From NCBI GenBank assembly GCA_965285935.1, contig OZ260663.1:50902001-50966000 (forward strand): a DNA stretch of 64,000 nt, read 5' to 3'. The stretch comes from Ophelia neglecta. Taxonomy: Eukaryota. Position numbers and translations under genes: made by a program. Positions 1 to 64,000 of the stretch are shown here, in pieces. Within the stretch, counting starts at the first letter, position 1. Every line of letters begins with the position of its first letter. The notes below the pieces were generated by a model. That model did not search any database. It was given only the letters and a program-made list of their open reading frames with translations, and was not told the DNA's origin.

Positions 1-3000
1 GGACTATAAAAACTTCACTCACTTAATAAGTTCTAATAAATTTCCTATTCTACTTGTTTGCTAATAGACAAGGGCAAACTACCACCTTCATTAATCCTTT
101 TTTTCAGTCGATACTTAACATAGATCAATAGCTTTAACGAGCAAGGTTAAAGAGGTTATGGAAATTGTCATTGACGATAGATATCAGCTATGTGAAAAAG
201 CACTAAAGGACTTCCTACATGCTATCAGGTCGGAAGCGTCCCTTCAGGAGTACCGTGTTATCAATATAATGGCGTCGCTTTTCTTTGTTGGAGCAAGCAC
301 ACGTGCTCGAGTCATATGGATGGTATAAGTTGGATTGCCCTTGCCTTTCATTCATTACACTATTTATGTGGTATACATATATAGTTCAAAAGGGGTGGGG
401 GGGGGGGTGGTGGCTTGCATATCATTAATACGGGACAAGTACCTGCGCGAGCGACCTGCTGAAGGGGCAATGATCGTCTGCTACTCAAGGTCACTGGAGA
501 GCTACACGCTTCAAGGTCAATTATACTACAAGGTTGAAGCTAACAGGCTATATGTACAAAGTCCCACTCTAGTTTTATCATTAGTGTAACAATTTTTTTG
601 ATTCAACTAGCACTTGATTATAATTTAATGGTGTGGTAGATGATACGTAGTGTGGTTATTTTATTAAGTTGGTTTAATAGACTAATCTTTTAGGCTACAA
701 AATCGGCCTTGAAATTGATATGGGCATGTAATTATTAAATTAAGAATAATCTCCTCAGAGGAAAACACCATGTTTACATGATGTGATATCTTTAGGATGG
801 CTCGCATCGAATTCTGCTACGAATTATGAGTTTGAATTGATATACGACAGAGTATTTACATTCTTTTATAGCCAAGGAATGCCAAGTTTAATTAATATAT
901 AACAATCAGGAAGGAAGAAGAAACCACCCTTAATAAAATACTGATAATTAATTTAAGTGGGGGCATGTACAGGAGGTTGCATATTTCCGTCAAATTTGCA
1001 AAATGTGTAAATAATAATGCTACCAAGTACTATATAATGGGAATGTTTCTGATAGGATGCTATCAAGGCCGACGTGGGAGAAATGTGAGTGATAATGACT
1101 GGTTGGGAGAGCAGGGAAGTTGGAGGTTTTGTAGGCCTGGATTGTGTCTTTTATGCAATAAGCTGCATTGCGAAAGCGCTCAGATACCGCCGCTGATAAC
1201 AGGGGCGTTAACAATGAACGCTTGGGCTTACTTGAGTGGAAAAGGCATCATATCTGTTCACATAGTATTCTATCAACAGGCATCGATAGAAAGATGATCG
1301 ACTTATCGACTTCAAAATTTACTTAACCAAATCCTCGAAGGGCCTTTCTATCTGCTTAGAAATGTACTCAACTGTAGTTCTTGTTCAAACAAATGCGTTT
1401 AACCCGGGTTCTCGATTTGCAAATATCCATACAAATAAAACAAATTATTTTATAGCAGAATGAGCTGAAATAAATATCATATGATAAATACCAACAAAAT
1501 AAAATGCGTTTACTAGTGACCATGAAATACTTTACGGCTTTACACACTTAACGTGGAAGGTGAGTTTCTGTGCTGTGCTGTGCATAGAGTTCCATGTATG
1601 ATTAATTGTAGTGTTAAGGCTAATTATACTTGGTTAAGTCATTGAAACAACCACACACGCACAGTGTGAAAAGCTTAAAGTGAATAAATAAACAGAAATA
1701 GTGACACGAGGAGTGAAGTGCGACCCTGACCTTCTTGGCTTCAGGATAGGGCGGCAGCTAGTATTTCATTTTGCATGTTGCACTATGGAGTTCTGTAAAA
1801 CCAATCCACACTTTGCTAAAACTTAAGTATCTTGTTTTTCTGAAATCGAAAAGACCTAGAGCCTTTATAAACCTACATATTACGTGGGTCTTGTTACATA
1901 TGAAGCATAGCTGGAAAAGATTACGCGTTATATATTCATATGTTACAACAATACATGTCTTGGATGTCGAACATAAGTTAGCAAGCAGAAATAGTAACGT
2001 GAAGAGAGGAGTGTCTGGAGAATCGATACAGGCCTAAACGATTAAAACTTTCATGACCGGAAGATCGCGGTTTCCGATGCGTTTCCCCCTGGCGATTAGG
2101 ACTTCGGAATGGTTGCTCCGCTTAATGATGATCAATTCATTTTACAATGCGCTATCAGCTTTGCTATGCGTATCTTAATGAGCTATGAGCGCTTTATGAT
2201 GCATGCTTTGCGATGCGCGCCATGCGGTTCGCAGCTTATGATGCGCGCTTTCGGAGGGGAACGCCAAGTGTATACTTATTTCATGGTGTAAACGGCTTCT
2301 TTTTATACCGTTCACATTATTTAACATTAATGTAGTTGTGTAACTGATGAGGAACTGATGAGGATGTTATGAGCAAATACAATATTTTGGGGATAGTTTG
2401 GGGAGGGGGGGGGGGGGGGGGGGCTGGGACCCTTACTTGCTGTGCCAGGAGTACAGACATGTTTACTCTCCCTTTTAACAGGTGGGATGCTTGCATTTCT
2501 AAATGCCTTGTTAATATCGCTTATGCAGGAAACACTATTCAATGTTTGTCTCATCTGGCGCTGCATGCTGGGATACTGTGGTAGGCAAGAAAGTCAGGCT
2601 GCCATTATTTCATGCTGCCATGCTCTCTTCAAAGTTCTCACTTTTCATAACCGAACTGAAAAGGCACGCAACTGCGTCCCGTGAAGTGACATACGTATCG
2701 CCAACCTGGTGTTCCATAAAGCCGTGTTCTAAAATTTATTTTTAAGTTACATTTTTTTCCGATGTCAAAATATTGGGGCTTATTTAATATATCTAGAAAT
2801 CAGCCAATGGGGTAGCCTAATTGGCATATGCGAATTCAACGTTTACAGATAAAATTCACGAATTGCGATGTTGTTTAGTATAAACGGCGAAATGTCATTA
2901 GAATATATTCACGAACAAGAAATATCCAAGATCAAATTTCTTATCCATAACATTTAGCTACATTGGTGCCTTTATAGGATCAGTCCCTATTGACGACTAT

Positions 3001-4763
3001 CTATGGAAGACTGATGACCATACTATGATTGGCCTAGGCTCCAACAGACAAATCACATATTTTCAGTCGTGATTATAAAAAAGGAAACGTCCATTTGCAG
3101 AGCGGCAGTTCTTATTCCGGCGTGTAGCCAAAGTTATGTCCTTGACTCACATTAATGGATGCCCTCGAGAACGGATTTCGGTTTCTCGCGGCCCATGAAG
3201 ACCTCGGATCAATATAAGCAGACGTTCAATAGCGTCATAAGGAATCGAATTAAATGTATTTGGGAACAGTCAATATCGGCGCGGGAAGTACTGTTAAAAT
3301 AATGAATGAAAACTGACTGAGACTTAGTCTGCCTTATGTTTCTCTCGCCCTGCATCCGGTTGCAAAAGGGCTCGCGGTTTTAGAAAAATGACGAAACAAT
3401 TGTGGTAATATGTGAACGGTCCCAAGAAGCGCAATATTCCAAAAACCAAAGATAGCCGCGTTTAAAAAAAGTTAAACGGAGAGCCCTATTTTTACTGGTA
3501 TTGTTGTGGTGACGTAAATCCGAGTGAGCCTAATAGAATGTGCCCAGCTGGCTGCCTGGGTTGGTAGAGTGGAGCACATCGATTGGTTTTGCCCGTCGAT
3601 CGCTCACAGAGCAACATGCCTGTACAGTCACCGCCGACTATTTACACTAAGGTCATTCTTCTTAAACGCAGAATAAAAACTGTCATATCCGAGATAGGAT
3701 ACCCCCGAACACATTCACATTCAGACATGGCGTGATTTCATTAAACCAATTAACCGGTAAGTGAGACTTGTATTATTATGCTAATCAGATCGATTGAATT
3801 GCTATACATTTAGATAGTGTGCCGCTGAACATGTAGATTCTTCTGGTCTATCCTTTCATGAAGCGGTATGAGACGACGCCATGTGTTCTCACCAGGCTGA
3901 ATAGGCACATGCAGGCTAGCTGTACGTGGTTTGCAACTCTGATCAGGACAATCATAATACTATAGCTACTCTATTTTGTGCACGAAACTCAAATGATTTA
4001 GCTTTCAGGTACATCACCTGATTAGTTTTTGCTTAAATTAATTACGTGGGTCCTGTACCACAACATGATTAGTAGGCTAAAGTTGGTGGGCCTGGCTTTA
4101 GCTATTCAGGGAGGAACATGTAGGTGTATAAGGTGTAGAATGACCAACACAATTGCATGGTCTTTATCTTTTCAGCTTATGTTTACATTTTATTTAAGTT
4201 TGTGTAGGCTATAGGCCTTAATAGAGGTTTGGCTTGAGTTAACATGCATGTATAGCGTCGGCGTCATGTCAAAACCTCCTATATGCATTTTTGGTAATTT
4301 TGTTTATTTGAATTAGTTCTCTTGGAAAAAATTGTATTAACATACTGTCAACCTTTGAAATGGTATATTTGTGAAATACCACTTGCGACAATGCTAATAC
4401 GGTTTTAAGAAAGGTATATTGTACGAGTTGTTTTCAAATCTCTGAAATAATCTTACGATCCGATAGGCTAGGCGAGTTGATATTTGAAGTGAATTGCAAA
4501 TACTTAGTACAATATCTCGCTTAGTAGACACTTATCCAGCGACAGTTCAATTCTAATCCAATCAAGGGCTTGAATTCGTGGCCACCAGGAACGTTTTTCA
4601 CAAATTTATTGCAACAAATTCTTACTGCATTTAAACACCCAATTGAACTGTTTTTTAATATTAGGCCTATAGCATAATGATCATGCGTTTCCTCATTTCT
4701 GGCATAGCACTCCGTGTGGGCGTTTTAGTATATCAAATTAGGATTTAAAAGAAAAACATTACA

Positions 4764-6850
4764 CTTAATCTCCCACAGAGTCTTGCAGGGGGGTGTATTG
4801 CAAAGTCTCCCGGTCTGCAGAGTTGGACCGGTCTGGATGGTGGGTGTGGGAAGCACCATATTGGGAAGTGCCTCTTCCTCCACAAACCCAAACAGTCTGG
4901 CTCTCCCAGCATGCTGGAACGATTGGCTAATCGTGGGTTGTCGATGATGTTTTCTTTCTAGTCAACACCGTCCTGCGAGGCGGTTCTGCGCTTTCCCCTC
5001 TTTGCAGGTTTCACACTGCGAAACCTCGTACACGAATCCAAGGATGTTTGATCACGCTGTGCTCCCTGAATGGTACCGGGGTCATCCTGGGGTTCTCTGG
5101 CTACAGGTCAGCCGCTGATGTCGATCAAGACTGCGGGGTGATCAAGGAAGCGGATATGTTTTTGATTTCTCTGTCCCTCCTGCATGGTACATCCTGCAGG
5201 TTCTTGAGTCTCTTTTGTCTCTGGTAACGTTACAGTCTGATCTTCCGCGTCCTTTTCTGAAAATAGCTGGATCAATTCGTCTTCCAACCATTCACTCGCC
5301 TGATCGATGGTGTAATGGTCGTCTTTTAACTCTTTTAATGTCTCCGGGATTAAGTTGTGTCTTTTTTTCCTGATTTACAACGGCGTCTCTGTGCCATTTT
5401 GTATTCTACGTTTGTCATGGTGCATGAATTTCTTATGCTTAGGGGTCTCAATTCAATAAATGGTAGGAGGGTGAGGGCTTGCAGAATCTACCAAATATGG
5501 TAAAAACTGGTTGCAATTTGCGGCATATTCCTACTCTGGACGCCTCTTCTCAACATAATACCGGGTGATGTGAAGTTATTGTGTACCTCTGAGGTTTGCA
5601 CACGCCGAGTCGTGGGCCTCCGTCAGTCGTGACTTCAGATGTCTAACCCATTCATCTGACCCTATAGGCTATTAGATTTGCATCAGGTTGATAGGTTGCA
5701 TCATTTGTCTTCCCAGCATCATCATTTCTGGAATAAAGCCCGTGCTTTGGTGTGACATAGAATGCATTTTTATTAGACTTTATCCCTGCTGTAGCACCTA
5801 ATCACTTGTTGTAAAATTCCTCTTGTCCACATGACGGTTGGTAGGGTGTAGTCCGTGTTTTGGCGATCTGCATGGCCGTACAAAAAGCCAGAAATGAGTT
5901 ACTGTTAAAGTTTCGGCCCTGGTCCGTTTGAACCTGACGGGGGCAACCTAGTACCGCCACCATATGTGCCATAAACTTGGATGCAATGACTTCCGCCCTT
6001 TGATCCGGTATAGCTGCGATCTCGATCCATTTGGTGGTGTGGTCCATCATAACAAATGTGCATTTGTTACCACTTTCGCTGGGGTTGAAAGGGCCCAGCA
6101 CATCCAAATGGACCCGCTTCATAGGGAAGCCCCATGAAATCTCTGCCGCCTTTGGTTTCTTGCAAAAAGCACAATTCTCGGACACAAGAGCCGGATGGTA
6201 GTTAGTAATGGCTTGATCTACCCATGCTCCAATTGGCCGTTCCCCGCCTCTCCGGACCTAAATAGGAGTGGTATAGTTGGCGTCCTGACCGCGGTTCCCT
6301 CCCCGTTCCCGCCATGCGTATTTACTTGCAGAGTCCCTAGTCTGGGGTTTTGTGATATTTTCTGGGACTCATTGACCAAGCTTTTTCAACAATTGTTTTT
6401 CTCCCTGCAGCGAATGTTACGGTGGCTTCCCGGGCTCTTTGTCCAGGGAAACATCGGACTTTTGTGTCTTTAGGTCGATGACAGTTTCTTGGCCTAGTTT
6501 AAGTACAGTCTATCCTTATTAGCTGTCGAATATCCGTGACTTGACTCTACTTGAGATGCAATGTGTTGTAAGGTTTTAGGCTTGGGCATCGTCGCCTCCC
6601 TCTCCCTACTGTCTTTCACCCCGTAATCCTCGGGTTTGAATTTCCTTTTTATGCTTCACATTGTCAGGATATTAGCTAATAAAAGGATCCTATAAGGAGT
6701 ATGTGTCATCTACTTGAAGTTGCTATAGAGAAGACCGAACTCCGGAGTTCACACCAGGAAGTTCCGATCTCGCCTAGCCTCAGGATTCTCGGCGGCACCA
6801 GAGAGCGCTCCTATCACAGTACCACCCATATATTATAAATTTAGACCAGT
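4764..6850 (-). mobile_element. Degenerate, internally deleted Ty3/Gypsy LTR-retrotransposon remnant (integrase region)
   Basis: Minus ORF 5802-6185 has CAFC (end of HHCC Zn finger), PMKRVHLDVLGPF, DHTTKW, TDQGRNF and TRTTPYQPS, the retroviral-type integrase core. Downstream on the minus strand are a MHHDK motif (~5415-5430) and a purine-rich tract followed by TGTAA at ~4763. The reading frame is broken, no RT/RNaseH is seen, and paired LTRs were not found, so boundaries are approximate. Confidence 0.8.
5802..6185 (-). pseudogene. Retrotransposon integrase (rve) fragment
   Basis: The first two catalytic Asp motifs (LDVLG, TDQG) are present. The third motif (usually GQVERFNRT) reads GQEEFYNK followed by a stop, i.e. 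disrupted. Confidence 0.85.
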
Positions 6851-9545
6851 GTGTTATGAATCAAAAGAGGAAATCATACCCATGGTGCATCAGACACATG
6901 TTAATGAAATATAAATGAAACGACTAACGACCAATAGGCCAATTTTTTTGTTAAAAGGGACATCGCCATTGAGCGAGCATGAGCGTGATTTGCCCCGTCG
7001 AAAGCTTCAAGTCAGGCTCTCTGGAGGCAGCACATTTAGAGGGCAGGTTTTATGTTGTAGTGTATTTGCTACGCGTAACCAATCCAGCAGCAAATTTTTG
7101 CACCTTCTGCATCCGTCAATCTATATAATTACACTCAACTTACAAGCGAAATTGATTTTTTTATTCGAATGGGAGCGTGCAATATCAAATAACAGGGTGT
7201 CAAATTTAAAAACCGCGTAGTAAAGACCGGATCAAACACTTCATGTGCCATTTTAAAATAAGTTGCACATTGTTAACAAACTTTTGGTCCACTGTGTATA
7301 ATTGTCCTTGTAACTTTGCAGGAGTACAACTTGATTCCCTGTAAATATAACACCTTTGTCAGAAACTGATTAATAAGTACAAAGTACATGTTATTCTATA
7401 CCACTCTTGTGCAGCGGTCAATGCGGCGATCGGTATTATTGTGCGGCGAGGTGTGTGTACTTTGGTGTTGTGGTTAGGTAACACGAGGTGATCTTTATCC
7501 TCTTCGGATTCTAGCTCAGAGTGGCTGCGTTTTGTATGTGGATATTCCCAGATACCCTTGATAGGTTTAGTGGTAAAAAAAACATCTGGATAAAAATATT
7601 GTGGAGGACAACGCCACTGCGAAGGTACCTCAGCCATTGAATGTTGAAGGTAATTTTGGCAAGAAAGCAAGGATCAGAGGTCTCTCGATAATTTGAAGGT
7701 CGATCACCGTAAAGGCAACGTTATTTTTTTGTACTTGGGTGGCATGCCGTCGAGTCAGTTAATAGGACTACCATGCAAATAGGTCATTAGTGGAGTTAAG
7801 ATGCTCGTATCTATAGGCACGTACGTGTACTGGGACTCTAAGTGTGTACTCGTAGTAACATGTTATTTAAAATGGAACAATACTATGGTCATGGACTAAT
7901 TTTTCATTCTTAAGCTATGAACCAGTATTTATATACAGCCAGCCTTAATAGTTCACTTTCAGCGTACCCACAATGATGTATCATTAATATATACATGATC
8001 ATTTATAAAGACAATATTACGTTACTATTTCGGTGCTAGTATACACTTGGAGAATGTACAGTATTAAGCAAGACTTGTGGTTGTTATGGGATGTTATAGT
8101 ATGGGTTGGGTGGGGGTATGAAATACTTCATCATAGCTTACAATAACTTGCATGCTAGGCCTAATAATAGTTACATTGTAGAACAAATAAACTGAACACG
8201 ATTATATTTGAAAATAGCATTTTGCTCTAATGAAACTAAATAGTAAAACAAAAGTTATCAGAATGAAAAGTATGTTAAATAAAATCTTACTTTTCTAGCT
8301 GTCTCCGATCCTAACTAAATCGTCATCGGACTATCCTATCAATTATGTTTCACTAAATACGATGACATACTCGGTTAAAGACCACTTGATATTTACCATA
8401 TTTTGGGTTACACAAAAATAAAGCGAACATTCTTGTATAGCATCAAATAACCACTTGGATACGAACATCCATTATGATAAACACCCACCTCGAGTCTACT
8501 CATAAAAGGTGGCGGAGCTATGCTTTGAAAAAATATTTTTCCAAGTCCTTCTCCATCCCCTCCATTTCTATCAGACGTTTCTGACAATATACCACGCGTC
8601 AAATTTTCATTGGTAAAATAATGTAGGCCTAAACATTCTGGTCAATAGCGCAGTGTTGACCAAGTTTTGACAATAATGTAATGTTGCAGGAATATCCAAG
8701 GTCTGGTCGTGTTGTGATCTATTATATTCTGAATCCAATATACCTAAATATAATATAGCCTTATTGCACTGTAAATTTATTTGTGTATACTTTTAACTTT
8801 ATTTGGCGAGCCTTTAAGAACTACAGTGTCGAAATATTAGCTACTGTGGGCCAATGTTCATGCAGTTATATATAAGTTCTAATAGACATTCTGCCTTCTC
8901 TAAAACATCTAATGATAAGACTGCGGATCACTCCCGGCAGAGCTATTATTCTTAGCAGAAACGGTGCTGTTTTTTGCCTAAAGAATGCATGGGTAAAGAT
9001 TACATTGGTGTCGCTGCTTGTAAAACACGTAGTAGGCAATGTCGGATTCCCAGGTGCTGAAAATCTGTTAAATGGAGCCAGGTCATGTTCTTTCTTACAC
9101 ATTTTTAGAGGTTTTTACTTCTGTACAATTGTGTTCCATTGTTCCGGGGTCCCCAAAGCATAAAATATCAAATATGGCCCAAAAGTATAAGAAAAGTTTA
9201 ATACATATTTATTTGTTATCTTTTTTAGCTACAAAGCTTCCTAAACCATAGATACCTGTACCTATGTGCTTCTAAGAGCAGCCACCAACATATTTCGCTG
9301 CTCCCTAGCAGCACATACAGTACATATACATTTACCTTTAGTCAGTAGCAAGGTGTTCACCTCATACAGGTCCATCTAGTGGTCCCTAGGAGATGATCGA
9401 ATGGCAACCACCCAACAGACTGTTCTTATTATGTTGTTTTGCCAGCCAGCTGAAAATGGCAACGGAACAGACATTCATCAGATCAGATCGTTGTGGACCT
9501 CCGAGTGTTGGACGGCCAGGGTACATGTAGCATGTGGCAATGGTA

Positions 9546-9850
9546 TTTTTTTGCCAGTACAATGAGCGGGATATGATTTTTTCTTGTTTGCATCTGCATC
9601 TACATATTAATCTTTTAATTATCTCTTGTATCCCTGGGCTCACATTGTTCAGTTTTGCGGTATGTCTCTTTTTTCGTTATTTTATTTAACCTCATATTTT
9701 TTTTGCCAATACACGGAGCGGGATATTTTATTTTTATTCTTTCTTGCATCCGCATCTACATATTAATCTTATAATTATCTCTTGTCTGTCTGGGCTCACA
9801 TTGTAGAGTTTTGCGGTATGTCCCTTTTTTCGTTATTTAATTTAACCTCA
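9546..9850. repeat. Direct tandem duplication, two ~150-bp copies
   Basis: tttttgcca.tac...gagcgggatat...gcatctacatattaatctt...tgggctcacattgt..agttttgcggtatgtc...ttaacctca occurs at ~9546-9696 and ~9697-9850. Confidence 0.85.
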
Positions 9851-11584
9851 CAAATATATTTCCTCTGTTTCGCTGTCTATCCGTCTGTCTGTCTGTCTAT
9901 TATATCGCTTCCAGTACTTATATTGTTGTCTGTTACAGGCCTATATGCGTAACAAATATTCTGGTTTCTACATTATCGTGATATATATAAATATAAATAT
10001 AAATATAAATGATATAAAACCGTACGGAATTTACATTATGATATGTTTTTCCCGAACCATTACATATAGGCTGATGTTAAAGTCATGCACACATTCGATA
10101 ATTACTAGCACATATATGTATATGTATACACAGTGCCCATACAAACTTAAATTCGTACACAATATATAAATACATGAACAAATGCGTTCACAAATACACC
10201 GATTTGTTAACAGATAGTTGATCTGGGCTGAACACAGGTCCGAATTGAATAACAATAAATCAATAACACACTGATCACTAATATGTTTAATATAGCTTCA
10301 TGTAAACGTTTCACTCCAACAGATCTGACACAAACCACTATCAATATAAAATGCATTTTTTTATATCACAGTAATTCCCACAGACCATGCATATACATAA
10401 AAATGGAAACTTTTCAAATGTAGGCTACATCAAAGTCCTTTTATGATAAGGTTCATATTACATTATCAAAACTTCTGTCTGGCGTTTATCCTCTTTTTTG
10501 AATGTCTTGCAGTATATAAAATGGTCAATATGACACGACTATGGTTGTCAAAAGAATATTGTTAGTTTATAGGAAAGCGTGAAGATCAAATCACTTCACT
10601 TGGGCTTCAAGGCATAATGTGGTGTTCTACGGGCCACTTGGCGCTGCAAAAAAACCATCTTGATATGAATTTATCATCTTAGAAAAGAGAACTGCGAAGA
10701 GGAATTTAAGGGGCATCTTATTTATCCCTTTACAGTGTGCCATGTATAAAGTGCTTAGTAACAGAACTGGATCATGCATTGCCACTCAATCGTGAGACAT
10801 CATTTTCATGTATATCTTGCCCATATTTGTACCTTGTTTTTTCTGTCAATTTGTTGTTTTTCTTCCTCATAAAATATATTTGGTGGAAGTCTTGTTTAGT
10901 GAGGACGGAAGCTGAAATTAGGCCTGCGCCCAGCAGCATTTAGGCGCTGTGGGAGTGAGGATTGAAAATAAATAGTCTCAATATAAGCCTATATTATTAT
11001 ATATTACAGTATCCTAGATGCACATACTACTTACCATGTTCACCACAACAGTATTCACGATATGAGACACCCCTGAACGAAATCATTGACTCCAGTGTAC
11101 CAATTTAAAGTACAATGCTATCATGTTGTACATCGGTAGAGTGGTGGATACCCACAAATCTCGCGACAATATAATTAAAAGAACTCAAAACCTTTCCCAC
11201 TTTTTTCCTATTGTACATAAAACCATGGCGGGCAGGGGTTGACTCAAACCAGTGGTTTCTCACCCCGTCGACTACAGCAGGATCTAATTTTACCATCAAC
11301 ACATATATTTTTTCACAGACCACTTGGCCATAAGTACTTTTATAATGTTAATTTTCTTGGTTCCTATAGGCAGTATTATTCTCTTATTTATTTAGACCTA
11401 AAAAAGGAGATGAAGCTTAGGGCGTTTAAATTGTAGGCATGTCCTGCTTAGGGCTTACGACATACGTCCCATGGAGTAGGCCTAATCTGGGTAAAGTATG
11501 ATATCATTTAGGTTAAACCGCCAAAATTACGGCACATAATCAACTTAATTCGGGCACATATTAGGCCTATATATAGATGCAAAT

Positions 11585-11816
11585 ACAATATTTGCGAGTT
11601 TTAATTTTGCGACCAAACTGGGCTTTCTTTGCAAAATTCGAAATTTTAAACCTGCTCGTACATTTTATTGGTACAGTACTGTAAAAATGTTCCTACTGGT
11701 ACAAATTTAAGTTTTAGCAAAAAATGACTCTTCGCGTGTTTTTAAACTTGCTACGGAGCAGTTTTTCGCAAAATTTCCGTATTTAAACCTTCGCGAACAT
11801 ACTCAGAATTACAGTA
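11585..11816. mobile_element. Fragments of TACTGTA...TACAGTA-ended MITE family
   Basis: Ends read tactgtaaaa (11677) and attacagta (~11815), with internal tttcgc/ttcgcgaa repeats. A similar decayed copy lies at ~47147-47349. Confidence 0.45.
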
Positions 11817-12302
11817 GTATTAGTAAATAATTTGTAGAATTTTGTCCGATGATGCCCCCCCCCAAAAAAAAGCCCCCACCCCTAGACTAAATAACGAAAG
11901 CTCCCTTAAGATTAAAACCAAAGCTACCCATTAATTTACATATCTATATAAGCCCGTTATTCAAAAATATCAAAAAGTATAATGTCATTGCCTGCCAGTC
12001 CGGGCCCCAGCTTACTTTTTTAAAGTAGGCCAGTTTGTTTTCCAATAAAACAGTCTGCGATTACACTTACTCCGATGACTGGCGAAACGCATTAACTCAT
12101 CGATAGCGGGAACGCGCAATCTCAAAAACTTAGCTGCTAACATAATATTATATTATGTAAAACTTAGCCTTATGATAATGTATTGATTTCGTTCACCATG
12201 CAGTCTCTTTGGTTGCTGCAGTACGAGGCCATACCCAGCTAAACCCGGACCTCAGTCGGAACCCGTCGTACTCTCATTTTCAACCGTTTATTATAGACAA
12301 CC

Positions 12303-15300
12303 ATGTCTCATAGCTGGGGATACTGCAAGGTCAATGGTAAGTTTGTTTTTTTGGACACTTTGATTCCTTGAAATTAGAAATAAGAAGCGTTGTAGGCTTA
12401 TGTACTTGTGTATAAACAAGACACTTGAGAGATAAGGAAAATATACACGCTCATTCACACACAACCGTACATCAGTCTTAACGACAAGTAATATATATAT
12501 ATTAGGTATAGTAGCCTTGTTTCTGGCTTTTTCATCGATGCAAAGCGCTAAATTTATTTAATATGCTTGTACTCACCGTATTAAGTTTTCAAGCAATAAA
12601 GTCAAGCAGATATGAAAAAATTATATAAGCCACCTAACAAACCATACCTTTTTCACCACTAGGCCCTGAAACATGGACCGATGTCGCCCCGGCCGCCAAA
12701 GGAACCAGACAAAGTCCTATCGATATCCTGCCCGCTCAAGCTAAGTTTGACAAGAAACTTAAGCTGAGGCCGTTCAACATATCTTATCATCCAGAGAAGT
12801 CCATAAAAATCTTCAACAATGGCCATTCCGTTCAAGTAGCCATTGATAGCCTTGGGTCACGTAAGAAAACAGCTTTTCCCTAATTTGTAGACTTTATGTT
12901 AAATAGTATCTTAACTCTTAAATCATTAACAGCTATTGCAATGCAATACAATAACGTTTTCTATTGTTATATTACTCCACTGCAAATATATGTTTTACAG
13001 ACCCTTATGTATTTATTTCCTGACAAATATGCAATTTTCATATCTCCATAATTGTCTCCGTTAATATTTTTTATTGTGACAGGTCTCGAGGGAGGTCCGC
13101 TGCTTCACAGCTACAAGGCTGCCCAGTTTCACTTTCACTGGGGTAAAACCAGCGACCGTGGGTCGGAGCACCGAATTGGCGGGAAGATGTACGCTGCTGA
13201 GGTACACTTGACACATTTTCTTCTAGTATTAAGACATAATATTTATTACTGTCGACTTGAACTTCAAAGCTTATCATATAGGGGAATATTTAATATAGTT
13301 ATTTTATCAAGTGCAGATAACCTTAAAATGGCAAAGATAATGTATACACGCCATGTCCCTTTTAACGATTAATTAGTTTAGTCTATATCATAGATAATGA
13401 TAATTATCTAGGTATCTATAGATATCTAGATATGAAGTCCTCTAGCTTCCTGCAGCAAATTTTTGTTAAAAGAGTTAAATATTAGCAAGCTAATTGTAGG
13501 TTTGATTTATTTAAAAGATTAACGATATTATGATGGTTAAAATACTAAAGAAACTTTTGAGGCTTCGTGGTATCATCCGTAATGGTTGTCTGTTTCTGAT
13601 TGCTTTAATAATTTTCAGAATTTAAACGTAGCTCTACACATAAGCTCACTTTTTCCTTTCCCCATCCAATCCACCTTTAGGGGCACATCGTTCATTACAA
13701 TTCTGACTTATTCCAAGACGTGGGCGAAGCTGCCCAATCAGAAAATGGTTTGTGTGTGCTGGGATTTTTTCTCAAGGTGAGAACTTTGACCTTTCAGTAA
13801 ATCTGAGTGAAACTAACCTAAACTATTGAATGGAAAAGTACTTTTGCATATATTTTTATCCTCGATCCAAGGGCAATACTATAGCATGTTTAAGTTACAC
13901 TGTTCAAACGACAAAATTGTAGGAGATTATTAAGATATTTGATTTTGCGCGGCGAATGGACGGGGCTTTCGCAGTTTCTATAAGTCTCTGATATTAAGGC
14001 ATGTAGAACTATTAGAATGTTATAAAATATTGATCTACTAATTACAGTGTAACCTGACAATTAGGGACAGCCAAGGGACTGGGATATCTGTCCTCTTTTC
14101 TCAGTTGTCCTTATTTCACAGGTTACTTTACATATAAATATTACAACTGTACTAAAAACAATGTCCTTAATAGTCAGTGTGTCCCTAATTGTCAGGTGTC
14201 CTTTAGGCCAGGTTTTACTGTAATTTTTTTATCAACCACAGAATAAGTATCCCTGAGCATAAAAAGGGCATATGTCTCCAAAAAATAAATCAGAATGATA
14301 GCGAATGAGTTATTCTATCCTTGTCTGGTTACTCGACAGGCAGGTAAAGAGCATCCGGGGTTTGCCAGGCTCGCCGAACTTATACCGAAAATACCAAACG
14401 CTGATGATTCGTTAGAACTGGAAAAGGGCTTTGACCCCGCGTGTCTCTTGCCAGGTAATTACTAACAAATTTTCTCACCAAAGCATCACTGCACTGTGGT
14501 CGTGCAGCATTTGTCAGCATTTGATCTTACTTTGCACATGGACTGCATTGAATTATGCTGAAAAATTGGCACGTCTGTCTTAATGATACATTAACTATGA
14601 AGGTCATTAATACTAATGCCGCCCTTTCATACTACTGAATTGCATTTTCAGATAACATCAGGGACTATTGGACCTACCAAGGGTCACTGACAACCCCACC
14701 ATGTTTCGAGTCTGTAACGTGGGTGGTCTTCAGAGAGCCTATTGAAGTTTCTGAAGAACAGGTGAGGATATACTTGGACAGTTTAAATTCAGTTTTATCA
14801 GCGATTCAATTAATTCACATTAGAATTTTAAGCAAGATACTCAATTTGTAATGCTAAGGTAGATATTGACTTACTTATATAAAATATGTAGGTGCCCAAT
14901 CTTACATCTTAAAACTGTCTCTAAGTCCTAATTAAAACATGTAACTGTTAAAATTCTAATTATTGTTCTGTTAAATAAAAATCAGGGACTTTGATATTTA
15001 GTTTTATTTCGCGGAATCCAGTAAATGCGTACATGCATGAACAGGTCTCTTCGACAATGACATTTAATTTAAAAATTTGACCTGATAACTTGTACCTGTA
15101 ATAATCGCCCTATTCCAAAAATGGTGTCTCCTACACATTCTTTCGACTTTTGCCATCGCGAAGGGGAGAGACGCTTTAGCTCTCGTTTTTTTGTTGTCTG
15201 TAGGACACCCAGACCACATTTAATTCCGTGTGGCCCGATGTTTTTTCCTTAAGTTACATGAGATGGGAGTAAGAGGCAAGCTGTGGAAGTTACTTAGATA

Positions 15301-16668
15301 TTCGTACTTTGAAATGTGTGCTCAGGTGGTTTAAAACGGCGGCAGGTCTAGGGAGTGCGCGTGGATTCTGCTCTTTATTGGGAATAATTTAGGGACTATG
15401 TTCTGTCAAATCTGCTATTTTAAGAATGGGTAGATTTTGACGCTAGATTAGATATTTTGCATTTGGTGGACTTTATTTAGTTGCGCTTTTCTTTATTCAA
15501 TTTTCTTCATTATTTCAACATATATATTTCCACGGGTTGTTTATATTAAGGAATACTTTTTTGTAAAATATTGTCATTATCTGCAATGTTTTTGTATGCT
15601 AAAGCATTCTTGGAATAGAGGAATAAAGATAATAATAATAATGATATAGATGAAGTTGCCCAAATCAATCAGCTCCTCTGCCACAGAGAGATAATTTGTA
15701 GATCAGCCTTACAAGCATGGATATCCTAGCTACTAAAAGAACATGCACTTAATTTTCGCGAGTTCCATTGGACGCGGATCAATTGGCGAAAAAAACATGC
15801 CACCAAATTTAAATGTGGCCTACTCGGTTTCTCCCTAATGGATGTTTAGTTTTTACAATACTAAGCTGCTACTCAATAAAACGCCTCTATTCAGAGACAT
15901 GCACGATATCTGAAAAAATGAGAATGTATCATGACACAGGTTTGTTTGTTTTGAACTACTCGATAAAAAGGAAATAATGGTTATTGGTCTTGGGTCCCTA
16001 TACAAGTATGCCAACGCGACGTTTTAAACACAATGCGCTGTGTTCAATTAAGAACACAAGGGTGTAAATATCCGCCTTATCCACACGCACTTTAATATAT
16101 CCTAGACCTGGGGGGGGGGGGGCATCACAGTTACCATACTGTATATATGGCGTGTACCTGTATGTAAGAGAGCATCAATCATGACAGAAACCGTTTTCTT
16201 TTCGACGAAAATAAACCAATATCAGAATAATCCCTTCCCGAACACATTTCTTTAAACCAAATATAGGCTATAACATTTTTATCAACACTGGTCCGAGTAA
16301 ACCCGTAAGTTACACAAACCTCTACTTCTGTGGTCTGCCGTGATCTGGGGCGGAAAAACAGCACAGCAGTAAATTTGAGCTAAGTCTTTCATGGGCTAAA
16401 AGTTTGGAAATAAAATTTTAAAATTATTTCCAAACATTTCAGTTTTAAATCAAAAGCAATTGAATGCCTCTAGTATTCAAAAGAACAAACATAGATGAGA
16501 TTCTATAATATTATATTTCTGTTTCAGCTGAACCTGCTGAGATCGTTAAAAACTACCCATGCAAGTGACCCGGTACCCGATGACGAGCTGCATGGGGAGA
16601 TGGTAGAGAACTATCGACCTCCACTTCCATTGGGGAACAGGCTACTAAGAGCTTCTTTCCCTAAATAG
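12303..16668 (+). CDS. Cytosolic alpha-carbonic anhydrase, paralog A (CA1/2/7/13-like), 7 coding exons, 270 aa
   Basis: Exons 12303-12336, 12663-12860, 13083-13201, 13681-13776, 14340-14454, 14652-14761, 16528-16668; all GT-AG, phases consistent, 813 nt. Protein MSHSWGYC...RQSPIDI...NNGHSVQV...QFHFHWG...GSEH...AEGHIVH...[13 protein letters not shown]...VTW...[11 protein letters not shown]...SFPK. Zn ligands H94/H96/H119, shuttle H64, E106 and T199 (human CA II numbering) are intact. No signal peptide. Confidence 0.97.
14045..14220. mobile_element. Tc1/mariner-pogo-type MITE in CA-A intron 4
   Basis: TIRs cagtgtaacctg ... caggttttactg, flanked by TA on both sides (14043-14044, 14221-14222); internal gtcct/gtccc repeats. 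Confidence 0.8.
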
Positions 16669-19600
16669 ACACAAGGAAAAGTGTCAGACTTTGTTGTCGG
16701 GGCAGGGTTGAGAGCAATATTTTCTTTTACATACTAGGCGTAGATTAAAAGTAGGCTTCCAATAGGCTATGACCGGGGCTATGACAAGTGGTTAAGCACA
16801 ATATACTAGGACATATCTGTATTAAAGCTTACGACCTGTATATTAGTAGATACCAGATTAACTGATCCACTGATAGTTTCCAAAGTGACAGAATGCATTA
16901 GGTATGTAGTACAAGAAAATAATTTTTAATTTACCAGTTACAATAACCTTGATGTCTGAATTTCCCATTGTGTTGAAGATGTGCTTGATCATTTACGGCA
17001 ATGTTTGTCAACCGAACATGCGCAAAGCTGCAATTGATTGGTTTCCGGTGACTTTTTACATTAATTTTTTAAATGCATTTTTTTTATCAATTATTAAAAT
17101 GGTTACAATTAAATACCGATATCGGTACTAGGGACTGCTTTCAGCGACATGCTAGATCGTTCTATAATTTGGCCCAATGTGTTGTTGTTAGGATGAAATG
17201 TGATAGTAATGGTTCCTATTAGCAATTGCCATAAGTTCACTAACTTTGAAATTTATCAACGGATTAAACAATAATTAATATAAAAGTTTTTCGTTGTAGA
17301 TGTGTACTACCACTAATGTTCACCTTATCTGCTTGTGTTGCTTTCACGGTGAAACTATTTAATGTTCAATGGCAATTAGCTTGTTTAAAAAGAAGACTTA
17401 AGACCCCCCCCTCCTCACATTGAGTTAATCTTTTCAAATTATTCATAAATATTTCAGCCGCAAATCCAGGGTGGTCTTCTCCACTTTATTTTACATTCTT
17501 TTTTTGCGCGCTGCCAAAACCCAAATTTTGAAATCTAAATGACATTTCACACCAATTTGTCTGCTTCTGTATGAAATCGATTGTTTAAAGGACTGTACTG
17601 TTTTATTTGGTAGCGAGGGGTCGAATATTTGGAGGGGAAGAGGGCACGTTTCCATACATCTTGTGTGATATTAGGGAATTTATCGGCCATGTGATAGGCT
17701 TAATGATAGACTTAAAGTTCGTTCTAGACTAAGTCACTAACTAAAGCGTTCCAAAATGTTGTGTTTTTACTTTATTAATAGATATATATTGATATAAAGA
17801 GATATTATTTATATATGCACAAGAGTATACACTGTTGCATTGTCCAAACATAGCTTGCCGAGGTGAAATATAATCACGATAATGGAATGTATTACAGCTC
17901 ACCGATATGTTGTATTATGATAGATGCTGATGTTGTTATCTTAGGCATAACAAATAAGCCGTCCGCTGTTTACCATGTTAAGCTGATAATTTCGAATAAA
18001 CGTTTACAAATAAGAGAGTCCTGTTTCATTTTTAATTTTTTGCAAGCAACACCAAATATATGGCTTCAAGTTCAGGCATAAATAATTTTACCTTAATCTG
18101 AGACCAAAACGTGCTTATATGCACAAATTCGGTTTACTGGCCTTAACATGTGAAGTTTTTAAATTGCAGAATAGGCAACAATTACCGGCTTTATAAAACA
18201 ATTTACTGCCCCCAATAGTGCTCGCTCAGGATAGGGCCACCCAAAACAGGTTGCTCGTGGTGAAAAGTCGCGTATGCCTTTCTCTCAGTTGTCACGGCAC
18301 GCGCTCAAGATTCGCGGCCTTCGTCAGGTGTACCAGCTGCCCTATGAGCCTATATGCGCTGGTGCTCAGTCACAATAAATGCGTGACTGTGTCACTTTGC
18401 AATGATGATATTTTATTGCACTAATTAGAAGATTAGGTTGGCCTTCCCCTTTCCTCCTGGGCTTTTCTTCTTTAGTATGCAGAAATCTTTTAAATCCTTA
18501 CAAATTCGTCTTCATTCTCATAATAATGGGTCAGCTGACTCAGCTTTGTACAACATAGACTCTTCCAGAGCATATTTCATCTCTTTCCTACTTTGATCAC
18601 TGACTTGTTAGTGCCCTGACTCGCATCATGATAAACTGATCGATACTCGGTTACCCTATCAATCCAAGCGATATCAATTTTATTCTATTGCAAGCTTTTT
18701 ATTAGTGGTGTGCTAGAGATTGGTGGGCTAATGTGCAACCATTGTTGGCAGGTGATCCTAGAGAGGTTTTTCTGGCTAGGGACCTAGGAGGGGCTTTTCA
18801 CTAAATTATAAGTATTCGTCTCAATTAAGACCAATTGTAAAGCGTGGAAATTGGGCGTTCCTAGCACCACCCAAAACGCGGAGAATTCGTGAAAAACATA
18901 TACCCTTTATCAATATCCGCGAGGACCGTGTTCTAGAGGTCATTGACACCGATTTGTGTGACACACATTTGATAAGCAAAAAAGGAGGAAGCTGTCTCCT
19001 GGGGCTTTGTAGACATATTTTTCCCGAACTGGAGGCATACCCGTGGAAAAGAAACAAAGTCAAGGGGTTATAAATGTATCAACACTTGGCCCCGGCATCG
19101 GGTTCTATCTGCAAAGGGCAGTTAAGCTATATAATGATAGTATAGCCCCTAGAAGGGGGGTCCTTCATGGTCAAACAAATTATAGTGTGGCATAAAATTA
19201 AACTTGTAATGAGTGTATGGGAGTGAAGCGACCCGTTTCTGATCGGCAATTAAATGCGCCTAATTCAGTCGAGTGGGGTCGAAAAGGAGCCAATCCCATC
19301 GATTCGAGTGGGGCGGAAGCAGTGTTATTATAAGCACTCGAGGTATAAGCAATTAAATTCGTAAATAATATGTAGGAGCCAATCCCCCCCCCCCCCAGTA
19401 GTATGGGGCGGAAATGGAGCAATCAATGTCGATTCGACTGGGAAGAAACAACGTTTTAGGCCTAGTGCAGTTCAGGACTTGTTTTTTAAGCGTTAGTGGT
19501 ATATATAGACTCCACCGCCATCAGAAGAGCTGGCGGGGCAAAAGAAAACCGGCCCCATCGATTCAAGTGGAGCAAGAATAATGTTATACTGTTACAGCAT

Positions 19601-21157
19601 TTTAAATTTATTCTGGAAGAACAAATTCAACGTACATCAGAATGAAACTTTCTTATAAAATGAAGGTAGGCAAAATGAGGCTAGATATTGTCAATGAGTA
19701 TACTGGTCAAACCAGCTCGAAATTGCCACTATGAACCGGAGGTGTCCGAACCATAGGGTCGTTAGCATAAGGGCTAGTGGTCTTTTAAGATTATAATCAG
19801 GAACTGTCAAGAAGATCAATTAGCACTTAAACGGAGGACCGAAATGCCAGTCATGCCACGCGTCGCTGGCATTCCCAAATCGTACTTAGCTTGGCTGTCC
19901 TTGTTAAGGTTAAGACCGTCCCGAGCGTTCAAAGGCAGGCTGGATTGGTTTGCAGGCCTCTGGTATGCCAAACCTTCAATTTGGGAAAGTGATTTCATGA
20001 TGATTCTTACTTGGGGCCAGGGAGTCTCAGTCTGGCCTAATGGGTGGGTGCCTTGGATGGTGCTGAGGGGCCAATATTCTTTTAGTTATGAGATAATTAA
20101 GATAACTTAACAGACACTAAAACGGCGGGGGTTAACTCGCGCGGGGCCTGATCATTTGCCCTTATGTCAGCGATGCCTTCGCCAAGCCCAGGAGCACTGG
20201 ACTATGCGATGGATGATCATCGGGGTGGGGGTGGGGGGGGGGGGGTGATTGGTCGATTGGTCAAATGATAGTTTGCAATCCCCAGCCCAGGCTCGGTCTT
20301 CTTTGCGGCGAAGAACTAAGGAGAAACTGAATATTAAGGTGCATCCGGTGTCCGCCATCTTGATACTAGGACGAACAAATTTAAGGGATGAGGGAACGAG
20401 GGGGAAATTAACTTAAAGCTAATAGGCCTATCCCTGAAAGGTTCCTGGAAGAGTCTCGCTCGTGGGTCGTGCGAATAGAGAAATGCTGAATGGACGAGAT
20501 CGACGGAGATTGATCACATAGTTTCTCGTTCCTCAATGATGGAGAAAACAGTGGCATAAATCAGGAGAGAAACAAAACATCCGACGCCGCAGTTGCTTCG
20601 AGGAAGGAAGACTCCTGCGCGCTGGGGGCTGACAGATCAAGATGAAGAAGTCCGTGATGTGTCGAGAAGAAGCCTGATTTTCCGGAAGTTCCAAGAAGAG
20701 GCGAGAAACAATTCGTTACGTCCGGTTGATGGAAAACAGAGTTGTCCACTGACTCACTCACTTCCTGTCGGCTTCCCTCTGACTGACGTAAGTTGGTTTC
20801 CATCTCCATCTAAGACTACGGGACTGGGAACTAGAGCTAGCCAAGCACATTAATTTCATTTGTTACACAAGTAACAGAGTAATATATAAAAAAAATCCAG
20901 GACATTAATTTAGATACACTTATCGTTGCAATTTTAAAGCAATTTAACTTTGCCATATAAAACTATGAAATAATAAGTAAAATAATACAATATAAAGTTA
21001 TAAATAGGCTCTAGTGATAAGTTCGAGAATTCTCTCTTCATTATCTGCCTGGTGACGTCTCGCGGGTGCTCTTCCTCCACAAACAACCCCCCCCCCTTCT
21101 GCAGATCTGTTGTTTGCCACGCACAGTGCGCTCTGTGTCAGGGGTCATAGCGAGACA

Positions 21158-21314
21158 TATAAAAGGAGGCCATCTTCAGGAACCCCGCCCGTTGTAATGC
21201 TTAGACCCTACTGTCCGGGCGAATCGCTTCCTTGGAGGCCCGTGAACGTAATCTTCACTGAGGCATGTTAAAAAAACGTTCAAAGTTGATTGCTTTATAC
21301 GATATTACGTAAGT
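21158..21314 (+). promoter_or_regulatory. Putative TATA promoter and non-coding first exon (distal, probably of CA-B)
   Basis: TATAAAAG at 21158-21165; CRE-like TGACGTC at 21053; GATA-like sites at 21015 and 21041; consensus donor C|GTAAGT at 21309. A compatible acceptor ttcttcttcag ends at 24739, upstream of the CA-B ATG. Confidence 0.5.
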
Positions 21315-24300
21315 AAATTGTGCTTTTACAATAACCGTCTCTTTTTTTAACTGCCCATTGCTTCCTGATAGTTTCCTTTTGGAGTCCTACGGCTTGGACA
21401 TTCTTTTAATATTGGTAAAATGATGAGTTTATGGCTGGCTCCCATGACATTTGACGTTTCACCTGGCGCCGCAAAATTAAGTTTAGGCCTAGGCCTATAC
21501 TTTCGAAATGGAGAAGCTAAATAACAGGGCAAAAGATAACAGGACTCATGCCAATTAAAACTGCTAGTTGAAGTAGTAAACACACGCGTTACTTTATAGA
21601 TTTCCCACTGCCATTAATCGATTGTTTGAAAACAATGGACGAGTTGGCATCATTTCGATGATGTTTAAAATATGCTGTAAGTTGGTAAAACTGGTATTTC
21701 TAATCTCAGCTATAGAACTGAATATACTGATGAACTATCAATTTTTCGAAAAGGCATGAACTAAAAAATACCGTGTTAGCACCAATTTAAAGGTTCAGTG
21801 CGCAAACAGAGCAAGTATAGTTATGGTGAACATATTCTCCTCTCCATGTCGCCTTGTTCTTGTTTATTAATCTTGTATAACTGATATTTTCCAGCCAAAA
21901 AAATATTCCTTAATTGGGTAATAACTTTAGCACGGATTTCCCCGACTCCCCACTCCCCTCTTTTTTACTTTAAAAATTTGGTTCGACACTACAACGATTG
22001 GCCTACAGTATTCATAATCATGTATGTTATTTTTCACTAGATACATGATTACTATCCAATGCCTTAATTATTTCATATTTACCTGGATTTGTTTAGTGAG
22101 TTGACCACGTACAGGCCTATGGATGCAACATAATTATTCAAACTGAAGGCCGGTACCTAACCCAGACTATTAGTTACCCCCTCGACCGCGTCCGACGAGG
22201 TCCGACAATAACCCCATCATCGGGCCCTACACCATCACCGGGCCCTGCATGTGTGGGGTATGCCATTGCCAACGAGAGAAACAAATTACTTTCCGGTTCC
22301 GAGGAATTAGTTAATGAATTACCAGGCAGGCATATACAAACGTATAAGCCCTACATGAGCATTTGTTCGGGGCATTGCCCAAACCTATAGGATTTTTCTA
22401 AGCTTTATAAGAACTTGCCCCCAGTAAATGTCCGGCAAACAAACTGTCTTTAAATGCGATATTGTTTTAACCACTTTAGTGGACATTTATAATTTATGCT
22501 TCTTCTTTGTGCCTGGCTCTAAATATGGCTGTTTTTCGCGGAAATCGGCTGATTCTGTAGAAGTGATGTTTTGTGTATAGGTAACATTTTTATCTTCTTT
22601 ACAGCTTTCAGGCAAATTAAGAAGAATTGCAAAAGGTCATTGGGTGGAACTTTTGCAGAAGTTGGCCTAATTATGTTAACATCAGCTAAAATGTCCTGGA
22701 ATTACATATAACACATTTCACCGACATATCTGCAAAATCTAACACCCACCTGATGTATAGGATCAAGAGAGGGGGGGGGGGATGTTTTTGCATCTCTTTT
22801 GGGGTCAGATTTCTTTTTTCAAAACTTGCATCAAAATTTGTCTCTGTATGATTCTGCCCCCCCCCCCCCCCACCCCCTGTTTGAGTGTGTGTTTTTGTAG
22901 GGGGGGGGGAGGGGGTAAACATTCATACAATGGGCCTGTGTCTTGTATCATTATTTTTCTGTTCAGCTCTAGGGGTGGTCTGTCTGTCTGCTGCGCACTT
23001 CCTGTCGTGCACATATTCTTGGTTTATTAGCCATATTTCCTTCCCTTTACATCATTTTGGGATTGCAACAGAAAAAACAGTAAATGTGTCTTAATTGCCA
23101 AAATATGTCACGCAGTGTTAAGAAAAGGCAGACCGAAGTTTGTCGTTTGGGGAGGGGCCTACTTTATTCAATGTTTTGCCTCTCTTTCACCGTTTACTGG
23201 CCCCCTCTGTTGATATATATTAACTATTTGAAACTCCCTAAATCAGCCACTAAAATTGAGGAGGGTGGGAGGTCACAAGATTTGTACCTGAAATTTGAGT
23301 GGTGGGGGTAACAAATTTGTATCGTTTTTTGAAACGTGCACCTGAGCTGTTCCATGTTGTTTTGCAAAATAACAAATACATCCCCCCCCCTCCCCCGGCA
23401 TACTTTATGAACATTCCCTTAGTTGTACTGTTTTTCGTGGTTCGACTAGTATATTAAATGTTTACAATAGCGACTTGTAAAATGGTTCTTCAAAGTCAAA
23501 TTCACCACCGATTTATCATTTTTCTTTTACGGATGTTGACATGTGTCATTAAAGTAGGATGCTATCACAGTGCAAATGTCAAAGCTGTAATTGTATAATT
23601 GATGATAAAGGTATTTCATTGTGCTAGTTTCAACAGCGAAAGCTCTAGTTGTTGTCAAGTGAAAACTGTGTCGGGATATACACAATTGACACTGGACACC
23701 ATTTTTTTACTTTGACACAATTAATTAAGTAATACTATATGGCTGTATTATATATGTCCCATATCGTCTGAAACACCACATGCTATGTGACAAATACTTG
23801 TAATCATGTTAGGAAGAAGATTTACTGTGTTGAAAATGGCCAATCACAATGGTATATTATATTTAAGCTTGTATATTAGTTTCTCATACCAAAACCACGT
23901 TTCTTACATATTGCTCCTTGTTCTAGTTTGTCTGTTTGTATATATTGGGCGGTGAGAGTCTCATGAACATAGGGAGGGAATACATATATTTTGACTTACT
24001 TGGTATCGTTATTTTTTTTAATTTAAATCGTTATGGTGAGTGTAGCTTAGTTCTAGCACAATTTGTTTCTGTTCTTCCGTAATGCGTAAAGGGAATTATA
24101 TTTTTCTGTTAGAAGTAATAAGATATACTCCCCTCTGTCCATACAACCTATCAAAAGTTTATATAAATCCCCTATATTGCTATACTATTATCACTATTCT
24201 ATTGTTTAGCCCTACATCGTATGGTATGACGTGGGTATGCTAGTAAAAGCTGTTAATTTTATCATTGAACACATGTCTGTTTTTTAATTCATGCCCGTAT

Positions 24301-24816
24301 GAGTGTAGAAATTGCACAGTAGAAACGTCGAGAAACATCTCATGGTATACTTGTACCTGAGAATTTTAAGATGACTTACTTTCCACGGGGCGCTGGTTTT
24401 TGCAGTTGTTTAGTAAAGTTGAACAGCGCTGGTCGTTTGATATTAAAACTATATACACGGTTAATCTGCTGTGTTATTTTAATATTGAGATATTTCTTTG
24501 AGTTTGGGTGTCATTTTTGCCGTCAAATCTACTTGTGGGTAAGAAAGCCAAACATTTTTTTTTATGGAGACGCATTTTTACAAGATATTTGTACGGGTTG
24601 GTCATCCATATGGCCCGCATTAGTTTACGAAACCCCTCAACTACCAATGTATCAATAAGAGGTCTAAATGCTGCTTAGTAAGATTGTTTATATAAATTAA
24701 ATGTCAAAGTATAAAGGGCCTTATAATATTCTTCTTCAGGCTTTTTGTTGACACCAGCAGCATCCTTAAATATATAGACTTTTGTAAGAATTCAATGGTC
24801 AGGACAGATGTAAATA

Positions 24817-27800
24817 ATGGAACATACCTGGGGATACTGCGAGACTAATGGTAAGTGGCGTTTTATATGTGTATACTAGAAAGACCCGTTCGCTTCGCAC
24901 ACTTTCACCCCACTGGGTATCCTCATTTGCTATGTCAGCCCCCCCCCCCCTCATTCTCCCAGCCTTGCCCGCCCTGTAAAATAAAAATGAAAATACCTTA
25001 TAAAATAAGTAACATTATAACAATTTAAACTTCCTGGTCCTCCCTCTAACCGTAGCCCAAATCTCTTTTTGTTCATTTGCTCAGGAATACACGTCGTAAA
25101 GCGCCAGTAATCAGAGAGCGATTATTTGTGGTATAATTATGTGAATATAAGAAGGAAATTACAGCATCAGTAGTCTGCATGGCAAATAACATTTCGTGGA
25201 ATATTTATTTGGCTTTGTACCTAATGGTTTCAAGTATTAAGTGTCCACATAATGCAACTGATGGGCGAAGCTTCTATATACAGTAATTGATTTCACAATT
25301 AATTTCATAACATCAGTAAATCCTGGTCTCTTCTTTCCTTCGACTCCAGGCCCTGACACTTGGCGCAATGTGATCCCGGCTGCCAAAGGAGCAAGACAAA
25401 GTCCCATCAATATCATGCCCTCCCAAGCCAAGTATGACAAGAGATTAAAGTCGAGACAGTTAAAAGTAACCTTTAAACCTGAGAATTCCACAAAAATCTT
25501 CAACAGCGGTCGTTCAGTCCAGGTTGACATTGACGGTGATGGGTCACGTGAGTACTAAACAGATCTAGGCCTATTGGTAACTATTGTGTGCGCCCGAACG
25601 TATATATGAATATACCCAATTTTGAAGATTAAAGTTTGTTTTTCGCTTTATTCTACCGTAATGAAGTATTAAATTTATAAGCCCATCATGTACATATGCC
25701 ATCGCCTAGTCAAAATTTTCGTTATAGATCCGTATTAAAAACCTAACGTACGTGTTTCATCAGCAAATACTTGGCGACAAACAACGGAAGGTAGATACAT
25801 CATGTCCACAAGATAGACCTTTTTTATTTTAGATTCAGACAAAATTTAATGTGCCATACGACTAAGGCCTTTCTTACATTATTACTTAGAATAGTGCTCT
25901 ATAATTTATTTATGTTTAAATTAGATATTGCGCAAAATTCATGACACGTTCTAATGCGCATAACATTGAGGCGCATATATAAGCCTAAACACATGAAAAA
26001 ATACGGATCATAGATATACTAATAGAAATACAGCTATAAAAAACTCTTGATATATCAGTGGTGGAGGTCGTTACCATTGAAGTCCTTGAAACATAAATAA
26101 TGTATTAATTTTTAGCTATAATAATCTCCATTAATTTATTTTTTCTTACAGTTCTGGAGGGTGGTCCGCTCTTACATCAATACAAAGCAGCCCAATTTCA
26201 CTTTCACTGGGGTAAAACCAGTAATCGTGGGTCGGAACACCGGGTTGACGGGAAAATGTATGCTGCGGAGGTAAACTTAATTCTGACCTGTAACAGATAT
26301 GTTAGCATTTGGAATTGATAACACACTGCATGCACTTGGCCTAAAAAGTTCCTGGATGGTAGGCCTATATGGTCGTCGGACTTCCGCATCGACTTCATCG
26401 GCTAATGCCTCATTTAATAGCGCTAGGAGATGTGCTCTCGTACTGGTGAAAATAGTACTTTTTCATAATCGAAATTCGAACCTTCATACTCAGAATTTAA
26501 GACTCAAAACTCGATAATCAAACTTTTATACTCGAATTTCGAGACTTGATAATGATGGTTACACACGTTTCTTCAATCCATTTTAGGGGCACATCGTTCA
26601 TTACAATTCTGATTTATTCCAAGACGTCGCCGAAGCTGCCAATTCAGAAATTGGGCTGTGTGTACTTGGATATTTTCTAAAAGTGAGTCTGTCCTCTTTT
26701 GATTATAATAACCATACAAGACTTAAAAGGCAGGTGGCTATAGATAAAAAATAGAATATCAGAGACGTTCACTCTTATAAAGGTATAGTGTTATCGTATG
26801 ACACGTTAACGAGCGATCTCTCGTCAGGCTGGTAGAGAGCATCCAGGGTTTGCCAGGCTGGTCCATCTGATTCCCAAAATACAAAAAACTGGCGATTCCT
26901 TAACACTTGAAAAGGGGTTCGACCCCGCCTGCTTACTACCAGGTAAGTATAGAGTTTCTTGCATCTTAAGGGGTTTTTCTAGAAATTGTCCTCATGGGTT
27001 TGGGTGTGGGCGGCATTTTTTCATCTTTGCCCCCTCCCGGCTCCCCCTCCGGAATCACTCAGAATGACACGTCCCCAACCCCCGGACACATAGACTAATT
27101 AAACTGCCTACCCCCGGACTACACGCTTCCAGCAGACAAATTTCAAAATTAGCTTTATTCAAATGAGCAGTGACTATTATCAGCATTTCTCTTTTAGGTT
27201 GGCTTAGACTTAAGATCACATTTTAAGTCACCATTGGAATTGAAAAGTACATCTCAATAGACAATATGTCGCAAAGTTATTCCGACGTGAATTGGTGAGA
27301 ATGGCAGTGGATTTCTGGGTCTGATCATTTGCAGGGCAAGAGGGTCTCATCCGGTACATATGTAGCTCCAAGGAAAAACAGAATCTGAAATTTATTCCGG
27401 AGGGGAGATTTTCTTATTGTTAATGAGGATGGAGATCGGCATTATTCGTCGAGGTCCGGAAAGGGTAAGATTCGGATGTAGATTGCCTCACACCCCTCCT
27501 CCCCGAGAACAATCCACACCTCCTCTCTGAGGACAATCCAACCCTCCTCCCTGAGGACAATCCACCCCTCCTCCCCGAGAACAATCTACCCCTCCTCTCT
27601 GAAGACAATCCAACCCTCCTCCCTGAGGACAGTTCAAATTTCCTCCATCCACCCTGAAGACAATCCACCCCTCCTCCCTGATCGAGGACAATCTCAGAAA
27701 AAATCCTGATTAAAACAACACAACATTTCTTAATTCGTCTGAGTTTTATATGACATGTATACATTACTTTAATATGTAATGGATTGAACATGGGACACTG

Positions 27801-28299
27801 ATGTACCTTTTTTGCCCTCCCCAGCTAACACCAGAGACTACTGGACCTATCAGGGTTCGCTGACAACCCCACCTTGTTTGGAGTCCGTCACGTGGGTGGT
27901 CTTTAAAGAGCCCATTGAAGTTTCCGAACAACAGGTATAGGGGAGGATTGTGAAAGTGAAGACTTGCAGCAATGGCCAGCACTTCTCGAGCATATATGAT
28001 TTGTACATTTTACGACATTATAAAATGAAAGGAAGATATATAAAGATAAAGATGCTCATCTTTGAGTTCAGTGATTCAAGTGTAGTTCACTTGTCCAACT
28101 ATATATGTATACAGGCTATATTAATTTATTAAGAAAGAGAATCATTTTATGTTTTCAGCTTAATTCGCTGAGGTCATTGAAGCTTACCCGAGCCAAGGAC
28201 GTTGGGCCCAATATCGAGCAACATGATGAGATAGTAGAAAATTACCGACCGCCACTTCCTCTTGGAAACAGACTACTACGGGCGTCCTTCCCGCAATAA
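24817..28299 (+). CDS. Cytosolic alpha-carbonic anhydrase, paralog B (His64->Arg variant), 7 coding exons, 270 aa
   Basis: Exons 24817-24850, 25350-25547, 26152-26270, 26587-26682, 26828-26942, 27825-27934, 28159-28299; exon lengths identical to CA-A (34/198/119/96/115/110/141). Protein MEHTWGYC...RQSPINI...NSGRSVQV...QFHFHWG...GSEH...AEGHIVH...[13 protein letters not shown]...[11 protein letters not shown]...SFPQ. 63 of 270 residues differ from CA-A by manual count. Confidence 0.97.
26970..27706. mobile_element. Non-autonomous TIR element (Kolobok-like) in CA-B intron 5
   Basis: Left end TTAA|ggggtttttctagaaattgtcctc; right end gaggacaatctcagaaaaaatcc is its imperfect reverse complement. 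The right flank is degenerate (tgattaa). Confidence 0.55.
27491..27694. repeat. 24-bp minisatellite (~8 copies)
   Basis: Unit ~cacccctcctccctgaggacaatc; the first six copies repeat as 2 x 3 variants. It explains the spurious ORFs 27420-27791 and 27488-27691. Confidence 0.9.
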
Positions 28300-28518
28300 T
28301 TAATAGACTTACTATAAGTGCACATACTAAAAATTTCTGTAGGCCAAGTTAACTGATCTGTAAGATTTGTGACGGATATTTAAGCCTTAACTGTTAGTAA
28401 TTAAGTATTTTAGTGATTACATAATGACACAAGGTCCCTCCATAGTCTTTCCGCTGATCACTTAATAGTTAATATGTGTAATGTTAAAATGGCATTGTTC
28501 ATATATTAACGTAAAACA

Positions 28519-28524
28519 AATAAA
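28519..28524 (+). terminator. Candidate polyadenylation signal of CA-B
   Basis: AATAAA 220 nt after the stop codon, followed by GT/T-rich sequence (ggtgttttt). Confidence 0.55.
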
Positions 28525-30659
28525 ATACCAATTTATATGGTGTTTTCCAATTTGAGTTTTGCAAAAAACATGTATCTTAACGCATGTATGATGGCTTGTA
28601 GATTCCATTTAATTCTTTGCCAGTAATACCGGCCGAATGTGTAAGCCTTATACTACTCTAGTGTTGTACACTTGTATATATTTTAATAACATGTAACGTT
28701 ACTATGTTATTACAGAAAATATTTGGTTACAATATATGTTTCTACAAGTTAAACACACGTGTTCAGGTGTGGAATATTTACAACCAACCTAATATTATTG
28801 GAGTATGCCGTTTTCACATAGAACCCATTGCAAATGACGTGTCCTACATTCATTGGTAAATCGGTTCGGTTGGCGTCATAAGCGAATGTCCGTTTATTGG
28901 CCCAAAACCAAGTGCCGCTTGGTAAATTATATCTAGCTAGTGATGTCACACAATGCTCATAGCCCAGTGATCAGCCGGTGATAGCCATGGAAGTTGCTAA
29001 ACTTTACTGGCAGGTAAGGGATAAAGGGAATGTCCATAATAACAATGATACAGATTTATCTGGCTTAGATATAAAGAGAGTGGTCAAATGGGAAAGGTAA
29101 ATATTTATGCTCTTGCACGCCCCCCCCCCCCCCCCCCCCCCTATTTCTGGACCTACGCAAGGTGGTTTCAGATGGCTCGTACCGAGGATAATCCAGATAT
29201 TGGCATTCTCAACTTTGGAAAATTTGCCCCCCCCTTCCTGAAATGCTGGATCGCTACTGTTGACGGTGGGGTTTCCCCTGCTACTCAAGTCGTATTCATA
29301 GAGCTGCCTCTAGTACTCAGTAGAGCTACGTTTCTCCAGGTGACGTAGCTCATTGTGATATATTGACTGATCTGCATGTTGCTTATTAAATATTTGTATA
29401 TATAATTACCGTATATTGGATACTTGAAATGTTGTTTAATTTTGGTCTTTAAGATTGTTGGTTTCATAGTGCCTTACTTGAAAACATACACAAGTGGAGA
29501 AATCGCAAAAAAGGAAATAGAAAATTTAGATAAATGGATGATCGAGGGACAGCAGCGTAAGTCCATCAGGGTTCAGAGTCAATCATGGATGGTCGGGGAA
29601 AAAAGCAATAGTCATCATCATACAAAATTAAACCAATCATATCAAATTGCACATAATTAAGAACAGTCTCCATGGGCGTGTTATGTGGGATTATGTATTG
29701 GTTAATGCCCAGTTTTTTTAGGCAGTTCAAATATACAAAATAAGCTGTGGGAAGTATCTTCTACCGAGGATTAGCCAAAAAACATGTTTTAACCTATTTT
29801 TAGTAAGTTTCACGTGGAAACCCTAGGCTTTGCGAATTGTTCACAGTTAGAATCTACCCACAAGATGTTTGTTTTTTGAATATGAATAATAACTTTGAAT
29901 AGGTTCAGTTTTATATGTGCCTTAATTATTCCTAGATGTATTGGGGTATCCCCTTACTTGATAAATGTGGGGTTTACCTATGTTTTTTTGCCTCAAAGAA
30001 AGCGTTAATAGGAATGTCCACCTTAACTTTATTATTTTCCTTAGAATTAATAATCTGTTAGTACGCCTCGTATCTAACGTACAGCTCCTCCCTCCTCAGC
30101 TTCTACATGCAAGACGTAGTAAAGCAACAGTATAGTCTTCGGTGGCATAACAAGGTTATCCTTTTGAACTGATTTGATTTGGTAATACATGTATCAGTAT
30201 TGTTGTGTGGTCTCACACTAGTTGTATTCTTATTGAACAGTCATATGTTTTGCCCCCCCCCCCCTCTCACTTTTGAATATGAGTAAAATTTTTCACACGA
30301 TTTCCTCAATATTCCATGTATTATCGTTTTGAATTTGGAGTATATCGTAAACCTAAATTATCTTTCCCGACCCCCACCTCCGAATCATGATTTTTCCCTT
30401 ATGCCGCTGATGTACAGTTGCCCCCCCCCCTCCGCCCCCCCCCCCCCCCACTTTGATTTTCCTTCCTACGCCTCTGCTGAAGTGCGTCTGGAAACTCGAG
30501 ATTGTGACCAGATCGGCCAATGTATTGTTAGTTGATTAGATTGGGGAATATTCCTGTCTTCTTGGGTGTAAGACAATGTGTAATTTATGGATATTTCTTC
30601 AGTTTTCAGAATTTGGCGATGCTATCAGAGTAGTACCCCTATTGAGCTATAGACCGATA

Positions 30660-30890
30660 ACGCGTGAAACGTATGCAGTTTTGCTACTACTATAGGGTAA
30701 CATTTTCTACGACACCACAATTCATCGAACTGAAAGCGAGGCTTCCCTTGACATTCCAGCAAACAAGTTTTCGCGAGAGACCACATATGAAATCATTCCA
30801 TATTAGATAATTTGGAAACTATTAAAGTATGCAGCTAAAACACATGAAAACACTTCTTCCACCCCAGGTAAGGTTTCACTGTAGCAACTG
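30660..30890 (+). promoter_or_regulatory. Putative IFT172 promoter region
   Basis: CpG-containing patch just before the ATG with RFX/X-box half-sites (GGTAAC 30696-30701; GTTTCACTGTAGCAAC 30873-30888), a forkhead-type GCAAACA (30759) and TTTCGCGAGA (30769-30778, one mismatch to TCTCGCGAGA). Confidence 0.45.
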
Positions 30891-33800
30891 TCACATACGG
30901 GAATTAGTTATAAATGCCTTAAACTTGGACATGTAATGTAATATTTACGGCCGTCTGTGTTGTTGGCCAAGCACCTGCAGGGACCAGACAGGACCTGGTT
31001 ACCACGGGGGGGGGGGGGGGGGGGGCACTAAATCTGGAAATTGGTACATATGTGCCACCCAGTCTTCAAATTACAGGCGCAAACTCCACAAAATTGCTGA
31101 AAACAGGGGTCGATATTCTACAATTCAGCCAGATATAGGGGTCAAAATTCTATTTTTCAACCAAATATAAGGGTCAAAATTCTACATTTCAATCAAAAGT
31201 CGTACATATGCTAAAAACAGGGGTCGAAATTCTACATGTAGGTTAAAAACAGGGGGTCGAAATTCTACATAGGTCGAAAAAGGGGGGTCGAAACGGCGGC
31301 ACATATGTAATAACCTCGGTATACAGAGTGCCCCCCCCCCCCCCGGCCCACAGGCCAAGGGTTATAGTCCCAAATGATTGGACCTCTTATGGGTGTATTG
31401 TACAGATGGCCACCCTTAGCTCCAAATTGGACCTCTAATGCTGCTAATGGGCCAGATATCGTCACTCTTAAAAATGTTGACTCTGTAACGCCCAATCGTA
31501 CTGTAATATTATGGGATTTTTTCTATACGCAAGCTTCAAGGGGTATGCTGTTACCCAAAGTGTGTTGACTTTGGTGTAAGGTTGGCAGGAGTTTCTCATG
31601 GCAGACTGAATCCAGAACCGCAATATGCATGCCACATGTCAGTAAAATAGAATAATTTAGCATGTATCGTGATTCGTATTGTATTGAGCAAGGCTAAACA
31701 ATATCCATCACTATTGAAAATGACATTTTGCCTAGCTCCCATCTTGCAAGGCATCAATTTTTTCTCAATTTTTATTTAAAAAAGATGCCATTTTCCATTT
31801 TGCATAATGCCATTGATTTCTTAATTTCTATCCCTGTATAGAAGTTGTCACATTAGCCTTTCTACCCCTGCCCTATATTGATCAATAACCTGGGCATGGC
31901 TTGATCGAGGCATGTTTGTTATATATAATATTTGTACTTGTATAAATTAGTGTCCAGTGGTTTCAATACTAGCTGGTAGCCAAATAATTTTGCAACTTAC
32001 TTCCCAACAGTATCTGGCTATTTTTCCCTAAATTATCCTAACATTACATTTCTTTTACAGATTGGGCTAGGGACATTTCCCCTTACATTTATGAAATCTC
32101 CTTCTACTTGAAAGTTATTGAAACCACTGATCATCCATTTTAATGAATGCTTCTTATGCTAGATTGTTTATTGTATTACATGATTATCATAGCATGTACT
32201 TCTCACTACTGGTATCAGAGTTAATTAATTAATTTTCTTTTTAATTAACCCATTGCCCCATTGCATGGACCAGATACCAGAGAATGTAAGATCCAGTTTG
32301 GTGGTTTGCAGTGTCACAAATGTCTAATTAAAATTTCACCTTTCACTTTATTCTTTCCTTTCAAAAACTTTTTGATTTTAGTCAATTATAGGGATCTCTC
32401 TAGGTTTGTTATGATATAGTGTATGTGTGCATCACTCACATTCAAATCAGATAGGTGTCAAGATATTTACTGAGTATGTAGAGTCACAAATGTATTTATG
32501 CGAGTATATTTTATAATTTTTTAACAACAGCTACATGTTGCTGACTCCTAGCGCATGAACACCAGTAGTAGTAGTCTTTTCTCCATGTTAAATAGGCTAC
32601 CTACTTTGTAAAAAGAATCTGCATTAATTATTCAAAATATAAGTCATCTACTTAATTTGTCAAATGAAAAATTGTTTCTGTTTGCTTAGTTTACATATAC
32701 TGGCCAATTCCAGCATTGTCCCACTACAGACTTGTTGTGCGGTGGAAGACACGGATGATAGGAGCTGTTTTGACTAATAAGAATGTTGTTTACATTGATA
32801 ATTTTTTATTCTTTAATAGAAACTTTTTGTGTCCTGTCAATTTTCCCTGTGCACATGATTTCCTTGACAGAGAGCACTAGGAAATTGGTTTCTACACATG
32901 TAAGATATACATGTAAATCTAGTTACTTCACTTTATGTAGATATAACTGTTTAATTTGAAATTCTCCAAGATTCCCATTTCATATTGAAATCAAAGATTT
33001 ATTTTTGAGAGCACAATTTATTGATGTCAATGATGGCCACAAAACACCAGCACACTATCTCATCTCTAGGAATAGATAGGGAAACACCAATCAGATGAAA
33101 AAATTCTTCCGTGTTCTTCCTTTCATCTAGCCGTCCAGAGTTGCTTCTTTATGTTCAAATTCCTGTATTATTAGACCAGTTTGTTAAATTTACTAGTATC
33201 AATGTCAAAGTATAGTTTTTTTCTTCTGCATGACAATTTGACTATGTTTATGACAGCTTTATTCTACCGATAAAGATGTATGATGTTGTCCTACAGATCT
33301 TGTAAATTTTCCTCATGTACCATTTTTACACAATTATTCCTCATGCACCATTTTAACATTTTTTTCCTCATGCACCATTGAAACATCTATCTCTATGCAT
33401 TGTTCCTATAAGAACAAGCTTATACTTTGTATTTAATTCACAGCAAACCATTCTGTTTAATAGACTAGTACTCATTTGTTTAAAATAGGAGGGGGCAGCA
33501 AAGATATGTGCCATGACATGGTCCCAAAACAATGCCAAGCTGGCTGTTTGCACTTATGATAGAGTTGTGGTATTGTATGATGAACAAGGAGAGAGAAGAG
33601 ACAAGTTTGCGACCAAGCCATCTGATGCTAAGGTAATACATGCACTGTACCAAATCATTGAAACGATGGAATTTGTATGTGAAACTTGGCTGCATCTAAG
33701 AATTATTAAAAGCAAATTATTGTATATTTTTTTGCTCAAATTCTATTCAATTACTAAATAATTATTTTTTTTTATTCTTGTACATGTATGCACAATCATA

Positions 33801-36800
33801 AAAAGTGAAATTTATCCATTCTTGCACAAAACACTTGAAAACAGAATGTTAACTGTGCAATATACTTATATTATATGATATTTTGATTTCTAAACAGTAT
33901 GGGAAGAAGAGCTATATGGTCAAAGGGCTTGCCTTTTCTCCAGACTCTACCAAAATTGCAATTGGCCAGACAGACAATATCATCTTTGTGTATAAAATTG
34001 GAGAAGAGTGGTAAGGATATGCTTGTAAACAATTTTTGTGTTCTGATATAGTCATGTTAATGTTGAGCATTTGCATGATGCCATTCTGTAGGTTAAGCTA
34101 TCATATAAATGAATTGAAAGGAATTGCACATTTCAGTGTATCTTGTAGGTGTATACTATGGAAAGTAAAAAATAACTACATTTTTGTATTAATGGAAATT
34201 GAACATACCTAAACTTGTCATTTGGAAGATGTCCTGGCTTTCATGAAACTCTTCCTGTTCACAGGGGTGACAAGAAAACCATTTGTAATAAATTTGTACA
34301 GCAGAGTGCTGTTACATGCCTTATATGGCCACCAGATCAGCAGATAATCTACGGCACAGCAGACGGGAAAGTCAGGATGGCCAACATCAAGACCAACAAG
34401 TCATCAACAATCTATAACACAGACTCCTATGTTGTCTCGGTAACAATGAAGTAGGTCACTCTAGTTTACAGTTAACTATGCCAATGTGTCAACAGTTTGT
34501 TTTCCATAATAATGTACATACACCTTTGCTTGATGGTAAAGTATGTTCACAAGCTAAATTGTGAATTGTTTGTATTTTAGTCCATCTGGGAAAGGAATTT
34601 TATCAGGACATGCTGATGGATCGATTGTGAGATTTTTCTTTGATGACGAGGGCTCTGGAGATTCACAGGTAAAGTGTTTAGTCTCAGTGTTAACCTGAAT
34701 TAATCACTATTATATAATATATATATAAAAAAAAAAATTTAATAATAATATTTTTTCGTGTGAACTAAGGGTTTTCATTGCTGACCACAAATTACTAGTA
34801 GACTTTACGTATATAATTTTTACAATCCATTAAATGTGTAAAGGACAGACACATGTATTATTTATTAACTGATTTTCAGGGCAAACTCTGTGTGCATCCT
34901 TGCCCTCCCTATGCTTTGGCCTGGGCAACCAACTCCATCGTAGCAGGGGGCTGTGACAAGAGGATATTTGCCTACCAGCGAGATGGCCGTATCATGCAGC
35001 AGTTTGATTACAGCCGCGAGGATGACGAACACGAATTCACTACCGCAACTTGCAGTCCTAGTGGCCAGTCTGTTGTTGTGGGCAGTTATGATAGGTAACA
35101 TCGTTTAGAAAATATCTCTAAATAGTTTGCTTTAAGTATATGAAATGTGTCATATATACAAATAAGTGTGGAATCATTTAAGCAATGTAGTGGTAACTTG
35201 TACACTCAAGAAATATCTATAGTACCATATTCCAGCCATTGAGGCCAATGTCAGACAGATAGACTGATTTTAGTATAAAATGGGCATGTCTAGTTAACTT
35301 TTAGGTAAACTAGTCCAATAATAAGGTGGGACATAAGATACCTCAGTCTTGTAAAGAAAGGGTTTGTCTCGCAACCTGATGTTATAATTGTTTTTTAGGT
35401 TAAGAGTGTTTAACTGGAGTCCCCGTAAGGCAATGTGGGATGAGGCCAGAGCCAAGGAGATCTCCAATCTGTACACTATCACCGCACTGGCCTGGAAGAA
35501 AGATGGCTCCCGACTGACTGCTGTATGTCTGCATTCTTTTTGATTCTTTCATTTCTTGACCACATGGTTTAACTGGTATTCCTGTTTTGTGCAAATAACT
35601 AGAACTGATATTTGATTTTATTTCTACAGGGCACTTTGTGTGGTGGTGTGGAGTTGTTTGACTGTTGTCTGCGGAGATCAGTCTACAAGAACAAATTTGA
35701 AATGACTTATGTGGGACTCAGCCAAGTAAGCTATAAGAAATAAGAAAAGTGAATAAAGATTAAATTGCAAAATTCATCCAACTTAAATTTGTCAACTGGA
35801 TAGAAGCTTTACCACTGGAAAGGCAGTTCTATAGTCATCCACATCAAATTTTATGGAAATACCTTAATTATAAGATTTCTATGGAATGTTTTAAATGTTG
35901 TTAACTTTTAAGTATTATCCCTCCTTAAGGCCGGTTAACAGGCCCAAGTGCCATATTTGGAGCTTTCAAACTTTGAATATCCATATTAAGATAATTTCCA
36001 AATGAATAGTCATGGTTTCAGCAGGGCCAAGTATTGCCCATCTTGTATTAGTAGTATTGACGAATGAATCAGATATGTTGCTTATGCATATAATTTATAT
36101 ACCATATTGTTTAACAAGTATTGCGATATGTATAGTATCGGGTAAGAACGGGCTAAACACTATACATTACTACCTTGTATATCATTGTGTGGTTGTGATT
36201 TGTTGTTTAGGTTATAGTGAAGAACCTGTCGACGGGGACCCGTGTGATTCTCAAGTCATTCTACGGCTACGAGATAGACGAGGTGAAGATAATGGGCAAT
36301 GACCGCTACCTGGTGGCCCACACATCTGACACTCTCATGCTGGGCGATCTGCAGTCCACTAAGCTTAGTGAGGTAAACCAACAATAATCAGACTTAGTTT
36401 TCTGGGGGGACTTAGTGGTGATATTAGGAATAGTGTCTGAACGTACATTTGTAATATTTAATGCGTTTGCATCATGCCTCTAAAATATTGATTACTCTGA
36501 AGGAGCATTAAATCAACATCCGAATGATCCAAATTAATTGTGGTATATACCATGTGTTGTGTTTATTTTTTAAATGTATTAATTTTTGTACAATGATTAT
36601 ATATAGCTACATGTACATCAAATTAAAGAAATTGGCTCTATGGTTTAGATGTTCTGGGTGTCTATGCGGTGCATCATTTGTCACATTTAACAATTTGGAC
36701 TCGTCCTTTATTCAGGTTCCATGGCAAGGATCTGGAGGAAATGAGAAATACTACTTTGACAATGAAAGTGTAAGTAGCATCCAGATATTTGGTTTTGTAA

Positions 36801-39800
36801 GTGGTGTACAAACAGATATTTTAGTATATGTACTTGAGCATATCATGTGTTATTTTGGTATTAACCTTGTCATGTTTTATTCCATCTAGGTTTGCATGAT
36901 TTTCAATGCTGGGGAGTTGTCATTAGTAGAGTATGGTGAGAATGAGATCCTTGGTTCAGTCAGGACAGAGTTCATGAACCCTCATCTAATCAGGTAATCA
37001 ACTACTTCTCAGGCAATAACAAATCTCCTAGCACCCCTTGTCGCATGGCTGTGTTAGCTTCTGTGGGTGTACAGGGGTCTGCTGAAATAAAAGAATCTTC
37101 TTGTCTCGCTGAATTACATTTTAATGACCTTGCAAACTTTGGCCTTTAGAGTTAACCTCAAGTATTAATTTTTTTTTATAAGCCCAACCTCAGACCCCAA
37201 CATTAAAAAGGGCCTCCACACAGCCTCGCTTGCCTTGATTTTAACCCTTTTACTCACACGGCTATTATTCAGAAAAAGAAAAGATCTCCTAGCTGCACTA
37301 GCCCCATGGCCGAGTCAGCTATATGGATATAGATATATTATTCATGAAACAGACTTTCAAGGACCAATCAAATACCAAGTGTAATCCACCTAATTAATCA
37401 TAAGACTTATAATGAAGCCTATGATTTTATATGATCATGATCAACATTCTACTCAGGTCATTCCTCTTTCTATGTTGATAACACTTTTTTTCAGTGTGCG
37501 TCTAAATGAGAGAAAGCAGCAAGGTGTCGAGAACAACAAGAAGATGGCCTACCTTATCGACTTGAAAACAATTGCCATCAGTGAGTAGATAAAGAATTGT
37601 ACACCATTGTAAATAAAGTTATTATTTGGAGCTTTTATGATTTACAAGTATAAATAATCTTTTTTGTCTCTGTTGTCATCCGTTTAACCAATATGACAGT
37701 ATGTACAGCAAATAACAGCCAAGGTACAACAATGTCATATGCTGGACTGGAAATTATTAGTGTATATTTTTGTTAACAAATATATGTTATAAATTGCAGT
37801 GGATTTAATGAATGGGATGTCTCCAGGACAGATCAACCATGACTCCAAGATTGACTGGCTAGAGGTAACTCGCCCTGAATCTTTCCTCTTTCTTTTTAAA
37901 TGACCCTGCGCTGAATAATGTAGGGCCAGTCCATCTACAATTCCAAATGCTTAGAAGTGTATTGAAAATTAAAATCCAAGGGTGGTGAGAAAGAAGAAAT
38001 GGTTACCATTTTCTGCTTTTAATTATTATTAAAAGTAACATTTATAACCAGATTAATTTGTAAATTGTCAATAGCTCACTATACCACTTTTCATTTCAGA
38101 TGAATGAGACCGGACACAAGTTGTTGTTTAGAGACAAACGATTGAAGCTCCACCTGTACGACATTGAGACCCAATCCAGAACCACCATTCTCAACTACTG
38201 CTCTTATGTGCAGGTCAGTTTTGTACTATTTTATTTCACAAAAACATGTTTAGTTTTCTGTTTTACAGGCAAGACTGTGTATTAATTATTTAGCCATTGA
38301 CTTCTTTTTATTTCAAGGGAATGTGTCGCATATTTGTGCTTTCACTACTGACAAAGATATGTTCATTTTAGTGGGTACCTGGAAGTGATGTTGTTGTCGC
38401 TCAGAACCGGGGAAATCTCTGTGTTTGGTACAACATAGACACTCCTGAAAGAGTCACCATGTTCCCAATAAAAGTGAGTTCATCATTATTGGGGTCTATA
38501 GCAACATAGATATCATATGGCCCCCAACCAGAATATGGTCAGCTTAGAACTAAGTTTCTGTCACACCAAATTGAACACCTCATTTCCTTATCTCACATTT
38601 TCTATCTTCTGAGACTTCTATTTTTTTTGCTTATATGGCATTGACTGGTGCTTTTTTTATTGTATTTAAAGGGGACCTCACCCACCTTGATGATGGTATG
38701 TCTCATACTACAGCTGTATTTCTGTCCTTGACTTTTATATGTAACTTTCTTTCCTAGGGTGACATTGTTGATCTTGAGAAGGGTAATGGAAAGACTGAGG
38801 TTCTGGTGAATGAGGGGGTTACCACGGTGTCCTACACACTGGATGAGGGTCTCATAGAGTTTGGCACTGCCATTGATGATGGGGATTATGCAAGGTTGGT
38901 CCCATAATAATCTTGTGAACTTTAATACCAGTATGTAAAAAACATTCCTTTTCCTGGAGGGAAAAAAAACAAATAAAATTTAAGATAAAAGTGGATCATG
39001 CTGTAGGTAGTGCTATATATACAGTTATGTAAAAATTATATTTTAGGGCTGTTGCCTTCTTGGAGACACTTGAGATGTCATCTGAGACTGAGGCTATGTG
39101 GAAAACACTCAGCAAACTCTCCCTGGAAGCCCAGCAACTACACATAGCTGAAAGGTAATGTGATATTTAGTATTAGATTCAAGGCATCATGATACTTCAT
39201 AAGAATAGAGGAATATTTTTTATTTTGGATGAAGAATAAGTGCATATATCATGTATTAATAGTCGCAGGGTTGTTCAATATCATGTGATATGGGATTGAA
39301 ATGGTTTACCTCAGAATTGATATTTTGACATTTCAGATGTTTTGCTGCTTTGGGTGATGTTTCCAAGGCACGCTATCTGCATGAAACCAACAAAGTGGCA
39401 GAAGAAGCAGCTAAAACAATGGTAAAATATCTGTCCATTAGAAAGCAATTAGATCAATTATAAGAAGCAGTCATTAAGAACAGATTTGTTAAGTTGTTGA
39501 ATCATTAGAGTATCGATGCATCGTCAACTGCCACTGGGTGAATCCTAGACTTTTTACCAGTTTTTGCTTTGAGGATCATGCAAACCAGTTTGATGATTCT
39601 GAAGAACATGCACTGCAAAAAACAAAGTTTAGATGTTTCCACAATAATGTCTAAACATTGCATATGGCCGTGTGTATTCTTCAGAATCAACTTGGGTCCG
39701 TGCGTACTCCTCTATTAAAGTTGAATCTCTTGAAAGGTCCATGTTTGACCCGGTGTGTTCCTGTTGGCTGGTGGTGTGTATCAACTGTGTATTTATTACT

Positions 39801-42800
39801 GTTGTCCCTTCTGCCAGGGAGGAGATGGATTTAACCACTACAAAGTAAGGGCTCGTATGGCGATCATGGACAAGAACTTCAAACTGGCCGAAAGTATCTA
39901 TCTGGAGCAGAACAATATCGACGAGGCCATGGAGATGTACCAGGAGATGCACAAGTGGGATGATGCTATTGACGTAGCAGAAGCAAAGGTAAAATTGAAG
40001 CTGGAGTCCCCGTAAATTAAATAAGTTTAAATTGCTTGATGAAAATTTGATGTATGGACCACATGATGATGACTATCCTGTTTCCAGGGTCATCCTGAAT
40101 TGGAGAACCTGCGGCGGAATTACTACCAATGGCTGATGGACACACACCAGGAGGGCAGAGCAGGAGAGCTGAAGGAGGAGGAAGGAGACTACAACGCTGC
40201 TATTAACCTGTACATGAAGGCTGGGATGCCTGCCCGCGCCGCTCGCACCGTCACCCAACATGAGGTGAGCTGGCACAGGAGGCCTGCTGGATGGCTTTAC
40301 CACTGACATCTTAGTTTTAAATGGAGGAGGCATAGCGCTATGCCTTGCATAGTTACGACTTTATGTTATAGTGGTCCCTGTCACCCTTATATCCAAAGAA
40401 AAGTGGCCCTACGTTGCAGGTGGCCCTTCATCGGAGGTACTTTGATATGGAAAAGATAGGACATGGGAATTCAAAAAACTGTCCTGCCATTGCAGGTGGC
40501 CCTTCATTGGAGGGGCCCATCATCGCAGGGACCACTGTATATGGAGAAATAAATGAATTGTGCATGCATGAATAGTCTGGTATTGCATCTTGTCTAATAA
40601 CCCATTTGAATTGGTTTCTCTGCAGGAATTGATGAACAACTCTGACCTGGTAAATAGGATTGCCTCATCACTGATCAAAGGAGAGATGTTTGAGAGAGCT
40701 GGCGACTTGTATGAGAAGATCAGAATGTACTCAGAGGCCTTGAAGTGTTACAAGAAAGGAAACAACTATAAGAGAGGTTCATTATTGTTCTTTTGCAAAA
40801 TGAAACATATACATGTATGACTTTAATGTGCTTTTTATTACAGAGTTATAATATCTGTAGACCTGTGTGATATGTTATAAGATTCAAACAAAGTTAAATG
40901 GGGCTGCCAATATGTGATTTTATGACTGGGCCATAAGTAATATGTGATGCTTAGTACATGTTCTAGTATGTCCCCATATTATAATTTGAACATTTTCTTT
41001 TGATTTTAATATTTACCAGCACCTTGCACCTGCACATTTATATAGTATGTGTTCTAATGTTTGAAACGAGTCTATAACCTGTACTGGGACCAGTCATTGT
41101 TCAGTACTTAACAAGTTTCCCAGATAGATAACCTTTGTTTTTCAGTGGTGCATTTTTTCCTTAACCAGTACAATAAATTCACTTTTTAAATGAATTTAAT
41201 TTTAATGGAATATGCATACATGTACAAGTAGAAGTATTTAATGTCTGTCTGCTGCACAGGTGTGGAGCTGGCACGTTACGCCTTCCCACAGGATGTTGTG
41301 GTGTTGGAGGAGCAGTGGGGAGACTACCTGGTGGGCCAGAAACAACTGGATGCTGCTATCAACCACTTCATTGAAGCTGGGTAGGTGGAAAATTCACTCA
41401 GCTTATGAAAATAAACTGGACACAAGAGGCCTCCTCATCTCTATAGCATTAACTCTAAAATGCTTGTTTTGTAACATTGAATGATAAAATGTGACTTCTT
41501 TTCCATTATTTTCCTTTTATTTTCCTTTATTGCTGTGCACTATTCTCAATATCCTTTCATTTTGTTCTCTTTGAAGCATCCATATAAAGCACACTATACC
41601 AGTATGTTTCTGTCTCCTAAATAATTACACTATTATTATCTTGTTTTCCTACTTATTCCTTTATGTAGTTTAAGCAACACAGCCTGACATTATTACCCTC
41701 AAAAGCATGATTTTATATTAGGGCTATTCAATTTTTAATATGGGCAGATGGGTGGAACTCTTTTTTGACACCCCCCTCCTCCAGGGACTGGCACGATTCC
41801 GAGGTGACGATTTCGATTGCGATTTCGATTTCGAAAATCGTGGAATCGGATGATTTCGATTCTTTTAGATTTCATAGATCGGCGATTTCAATTACGATTT
41901 CGATTCCACCACAACGATTTCGATTACGATTTCGATTGCACAACAATATAGTGACAACAGATCCTCGACAATACCCGAGACTGGGCGATTGCAATTGTGC
42001 CATTGTCACCCAACTGAAGCACACATGTCAAAGGGAATTCCCCCACACATGAAAGCGTGATGTCATTTCAAGTAGTGTACACTACAATGTGAGGGCAAAT
42101 GGCGGCGGCAAAACCATCATGGCGGCCGGCGTAATACTAACATGTTCGTCCTTTTGGCCCGTGATTCCTTCGTATTCGGCGTAAATGAACTAAACTTCTT
42201 AGCATAAAAGATATTTTTAGGTAATTGGGTCGAATTTGCACCGGTGGACTGGCCGATAAGACGGGAATTTAGTATAGTAGAGTGGATAATCTGTTGAAAT
42301 CGCACTTGAATGCGTTTGGAATCGTCTGCTGTGGTGATTTCAGATGGACGATTTCGAATACGATTTCGATTTCAGTGACGATTTCAGATGGACGATTTCG
42401 ATTTCGATTTCGATTGTGGAAAAACGATTTCATTTCGATTACGATTTCGATTTCAAATCGAAATCGTGCCGGTCCCTGCCCTCCTCCCTTGTGGCAATTT
42501 TCCTTTTACCTCTGCACCATAGGTCACACAAATTATAGTATTTGTGTCTTATTTAATTTCAGAGCCACAATGAAAGCAGTGGATGCAGCCATCAATTCTC
42601 GCCAGTGGGACAAGGCAGTACAGATACTGTCCGTGATCAGGGACAACCCCGCAGCGAACAAATACTACAGAAAGATAGCCCAGCACTACTCCAATGTGGG
42701 AGAATACGAGCTCGCCGAGAGATTCTTCATCGAGGCTGACTGCACCAAAGATGCCATAGACATGTATAATGTGGCTGGTAGGTAGCCTTGAAGGAATAAT

Positions 42801-45800
42801 AAAACCTTCTTATTTTATTTTTAGCACTTTTATTTCTTCCTTGGTTGTGCTTTTTTGCAAAGAAAAGATGGGACAAACGGTGATACGAATATCAATAAAG
42901 CTGCCTTGTTTTTTATAGGAAAATGGGAGGAAGCTCACAGGTTGGCTTCTCGCTGTATGAAGTCTGAGGAGGTGGCAGTGTTGTATGTCAAACAGGCTCA
43001 AACCTTGGAATCTCAAGCAAGGTCAGTTGACAAGGACAACTTTCCATTAATTGCTGGAATTTTCCAAACTTTGGGTTTTTGTGGCAAATTCCAAGATGGG
43101 TGATCTGACAGTGATTTTGCCATGGTTGTAACCTAATTGTTGTAAGATAATAACAGTCAGTTTGAAAGGCCATACAATTAATAAAATGTTTTTCTGACAT
43201 CACCTTCAAACCATAAATTTCCTACCTACTCTATTACTTGTTTTGATTTTTAAAAAATTAACACCAGGCCCTCATGAGTTAAAAGGCAGTGTAGTAAAAA
43301 TGTCTAAATAATGGTGATAAAGAGAAAATCGGCCAAAGTGATGTCGGATCAATAGGTCAGGACACCTCGACTACTTGGTGAAATGTTCAAATAACATTCT
43401 TGATTTTATACTGTTGTGTTATAAAAGTGAATCACACCGATGTATGATTTTCATTGGATATTTATTGGGCCTTTGATGTACCAGGTACAAGGATGCTGAG
43501 AGGCTGTACATCACTGTAGAAGAGCCTGACATGGCCATCACCATGTACAAACGTCTCAAGATGTACAGCGATATGATCAGACTGGTTAAACAATTCCACA
43601 AAGACCTTGTACCTGACACACACCTCCATTTGGCAAAAGTAAGCAACAACTTATTTTTTTGCCAGCTAAACATTTTTGCATTGCCTTTTTTAAAAATCAT
43701 GTGTGAAAGAGAAAGAGACTGCAAGTGAATTGTAATTTGTTCAACAGGAACTGGAGGCTGAGGGGAACATGCGCCAAGCAGAACACCACTATCTAGAGGC
43801 TAAGGACTGGAAGGCAGCAGTCAACATGTACCGCGGCAATGAGATGTGGGAAGAGGCATATCGTGTGGCAAAAGCACATGGCGGAGCCACTGCTGCCAAA
43901 CAGGTGGCTTATCTCTGGGCCAAAAGTCTGGGTGGAGATTCAGCTGTCAAACTTCTTACCAAGTTTGGTCTGCTTGAAGCTGCTATTGAATATGCTGCAG
44001 AAAATTGGTGAGAATTAGTTTTAACGATACAAACAAAAGTATTGGTCTCTTTCAAAGCACTGCTCTATACTGGCTGTTTTATTTATGATTACCGGTATAT
44101 TAATTTTGGTACAATACTGGATCATTTGACTTAATCTACTATTGTTGTATTATATTGTGTATTACATTTTTGAGGAAAAGAACAACCTATGCTTGATTTG
44201 GAATCACTAATTTTATTCTGTTTTGTTCCAGTGCATTTGATTTTGCTTTCGATCTTGCTAAGACATCTATGAAGAACAAAATGCCAGAAATTCATCTGAA
44301 GTATGCTATGTTTCTGGAGGATGAGGGTAAATTCAAAGAAGCTGAAGCTGAATTCATTAAAGCTGGCAAACCTAAAGAAGCTGTACTTATGTGAGTAGTT
44401 ATGAATCTTTATTTTCACTACAACTGAAATTGACTGACAGAATTTTTTTTTTTACTGAGATATGGATAACATTTTTTTTTGCTTCTCTGCTCTTTTAGGT
44501 ATGTTCACAGCCAGGACTGGGATGCGGCACAACGTGTGGCAGAAGAACACGACCCCGATTCTGTTGGTGATGTCCTCGTTGGCCAAGCTCGCTATGCATT
44601 TGAGGAGAAAGAATACCAGAAAGCAGAGGCCTTTCTCCTTCGTGCTCAGCGCCCGGAGCTGGCTGTCAAATACTACAGGGAAGCTGGAATGTGGCAGGAT
44701 GCACTGAGGGTGTGCAAGGATTATGTGCCTCACAAATTACAACAACTGCAGGATGAATATGACAAAGAGATGACAAGCAGGTCCACAAGGTAAGCTGCAA
44801 AGTGGAGAAACAAAACATTGACGCTTTTTTCGAAATTTATTATTAATTCAGACTACATTATTCTTTTTGCTTTGTTGCAGAGGAGCGGAAACCTTGATCA
44901 ACCAGGCTCGGGAGTGGGAGACCTCTGGAGAGTATGTCCGTGCTGTGGAGTGCTATGTCAAAGTGACAGAAACTGTGACTTCAGATGTCAGAATCCTGGA
45001 AAAGTGCTGGATTAAGGTTTGTCTCCTTTTTTTTATATCAATATAAATATAGCATATATAGTTTATAAGGTTGGTCTACTTATTGTCTTGATTAAGAAAG
45101 GCCCTTTGAGAGTAAGATGAATGAACCGACAGTTAGAATTAAGTCTCAATGCACATGTTTAGATTGAACCAAAACTCAATATTCAGCAGCATAGCTAATG
45201 TGTATTTCAGGCGGCTGACTTGGCTTTGAAGTTTCTATCACAAGACAAAGCTGCTAAAGTGGTGGAGCTTGTTGGTCCAAGACTTATAGAACACAAGAAA
45301 TTCATTCCGGTGAGTATGTGAAGGCAACTGACGATCCACAATGTACATGTGTGCCTACTTTTTTTGGCTAGTTTGCAAAATATAGTATGCTTTTATTAAT
45401 TAACCTCAGTTTGTGTAATACTCCCTTAAATGTAACATGATAGAAAACAAAGGAAAGCTGCCAAAGAAATTTTTATGTGTTAATACTGAGTTAAAGTTGC
45501 TGCTTATATTCCAGGCTGCTGAGATGTATCTTCAGGTTGATATGATCAAGGAAGCCATTGATGCCTTTATTGTTGGAGAAGAGTGGAACAAAGCAAAGAA
45601 AGTGGCCAAGGAACTTGAACCAAGGTAAAGGTCAACCAGACTGCATCTACAAACAGCAAAATCATATTTTCACATAAAATTATTAAATTGTATAAAAATT
45701 TCTCTACTAAAAAATGTGCACAGTGATAGTTAATTTATTTGTTAGACAGTATATTACAAGTATCAGTGTACATCTCGGAAAACTAAGGAATATTGAAAGA

Positions 45801-48800
45801 AAGTTAGTAAGAACATGTCATGGAAATATATGAGTCATTTTGTTTGGTTCCTTATGCTGATTGTATCAGATATATGTCTGGTACTATTCCCAAACTGTTT
45901 CTCTTACAGATTTGAGTCATATGTTGATGACAAATATAAAGAATATCTCAAAACACAAGGAAAGGCTGACGCTGTGAGTATAATCTATGGTTTCCTTGAC
46001 ATAACAATACTGTATCAAACTTTTTATTTAGCTTGATATAATGGGTGCCCCCCCCCCCCTGCATTTCATTTTATTACTGATTGGTGCTGTAATACTGATT
46101 TTCTCAGCTTGCTGGAGTGGATGTGGTGGCAGCACTGGACATGTACATTGAGAAGGGAGAATGGGAAAAAGCCATTGAGACAGCTGGTCAACAGGTGAGA
46201 CCATATTTATATTATAATTCATTTATTCATTCAGTGGGGATGTTGGGCATTGGTAAAGTCAAACGGATGGCTGGGCTAGGGTATGGTCTGCAAGGTATGT
46301 GGGTTCAAACCCCAGCCAAGTCAATCATATTGAAATTTAAATAATTCATTTAGTTATAAGTGTAACGTTAATTTTGTGAAAAAAATTGAAATCACTTTAA
46401 TCACTACAAAATAACTTTATGGGTGTTTTGGTATGAAAGTTGAAGCTCTCTTTTTTTGCAGAGTCCAAAGGTTCTTCACAAGTATGTGGCGATGTATGCC
46501 GCCAAATTAATCAAGGAGAATAGAATCATGGATGCAATGGAGCAGTACGTAAAGCATGGAGCTCCCGCCATTCAACAGAACTACAACATTTACAAACGCA
46601 TTGCCTCCGATATTTTCAATACACATGGATTGAACAAGGCTGAATCCTACCGAACATGGGCTGACCTCAGGGACATGCTCTTTGACTTGGTACATGTTTC
46701 TCCCAATTATACCCTTTGTCCTTTCAACCCTCCCTGCTGTCAACCCACATGGATTGTACAAATTCACTTTTAGTTGTGGCTCCATTTCCTTGCAAGAATT
46801 ATTTTTATTAAAGCATGTATATGTTTAGAATTCTGTAAATGCTCCTTTGCAGACGGAGAATATTGAGAAGTCGGCTGAAAAGAACTCTCCCATCCAGGAG
46901 GAGTTTGAGAACATGTTGTTGGTGGCTCACTACTATGCCACCAGATCAGCAGCCATGGCACACAAGTCTCTGGAGACGGTAGCCACTAAACTGTCTGTCT
47001 CGCTGCTCAGACACACAGACGCAATCCCTGCAGACAAGGCATTCTTTGAAGGAGGGCAAATGTGCAAGGTAGGCAGTCAGATGACGATTTATACTGCAAC
47101 AGCTAGTTATTCTGTTGCATTAAGTTATTGTGTCACACCGGTGGGTACACTGTAAAACCCTTATATTTAGCCAGCCCTCTTTTTCAACAAGGGAAAATAG
47201 GGCAAAATTAAAAGGCATATGAAGATAAGGTCCACAGTGTGAACCTATTATAGGTTATATTATACTACTGATACTTCTTAAATACAAAAATAACAGGCAG
47301 TGAATAAATTGGTATTCCCAAACCACAAAAAACTATAGGTTGTACAGTATCCTATTCAACATTCAGACCAACTGACAAGGTTCAGAGTTTCGGTAATTGT
47401 TATTATTTTGTAAATTACCTTTATTGGGGCAAATAAACACTCGTAGCTTCTGCTCCAATTGCCTTAGGAATTCCACTGCTTTCATTGAATTATACCTTCA
47501 ATGTAGCTGCCTGGTGTACTGTCGACCACTATTTCAATGAAAATAAAATCTCAAGTATCTAATATGAAAGATTTATACTATGAACTGTACTTATTTATAT
47601 ATGACTGTGGCATTATGTTATTAACAGTAGAATTGGTGCCTATTCAATGATTGATTAAGTGTAATGCATGTTATGTTATTGTTTTAGGCTGTAGGTTGGG
47701 AGAACATGGCATTTGTCTTCTCAAACCGCTATCTGGATCTAGTGGAGGCCATCGAGGAAGGCTCCTTGGACATGCTGGATAACACTGATTTCCAGGATAC
47801 CGACATTCCATTTGAGATTCCTCTACCAGAGAAACCACACTTTGATGTAGGTTTTTTTTCATTTCTAACCTTCTGTCAATTATCATATATTGCCCAAAGA
47901 AGTTTGTTTATATATTTACTATTAATCATACTAATCAATTGTACAGCTTCTCCATTAAGTAAATGGGAAGAGAGGAAATGGTATTTTATTGCCCCCCCCC
48001 CTCCCCCCCAAACCACAATCCCCCACTAGTAGTTCCAATTTGTGAATAATATATTTTAGCCCCTATATTTTGTTTATTGCCAATCTTTTTGTTGATTATG
48101 TCAATTTCTGGACTTCGATCATTTCTAAGGAGCAATGTTTAAGTTTTTGTTGTTGTTGGCGGTTATAACCTGAGTGGCCTCCAGCTACTTTTTAGCATTA
48201 ACTCCTGCTACATACACTTATGTGCTTAAAAACCATGTTCCTGATAATTTAATTCAAAACTTATTGCCATAGCTAGCAAGTGAACTCAAATAATGTGTTC
48301 ACTGTTGCTCAAACAAAAAAGGATTTTTCACCCCTGCCCCTTGCCCGACCCTTATTTTAAAATTATAAAGCTCTTACTTTCCAATTTATGGTAATTTGTA
48401 CAAGTATAGAGTGACTTATGTTAGTCATTATTAATATTGATATTGTGATCCAATTATTGAAAAAAAAGTGATTGTTTGAATAGAAAACATTTCATAGATG
48501 TTTTATTATTAAACATTTTATGGAAATGTTCAAAGAACTATTTTAAATATCAAGTGGATAACATTCCGGCACTATAATGATTTTCTTACTCCTTCTCCAT
48601 GAATTTTACCAGTCAAAGGTAATATATATATTTTACAAAATATATAATGCTTTTCTTTAGAGAGCACCTCAACTTTGCTAATTTTTATTTATTTTTGCTT
48701 CATAGAACTTGTGTAGAGGCAATTTCAAACACTCTACCAAACTACTATACTTATTGTAAACTACTTCAAGTACCTTAGTTAATGTAATGTAAATGTTATC

Positions 48801-51800
48801 TTAGTGAACAATGTGGACCTAGCATTGTCTTAGTTAATGCTTTGGGCCTAGCATTGCCTTAGTGAACAATGTGGGCTTAGCATTGCATTAGTTAATGCTG
48901 TGAGCCAATCATTGCCTTAGTTAATGATGTAGACCTAGCATTGCCTATGTAAATGATTTTAGCCTAGCAATGCTGTAGTTAATGCTGTTGGCCTAGCATT
49001 GCCTTAGTTAATGCTTTGGGCCTAGCATTGCCTTAGTGAACAAAGTGGGCTTAGCATTGCATTAGTTATTGCTGTGGGCCAAGCATTGCCTTTGTTAATA
49101 CTGTGGACCTAGCATTGCCTATGTAAATGCTTTTGGCCTAGCATTGCTGTAGTTAATGCTGTTGGCCTAGCATTGCCTTAGTGAATAATGTGGGCTTAGC
49201 ATTGCATTAGTTAATGCTGTGGGCCAATCATTGCCTAAGTTAATGCTGTGGGCCAAGCATTGCCTAAGTTAATGCTGTGGGCCAAGCATTGCCTTAGTTA
49301 ATGCTGTTGGCCTAGCATTACCTTAGTTAATGCTGTGGACCTAGCATTGCCTTAGCGAACAATATGGGCTTAGCATTGCATTAGTTAATGCTTTGGGCCA
49401 ATCATTGCCTTAGTTAATGCTGTGGGCCAATCATTGCCTTAGTTAATGCTGTGGGCCTAACATTGCCTTAGTTAATGCTGTGGACCTAGCATTGCCTATG
49501 TAAATGTTTTTGGCCTAGCATTGCTGTAGTTAATGCTGTTGGCCTAGTATTGCCTTCGTTAATGCTTTAGTTTTAGCATTTAGTGATTGCTAAATTATCT
49601 CGCAACAAAACAAAGTTAAACGAAAAGATAGGAGAGTGTCCATGAAATATGTAGCTATGTCACTCAAATGACTAAAGGGTACTTGACACATATCTTTATA
49701 TTTATGTGTTTTGGACCATTGTTAGGTCTGTATTCAAGGACTGTTAGTAGATTAGCACAACTAGAAATGTGTTTGGGAAACTAGTCACATCATATCACAT
49801 TTACAATATAATTATGTAGTGGTACATTTTCTTACTGAAAAATTTCTGTTAGCTTACCATCATTTATTAAATGCCCAAGTGTGCCATGGCCAGTGATGCC
49901 ACCAGATTTTCATCATTTTTTGATATTCATTGCAACACTGTATGTGCAGAGGTTAAAAATAATCCTGCCATGCCGAGGGGTGTACTCTCATCCAGTTGAT
50001 GCCATGCCCCGGGGTACAGGTAGACCCCAGGCTCGGCCTGTAGGGTCATATTGTGATTAACATGAGAAATTAAGATATGAGTATATATATTGCAGAGGAT
50101 GTGCTGTCAGACCTGCTAGAACAAACAGCCCTTACTCCAGTCTTAAATAAGTTTTTAATTATGCTTATTTGATAACTAAGATACTTTTTACATACACAGA
50201 AATTTAAGTAAACAAATCATATAGTGAATGTAGTGGTATTTGGGCACATACCTGATGAAAAGAACTCTTGTCAGGCAGATTATGGCAAAGGGTTCATTTG
50301 TTTTAATATCAGACAAACATGTAGTACCTGTACATGGCGAGGGCATATATTGCTGTTAATCATATAAGTTAGTTACATTGTACAGTGATTAAAATTGAAC
50401 TCGTTAGTTTATTGGCCTAAGTCAGTCCTAAATCATCAAGTCTTATATGCTAGGTTGTTTCTTATTGCTGTCTATTAATTTATCATTTAAATGACATGTA
50501 GTCAGAATTGTAGATAAAAGCATTTAATTATTTATTATATTAATAAATTAATAAAATCCTTGACCTGCCTATAAATGACACCTACTTAATGTGGTCAGCA
50601 TTTTTCCAGTCTCACCTTATTAGCTTATTTGACAGGTTTCACTGTATATCAGTTTCACCACTTATCTTGGTGACCTTTCTCTTTAATGATCTGCCAAATG
50701 GTGTTAACCATCAGGACTATTAGTTTGGATATTTCATTATCCATGCCATAAACTATAAGCTGATAAGAATGATTTCATACTAATTTCCATCCCTGTCCAC
50801 ATGGAATGTGTTAGACTAGTTAATATGACATGCTAAATAAGCTACCAAATCTCCATTAACTTTACCATATACAGTAAAACCTGCCTTAAAAACCACTTCT
50901 ATATTCAGACCCTCTGGCAGTTCAGACCACAAATATAAAGGCCACAGTCTACATTTTCTATGTCAATGACCTATGTAAATAGATCACCTTCATAATCAGA
51001 CCAGAAATTTCCAATCCTTTGGGTGTTACTTACATTCTCTGTTCAGAACATGGTAATTATTTCTACCCATTTGTTCCACCATTGCACAGACGGAAGATGC
51101 ACCATTTAAATTCAACACATGATTATGCATGAAAGGGGTTGTTATAGATTTCTCCTTTTAATAAATAAATTGTCGCAAATACAAGTACATGAAAGTAGAT
51201 CATTTACTTTGACTTGATAAATAACTAAAAAGTCCATATGTGTTTGTAGGATTCTGAGCATGAGGACCTGAAGGAGTGGGTATTGGCAGTGTCAATGGAC
51301 CAGAAAGTAGCCCAGGAGCTGCCCACTGATGAGAGGGACACCTATGAGGCCTCACTTGTGGCTGCCAGCACCGGGATCAGATCCCAGCCGTGTGTGATCA
51401 CTGGTAGGTGTCATTCTCACATTGTTAATACCATCAACATAAAATGATGGAGAAATCAACATAAAGTTTTCCTTTATAGATATTTATGAAATAATTGTTT
51501 TAATCTGTAATATTTTTACGACAGGATACCCAGTGCTGCGCAACAAGCTTGAATTTAAACGTCCCGGCAAAGCCGCCAACAAGGATGACTGGAACAAATT
51601 TCTAATGGCTACCAAGGTATTAATCAGATCCATTGAGTAGTTACTCTGCAAGGGGCTGCCCCATATAATACATGTACCTACACATCATTGGGTAAACTTA
51701 AATATAAAATCATTATGGCACTCCCAAGTTTGTTGAAACCCACCTTTTTTGCCCTGAAGGTGGAGCCAGGGGGTGGGGGTTGGGGTGGGGCCGGGGGGGG

Positions 51801-52105
51801 GGGGGGTCGGTTGGTTGGCCTCTTGTCTTATCATGGTTACCACTAGGCCTAATGCTCTCAATTTGAAATCAATGAAACTCCCTAAGTTTTCAAACTCTTC
51901 TTCATACTTTTTTTTCCTCTCAATGATTGTGACCCAAAGCTCTATATTATGTCAAAATGTCTAACATCAGTTTAAAATGATTTCATTATTCACATGTGCT
52001 GTGTATTTTGTGTAGGTTTCCCACAGTCAGGAATGTCAGGACGTACTGAAGTTTATTGGCCAGTGGTGCGGAGCCACCCCAAATCCCAGCTACTCATTCC
52101 AGTGA
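30829..52105 (+). CDS. IFT172: Intraflagellar transport protein 172 (IFT-B; WD40 + TPR-like repeats), 39 coding exons, 1752 aa
   Basis: Exons: 30829-30867, 33489-33632, 33898-34010, 34265-34450, 34581-34668, 34880-35094, 35399-35522, 35630-35725, 36211-36372, 36716-36769, 36890-36993, 37495-37580, 37800-37864, 38100-38213, 38372-38473, 38758-38894, 39047-39154, 39337-39421, 39818-39988, 40088-40264, 40626-40776, 41260-41380, 42563-42777, 42919-43021, 43485-43638, 43748-44007, 44232-44390, 44499-44789, 44881-45016, 45211-45309, 45515-45624, 45910-45973, 46108-46194, 46462-46689, 46853-47068, 47688-47846, 51250-51403, 51525-51616, 52016-52105. Total 5259 nt, in frame, all GT-AG. Diagnostic peptides: [78 protein letters not shown]. 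Confidence 0.98.
31002..31346. mobile_element. Non-autonomous TIR element with poly-G/poly-C ends in IFT172 intron 1
   Basis: Ends c(G)nCACT ... AGTG(C)nGG; about six internal copies of aggggtcgaaattctaca. No TSD identified. Confidence 0.65.
31955..32129. mobile_element. MITE with perfect 14-bp TIR (hAT-like ends)
   Basis: cagtggtttcaata ... tattgaaaccactg; no TSD recognisable. Confidence 0.7.
40369..40537. mobile_element. Tc1/mariner-pogo-type MITE in IFT172 intron 20
   Basis: TA|tagtggtccctg ... cagggaccactg|TA, with an internal duplicated ttgcaggtggcccttcat; same architecture as the element at 14045. Confidence 0.8.
41782..42478. mobile_element. Young non-autonomous hAT element (697 bp) in IFT172 intron 22
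   Basis: 17-bp TIR cagggactggcacgatt / aatcgtgccggtccctg (one mismatch); perfect 8-bp TSD ccctcctc at 41774-41781 and 42479-42486; subterminal (CGATTT)n arrays at both ends. Confidence 0.92.
48801..49580. repeat. 29-bp minisatellite, ~27 copies, in IFT172 intron 36
   Basis: Unit ~ttagttaatgctgtgggcctagcattgcc; ttagt recurs at 48801, 48830, 48859, 48888 and onward. Confidence 0.95.
50560..51030. mobile_element. Two partial pogo-type MITE copies
   Basis: A right end caggtttcactg|TA at ~50633-50646 and a left end TA|cagtaaaacctg at 50870, matching the TIR family at 14045 and 40369. Confidence 0.55.
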
Positions 52106-55100
52106 ATAAATGGTGGAAATGTTCGCATCTGAACTTGCATTGAAAATGTTGTAATCAAGATCTGTCCTAATGTTTCTGGAGCCTGATGAAATCATAGAAC
52201 CCATACCCGGTTCTTACACTTTTATGTAGCATTTCCTCCCAAGTTTTCTTTTTTTTCTGGAAAACCCTTTGGTTTAATAATGGAGGTGTGATAAAGTGCA
52301 TTGCTGCCTTTTAATGAAACTCTTTATGTAGTACGATTTGCACTTTGCAAATGTGCTTTTGCAAGGCTTTAATTTCAGTTGTGACATATTAGCAAAAATT
52401 CGGCAATACAAGAGTGTGCAAAATTGGCAAAATAGAACGTTTCAGTACACAGTACCTCATGAGTTAGCCACATTACATTTCTTTATGGCATCTTCTCTGT
52501 TTTAAATAAAACAGTTGAAGTGCAATGAAGACATGTTATTTAGCTAATTATGAGTAGTCTGTTAATCACCTTGTTTAGATTTATAGGTGAGACCTGCTTT
52601 TACTAGATTCACTGAATGATTTCTTGAAACTGGTAATGAGCTTCTGGCTTCAGAAAAAGCCTACTGAATTAATGGTGATATGTAGGAACTAAAATCCACA
52701 TTCTATCATAAAGCTCTAATTTTCCATTTTTGCAGTTGTCAGGAATTATTAACAAGTTCAGCTTGAATAAATTTTGTTTTGCTTGAAATTATGTGGAAAG
52801 TTGATAGGAATTTTTTTGAAAATTCCTCAATGGCATTATGCCAATTGGACATGCAAATTTCCCAAAAATATGTATGAAAGTTAATTCATGGTAGCCCTAC
52901 TGTACTGAAGCTTTTAATGCACGATTGATGGAAAATTGTTAAAATTTTGGCTCCAGAATAACTAGTTATAATCTACTACCGCCTACCTTTGATGGTTATG
53001 TAATGCTTTAAATTAGCTGAGTAGAAAACTATCGGTGGAAGTTATTTTCTGTAAAAAGTTCTTTGGATTTAATTGACCTGTGATAAAAATGTATGTTTTG
53101 TATAGTAGTTGTTTGCCTGTAATTTAAATGTTCACATTGTTCCATCCTGAAGCTGAAAAATAAACCACGTCTCACGATTATTTATGGCTTATTTTTTTTG
53201 TAGCTTGACATTTGTGATAATTTAAAATGCCTAATGGAGAGCCTATCTAAAGGTCACTGCTTATGAAAAGCTCAATCCTGAACCAGGGCTTTTTCAGTCA
53301 TTTCTTGAATTCACCATCTTGGTTTTTATCTTGCTTTCACAGCCATTCCATTACTTTTTTCCTCCAAAAATAGTAGGCGGTGTGCCCTGTCGTGTTGAAT
53401 AAGGACAAGGGAGAATTTTTTGTCTGGAATTTATTTTGCGATTTATTTCATTGTTTTGAAATTAAATTTGGGATTTAATGGAATAAGGACCCTAGGGCTC
53501 ATACTGTTGTAGAAATTATTTGTCATTTATAAACTGGTCTAATGTGGAGCTTCAAAATTAAACTTTCATAAAAAATGTTCTCTAAAGTAGGAGGTAGCCC
53601 CAAAAAGTTAAAACTATATTTACGTGGTGACCCCATCCAAATGTATCACTCTACAATATAGTTTTCTCATATTATGTTGAATTCATACAAATAAAAAGAA
53701 TAGAAAACATTAACCAGAAAAATGGCGCTGTAATGATACTGGATATAAACGCAGGCCTATTATTATTGTGCATTTATAATAGATAAGACCTACATGTATA
53801 GACCACGAGTAAATTAGCGCCTCGTTTTGAGCGCAATGACAACAAAGTTTTTATACAATCGGATACACCATAAGCTTAAAACCAGACAGTCATAGAAAGA
53901 TGGAGTTGAAGCTGAGAATTAAGATTGCCTGAAAATACAAAAACCCGAGACAAAAACATAAGCCTTTCATTAATTATCCTGACAGCATTAACACGCATTT
54001 CTTCATCTGCCATGTTATTGTCAATAGGCCTATGTCATAATGTACAGATGAAGCGCGCACGAGTCTCTTTGAGAGCTAGGGAAGGGAGCATGCAAGCAAA
54101 CAAATCTTCAGTTTTATCAAAAGGAAAAAAATAGTCATCTTATGAGAAGATTAGGACCAGATCTCTCACTAAGCATGTTAATTATACTAACGAGCAAGAA
54201 GCTAGACCAGGTAAAATATGCCCTATTTGATATCGAATGAAATGAGTGAAATAAAGAAATAAAATTGCCTTGAGTGATCGATATGCTATAAAATACAATG
54301 TATGGGCTGACTTTTCACATGTTTTCATTGGAATCACGATAACAAGGAACATGGCGTAAATTCGGTTTTAATAGACAGGTGGTACACTCTTAAATAATAT
54401 ATAAAAGATAAATACTAACATGCCACCCTATAGGTATATAAACTGCTCGTCACGGGTGCGCAGCATAGGCATAGACAAACATCTTATGTAACACAGAGTT
54501 TAATGGCTTAAATAAGTAATTGTAATCGGCTAAAAACGGCCCCGGCAGCTATAAGCTGAGCATGTTTATTTTTCTTAAAGCACAACATGTTTTGTGAAGG
54601 GTGTATAGAGAGAATAATTTCTCGAAAGCAACACCAGTCCCTGTCCGAATTTTGATGTTGGGGGGCGCGCCTGTATGAATAAAAATGAACATTTTTTAAG
54701 TGGAAGATGAAGCCGCAGGAGTTTTTAATGTGTACAAAGAGTTTAATTTGAAAAATGTATTGCTGAAGTGGTGCTTAACAGATGTGCTTAGGTGATCTTA
54801 AATTGTTACACGTGTACTTTTAATTTATTTACCATCTGTCATTTCTCTTTACATATTGGTCCGTAGGTTTATAGATACATTGATGTTGTATTTTATCATT
54901 CCATTAACATAGTTTCCTACCGAAAAAGCATTTCTATCTACTACCCCCCCCCCCCCCCCCCCGCCATTTATCTACTTAATCATCTTCTTTTGAACATACA
55001 GTGTTACTTATATTGGTCAAATGACTTTGTGAAAATAGATGACTGTAGGGTTGTACTTGATATCAGTTTTGATTAAACTATATATTAATTTAATATATGG

Positions 55101-56180
55101 GCCATAGTTCCTTAAAATTTGGTTCCATCTGTTCAATTTTGACTTTCAGATGTTATAATACTATTTCTAAAATTAATTACTGAACGATTCAGACCAATAC
55201 ATCGTCGTATGTCTATATATATTACCAATTTAAATTTCCTTCACACATGCTTCCATAAGAGCTTGACAGTCAGACTTGTTCTGTATGAGAGTCAGACTTC
55301 ACCTTACAATAGAAAGCATATATCGAAAGTTGGGGGCCGCCATTTCAAAGATGTTTTCAGAACTGAACTTGTAACATGTACGTAGGGTCAATTCCCTAAA
55401 ATCGCGTTTCCTGCCCTGATTATTGGAATAGACCATGAAACAACGTAGTAAGCGTATGTAGGAATACATTAAGTTGTAGGCTTATAGTCAGTGTATTTAT
55501 ATTCTGTGCTTTAAGAAATGCATGCATGGTCCACCATAACAGGAATGGATCCATTCAATGCAATGTAAATATAGGCACATAAAAAACAGGAACCTGTATA
55601 CTAACTTATTTAATAGATTTATAAGGTGTAGTGATTTAATATACTCATATAGGCATATATATTACTTTACCAATGTTGACTTTTCATATTATGGCGTATA
55701 TATACAAAGCTCTCTGTATTATTATTAACATTATTCCACAGGGTTAAATTGTTTAACCAAACAACAAGTGTAGGTTCTCGCACGCCACCCTATATGAGTT
55801 TGCGGCGATGAACTATCTCTGGCGCCAGAAACATCCAGTAACGATGATATGTAAACTTACATAGTTGTGTTTATTGCCCCTACTATGCAATTATTACCAT
55901 TGTCATCTCACCAATTGTTTCTTCTGATCGAGAATTTTTCGTTATTCTGGTGGTTACACGAGTGTGTTATACTGTAAACATAAAACCCTTCAATATGCCT
56001 TGTTGCAATGTGGGCATTTTAGAACATACTAACATCATATAATCGCCATATTTTAACTCCCACAAATTGTATCGCCAGTTTGTATCACTTTGGTCTACCT
56101 TCATGTGCTCTCCTAATGGTTCAATTTCTCCATCGATTGCGGTTTTTTTTATTAAGTAGATTCCGAACCAATAAATCTGA

Positions 56181-56862
56181 AAGATGAGCGCTTTTTTCAG
56201 CTTATACTAACAAGTTGGTTATTTCTATGCGAGCTTGTTTGTATAAAATTGTTTTTACCTGCATAATGTTTTGAAATTATTCTTTCATGTTGAGGGGTTA
56301 TTTTTGGGTGAATGAACTAATAAGTTTCCTATTTCCACAATTTTTAAAATAAAAAGTTATTTTGGAGACACCAAAAGTCATTACAAACATCCAATTATTT
56401 GACATGTTGTACTTGAATATCTAACTAAAAGAAAAATTAGGGGTCCCCATGCTTTTTTCAAGATATAACAAGTACATCTAGTTTTAGACTAAGTTGGCCC
56501 AAAAAGGACTAAATTAATGCATAAAAAAGGCCAATTATACCAGAGGAGTGCAATTTCAAAACCTGCTAGTTTTCCTAAGAGAGCGGTGACCGCTAATATT
56601 TATGTCATTTATTGGTTGAATAGATAATCAGCAACAATGTTCTAAATATTTGGATGTATGTAATGAGTTCGAGTACCTAATGATAATATTTTTCGAAAAA
56701 ATGTATAAAAACGACTATTTTTGAAGTTTATTGACCCCAATTTACCGCTAAACAAAGCATTATAATTTCAAATATTTATGCAGGTTAAACCGTTTTATGC
56801 AAGTATAGTCTCTGATAGAAATAACACCAATGTTGATATGACTTGACAAAAGGTACCCATTT
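56181..56862. repeat. Long imperfect inverted repeat (decayed foldback element)
   Basis: The arms pair in register: gttatttctat..ttgtataaaa..ttacctgcataa..tttgaaattat with ataatttcaaa..ttatgcaggtt..ttttatgcaa..atagaaataac; tcattacaaacatccaa with ttggatgtatgtaatga; attaggggtcccc with gcggtgaccgctaat. Centre ~56520. Confidence 0.8.
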
Positions 56863-57287
56863 GGAGTTCCATTACTTTGGTACTCCCTTGCGTTGTTGGA
56901 ACTGTCTGCCGGAACAATATTGGCTAAATTTGACAAGAACTACAAAGATAGAATGATCAAAGAATCACATTTTATACGCATGACAATTCATTAAAGTAAA
57001 AAAAAATCCGTAGAAATGATACGGCTTTATTCACTACAAAAATGATTCTGTCTAAGCTTTTAATTACCATTAAGAAAACATTTATATTCTAATTCGTTCT
57101 TCAAACGCATATTATTGTAGAAATCTCGCAAATGTCTTGTCATGCATCGATTACAAACCTAGCTTAGCGTATTGTATCGCTTTGATTCTCTCTTGGGCCC
57201 GAAACATTAATGGTTCATGCTATCTTCAGAAGTGCTGTCCATGGTTGATTCTTGTGGGCGTACTTTATTTTAATGTTGACCTTTTAC

Positions 57288-57372
57288 TAATCATTGTTAT
57301 ACTTCCTTTTGCTATAAGAAATGAAAATCATATAATCATTGTCATATTTCCTTTTGCTGTAAGAAATGAAAA
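57288..57372. repeat. ~45-bp tandem duplication
   Basis: taatcattgt.ata.ttccttttgct.taagaaatgaaaa occurs twice. Confidence 0.8.
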
Positions 57373-58058
57373 CTGGCGTTCTTCATATAATGCAGCTAAT
57401 CACTATTTTGGCCATCATTTTCCGTTCACGCACGCACGACGCACGCACGACGCATCAATTTCAGCCTCAATTCAACACCTTAGAGAAAATAACTTCAGTT
57501 TATTTTGCAATAGAGTTGTCACTGAAGATAAAGGCCGGAATATTGCTGCACGTCACAAAAGACTTTCGCTGTCGCAAAGCTTACTACCATTAAATTATAA
57601 AAACTTGTTCAAGAGCAGATGCTTTAAGAATACAAAAAGATAGACATGTTTTTTAGCCAAACGGTATTGTGTCTTGTTAGTAAGCCTTTATGTAGTTGGT
57701 AAGCTTTCAGTTTTCTTTTGATCATAATCTGCGGATGACTGGATTTGAAAGTTGAAAAGGTTATATTATCCTACAATATATAGGAGGCTCACTCAAATCT
57801 GACAATAGTGTAGATTAAGAGCTGTCAAAACTAGCTAAAACTAAAGTACGGATCCTTGCCCAAGTCATACAACTTTTCGTGTAGCCGACTCTTAGCTGCA
57901 TTTACTCTTGGTCTCCGGACTTGTAAATCTCGGTAAAGTACTTGAGGCCAACCCTCTTCTACCCTGAATACATTTTTTGATTAGCAATAGGCCTAAGCAG
58001 AACCTGCCGTTTAAGAATTTCTCACGGCGGTGTCCGTGCTAAGTTTATGCATATGTTT

Positions 58059-58270
58059 CAGGGGCGGATCCATGAATTTCCAGGGGGGGGGGGCACTCCA
58101 TGTGGAGGCATTCAAAAGCGGGGGGGCGGGGGGGGGCACAGAAGCTGGGGTGGGTACATACATGCATCTAGTTGCCTATGTTTTGGGCGCCTAAATGGGC
58201 TTGTTCAGAGTAAAAAAAAATTGGTGGGTGGAGGGGGGGGGGGGGGGCAGGCCCCCTGGATCCGCCCCTG
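58059..58270. mobile_element. 212-bp MITE, CAGGGGCGGATCCA TIR, 5-bp TSD
   Basis: Perfect 14-bp TIR caggggcggatcca / tggatccgcccctg; TGTTT on both sides (58054-58058, 58271-58275). Confidence 0.88.
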
Positions 58271-59963
58271 TGTTTCCAGTGAATATTCGGTGAACACCAC
58301 ACTCGCTGAGAAAGTCGCACAGTTGGTGATGGTCAATGAGGTAAAATCTCTTGTTCAAGACATTGTACGTGGAGCCATATATTTGTTTACACACAGATTT
58401 AAACAACTGTGCATACGAAACCAAGGTGGCTGCTGTCAATGTTTGCCCCTCGAGCGACGCTGCCTAGCAACAACGAGCGTGGTGCATACTACTAAAGCGG
58501 GTTACACCCACTTATTCAAAATCTTACCCTAACTACTGACCTGGATGTGGGAAAATGTATACGTAAAACTGTTATGTATAAAAAAAAGTATGACCCTAAT
58601 CGAAGACTAGTGTTGTTGAACGGGAAAATCATTTATTGCTAGATGTTGCCACGTGTTTGGGCAAGAAGTATTCTGACCGGGAAAACGTTGCTGCAGTTAG
58701 AGTAGGTCTAAACGTGTAGGCCTACGCTGATTCTGGTCCGACTATGAAAAACAAACTTTTCCCGCATTTTTTTGACGGACCTGACTACACCTTCTCCCAA
58801 GTATAGGCCTATTTAGTCACATGATTAAAGTGGGAAGCAGTAACCAATTCATTTGATATTGTTTGCCCTTTCGCAGAATATTTGAACTGTTCACCTGCAA
58901 GTAGACCTTTCGCAACGAGTCAAGTGCATGCATATGGTTGACCCAATCACTCCCACTTGACCTATTCATAAAGACACATCTTATTTCCGTTCTAGGTATG
59001 TTCTAATTATATTGTGTCCTTGGGAAGCACCTTTCAAGCAAGGAAACCCTCGAAATGCCCTTAATTATAATCGACTTCTAAATGTGCGAGCAAAGTCTGC
59101 AGTCTCTTGACATTCTTGGGTATAGGCCTAGTGCCCCTCGACTCGGATATTGATCAAAGTGCCCCTTACAAATGCTTAGTAATTCTGAAGAAAAAAAAAA
59201 CGATGGTGCACGATCCGAGCTATTGGCACCCTTTCAAAATTTTGAACAATTAAAAAAATTAAATGAAAGCATCACAAGTTTATAAAAACGGCATTACCCT
59301 AGATGAATTCAACTAAAAATGCATGTGGATACGAAGATTGTTATCTTGTAACTGACTTGTTTTTGTTAAAACTTGTTACATTTTACTAGCAATTTTAGAT
59401 TATAGATTTTATCCGCAATGGCTGATTTAATGGAACCTGAATCATGTTGTAGTGTAATTTTAAATATCATAGTGCGTGCTATGTATATATTTTATTTATA
59501 ACCGTCTTTAACTTTAATTTTATAAATGTATATAATCTCATCGCTCTTAATTTGTATGGCGCCTTTATCGCAGTTTTAAAAGATAATTCAATATAATTGT
59601 GTCGGAAATTAAACATTATCTTCTATGTAATATAACTCCTACCATTTGTATGTTTACCAACTTTTTTGTATGGATTTTTCTCTCAACTTATATTATCATC
59701 TAATTCTATCTAATTCATTTTTGTAAATATTGTTTTAATGTTTGTTTAGGAACTACCCCTTTTAAGTTTCAGGATTCTGTAAAATCTGAGTATGAAATTA
59801 AATAGATTTAAACCAACACATTGTCATGCCATTTATAAGCATGTCATGGTGTCAGCCTGTTCATTAATTAAAAGAAGAGGGGTCTTTTTTCAGAATATTT
59901 CAAAGTCGAATTGCCACGAGTAATAAAATAAACAGTGGTTCCGCGTTACCCAGATCACTTTGT

Positions 59964-60227
59964 AGTTAAACCTTTTTGCAGAATGAACGCAAAAAAACCT
60001 GTGGCAGTTATAAGGCAAACTATAACAAATAATTTTTTTTGTAACCATATTCACACCCCGAAATAATGACTTAAGCAAAATGGATAGTGGGGAAGTTAAA
60101 CCGTTTTGCAGAACGAACGCAAAAAACATGTGGCAGATATAAGGCAAACTAATTTATAAATGATAATTTCTCTTGTAACCAATTTCACACCCCGAAATAA
60201 TGACTTAGGCAAAATGGACAGTGGGGA
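59964..60227. repeat. Direct tandem duplication, two ~130-bp copies
   Basis: agttaaacc.ttttgcagaa.gaacgcaaaaaa...tcacaccccgaaataatgactta.gcaaaatgga.agtgggga occurs twice. Confidence 0.88.
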
Positions 60228-60429
60228 CTTGGACTTATTGCTGAATTGGCCACTAGCCTATAATAACAATATTTTGACTCTCGCATTTATATTTCTTGTT
60301 ATCTTATTTTTATCTTTTTCCAGTAATGGAATCAGTCCATGCTCCCTACATATTTTCGCAAAATTAGCAAGCAGCATGAACAAATTAAAATGTCCTTTTT
60401 ACTGAAATGCTTCACATATATTTTATGCT

Positions 60430-61120
60430 ATTCGCTGCAGGGTGCTGCCGGTTTGGCGAGTACCGGTACGCTGTGGGCGCCACCTAGCGGCATTTTTATT
60501 CACGATGGCATGATGCCCTAATCAGTGCTTACCGCTGTTACCGGTATATTCGGTCCGTGGTGGCTCGAATGTTGTTAACGCAAGTAAGTTTATTAACAGA
60601 TCAAGTTTCGCCTTTCGGTTATATATCCAGGATGAAGATTCGTTTAACTAGGTAGGTGAGGACTAGGACAGGAAATACTATTGGATACGCAAAGAACCGC
60701 TCACAGGAAATGAACAAAAATCGTGAAAACTTTAATTGGATAACCCAGGTGATAGGTTGCAGGGAGTATTATCGGAGCACGCAATGAAGGAATGGAAATG
60801 GGAAATACGCACATGCGCCGGTACACTCTTTGTTCAGTGTTGAGCCGTGCATCCCAAGCGCATAAGTTTGCAATGAAGGCGAGGAAAAAGAGACAGCGAA
60901 CAAGGGACATATACTGATCTTGTCGAAATAAGCTGACACTCCTTGTAATTACTTTGGTGAGTGTGCACGCAGCGAAACCACTGAGCGCTTGATAAAACGG
61001 ATCGAACGGCGTATCTGAGTGACGCATGGCTTTTGGCATAAAGAACACAACACCCGTGAGCTAACTTGCCAGCTCTTATTTAGAAACAGTTTTCACAGGA
61101 CGTGGCTACTACTGGTAAGA
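60430..61120 (+). promoter_or_regulatory. CpG-rich putative promoter / non-coding first exon(s) of a downstream gene
   Basis: CpG-dense patch; Inr-like TCAGT at 60522; donors GTAAGT (60584) and GTAAGA (61115); acceptor-like sites at ~63416 and ~63639 and a donor at ~63957. No recognisable coding exon in the window. Confidence 0.35.
60477..60490 (-). promoter_or_regulatory. CTCF-binding motif candidate
   Basis: GCGCCACCTAGCGG, i.e. CCGCTAGGTGGCGC on the minus strand, a close match to the CTCF core consensus. Confidence 0.55.
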
Positions 61121-63254
61121 AATTTGTTTTCAAACTGAGAAACAGTTTCAAGAGGTCGTAGCTACTACTGATAGCAAATTTGTTTTCAAACGGAGAATAT
61201 TTCAGAGATGTAACAACAAAGTTTTAATGCATTCATAGGTTATCAGTCAGTTTATATTTATACAGTTCGGTTTGATGTATATGCCTATAGGTCTTTATGA
61301 TCTGTACGGCTAAAATTACATTAGGAATGTTAGCAAAATTGTAATGAAAGGAATACTAACTTAAAGTTACACAACACTTTTTTAAATATCGGGATTGTCC
61401 TGTTTGTTTGAATGTAAAATATCCTTATCAACAGAAAACTCGCTGAAGCATGTTTGGCACGCTATAAATTTACTAGTCTGTGAGCAATCAACATGCTGCA
61501 CATCACACGGGCTTCAATTCGCTTTTTGCGTCATTTGTACCTTATCTATCGCGCCTACAGGCCGTGCCAAATGAACTTCCCGTCTCTTCGTTCTGTGAAG
61601 ATTGTCGACGTATAATTCGTCGTGAGCTATGCCATCGTGAATAAAAATGTCTTTTATAGGGGGCGGCCAGTATCTATCACCGTCGGAGGGGGGGGGGGGG
61701 GCACTGGTTTGGGGAATGACATACCCTATTTATGAACCGCCATCACAGAGCGGGTTTTTTTGTGAGCCCCCTTTCCCCCCATAACAAGGTGGTTTGTGTT
61801 TATGACCCCTCCTTGCTGTTTTACGATTGTACCACCGTTACGCAGTGGGCGTGTGCCACAGGTACTCATTGATGCTGGAGGGACAAGGGCCTGCGAAGAT
61901 TTACTTGCCTTATTAGGTAAAGTTTACCTCCAAGAGCTGGAAATCATGAAGTTAGAAAAGCAATTTAACGTGGGCTTATTAAATTTGGACTTCCTCCAAA
62001 AGTCAAAAATAGAACTTACCTGCAGTGTGGCTACCATCAAAGTCTATGTTGTTTTCAACAACGTTCATAAGGGGAAAGAAAAGAAATTGAAAAAGGCAGA
62101 ACTTAGCTGAATATAGAAGTTTATAAGAACTGTTGACATTGTGTGTAAATTATCCATAAAGTTATTTCATAATATTTCATCAGAAAAATAATTTTCTGCA
62201 ATCCAATGAAAATGCACAATAAATGAAAGTCAGAAAAATTCTAATAGTGTCCTGCAATCATTTTTAATGGATGGCCTGCATACACACACAAATCATAAGC
62301 AAATGAAGCACAAATGTCATTATTATTTCAAGCTATAGATTAGTAGGTAAACTATTGTTGAATTCTCCGCTTTAAAGGCAAAAATGCCAAATTTTTTGTA
62401 GAATATAGTCTTACATTAATTAATATTGACTTCATATATTAAACCAAAGTCCAAACTCTTTCTTTCTCTCATATTTGATGCATCCACCTGTGACTCAGCC
62501 AGGCTAAATTGCAAGGCAAAAGAAAATATCTTGTTTTTTGATATAAGGAAATGGACAGTCTTTTTTCCCCTGGGGAAAACTGAATTCCCCGATGGAAAAA
62601 TATTATTTTTTCTATGAAAATTTTAATTTGGCCTGGATTCTTTCCCTATATTTCGTCTTACCATAAGTAAATGTGCCTATTAAGGCAGGACTCGTTTGGT
62701 GGTAAAACTTGCCGGCGTTTTTCACTTGAGTAATGTTTTTGCGTTGAGGTAGTACAAGTGTTATCCGGCTAGGATAACCGTTTGAGTAGCCTAATTGAAT
62801 TGTGTTTACATAAAACGTTTTAAAGGTGTACCTACATATACTTATTGCTTTATTTCCAGTTACACAAATTACTAATAAACAATGTCCAAACACTATTTTT
62901 TTGTTAATTTAATCAATTTCCACAAGATAGCTTTATTTTGCCTGTAACTTTATATTATCAGTACGTCAATTAACTTGTATCTTTTTCTATATTTTAAATT
63001 TTTTGGACTACTTCAGTTTTTATCCTGTCATGTTCATATTTGATCCGTCACTTGTGTTACTCACTTGTAATTCATCATGATTGCAGTATTAATCCAAACA
63101 AACCTACATATAATGGCTTCCAGGGCTCACGGACTTCTGCTTTTGTTGGCGTCCTGTACGCACACACTTACTATAATTCTAATGTAACTTTTCTTTATCA
63201 TGTCGCTTGCAATTATTTATATTTACCTGTACTTTTATTGTGTGAGACGAATAA

Positions 63255-63330
63255 TACCAACTACTACTACCACTACTACCACCACTACAACTACCACCAT
63301 TACTACTACTGCTTCTGTTGCTGCTGTTGC
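63255..63330. repeat. Compound trinucleotide microsatellite (CTA/CCA/CTG)n
   Basis: ctactactaccactactaccaccactacaactaccaccattactactactgcttctgttgctgctg. Confidence 0.9.
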
Positions 63331-64000
63331 GCTCTTTTTGGAGAATTGTTTGGATGGATTCGCATAAATGTGCCAACTACCCATCCCATAGGAGTTTTTC
63401 TTATTTAATCTCCCAGGGTATTCGAAGTACCAATTATCTCGGCCCCATAAGACTACTTTACTAGACTTTAGAATTCCCGCGACATGGACAACTATACAAA
63501 TCTGACAAACATTATCAAAGAGAAATGTAGACTCATCCCAACACAATGGAAACGCAGATGCGCTGAAATGGCAACTGCGAGCCAATTTTTACAAGAATTT
63601 TTTTACCCGCTAAGTTATATCTTAACGAACCCCTTGCAGATCTCTCCAGACTTAGCTGCTTTTTAATTCAAATCACAACCCCTAGTGTACTTAACTCCTG
63701 AAAGAAACCTGTAGACAATTTAGGCAGTTGGCCTGGATTGACAAAAAGGCGACATCGAAGGATGACGGCAATGCATACAAACTACACCTGCCCTGCTCGT
63801 TACAGGTTCTGGAAGATTCGGGCGCAACTCCCGTGAATCTACACGATTTAGGCCCAAGTCATACATGGGGTTTCTAGAAAGACATATGTTTAAATTGTTA
63901 TCACCCTGATTACGATAACTTGTATCGACGACAAGGTGACGTGTGGTGTTTTACAGGTAAATGTACTGTTGATCGTTATTATTGAAAGCTGGTCAATAGT

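Follow-up and report, generated by a model that had tools for sequence, protein, structure and literature searches.

A tandemly duplicated alpha-carbonic anhydrase with arginine at the proton-shuttle position: a probable buffer-dependent enzyme

CA-B, the downstream member of a tandem pair of alpha-carbonic anhydrase (CA) genes, encodes Arg in place of the proton-shuttle residue His64 and Ser in place of Asn62, and its zinc site is intact. The pair lies in a 64-kb stretch of DNA, analysed as a whole and called the window, and the upstream member, CA-A, has His64 and Asn62. CA-B is probably a working cytosolic alpha-CA that depends on buffer to carry off its protons, the loss of the shuttle having been tolerated after tandem duplication (probability about 0.65).

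The usual route of proton release leads along ordered water to His64. At cell pH, Arg remains protonated and neither takes nor gives a proton. CA-B would have arisen by local tandem duplication, probably in an annelid, and would bind zinc via H94, H96 and H119 and hydrate CO2 by the usual zinc-hydroxide step, because every residue required for this half of the reaction is kept. The intramolecular shuttle would be gone and, because Arg is permanently protonated, the proton from zinc-bound water would have to pass through water to buffer molecules. Judging from CA II mutants, kcat of CA-B would be several- to more than 10-fold lower than that of CA-A in weak buffer, imidazole-type or cytosolic buffers would largely restore it, and kcat/KM would be far less affected. 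Ser62 would contribute a small effect, and the remainder of the protein would be under purifying selection. Weak selection on shuttle speed in these enzymes, together with the His64 kept by CA-A, would explain why Arg64 was tolerated. For CA-B, the residues, the integrity of the gene, the two haplotypes, the direction of the change and its frequency among relatives are observed, whereas we infer activity, rate, cellular location and expression, and by analogy with known isozymes we expect a moderately slower, buffer-dependent enzyme.

Tandem gene pair, shuttle site and catalytic core

The window has the composition of eukaryotic DNA, with a GC content of 0.33-0.43, and the two genes have the following structures (positions are those of the window).

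12303..16668, + strand: CA-A gene, 270-aa product, seven coding exons (12303-12336, 12663-12860, 13083-13201, 13681-13776, 14340-14454, 14652-14761, 16528-16668)
24817..28299, + strand: CA-B gene, 270-aa product, seven coding exons (24817-24850, 25350-25547, 26152-26270, 26587-26682, 26828-26942, 27825-27934, 28159-28299)

The exon lengths are equal in the two genes (34, 198, 119, 96, 115, 110 and 141 bases), all introns are GT..AG, and neither gene contains a frameshift or a premature stop. The CA-B model starts four residues ahead of W5 and ends at 270 aa as CA-A does; a further upstream coding exon is possible. Pfam PF00194 matches the frame of CA-B exon 2 (E = 1.7e-12) and also the frames of CA-A exons 2 and 3, and the top solved-structure matches of CA-B exon 2 are CA II (E about 2e-9). 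The two proteins share 207 of 270 residues (77%), with a dS of 0.84, a dN of 0.15 and a dN/dS of 0.18. Similarity between the loci is confined to exons and exon edges and, together with the dS value, this indicates that the tandem duplication is old. Within the 64-kb window, tblastn detected CA-A and CA-B only and no third carbonic anhydrase gene.

Other features surround the pair. An Integrase core domain (PF00665, E = 5e-12) at 5805-6257 on the - strand represents a retroelement fragment upstream of CA-A. Downstream of the pair, exons at 33489-44790 on the + strand show weak Pfam matches, below cut-off, to WD40 and IFT80/172/140-type TPR domains, and on sequence grounds this region is probably an IFT172-like intraflagellar transport gene. 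A minisatellite with 26 copies of a 29-base unit occupies 48812-49566, and intron 5 of CA-B contains a 24-base tandem repeat of 7.7 copies (27491-27681). The reads point to dispersed repeats around 24873-24920 and around 27180-27675.

The residues that distinguish the two proteins at the shuttle site, and the exons that supply the catalytic core of CA-B, are as follows.

12824..12826, + strand: CA-A His64 codon CAT, in a frame reading NNGHSVQV
25505..25507, + strand: CA-B codon 64 (AGC), encoding Ser at the equivalent of CA II position 62, where CA-A has Asn
25511..25513, + strand: CA-B codon 66 (CGT), encoding Arg at the equivalent of CA II position 64, where CA-A has His
25526..25528, + strand: CA-B codon 71 (GAC), encoding Asp at the equivalent of CA II position 69, where CA-A and the outgroup P0151 have Ala
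26152..26270, + strand: CA-B exon 3, with zinc ligands H94 and H96 and gatekeeper E106
26587..26682, + strand: CA-B exon 4, with zinc ligand H119, V121 and V143
27825..27934, + strand: CA-B exon 6, with L198, T199, T200 and W209

CA II numbering comes from an alignment of CA-B exon 2 with human CA II chains, which gives Ser62, Gly63, Arg64, Ser65, Gln67 and Asp69. An earlier note on this DNA had contrasted NNGHSVQV in CA-A with NSGRSVQV in CA-B and had read the difference as His64Arg plus Asn62Ser; the codons and frames, read again, match exactly, and the alignment to CA II places Arg64 and Ser62 in CA-B. Ala69Asp, close to the cavity rim, is also specific to CA-B and brings the changes on the wall that bears 62 and 64 to three. 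The same note had described the zinc site as intact and E106, T199/T200, W5 and Y7 as retained. Consistently, H94, H96 and H119 are present in CA-B, and W5, Y7, Q92, H94, H96, E106, H119, L198, T199 and T200 are identical in both proteins. CA-B also has the features of the catalytic family, namely gatekeepers E106 and T199 and the CO2 pocket formed by V121, V143, L198, V207 and W209. Among 26 cavity positions, a list not derived from a structure, the paralogues differ at four (62, 64, 69 and 204). A replacement shuttle was not found in CA-B: neither residue 67 nor residue 200 is His, and the surroundings of the cavity have gained none. Beside zinc ligand H119, both genes encode Gly118 (13681-13683 in CA-A and 26587-26589 in CA-B), which is common to CA-A, CA-B, P0151 and P0159; Leu occupies position 118 in 130 homologues among the matches listed.

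The reads came from three public runs of one sample in one study and are possibly the source of the assembly itself. A read contig matches 25346-25512 with no differences and splits at 25513 into T, the base of the window, and G. The second haplotype changes CGT to CGG, which is still Arg, and T>G is the sole listed difference in 25505-25513. Thus Arg64, which was to be checked in reads, is encoded by both contig haplotypes in all three runs, so that for this individual both a sequencing error and a heterozygous His allele are excluded. The silent polymorphism that the codon itself carries implies that Arg was not acquired very recently.

These properties set CA-B apart from several familiar classes. 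With Arg64 on both haplotypes, it lacks the His64 shuttle of the fast CA II-type isozymes. The basic residue at 64 is that of a CA III-type enzyme, but Leu198 and Gln67 rather than Phe198 and Arg67, together with a position outside the vertebrate CA III group in the tree, reject assignment to that slow isozyme. The three zinc histidines reject an acatalytic CARP, and the absence of frame or splice damage and a dN/dS of 0.18, not near 1, reject a pseudogene.

Residues 62 and 64 among homologues and on the CA-B branch

The best 120 of 391 and the best 120 of 562 matches were merged into a set of 172 full-length homologues, which favours near relatives. Among these listed homologues, position 64 is His in 104, Tyr in 25, Ser in 11, Lys in 10, Ala in 9, Leu in 5, Arg in 3 and another residue in 5, and position 62 is Asn in 101, Thr in 46, Pro in 14, Ser in 5 and another residue in 6. 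His64 is therefore missing from 68 of the 172, all of which have the three zinc histidines, and Asn62 from 71, so that the unusual case implied by the earlier note is not borne out. Arg64 is also found in an exon-level search (165 rows from 146 proteins): 11 domain rows are gapped at position 64, and 4 of the other 154 have Arg, all four with Thr62. The exact combination of Ser62 with Arg64 occurs in none of the 172 listed homologues, which counts against the preferred reading of a buffer-dependent enzyme.

A tree of 174 rows was calculated by a quick search under LG+G4 with columns 62-67 removed. CA-A groups with CA-B as its sister (SH-aLRT 99), and P0151 is the row that joins them next (SH-aLRT 98). 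Because this nearest outgroup has Asn62 and His64, both substitutions are derived and belong to the CA-B branch. The pair sits in a 73-row group with annelid proteins (SH-aLRT 91, not starred), and the closest named relatives among the matches listed are those of the annelids Capitella, Hydroides, Helobdella and Lamellibrachia. Among the matches listed, 22 of the 71 proteins in the group with annelids have no His64. When P0003 and P0151 stood in as queries for the spliced proteins, the best listed relative was 69% identical to CA-A and 64% to CA-B, and no close CA-B orthologue was found among the matches listed. A word-index search with exon 2 alone yielded five candidates and no match.

At least 34 switches between His and non-His at position 64 are required on this tree, and the position changed 41 times, against no changes at 13 neighbouring catalytic or structural positions. 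This contrast bears on the weight of the textbook shuttle inside a buffered cell. In a tubeworm cluster with 76-91% identity, position 64 is Arg in P0246, Lys in P0286, His in P0326, Asn in P0327 and His in P0328; the last four proteins are 81-91% identical, and the Arg belongs to their Lamellibrachia sister. Judged from these sequences, switching at the shuttle site is unusually fast in the cluster. Such frequent flips might mean, though with low probability, that residue 64 is a tuning switch in this clade rather than a fixed catalytic requirement.

CA-B has evolved somewhat faster than CA-A but is still constrained. With P0151 as outgroup, 22 lineage-specific changes fall on CA-B and 10 on CA-A, with 30 unpolarised (p = 0.034), and the changes of CA-B fall at more conserved columns than those of CA-A (p = 0.01); four of the 22 go toward the family consensus and may be mis-polarised. 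This excess also fits early decay or adaptation. At columns conserved at 90% or more, CA-B matches 62 of 63 and CA-A 63 of 63, and Tyr53Phe accounts for the sole miss. It lies in exon 2 (25457-25474), away from the cavity, together with Pro48Gln, and both states are rare among the matches listed (4/171 and 1/172, respectively). The read differences at the CA-B locus comprise 85 rows, of which 40 were listed and 39 entered, the second allele at intronic 25880 being omitted. Among the difference rows listed, eight are coding polymorphisms, six silent and two replacement (Leu174Phe and Ala188Val); the silent share of 6/8 compares with a neutral expectation of 24% (p = 0.003), and pN/pS is about 0.10.

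Retuning, neutrality and decay

The earlier note had taken two adjacent changes in the active site as a sign of functional retuning, in which Ser62, Arg64 and, with the third change, Asp69 would have been selected jointly to remodel the hydrophilic wall of the cavity. The three cavity changes specific to CA-B do lie on one wall, CA-A has none, the CA-B branch is the faster one, and the predicted pI shifts from 6.2 to 8.3. Through its fixed positive charge, Arg64 could dock an acidic transporter tail and Asp69 could form a surface proton antenna, or anion or inhibitor binding could be altered. According to the available text of PMC5986270, residue 64 of CA II binds the tail of MCT1/4, H64K keeps this binding, and Glu69 and Asp72 act as a proton antenna; tissue-specific CA paralogues of tubeworms, described in the accessible part of PMC2175520, also fit such a specialization. 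However, changes specific to CA-B affect 3 of 26 cavity positions (62, 64 and 69) and 19 of 242 others, so that enrichment in the cavity is absent (p = 0.46), and the Ser62 effect in human CA XIII (see below) is small. Because the paralogues differ at 25 of 66 residues in exon 2, a second change near 64 is likely anyway. A residue other than Asn62 accompanies a residue other than His64 in 48 of 68 listed homologues, against 23 of 104 with His64, a coupling that is strong in these raw counts; on 20 independent pairs, however, 5.9 go the same way and 1.0 the other way (median p 0.125, not significant), and coupling would also follow if Asn62 were freed once His64 had gone. A link between an acid at 69 and a basic residue at 64 was rejected (2/13 against 39/159 among listed homologues, p = 0.74), column 69, with 65 changes, ranks with the most variable ones, and CA-B has Gly at 72. 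Joint selection is thus rather unlikely. It is at best equally doubtful that CA-B was re-purposed in the specific sense that Arg64 fits into space left by Ser62 and Asp69 contributes an acid at the rim, giving a transporter-docking or antenna surface, with CA-A left as the fast bulk enzyme.

It is also improbable that the swap is neutral, CA-B matching the speed of CA-A in the cell or using another shuttle. CA II H64A, although more than 10-fold slower without buffer, is near wild type in oocytes (available part of PMC3208603), and the rapid replacement of residue 64 among the tubeworm proteins would agree with neutrality. Against this, activity in lysates falls to 23% for H64A and 53% for H64K, and that of H64A in cells is 50% (PMC5986270, as far as its text was available), His64 is still the majority state among listed homologues (104/172), and CA-B lacks the His residues at 67, 200 or near the cavity that another shuttle would need.

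Early decay, in which a redundant CA-B drifts toward loss and Arg64 is among the first deleterious changes, is very unlikely. The 22 changes against 10 and the rare states at conserved columns, including Ala20Ile (1/170 among the matches listed) besides Pro48Gln and Tyr53Phe, would suit it. However, the frame and splice sites are undamaged in a duplicate as old as a dS of 0.84 implies, all invariant catalytic residues are kept, and present-day polymorphism is mostly silent. These observations and the dN/dS agree with the earlier view that CA-B is not decaying. A sequencing error or a rare allele as the source of Arg64 can practically be dismissed for this individual: although the reads come from one sample, Arg stands on both haplotypes in all three runs with differing third bases, one of them a silent polymorphism that an established Arg state would have had time to acquire.

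Comparison with known carbonic anhydrases

It is already known from the accessible parts of the literature that active alpha-CAs without His64 are common in invertebrates, and Arg at this site is in print for CruCA5. What is useful is that two 77%-identical neighbours with 4/26 cavity differences form a clean natural test of Arg64. In a literature search that hardly reached subscription journals, no kinetics were found for any Arg64 enzyme, which makes the pair a tidy test case; neither an H64R enzyme nor a natural Arg64 CA appeared by title among the matches listed. The overall significance is modest.

Slower isozymes without His64 include CA V, which has Tyr64. Mammalian CA III resembles CA-B in having a basic residue at 64 and no His shuttle, and buffer rescue is expected for both; it differs in Arg67 and Phe198 (Tupaia CA3 row; available part of PMC3208603), where CA-B has Gln67 and Leu198. 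Accordingly, the analogy with CA III drawn earlier stands for the basic residue without a shuttle but overstated the degree of slowing, since CA III has Phe198, and CA-B is expected to be much less impaired because of Gln67 and Leu198. At position 62, the available text of PMC6713127 describes cytosolic human CA XIII with natural Ser62 and Ser65; its kcat stays at 1.4-1.5e5 in S62N, and efficiency rises by 30% only. Unlike CA-B, CA XIII keeps His64 and has Val200. A CA2-like protein of the giant clam has Thr at 62 (PMC5727267, available part), and PMC6073313 and PMC6032174 offer general background only, as far as their text was available.

Among annelids, the CA clusters of Riftia (PMC8789280 and PMC2175520, in their accessible parts) are tandem duplicates like this pair, with paralogues that differ in tissue expression, and residue 64 is not taken up there; Riftia is a symbiotic tubeworm, and nothing marks the CA-A/CA-B animal as one. 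The search found nothing on Riftia together with the proton shuttle, and matches for annelid with His64 were unrelated by title. Lamellibrachia satsuma carbonic anhydrase 2 (KAI0241633.1, P0246), P0154 and P0295 share Arg64, intact zinc ligands and the same broad clade with CA-B. However, their Arg64 has separate origins, they are 52-57% identical to CA-A, and position 62 is Asn, Asn and His, respectively, rather than Ser.

The red coral Corallium rubrum lacks His64 in four of six CAs, and its most abundantly expressed CA, CruCA5, combines Arg at the shuttle position with three zinc histidines (PMC4981384, available text). CruCA5 is thus an alpha-CA like CA-B, although it is membrane-bound and cnidarian, and no tandem twin with His64 is described in that text. 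CruCA4, also without His64, reaches 2.4e5 per second and is amine-activated (PMC6017236); its residue 64 is Ser in PMC4981384 and Lys in PMC6017236, so that the accessible parts of the two papers disagree. Those enzymes without His64 for which the sources at hand give rates carry Lys (or Ser), not the bulkier Arg, which counts against the buffer-dependent reading of CA-B. A mussel CA with Lys64 has a kcat of 4.1e5 per second (PMC6010126, available part). Both rates fall in the range of human CA I, and because the mussel enzyme outpaces human CA I, which bears His64, residue 64 alone does not set the rate. From genus, a length of 255 aa and Lys64, the mussel enzyme is inferred to be that of the Mytilus cytosolic-type cluster P0299, in which Thr62 and Lys64 occur in 10 of 10 members. 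Like CA-B, this cluster has changed both 62 and 64 and kept Leu198; unlike CA-B, it is molluscan, carries Lys instead of Arg, and has the change fixed across a genus rather than in one of a tandem pair.
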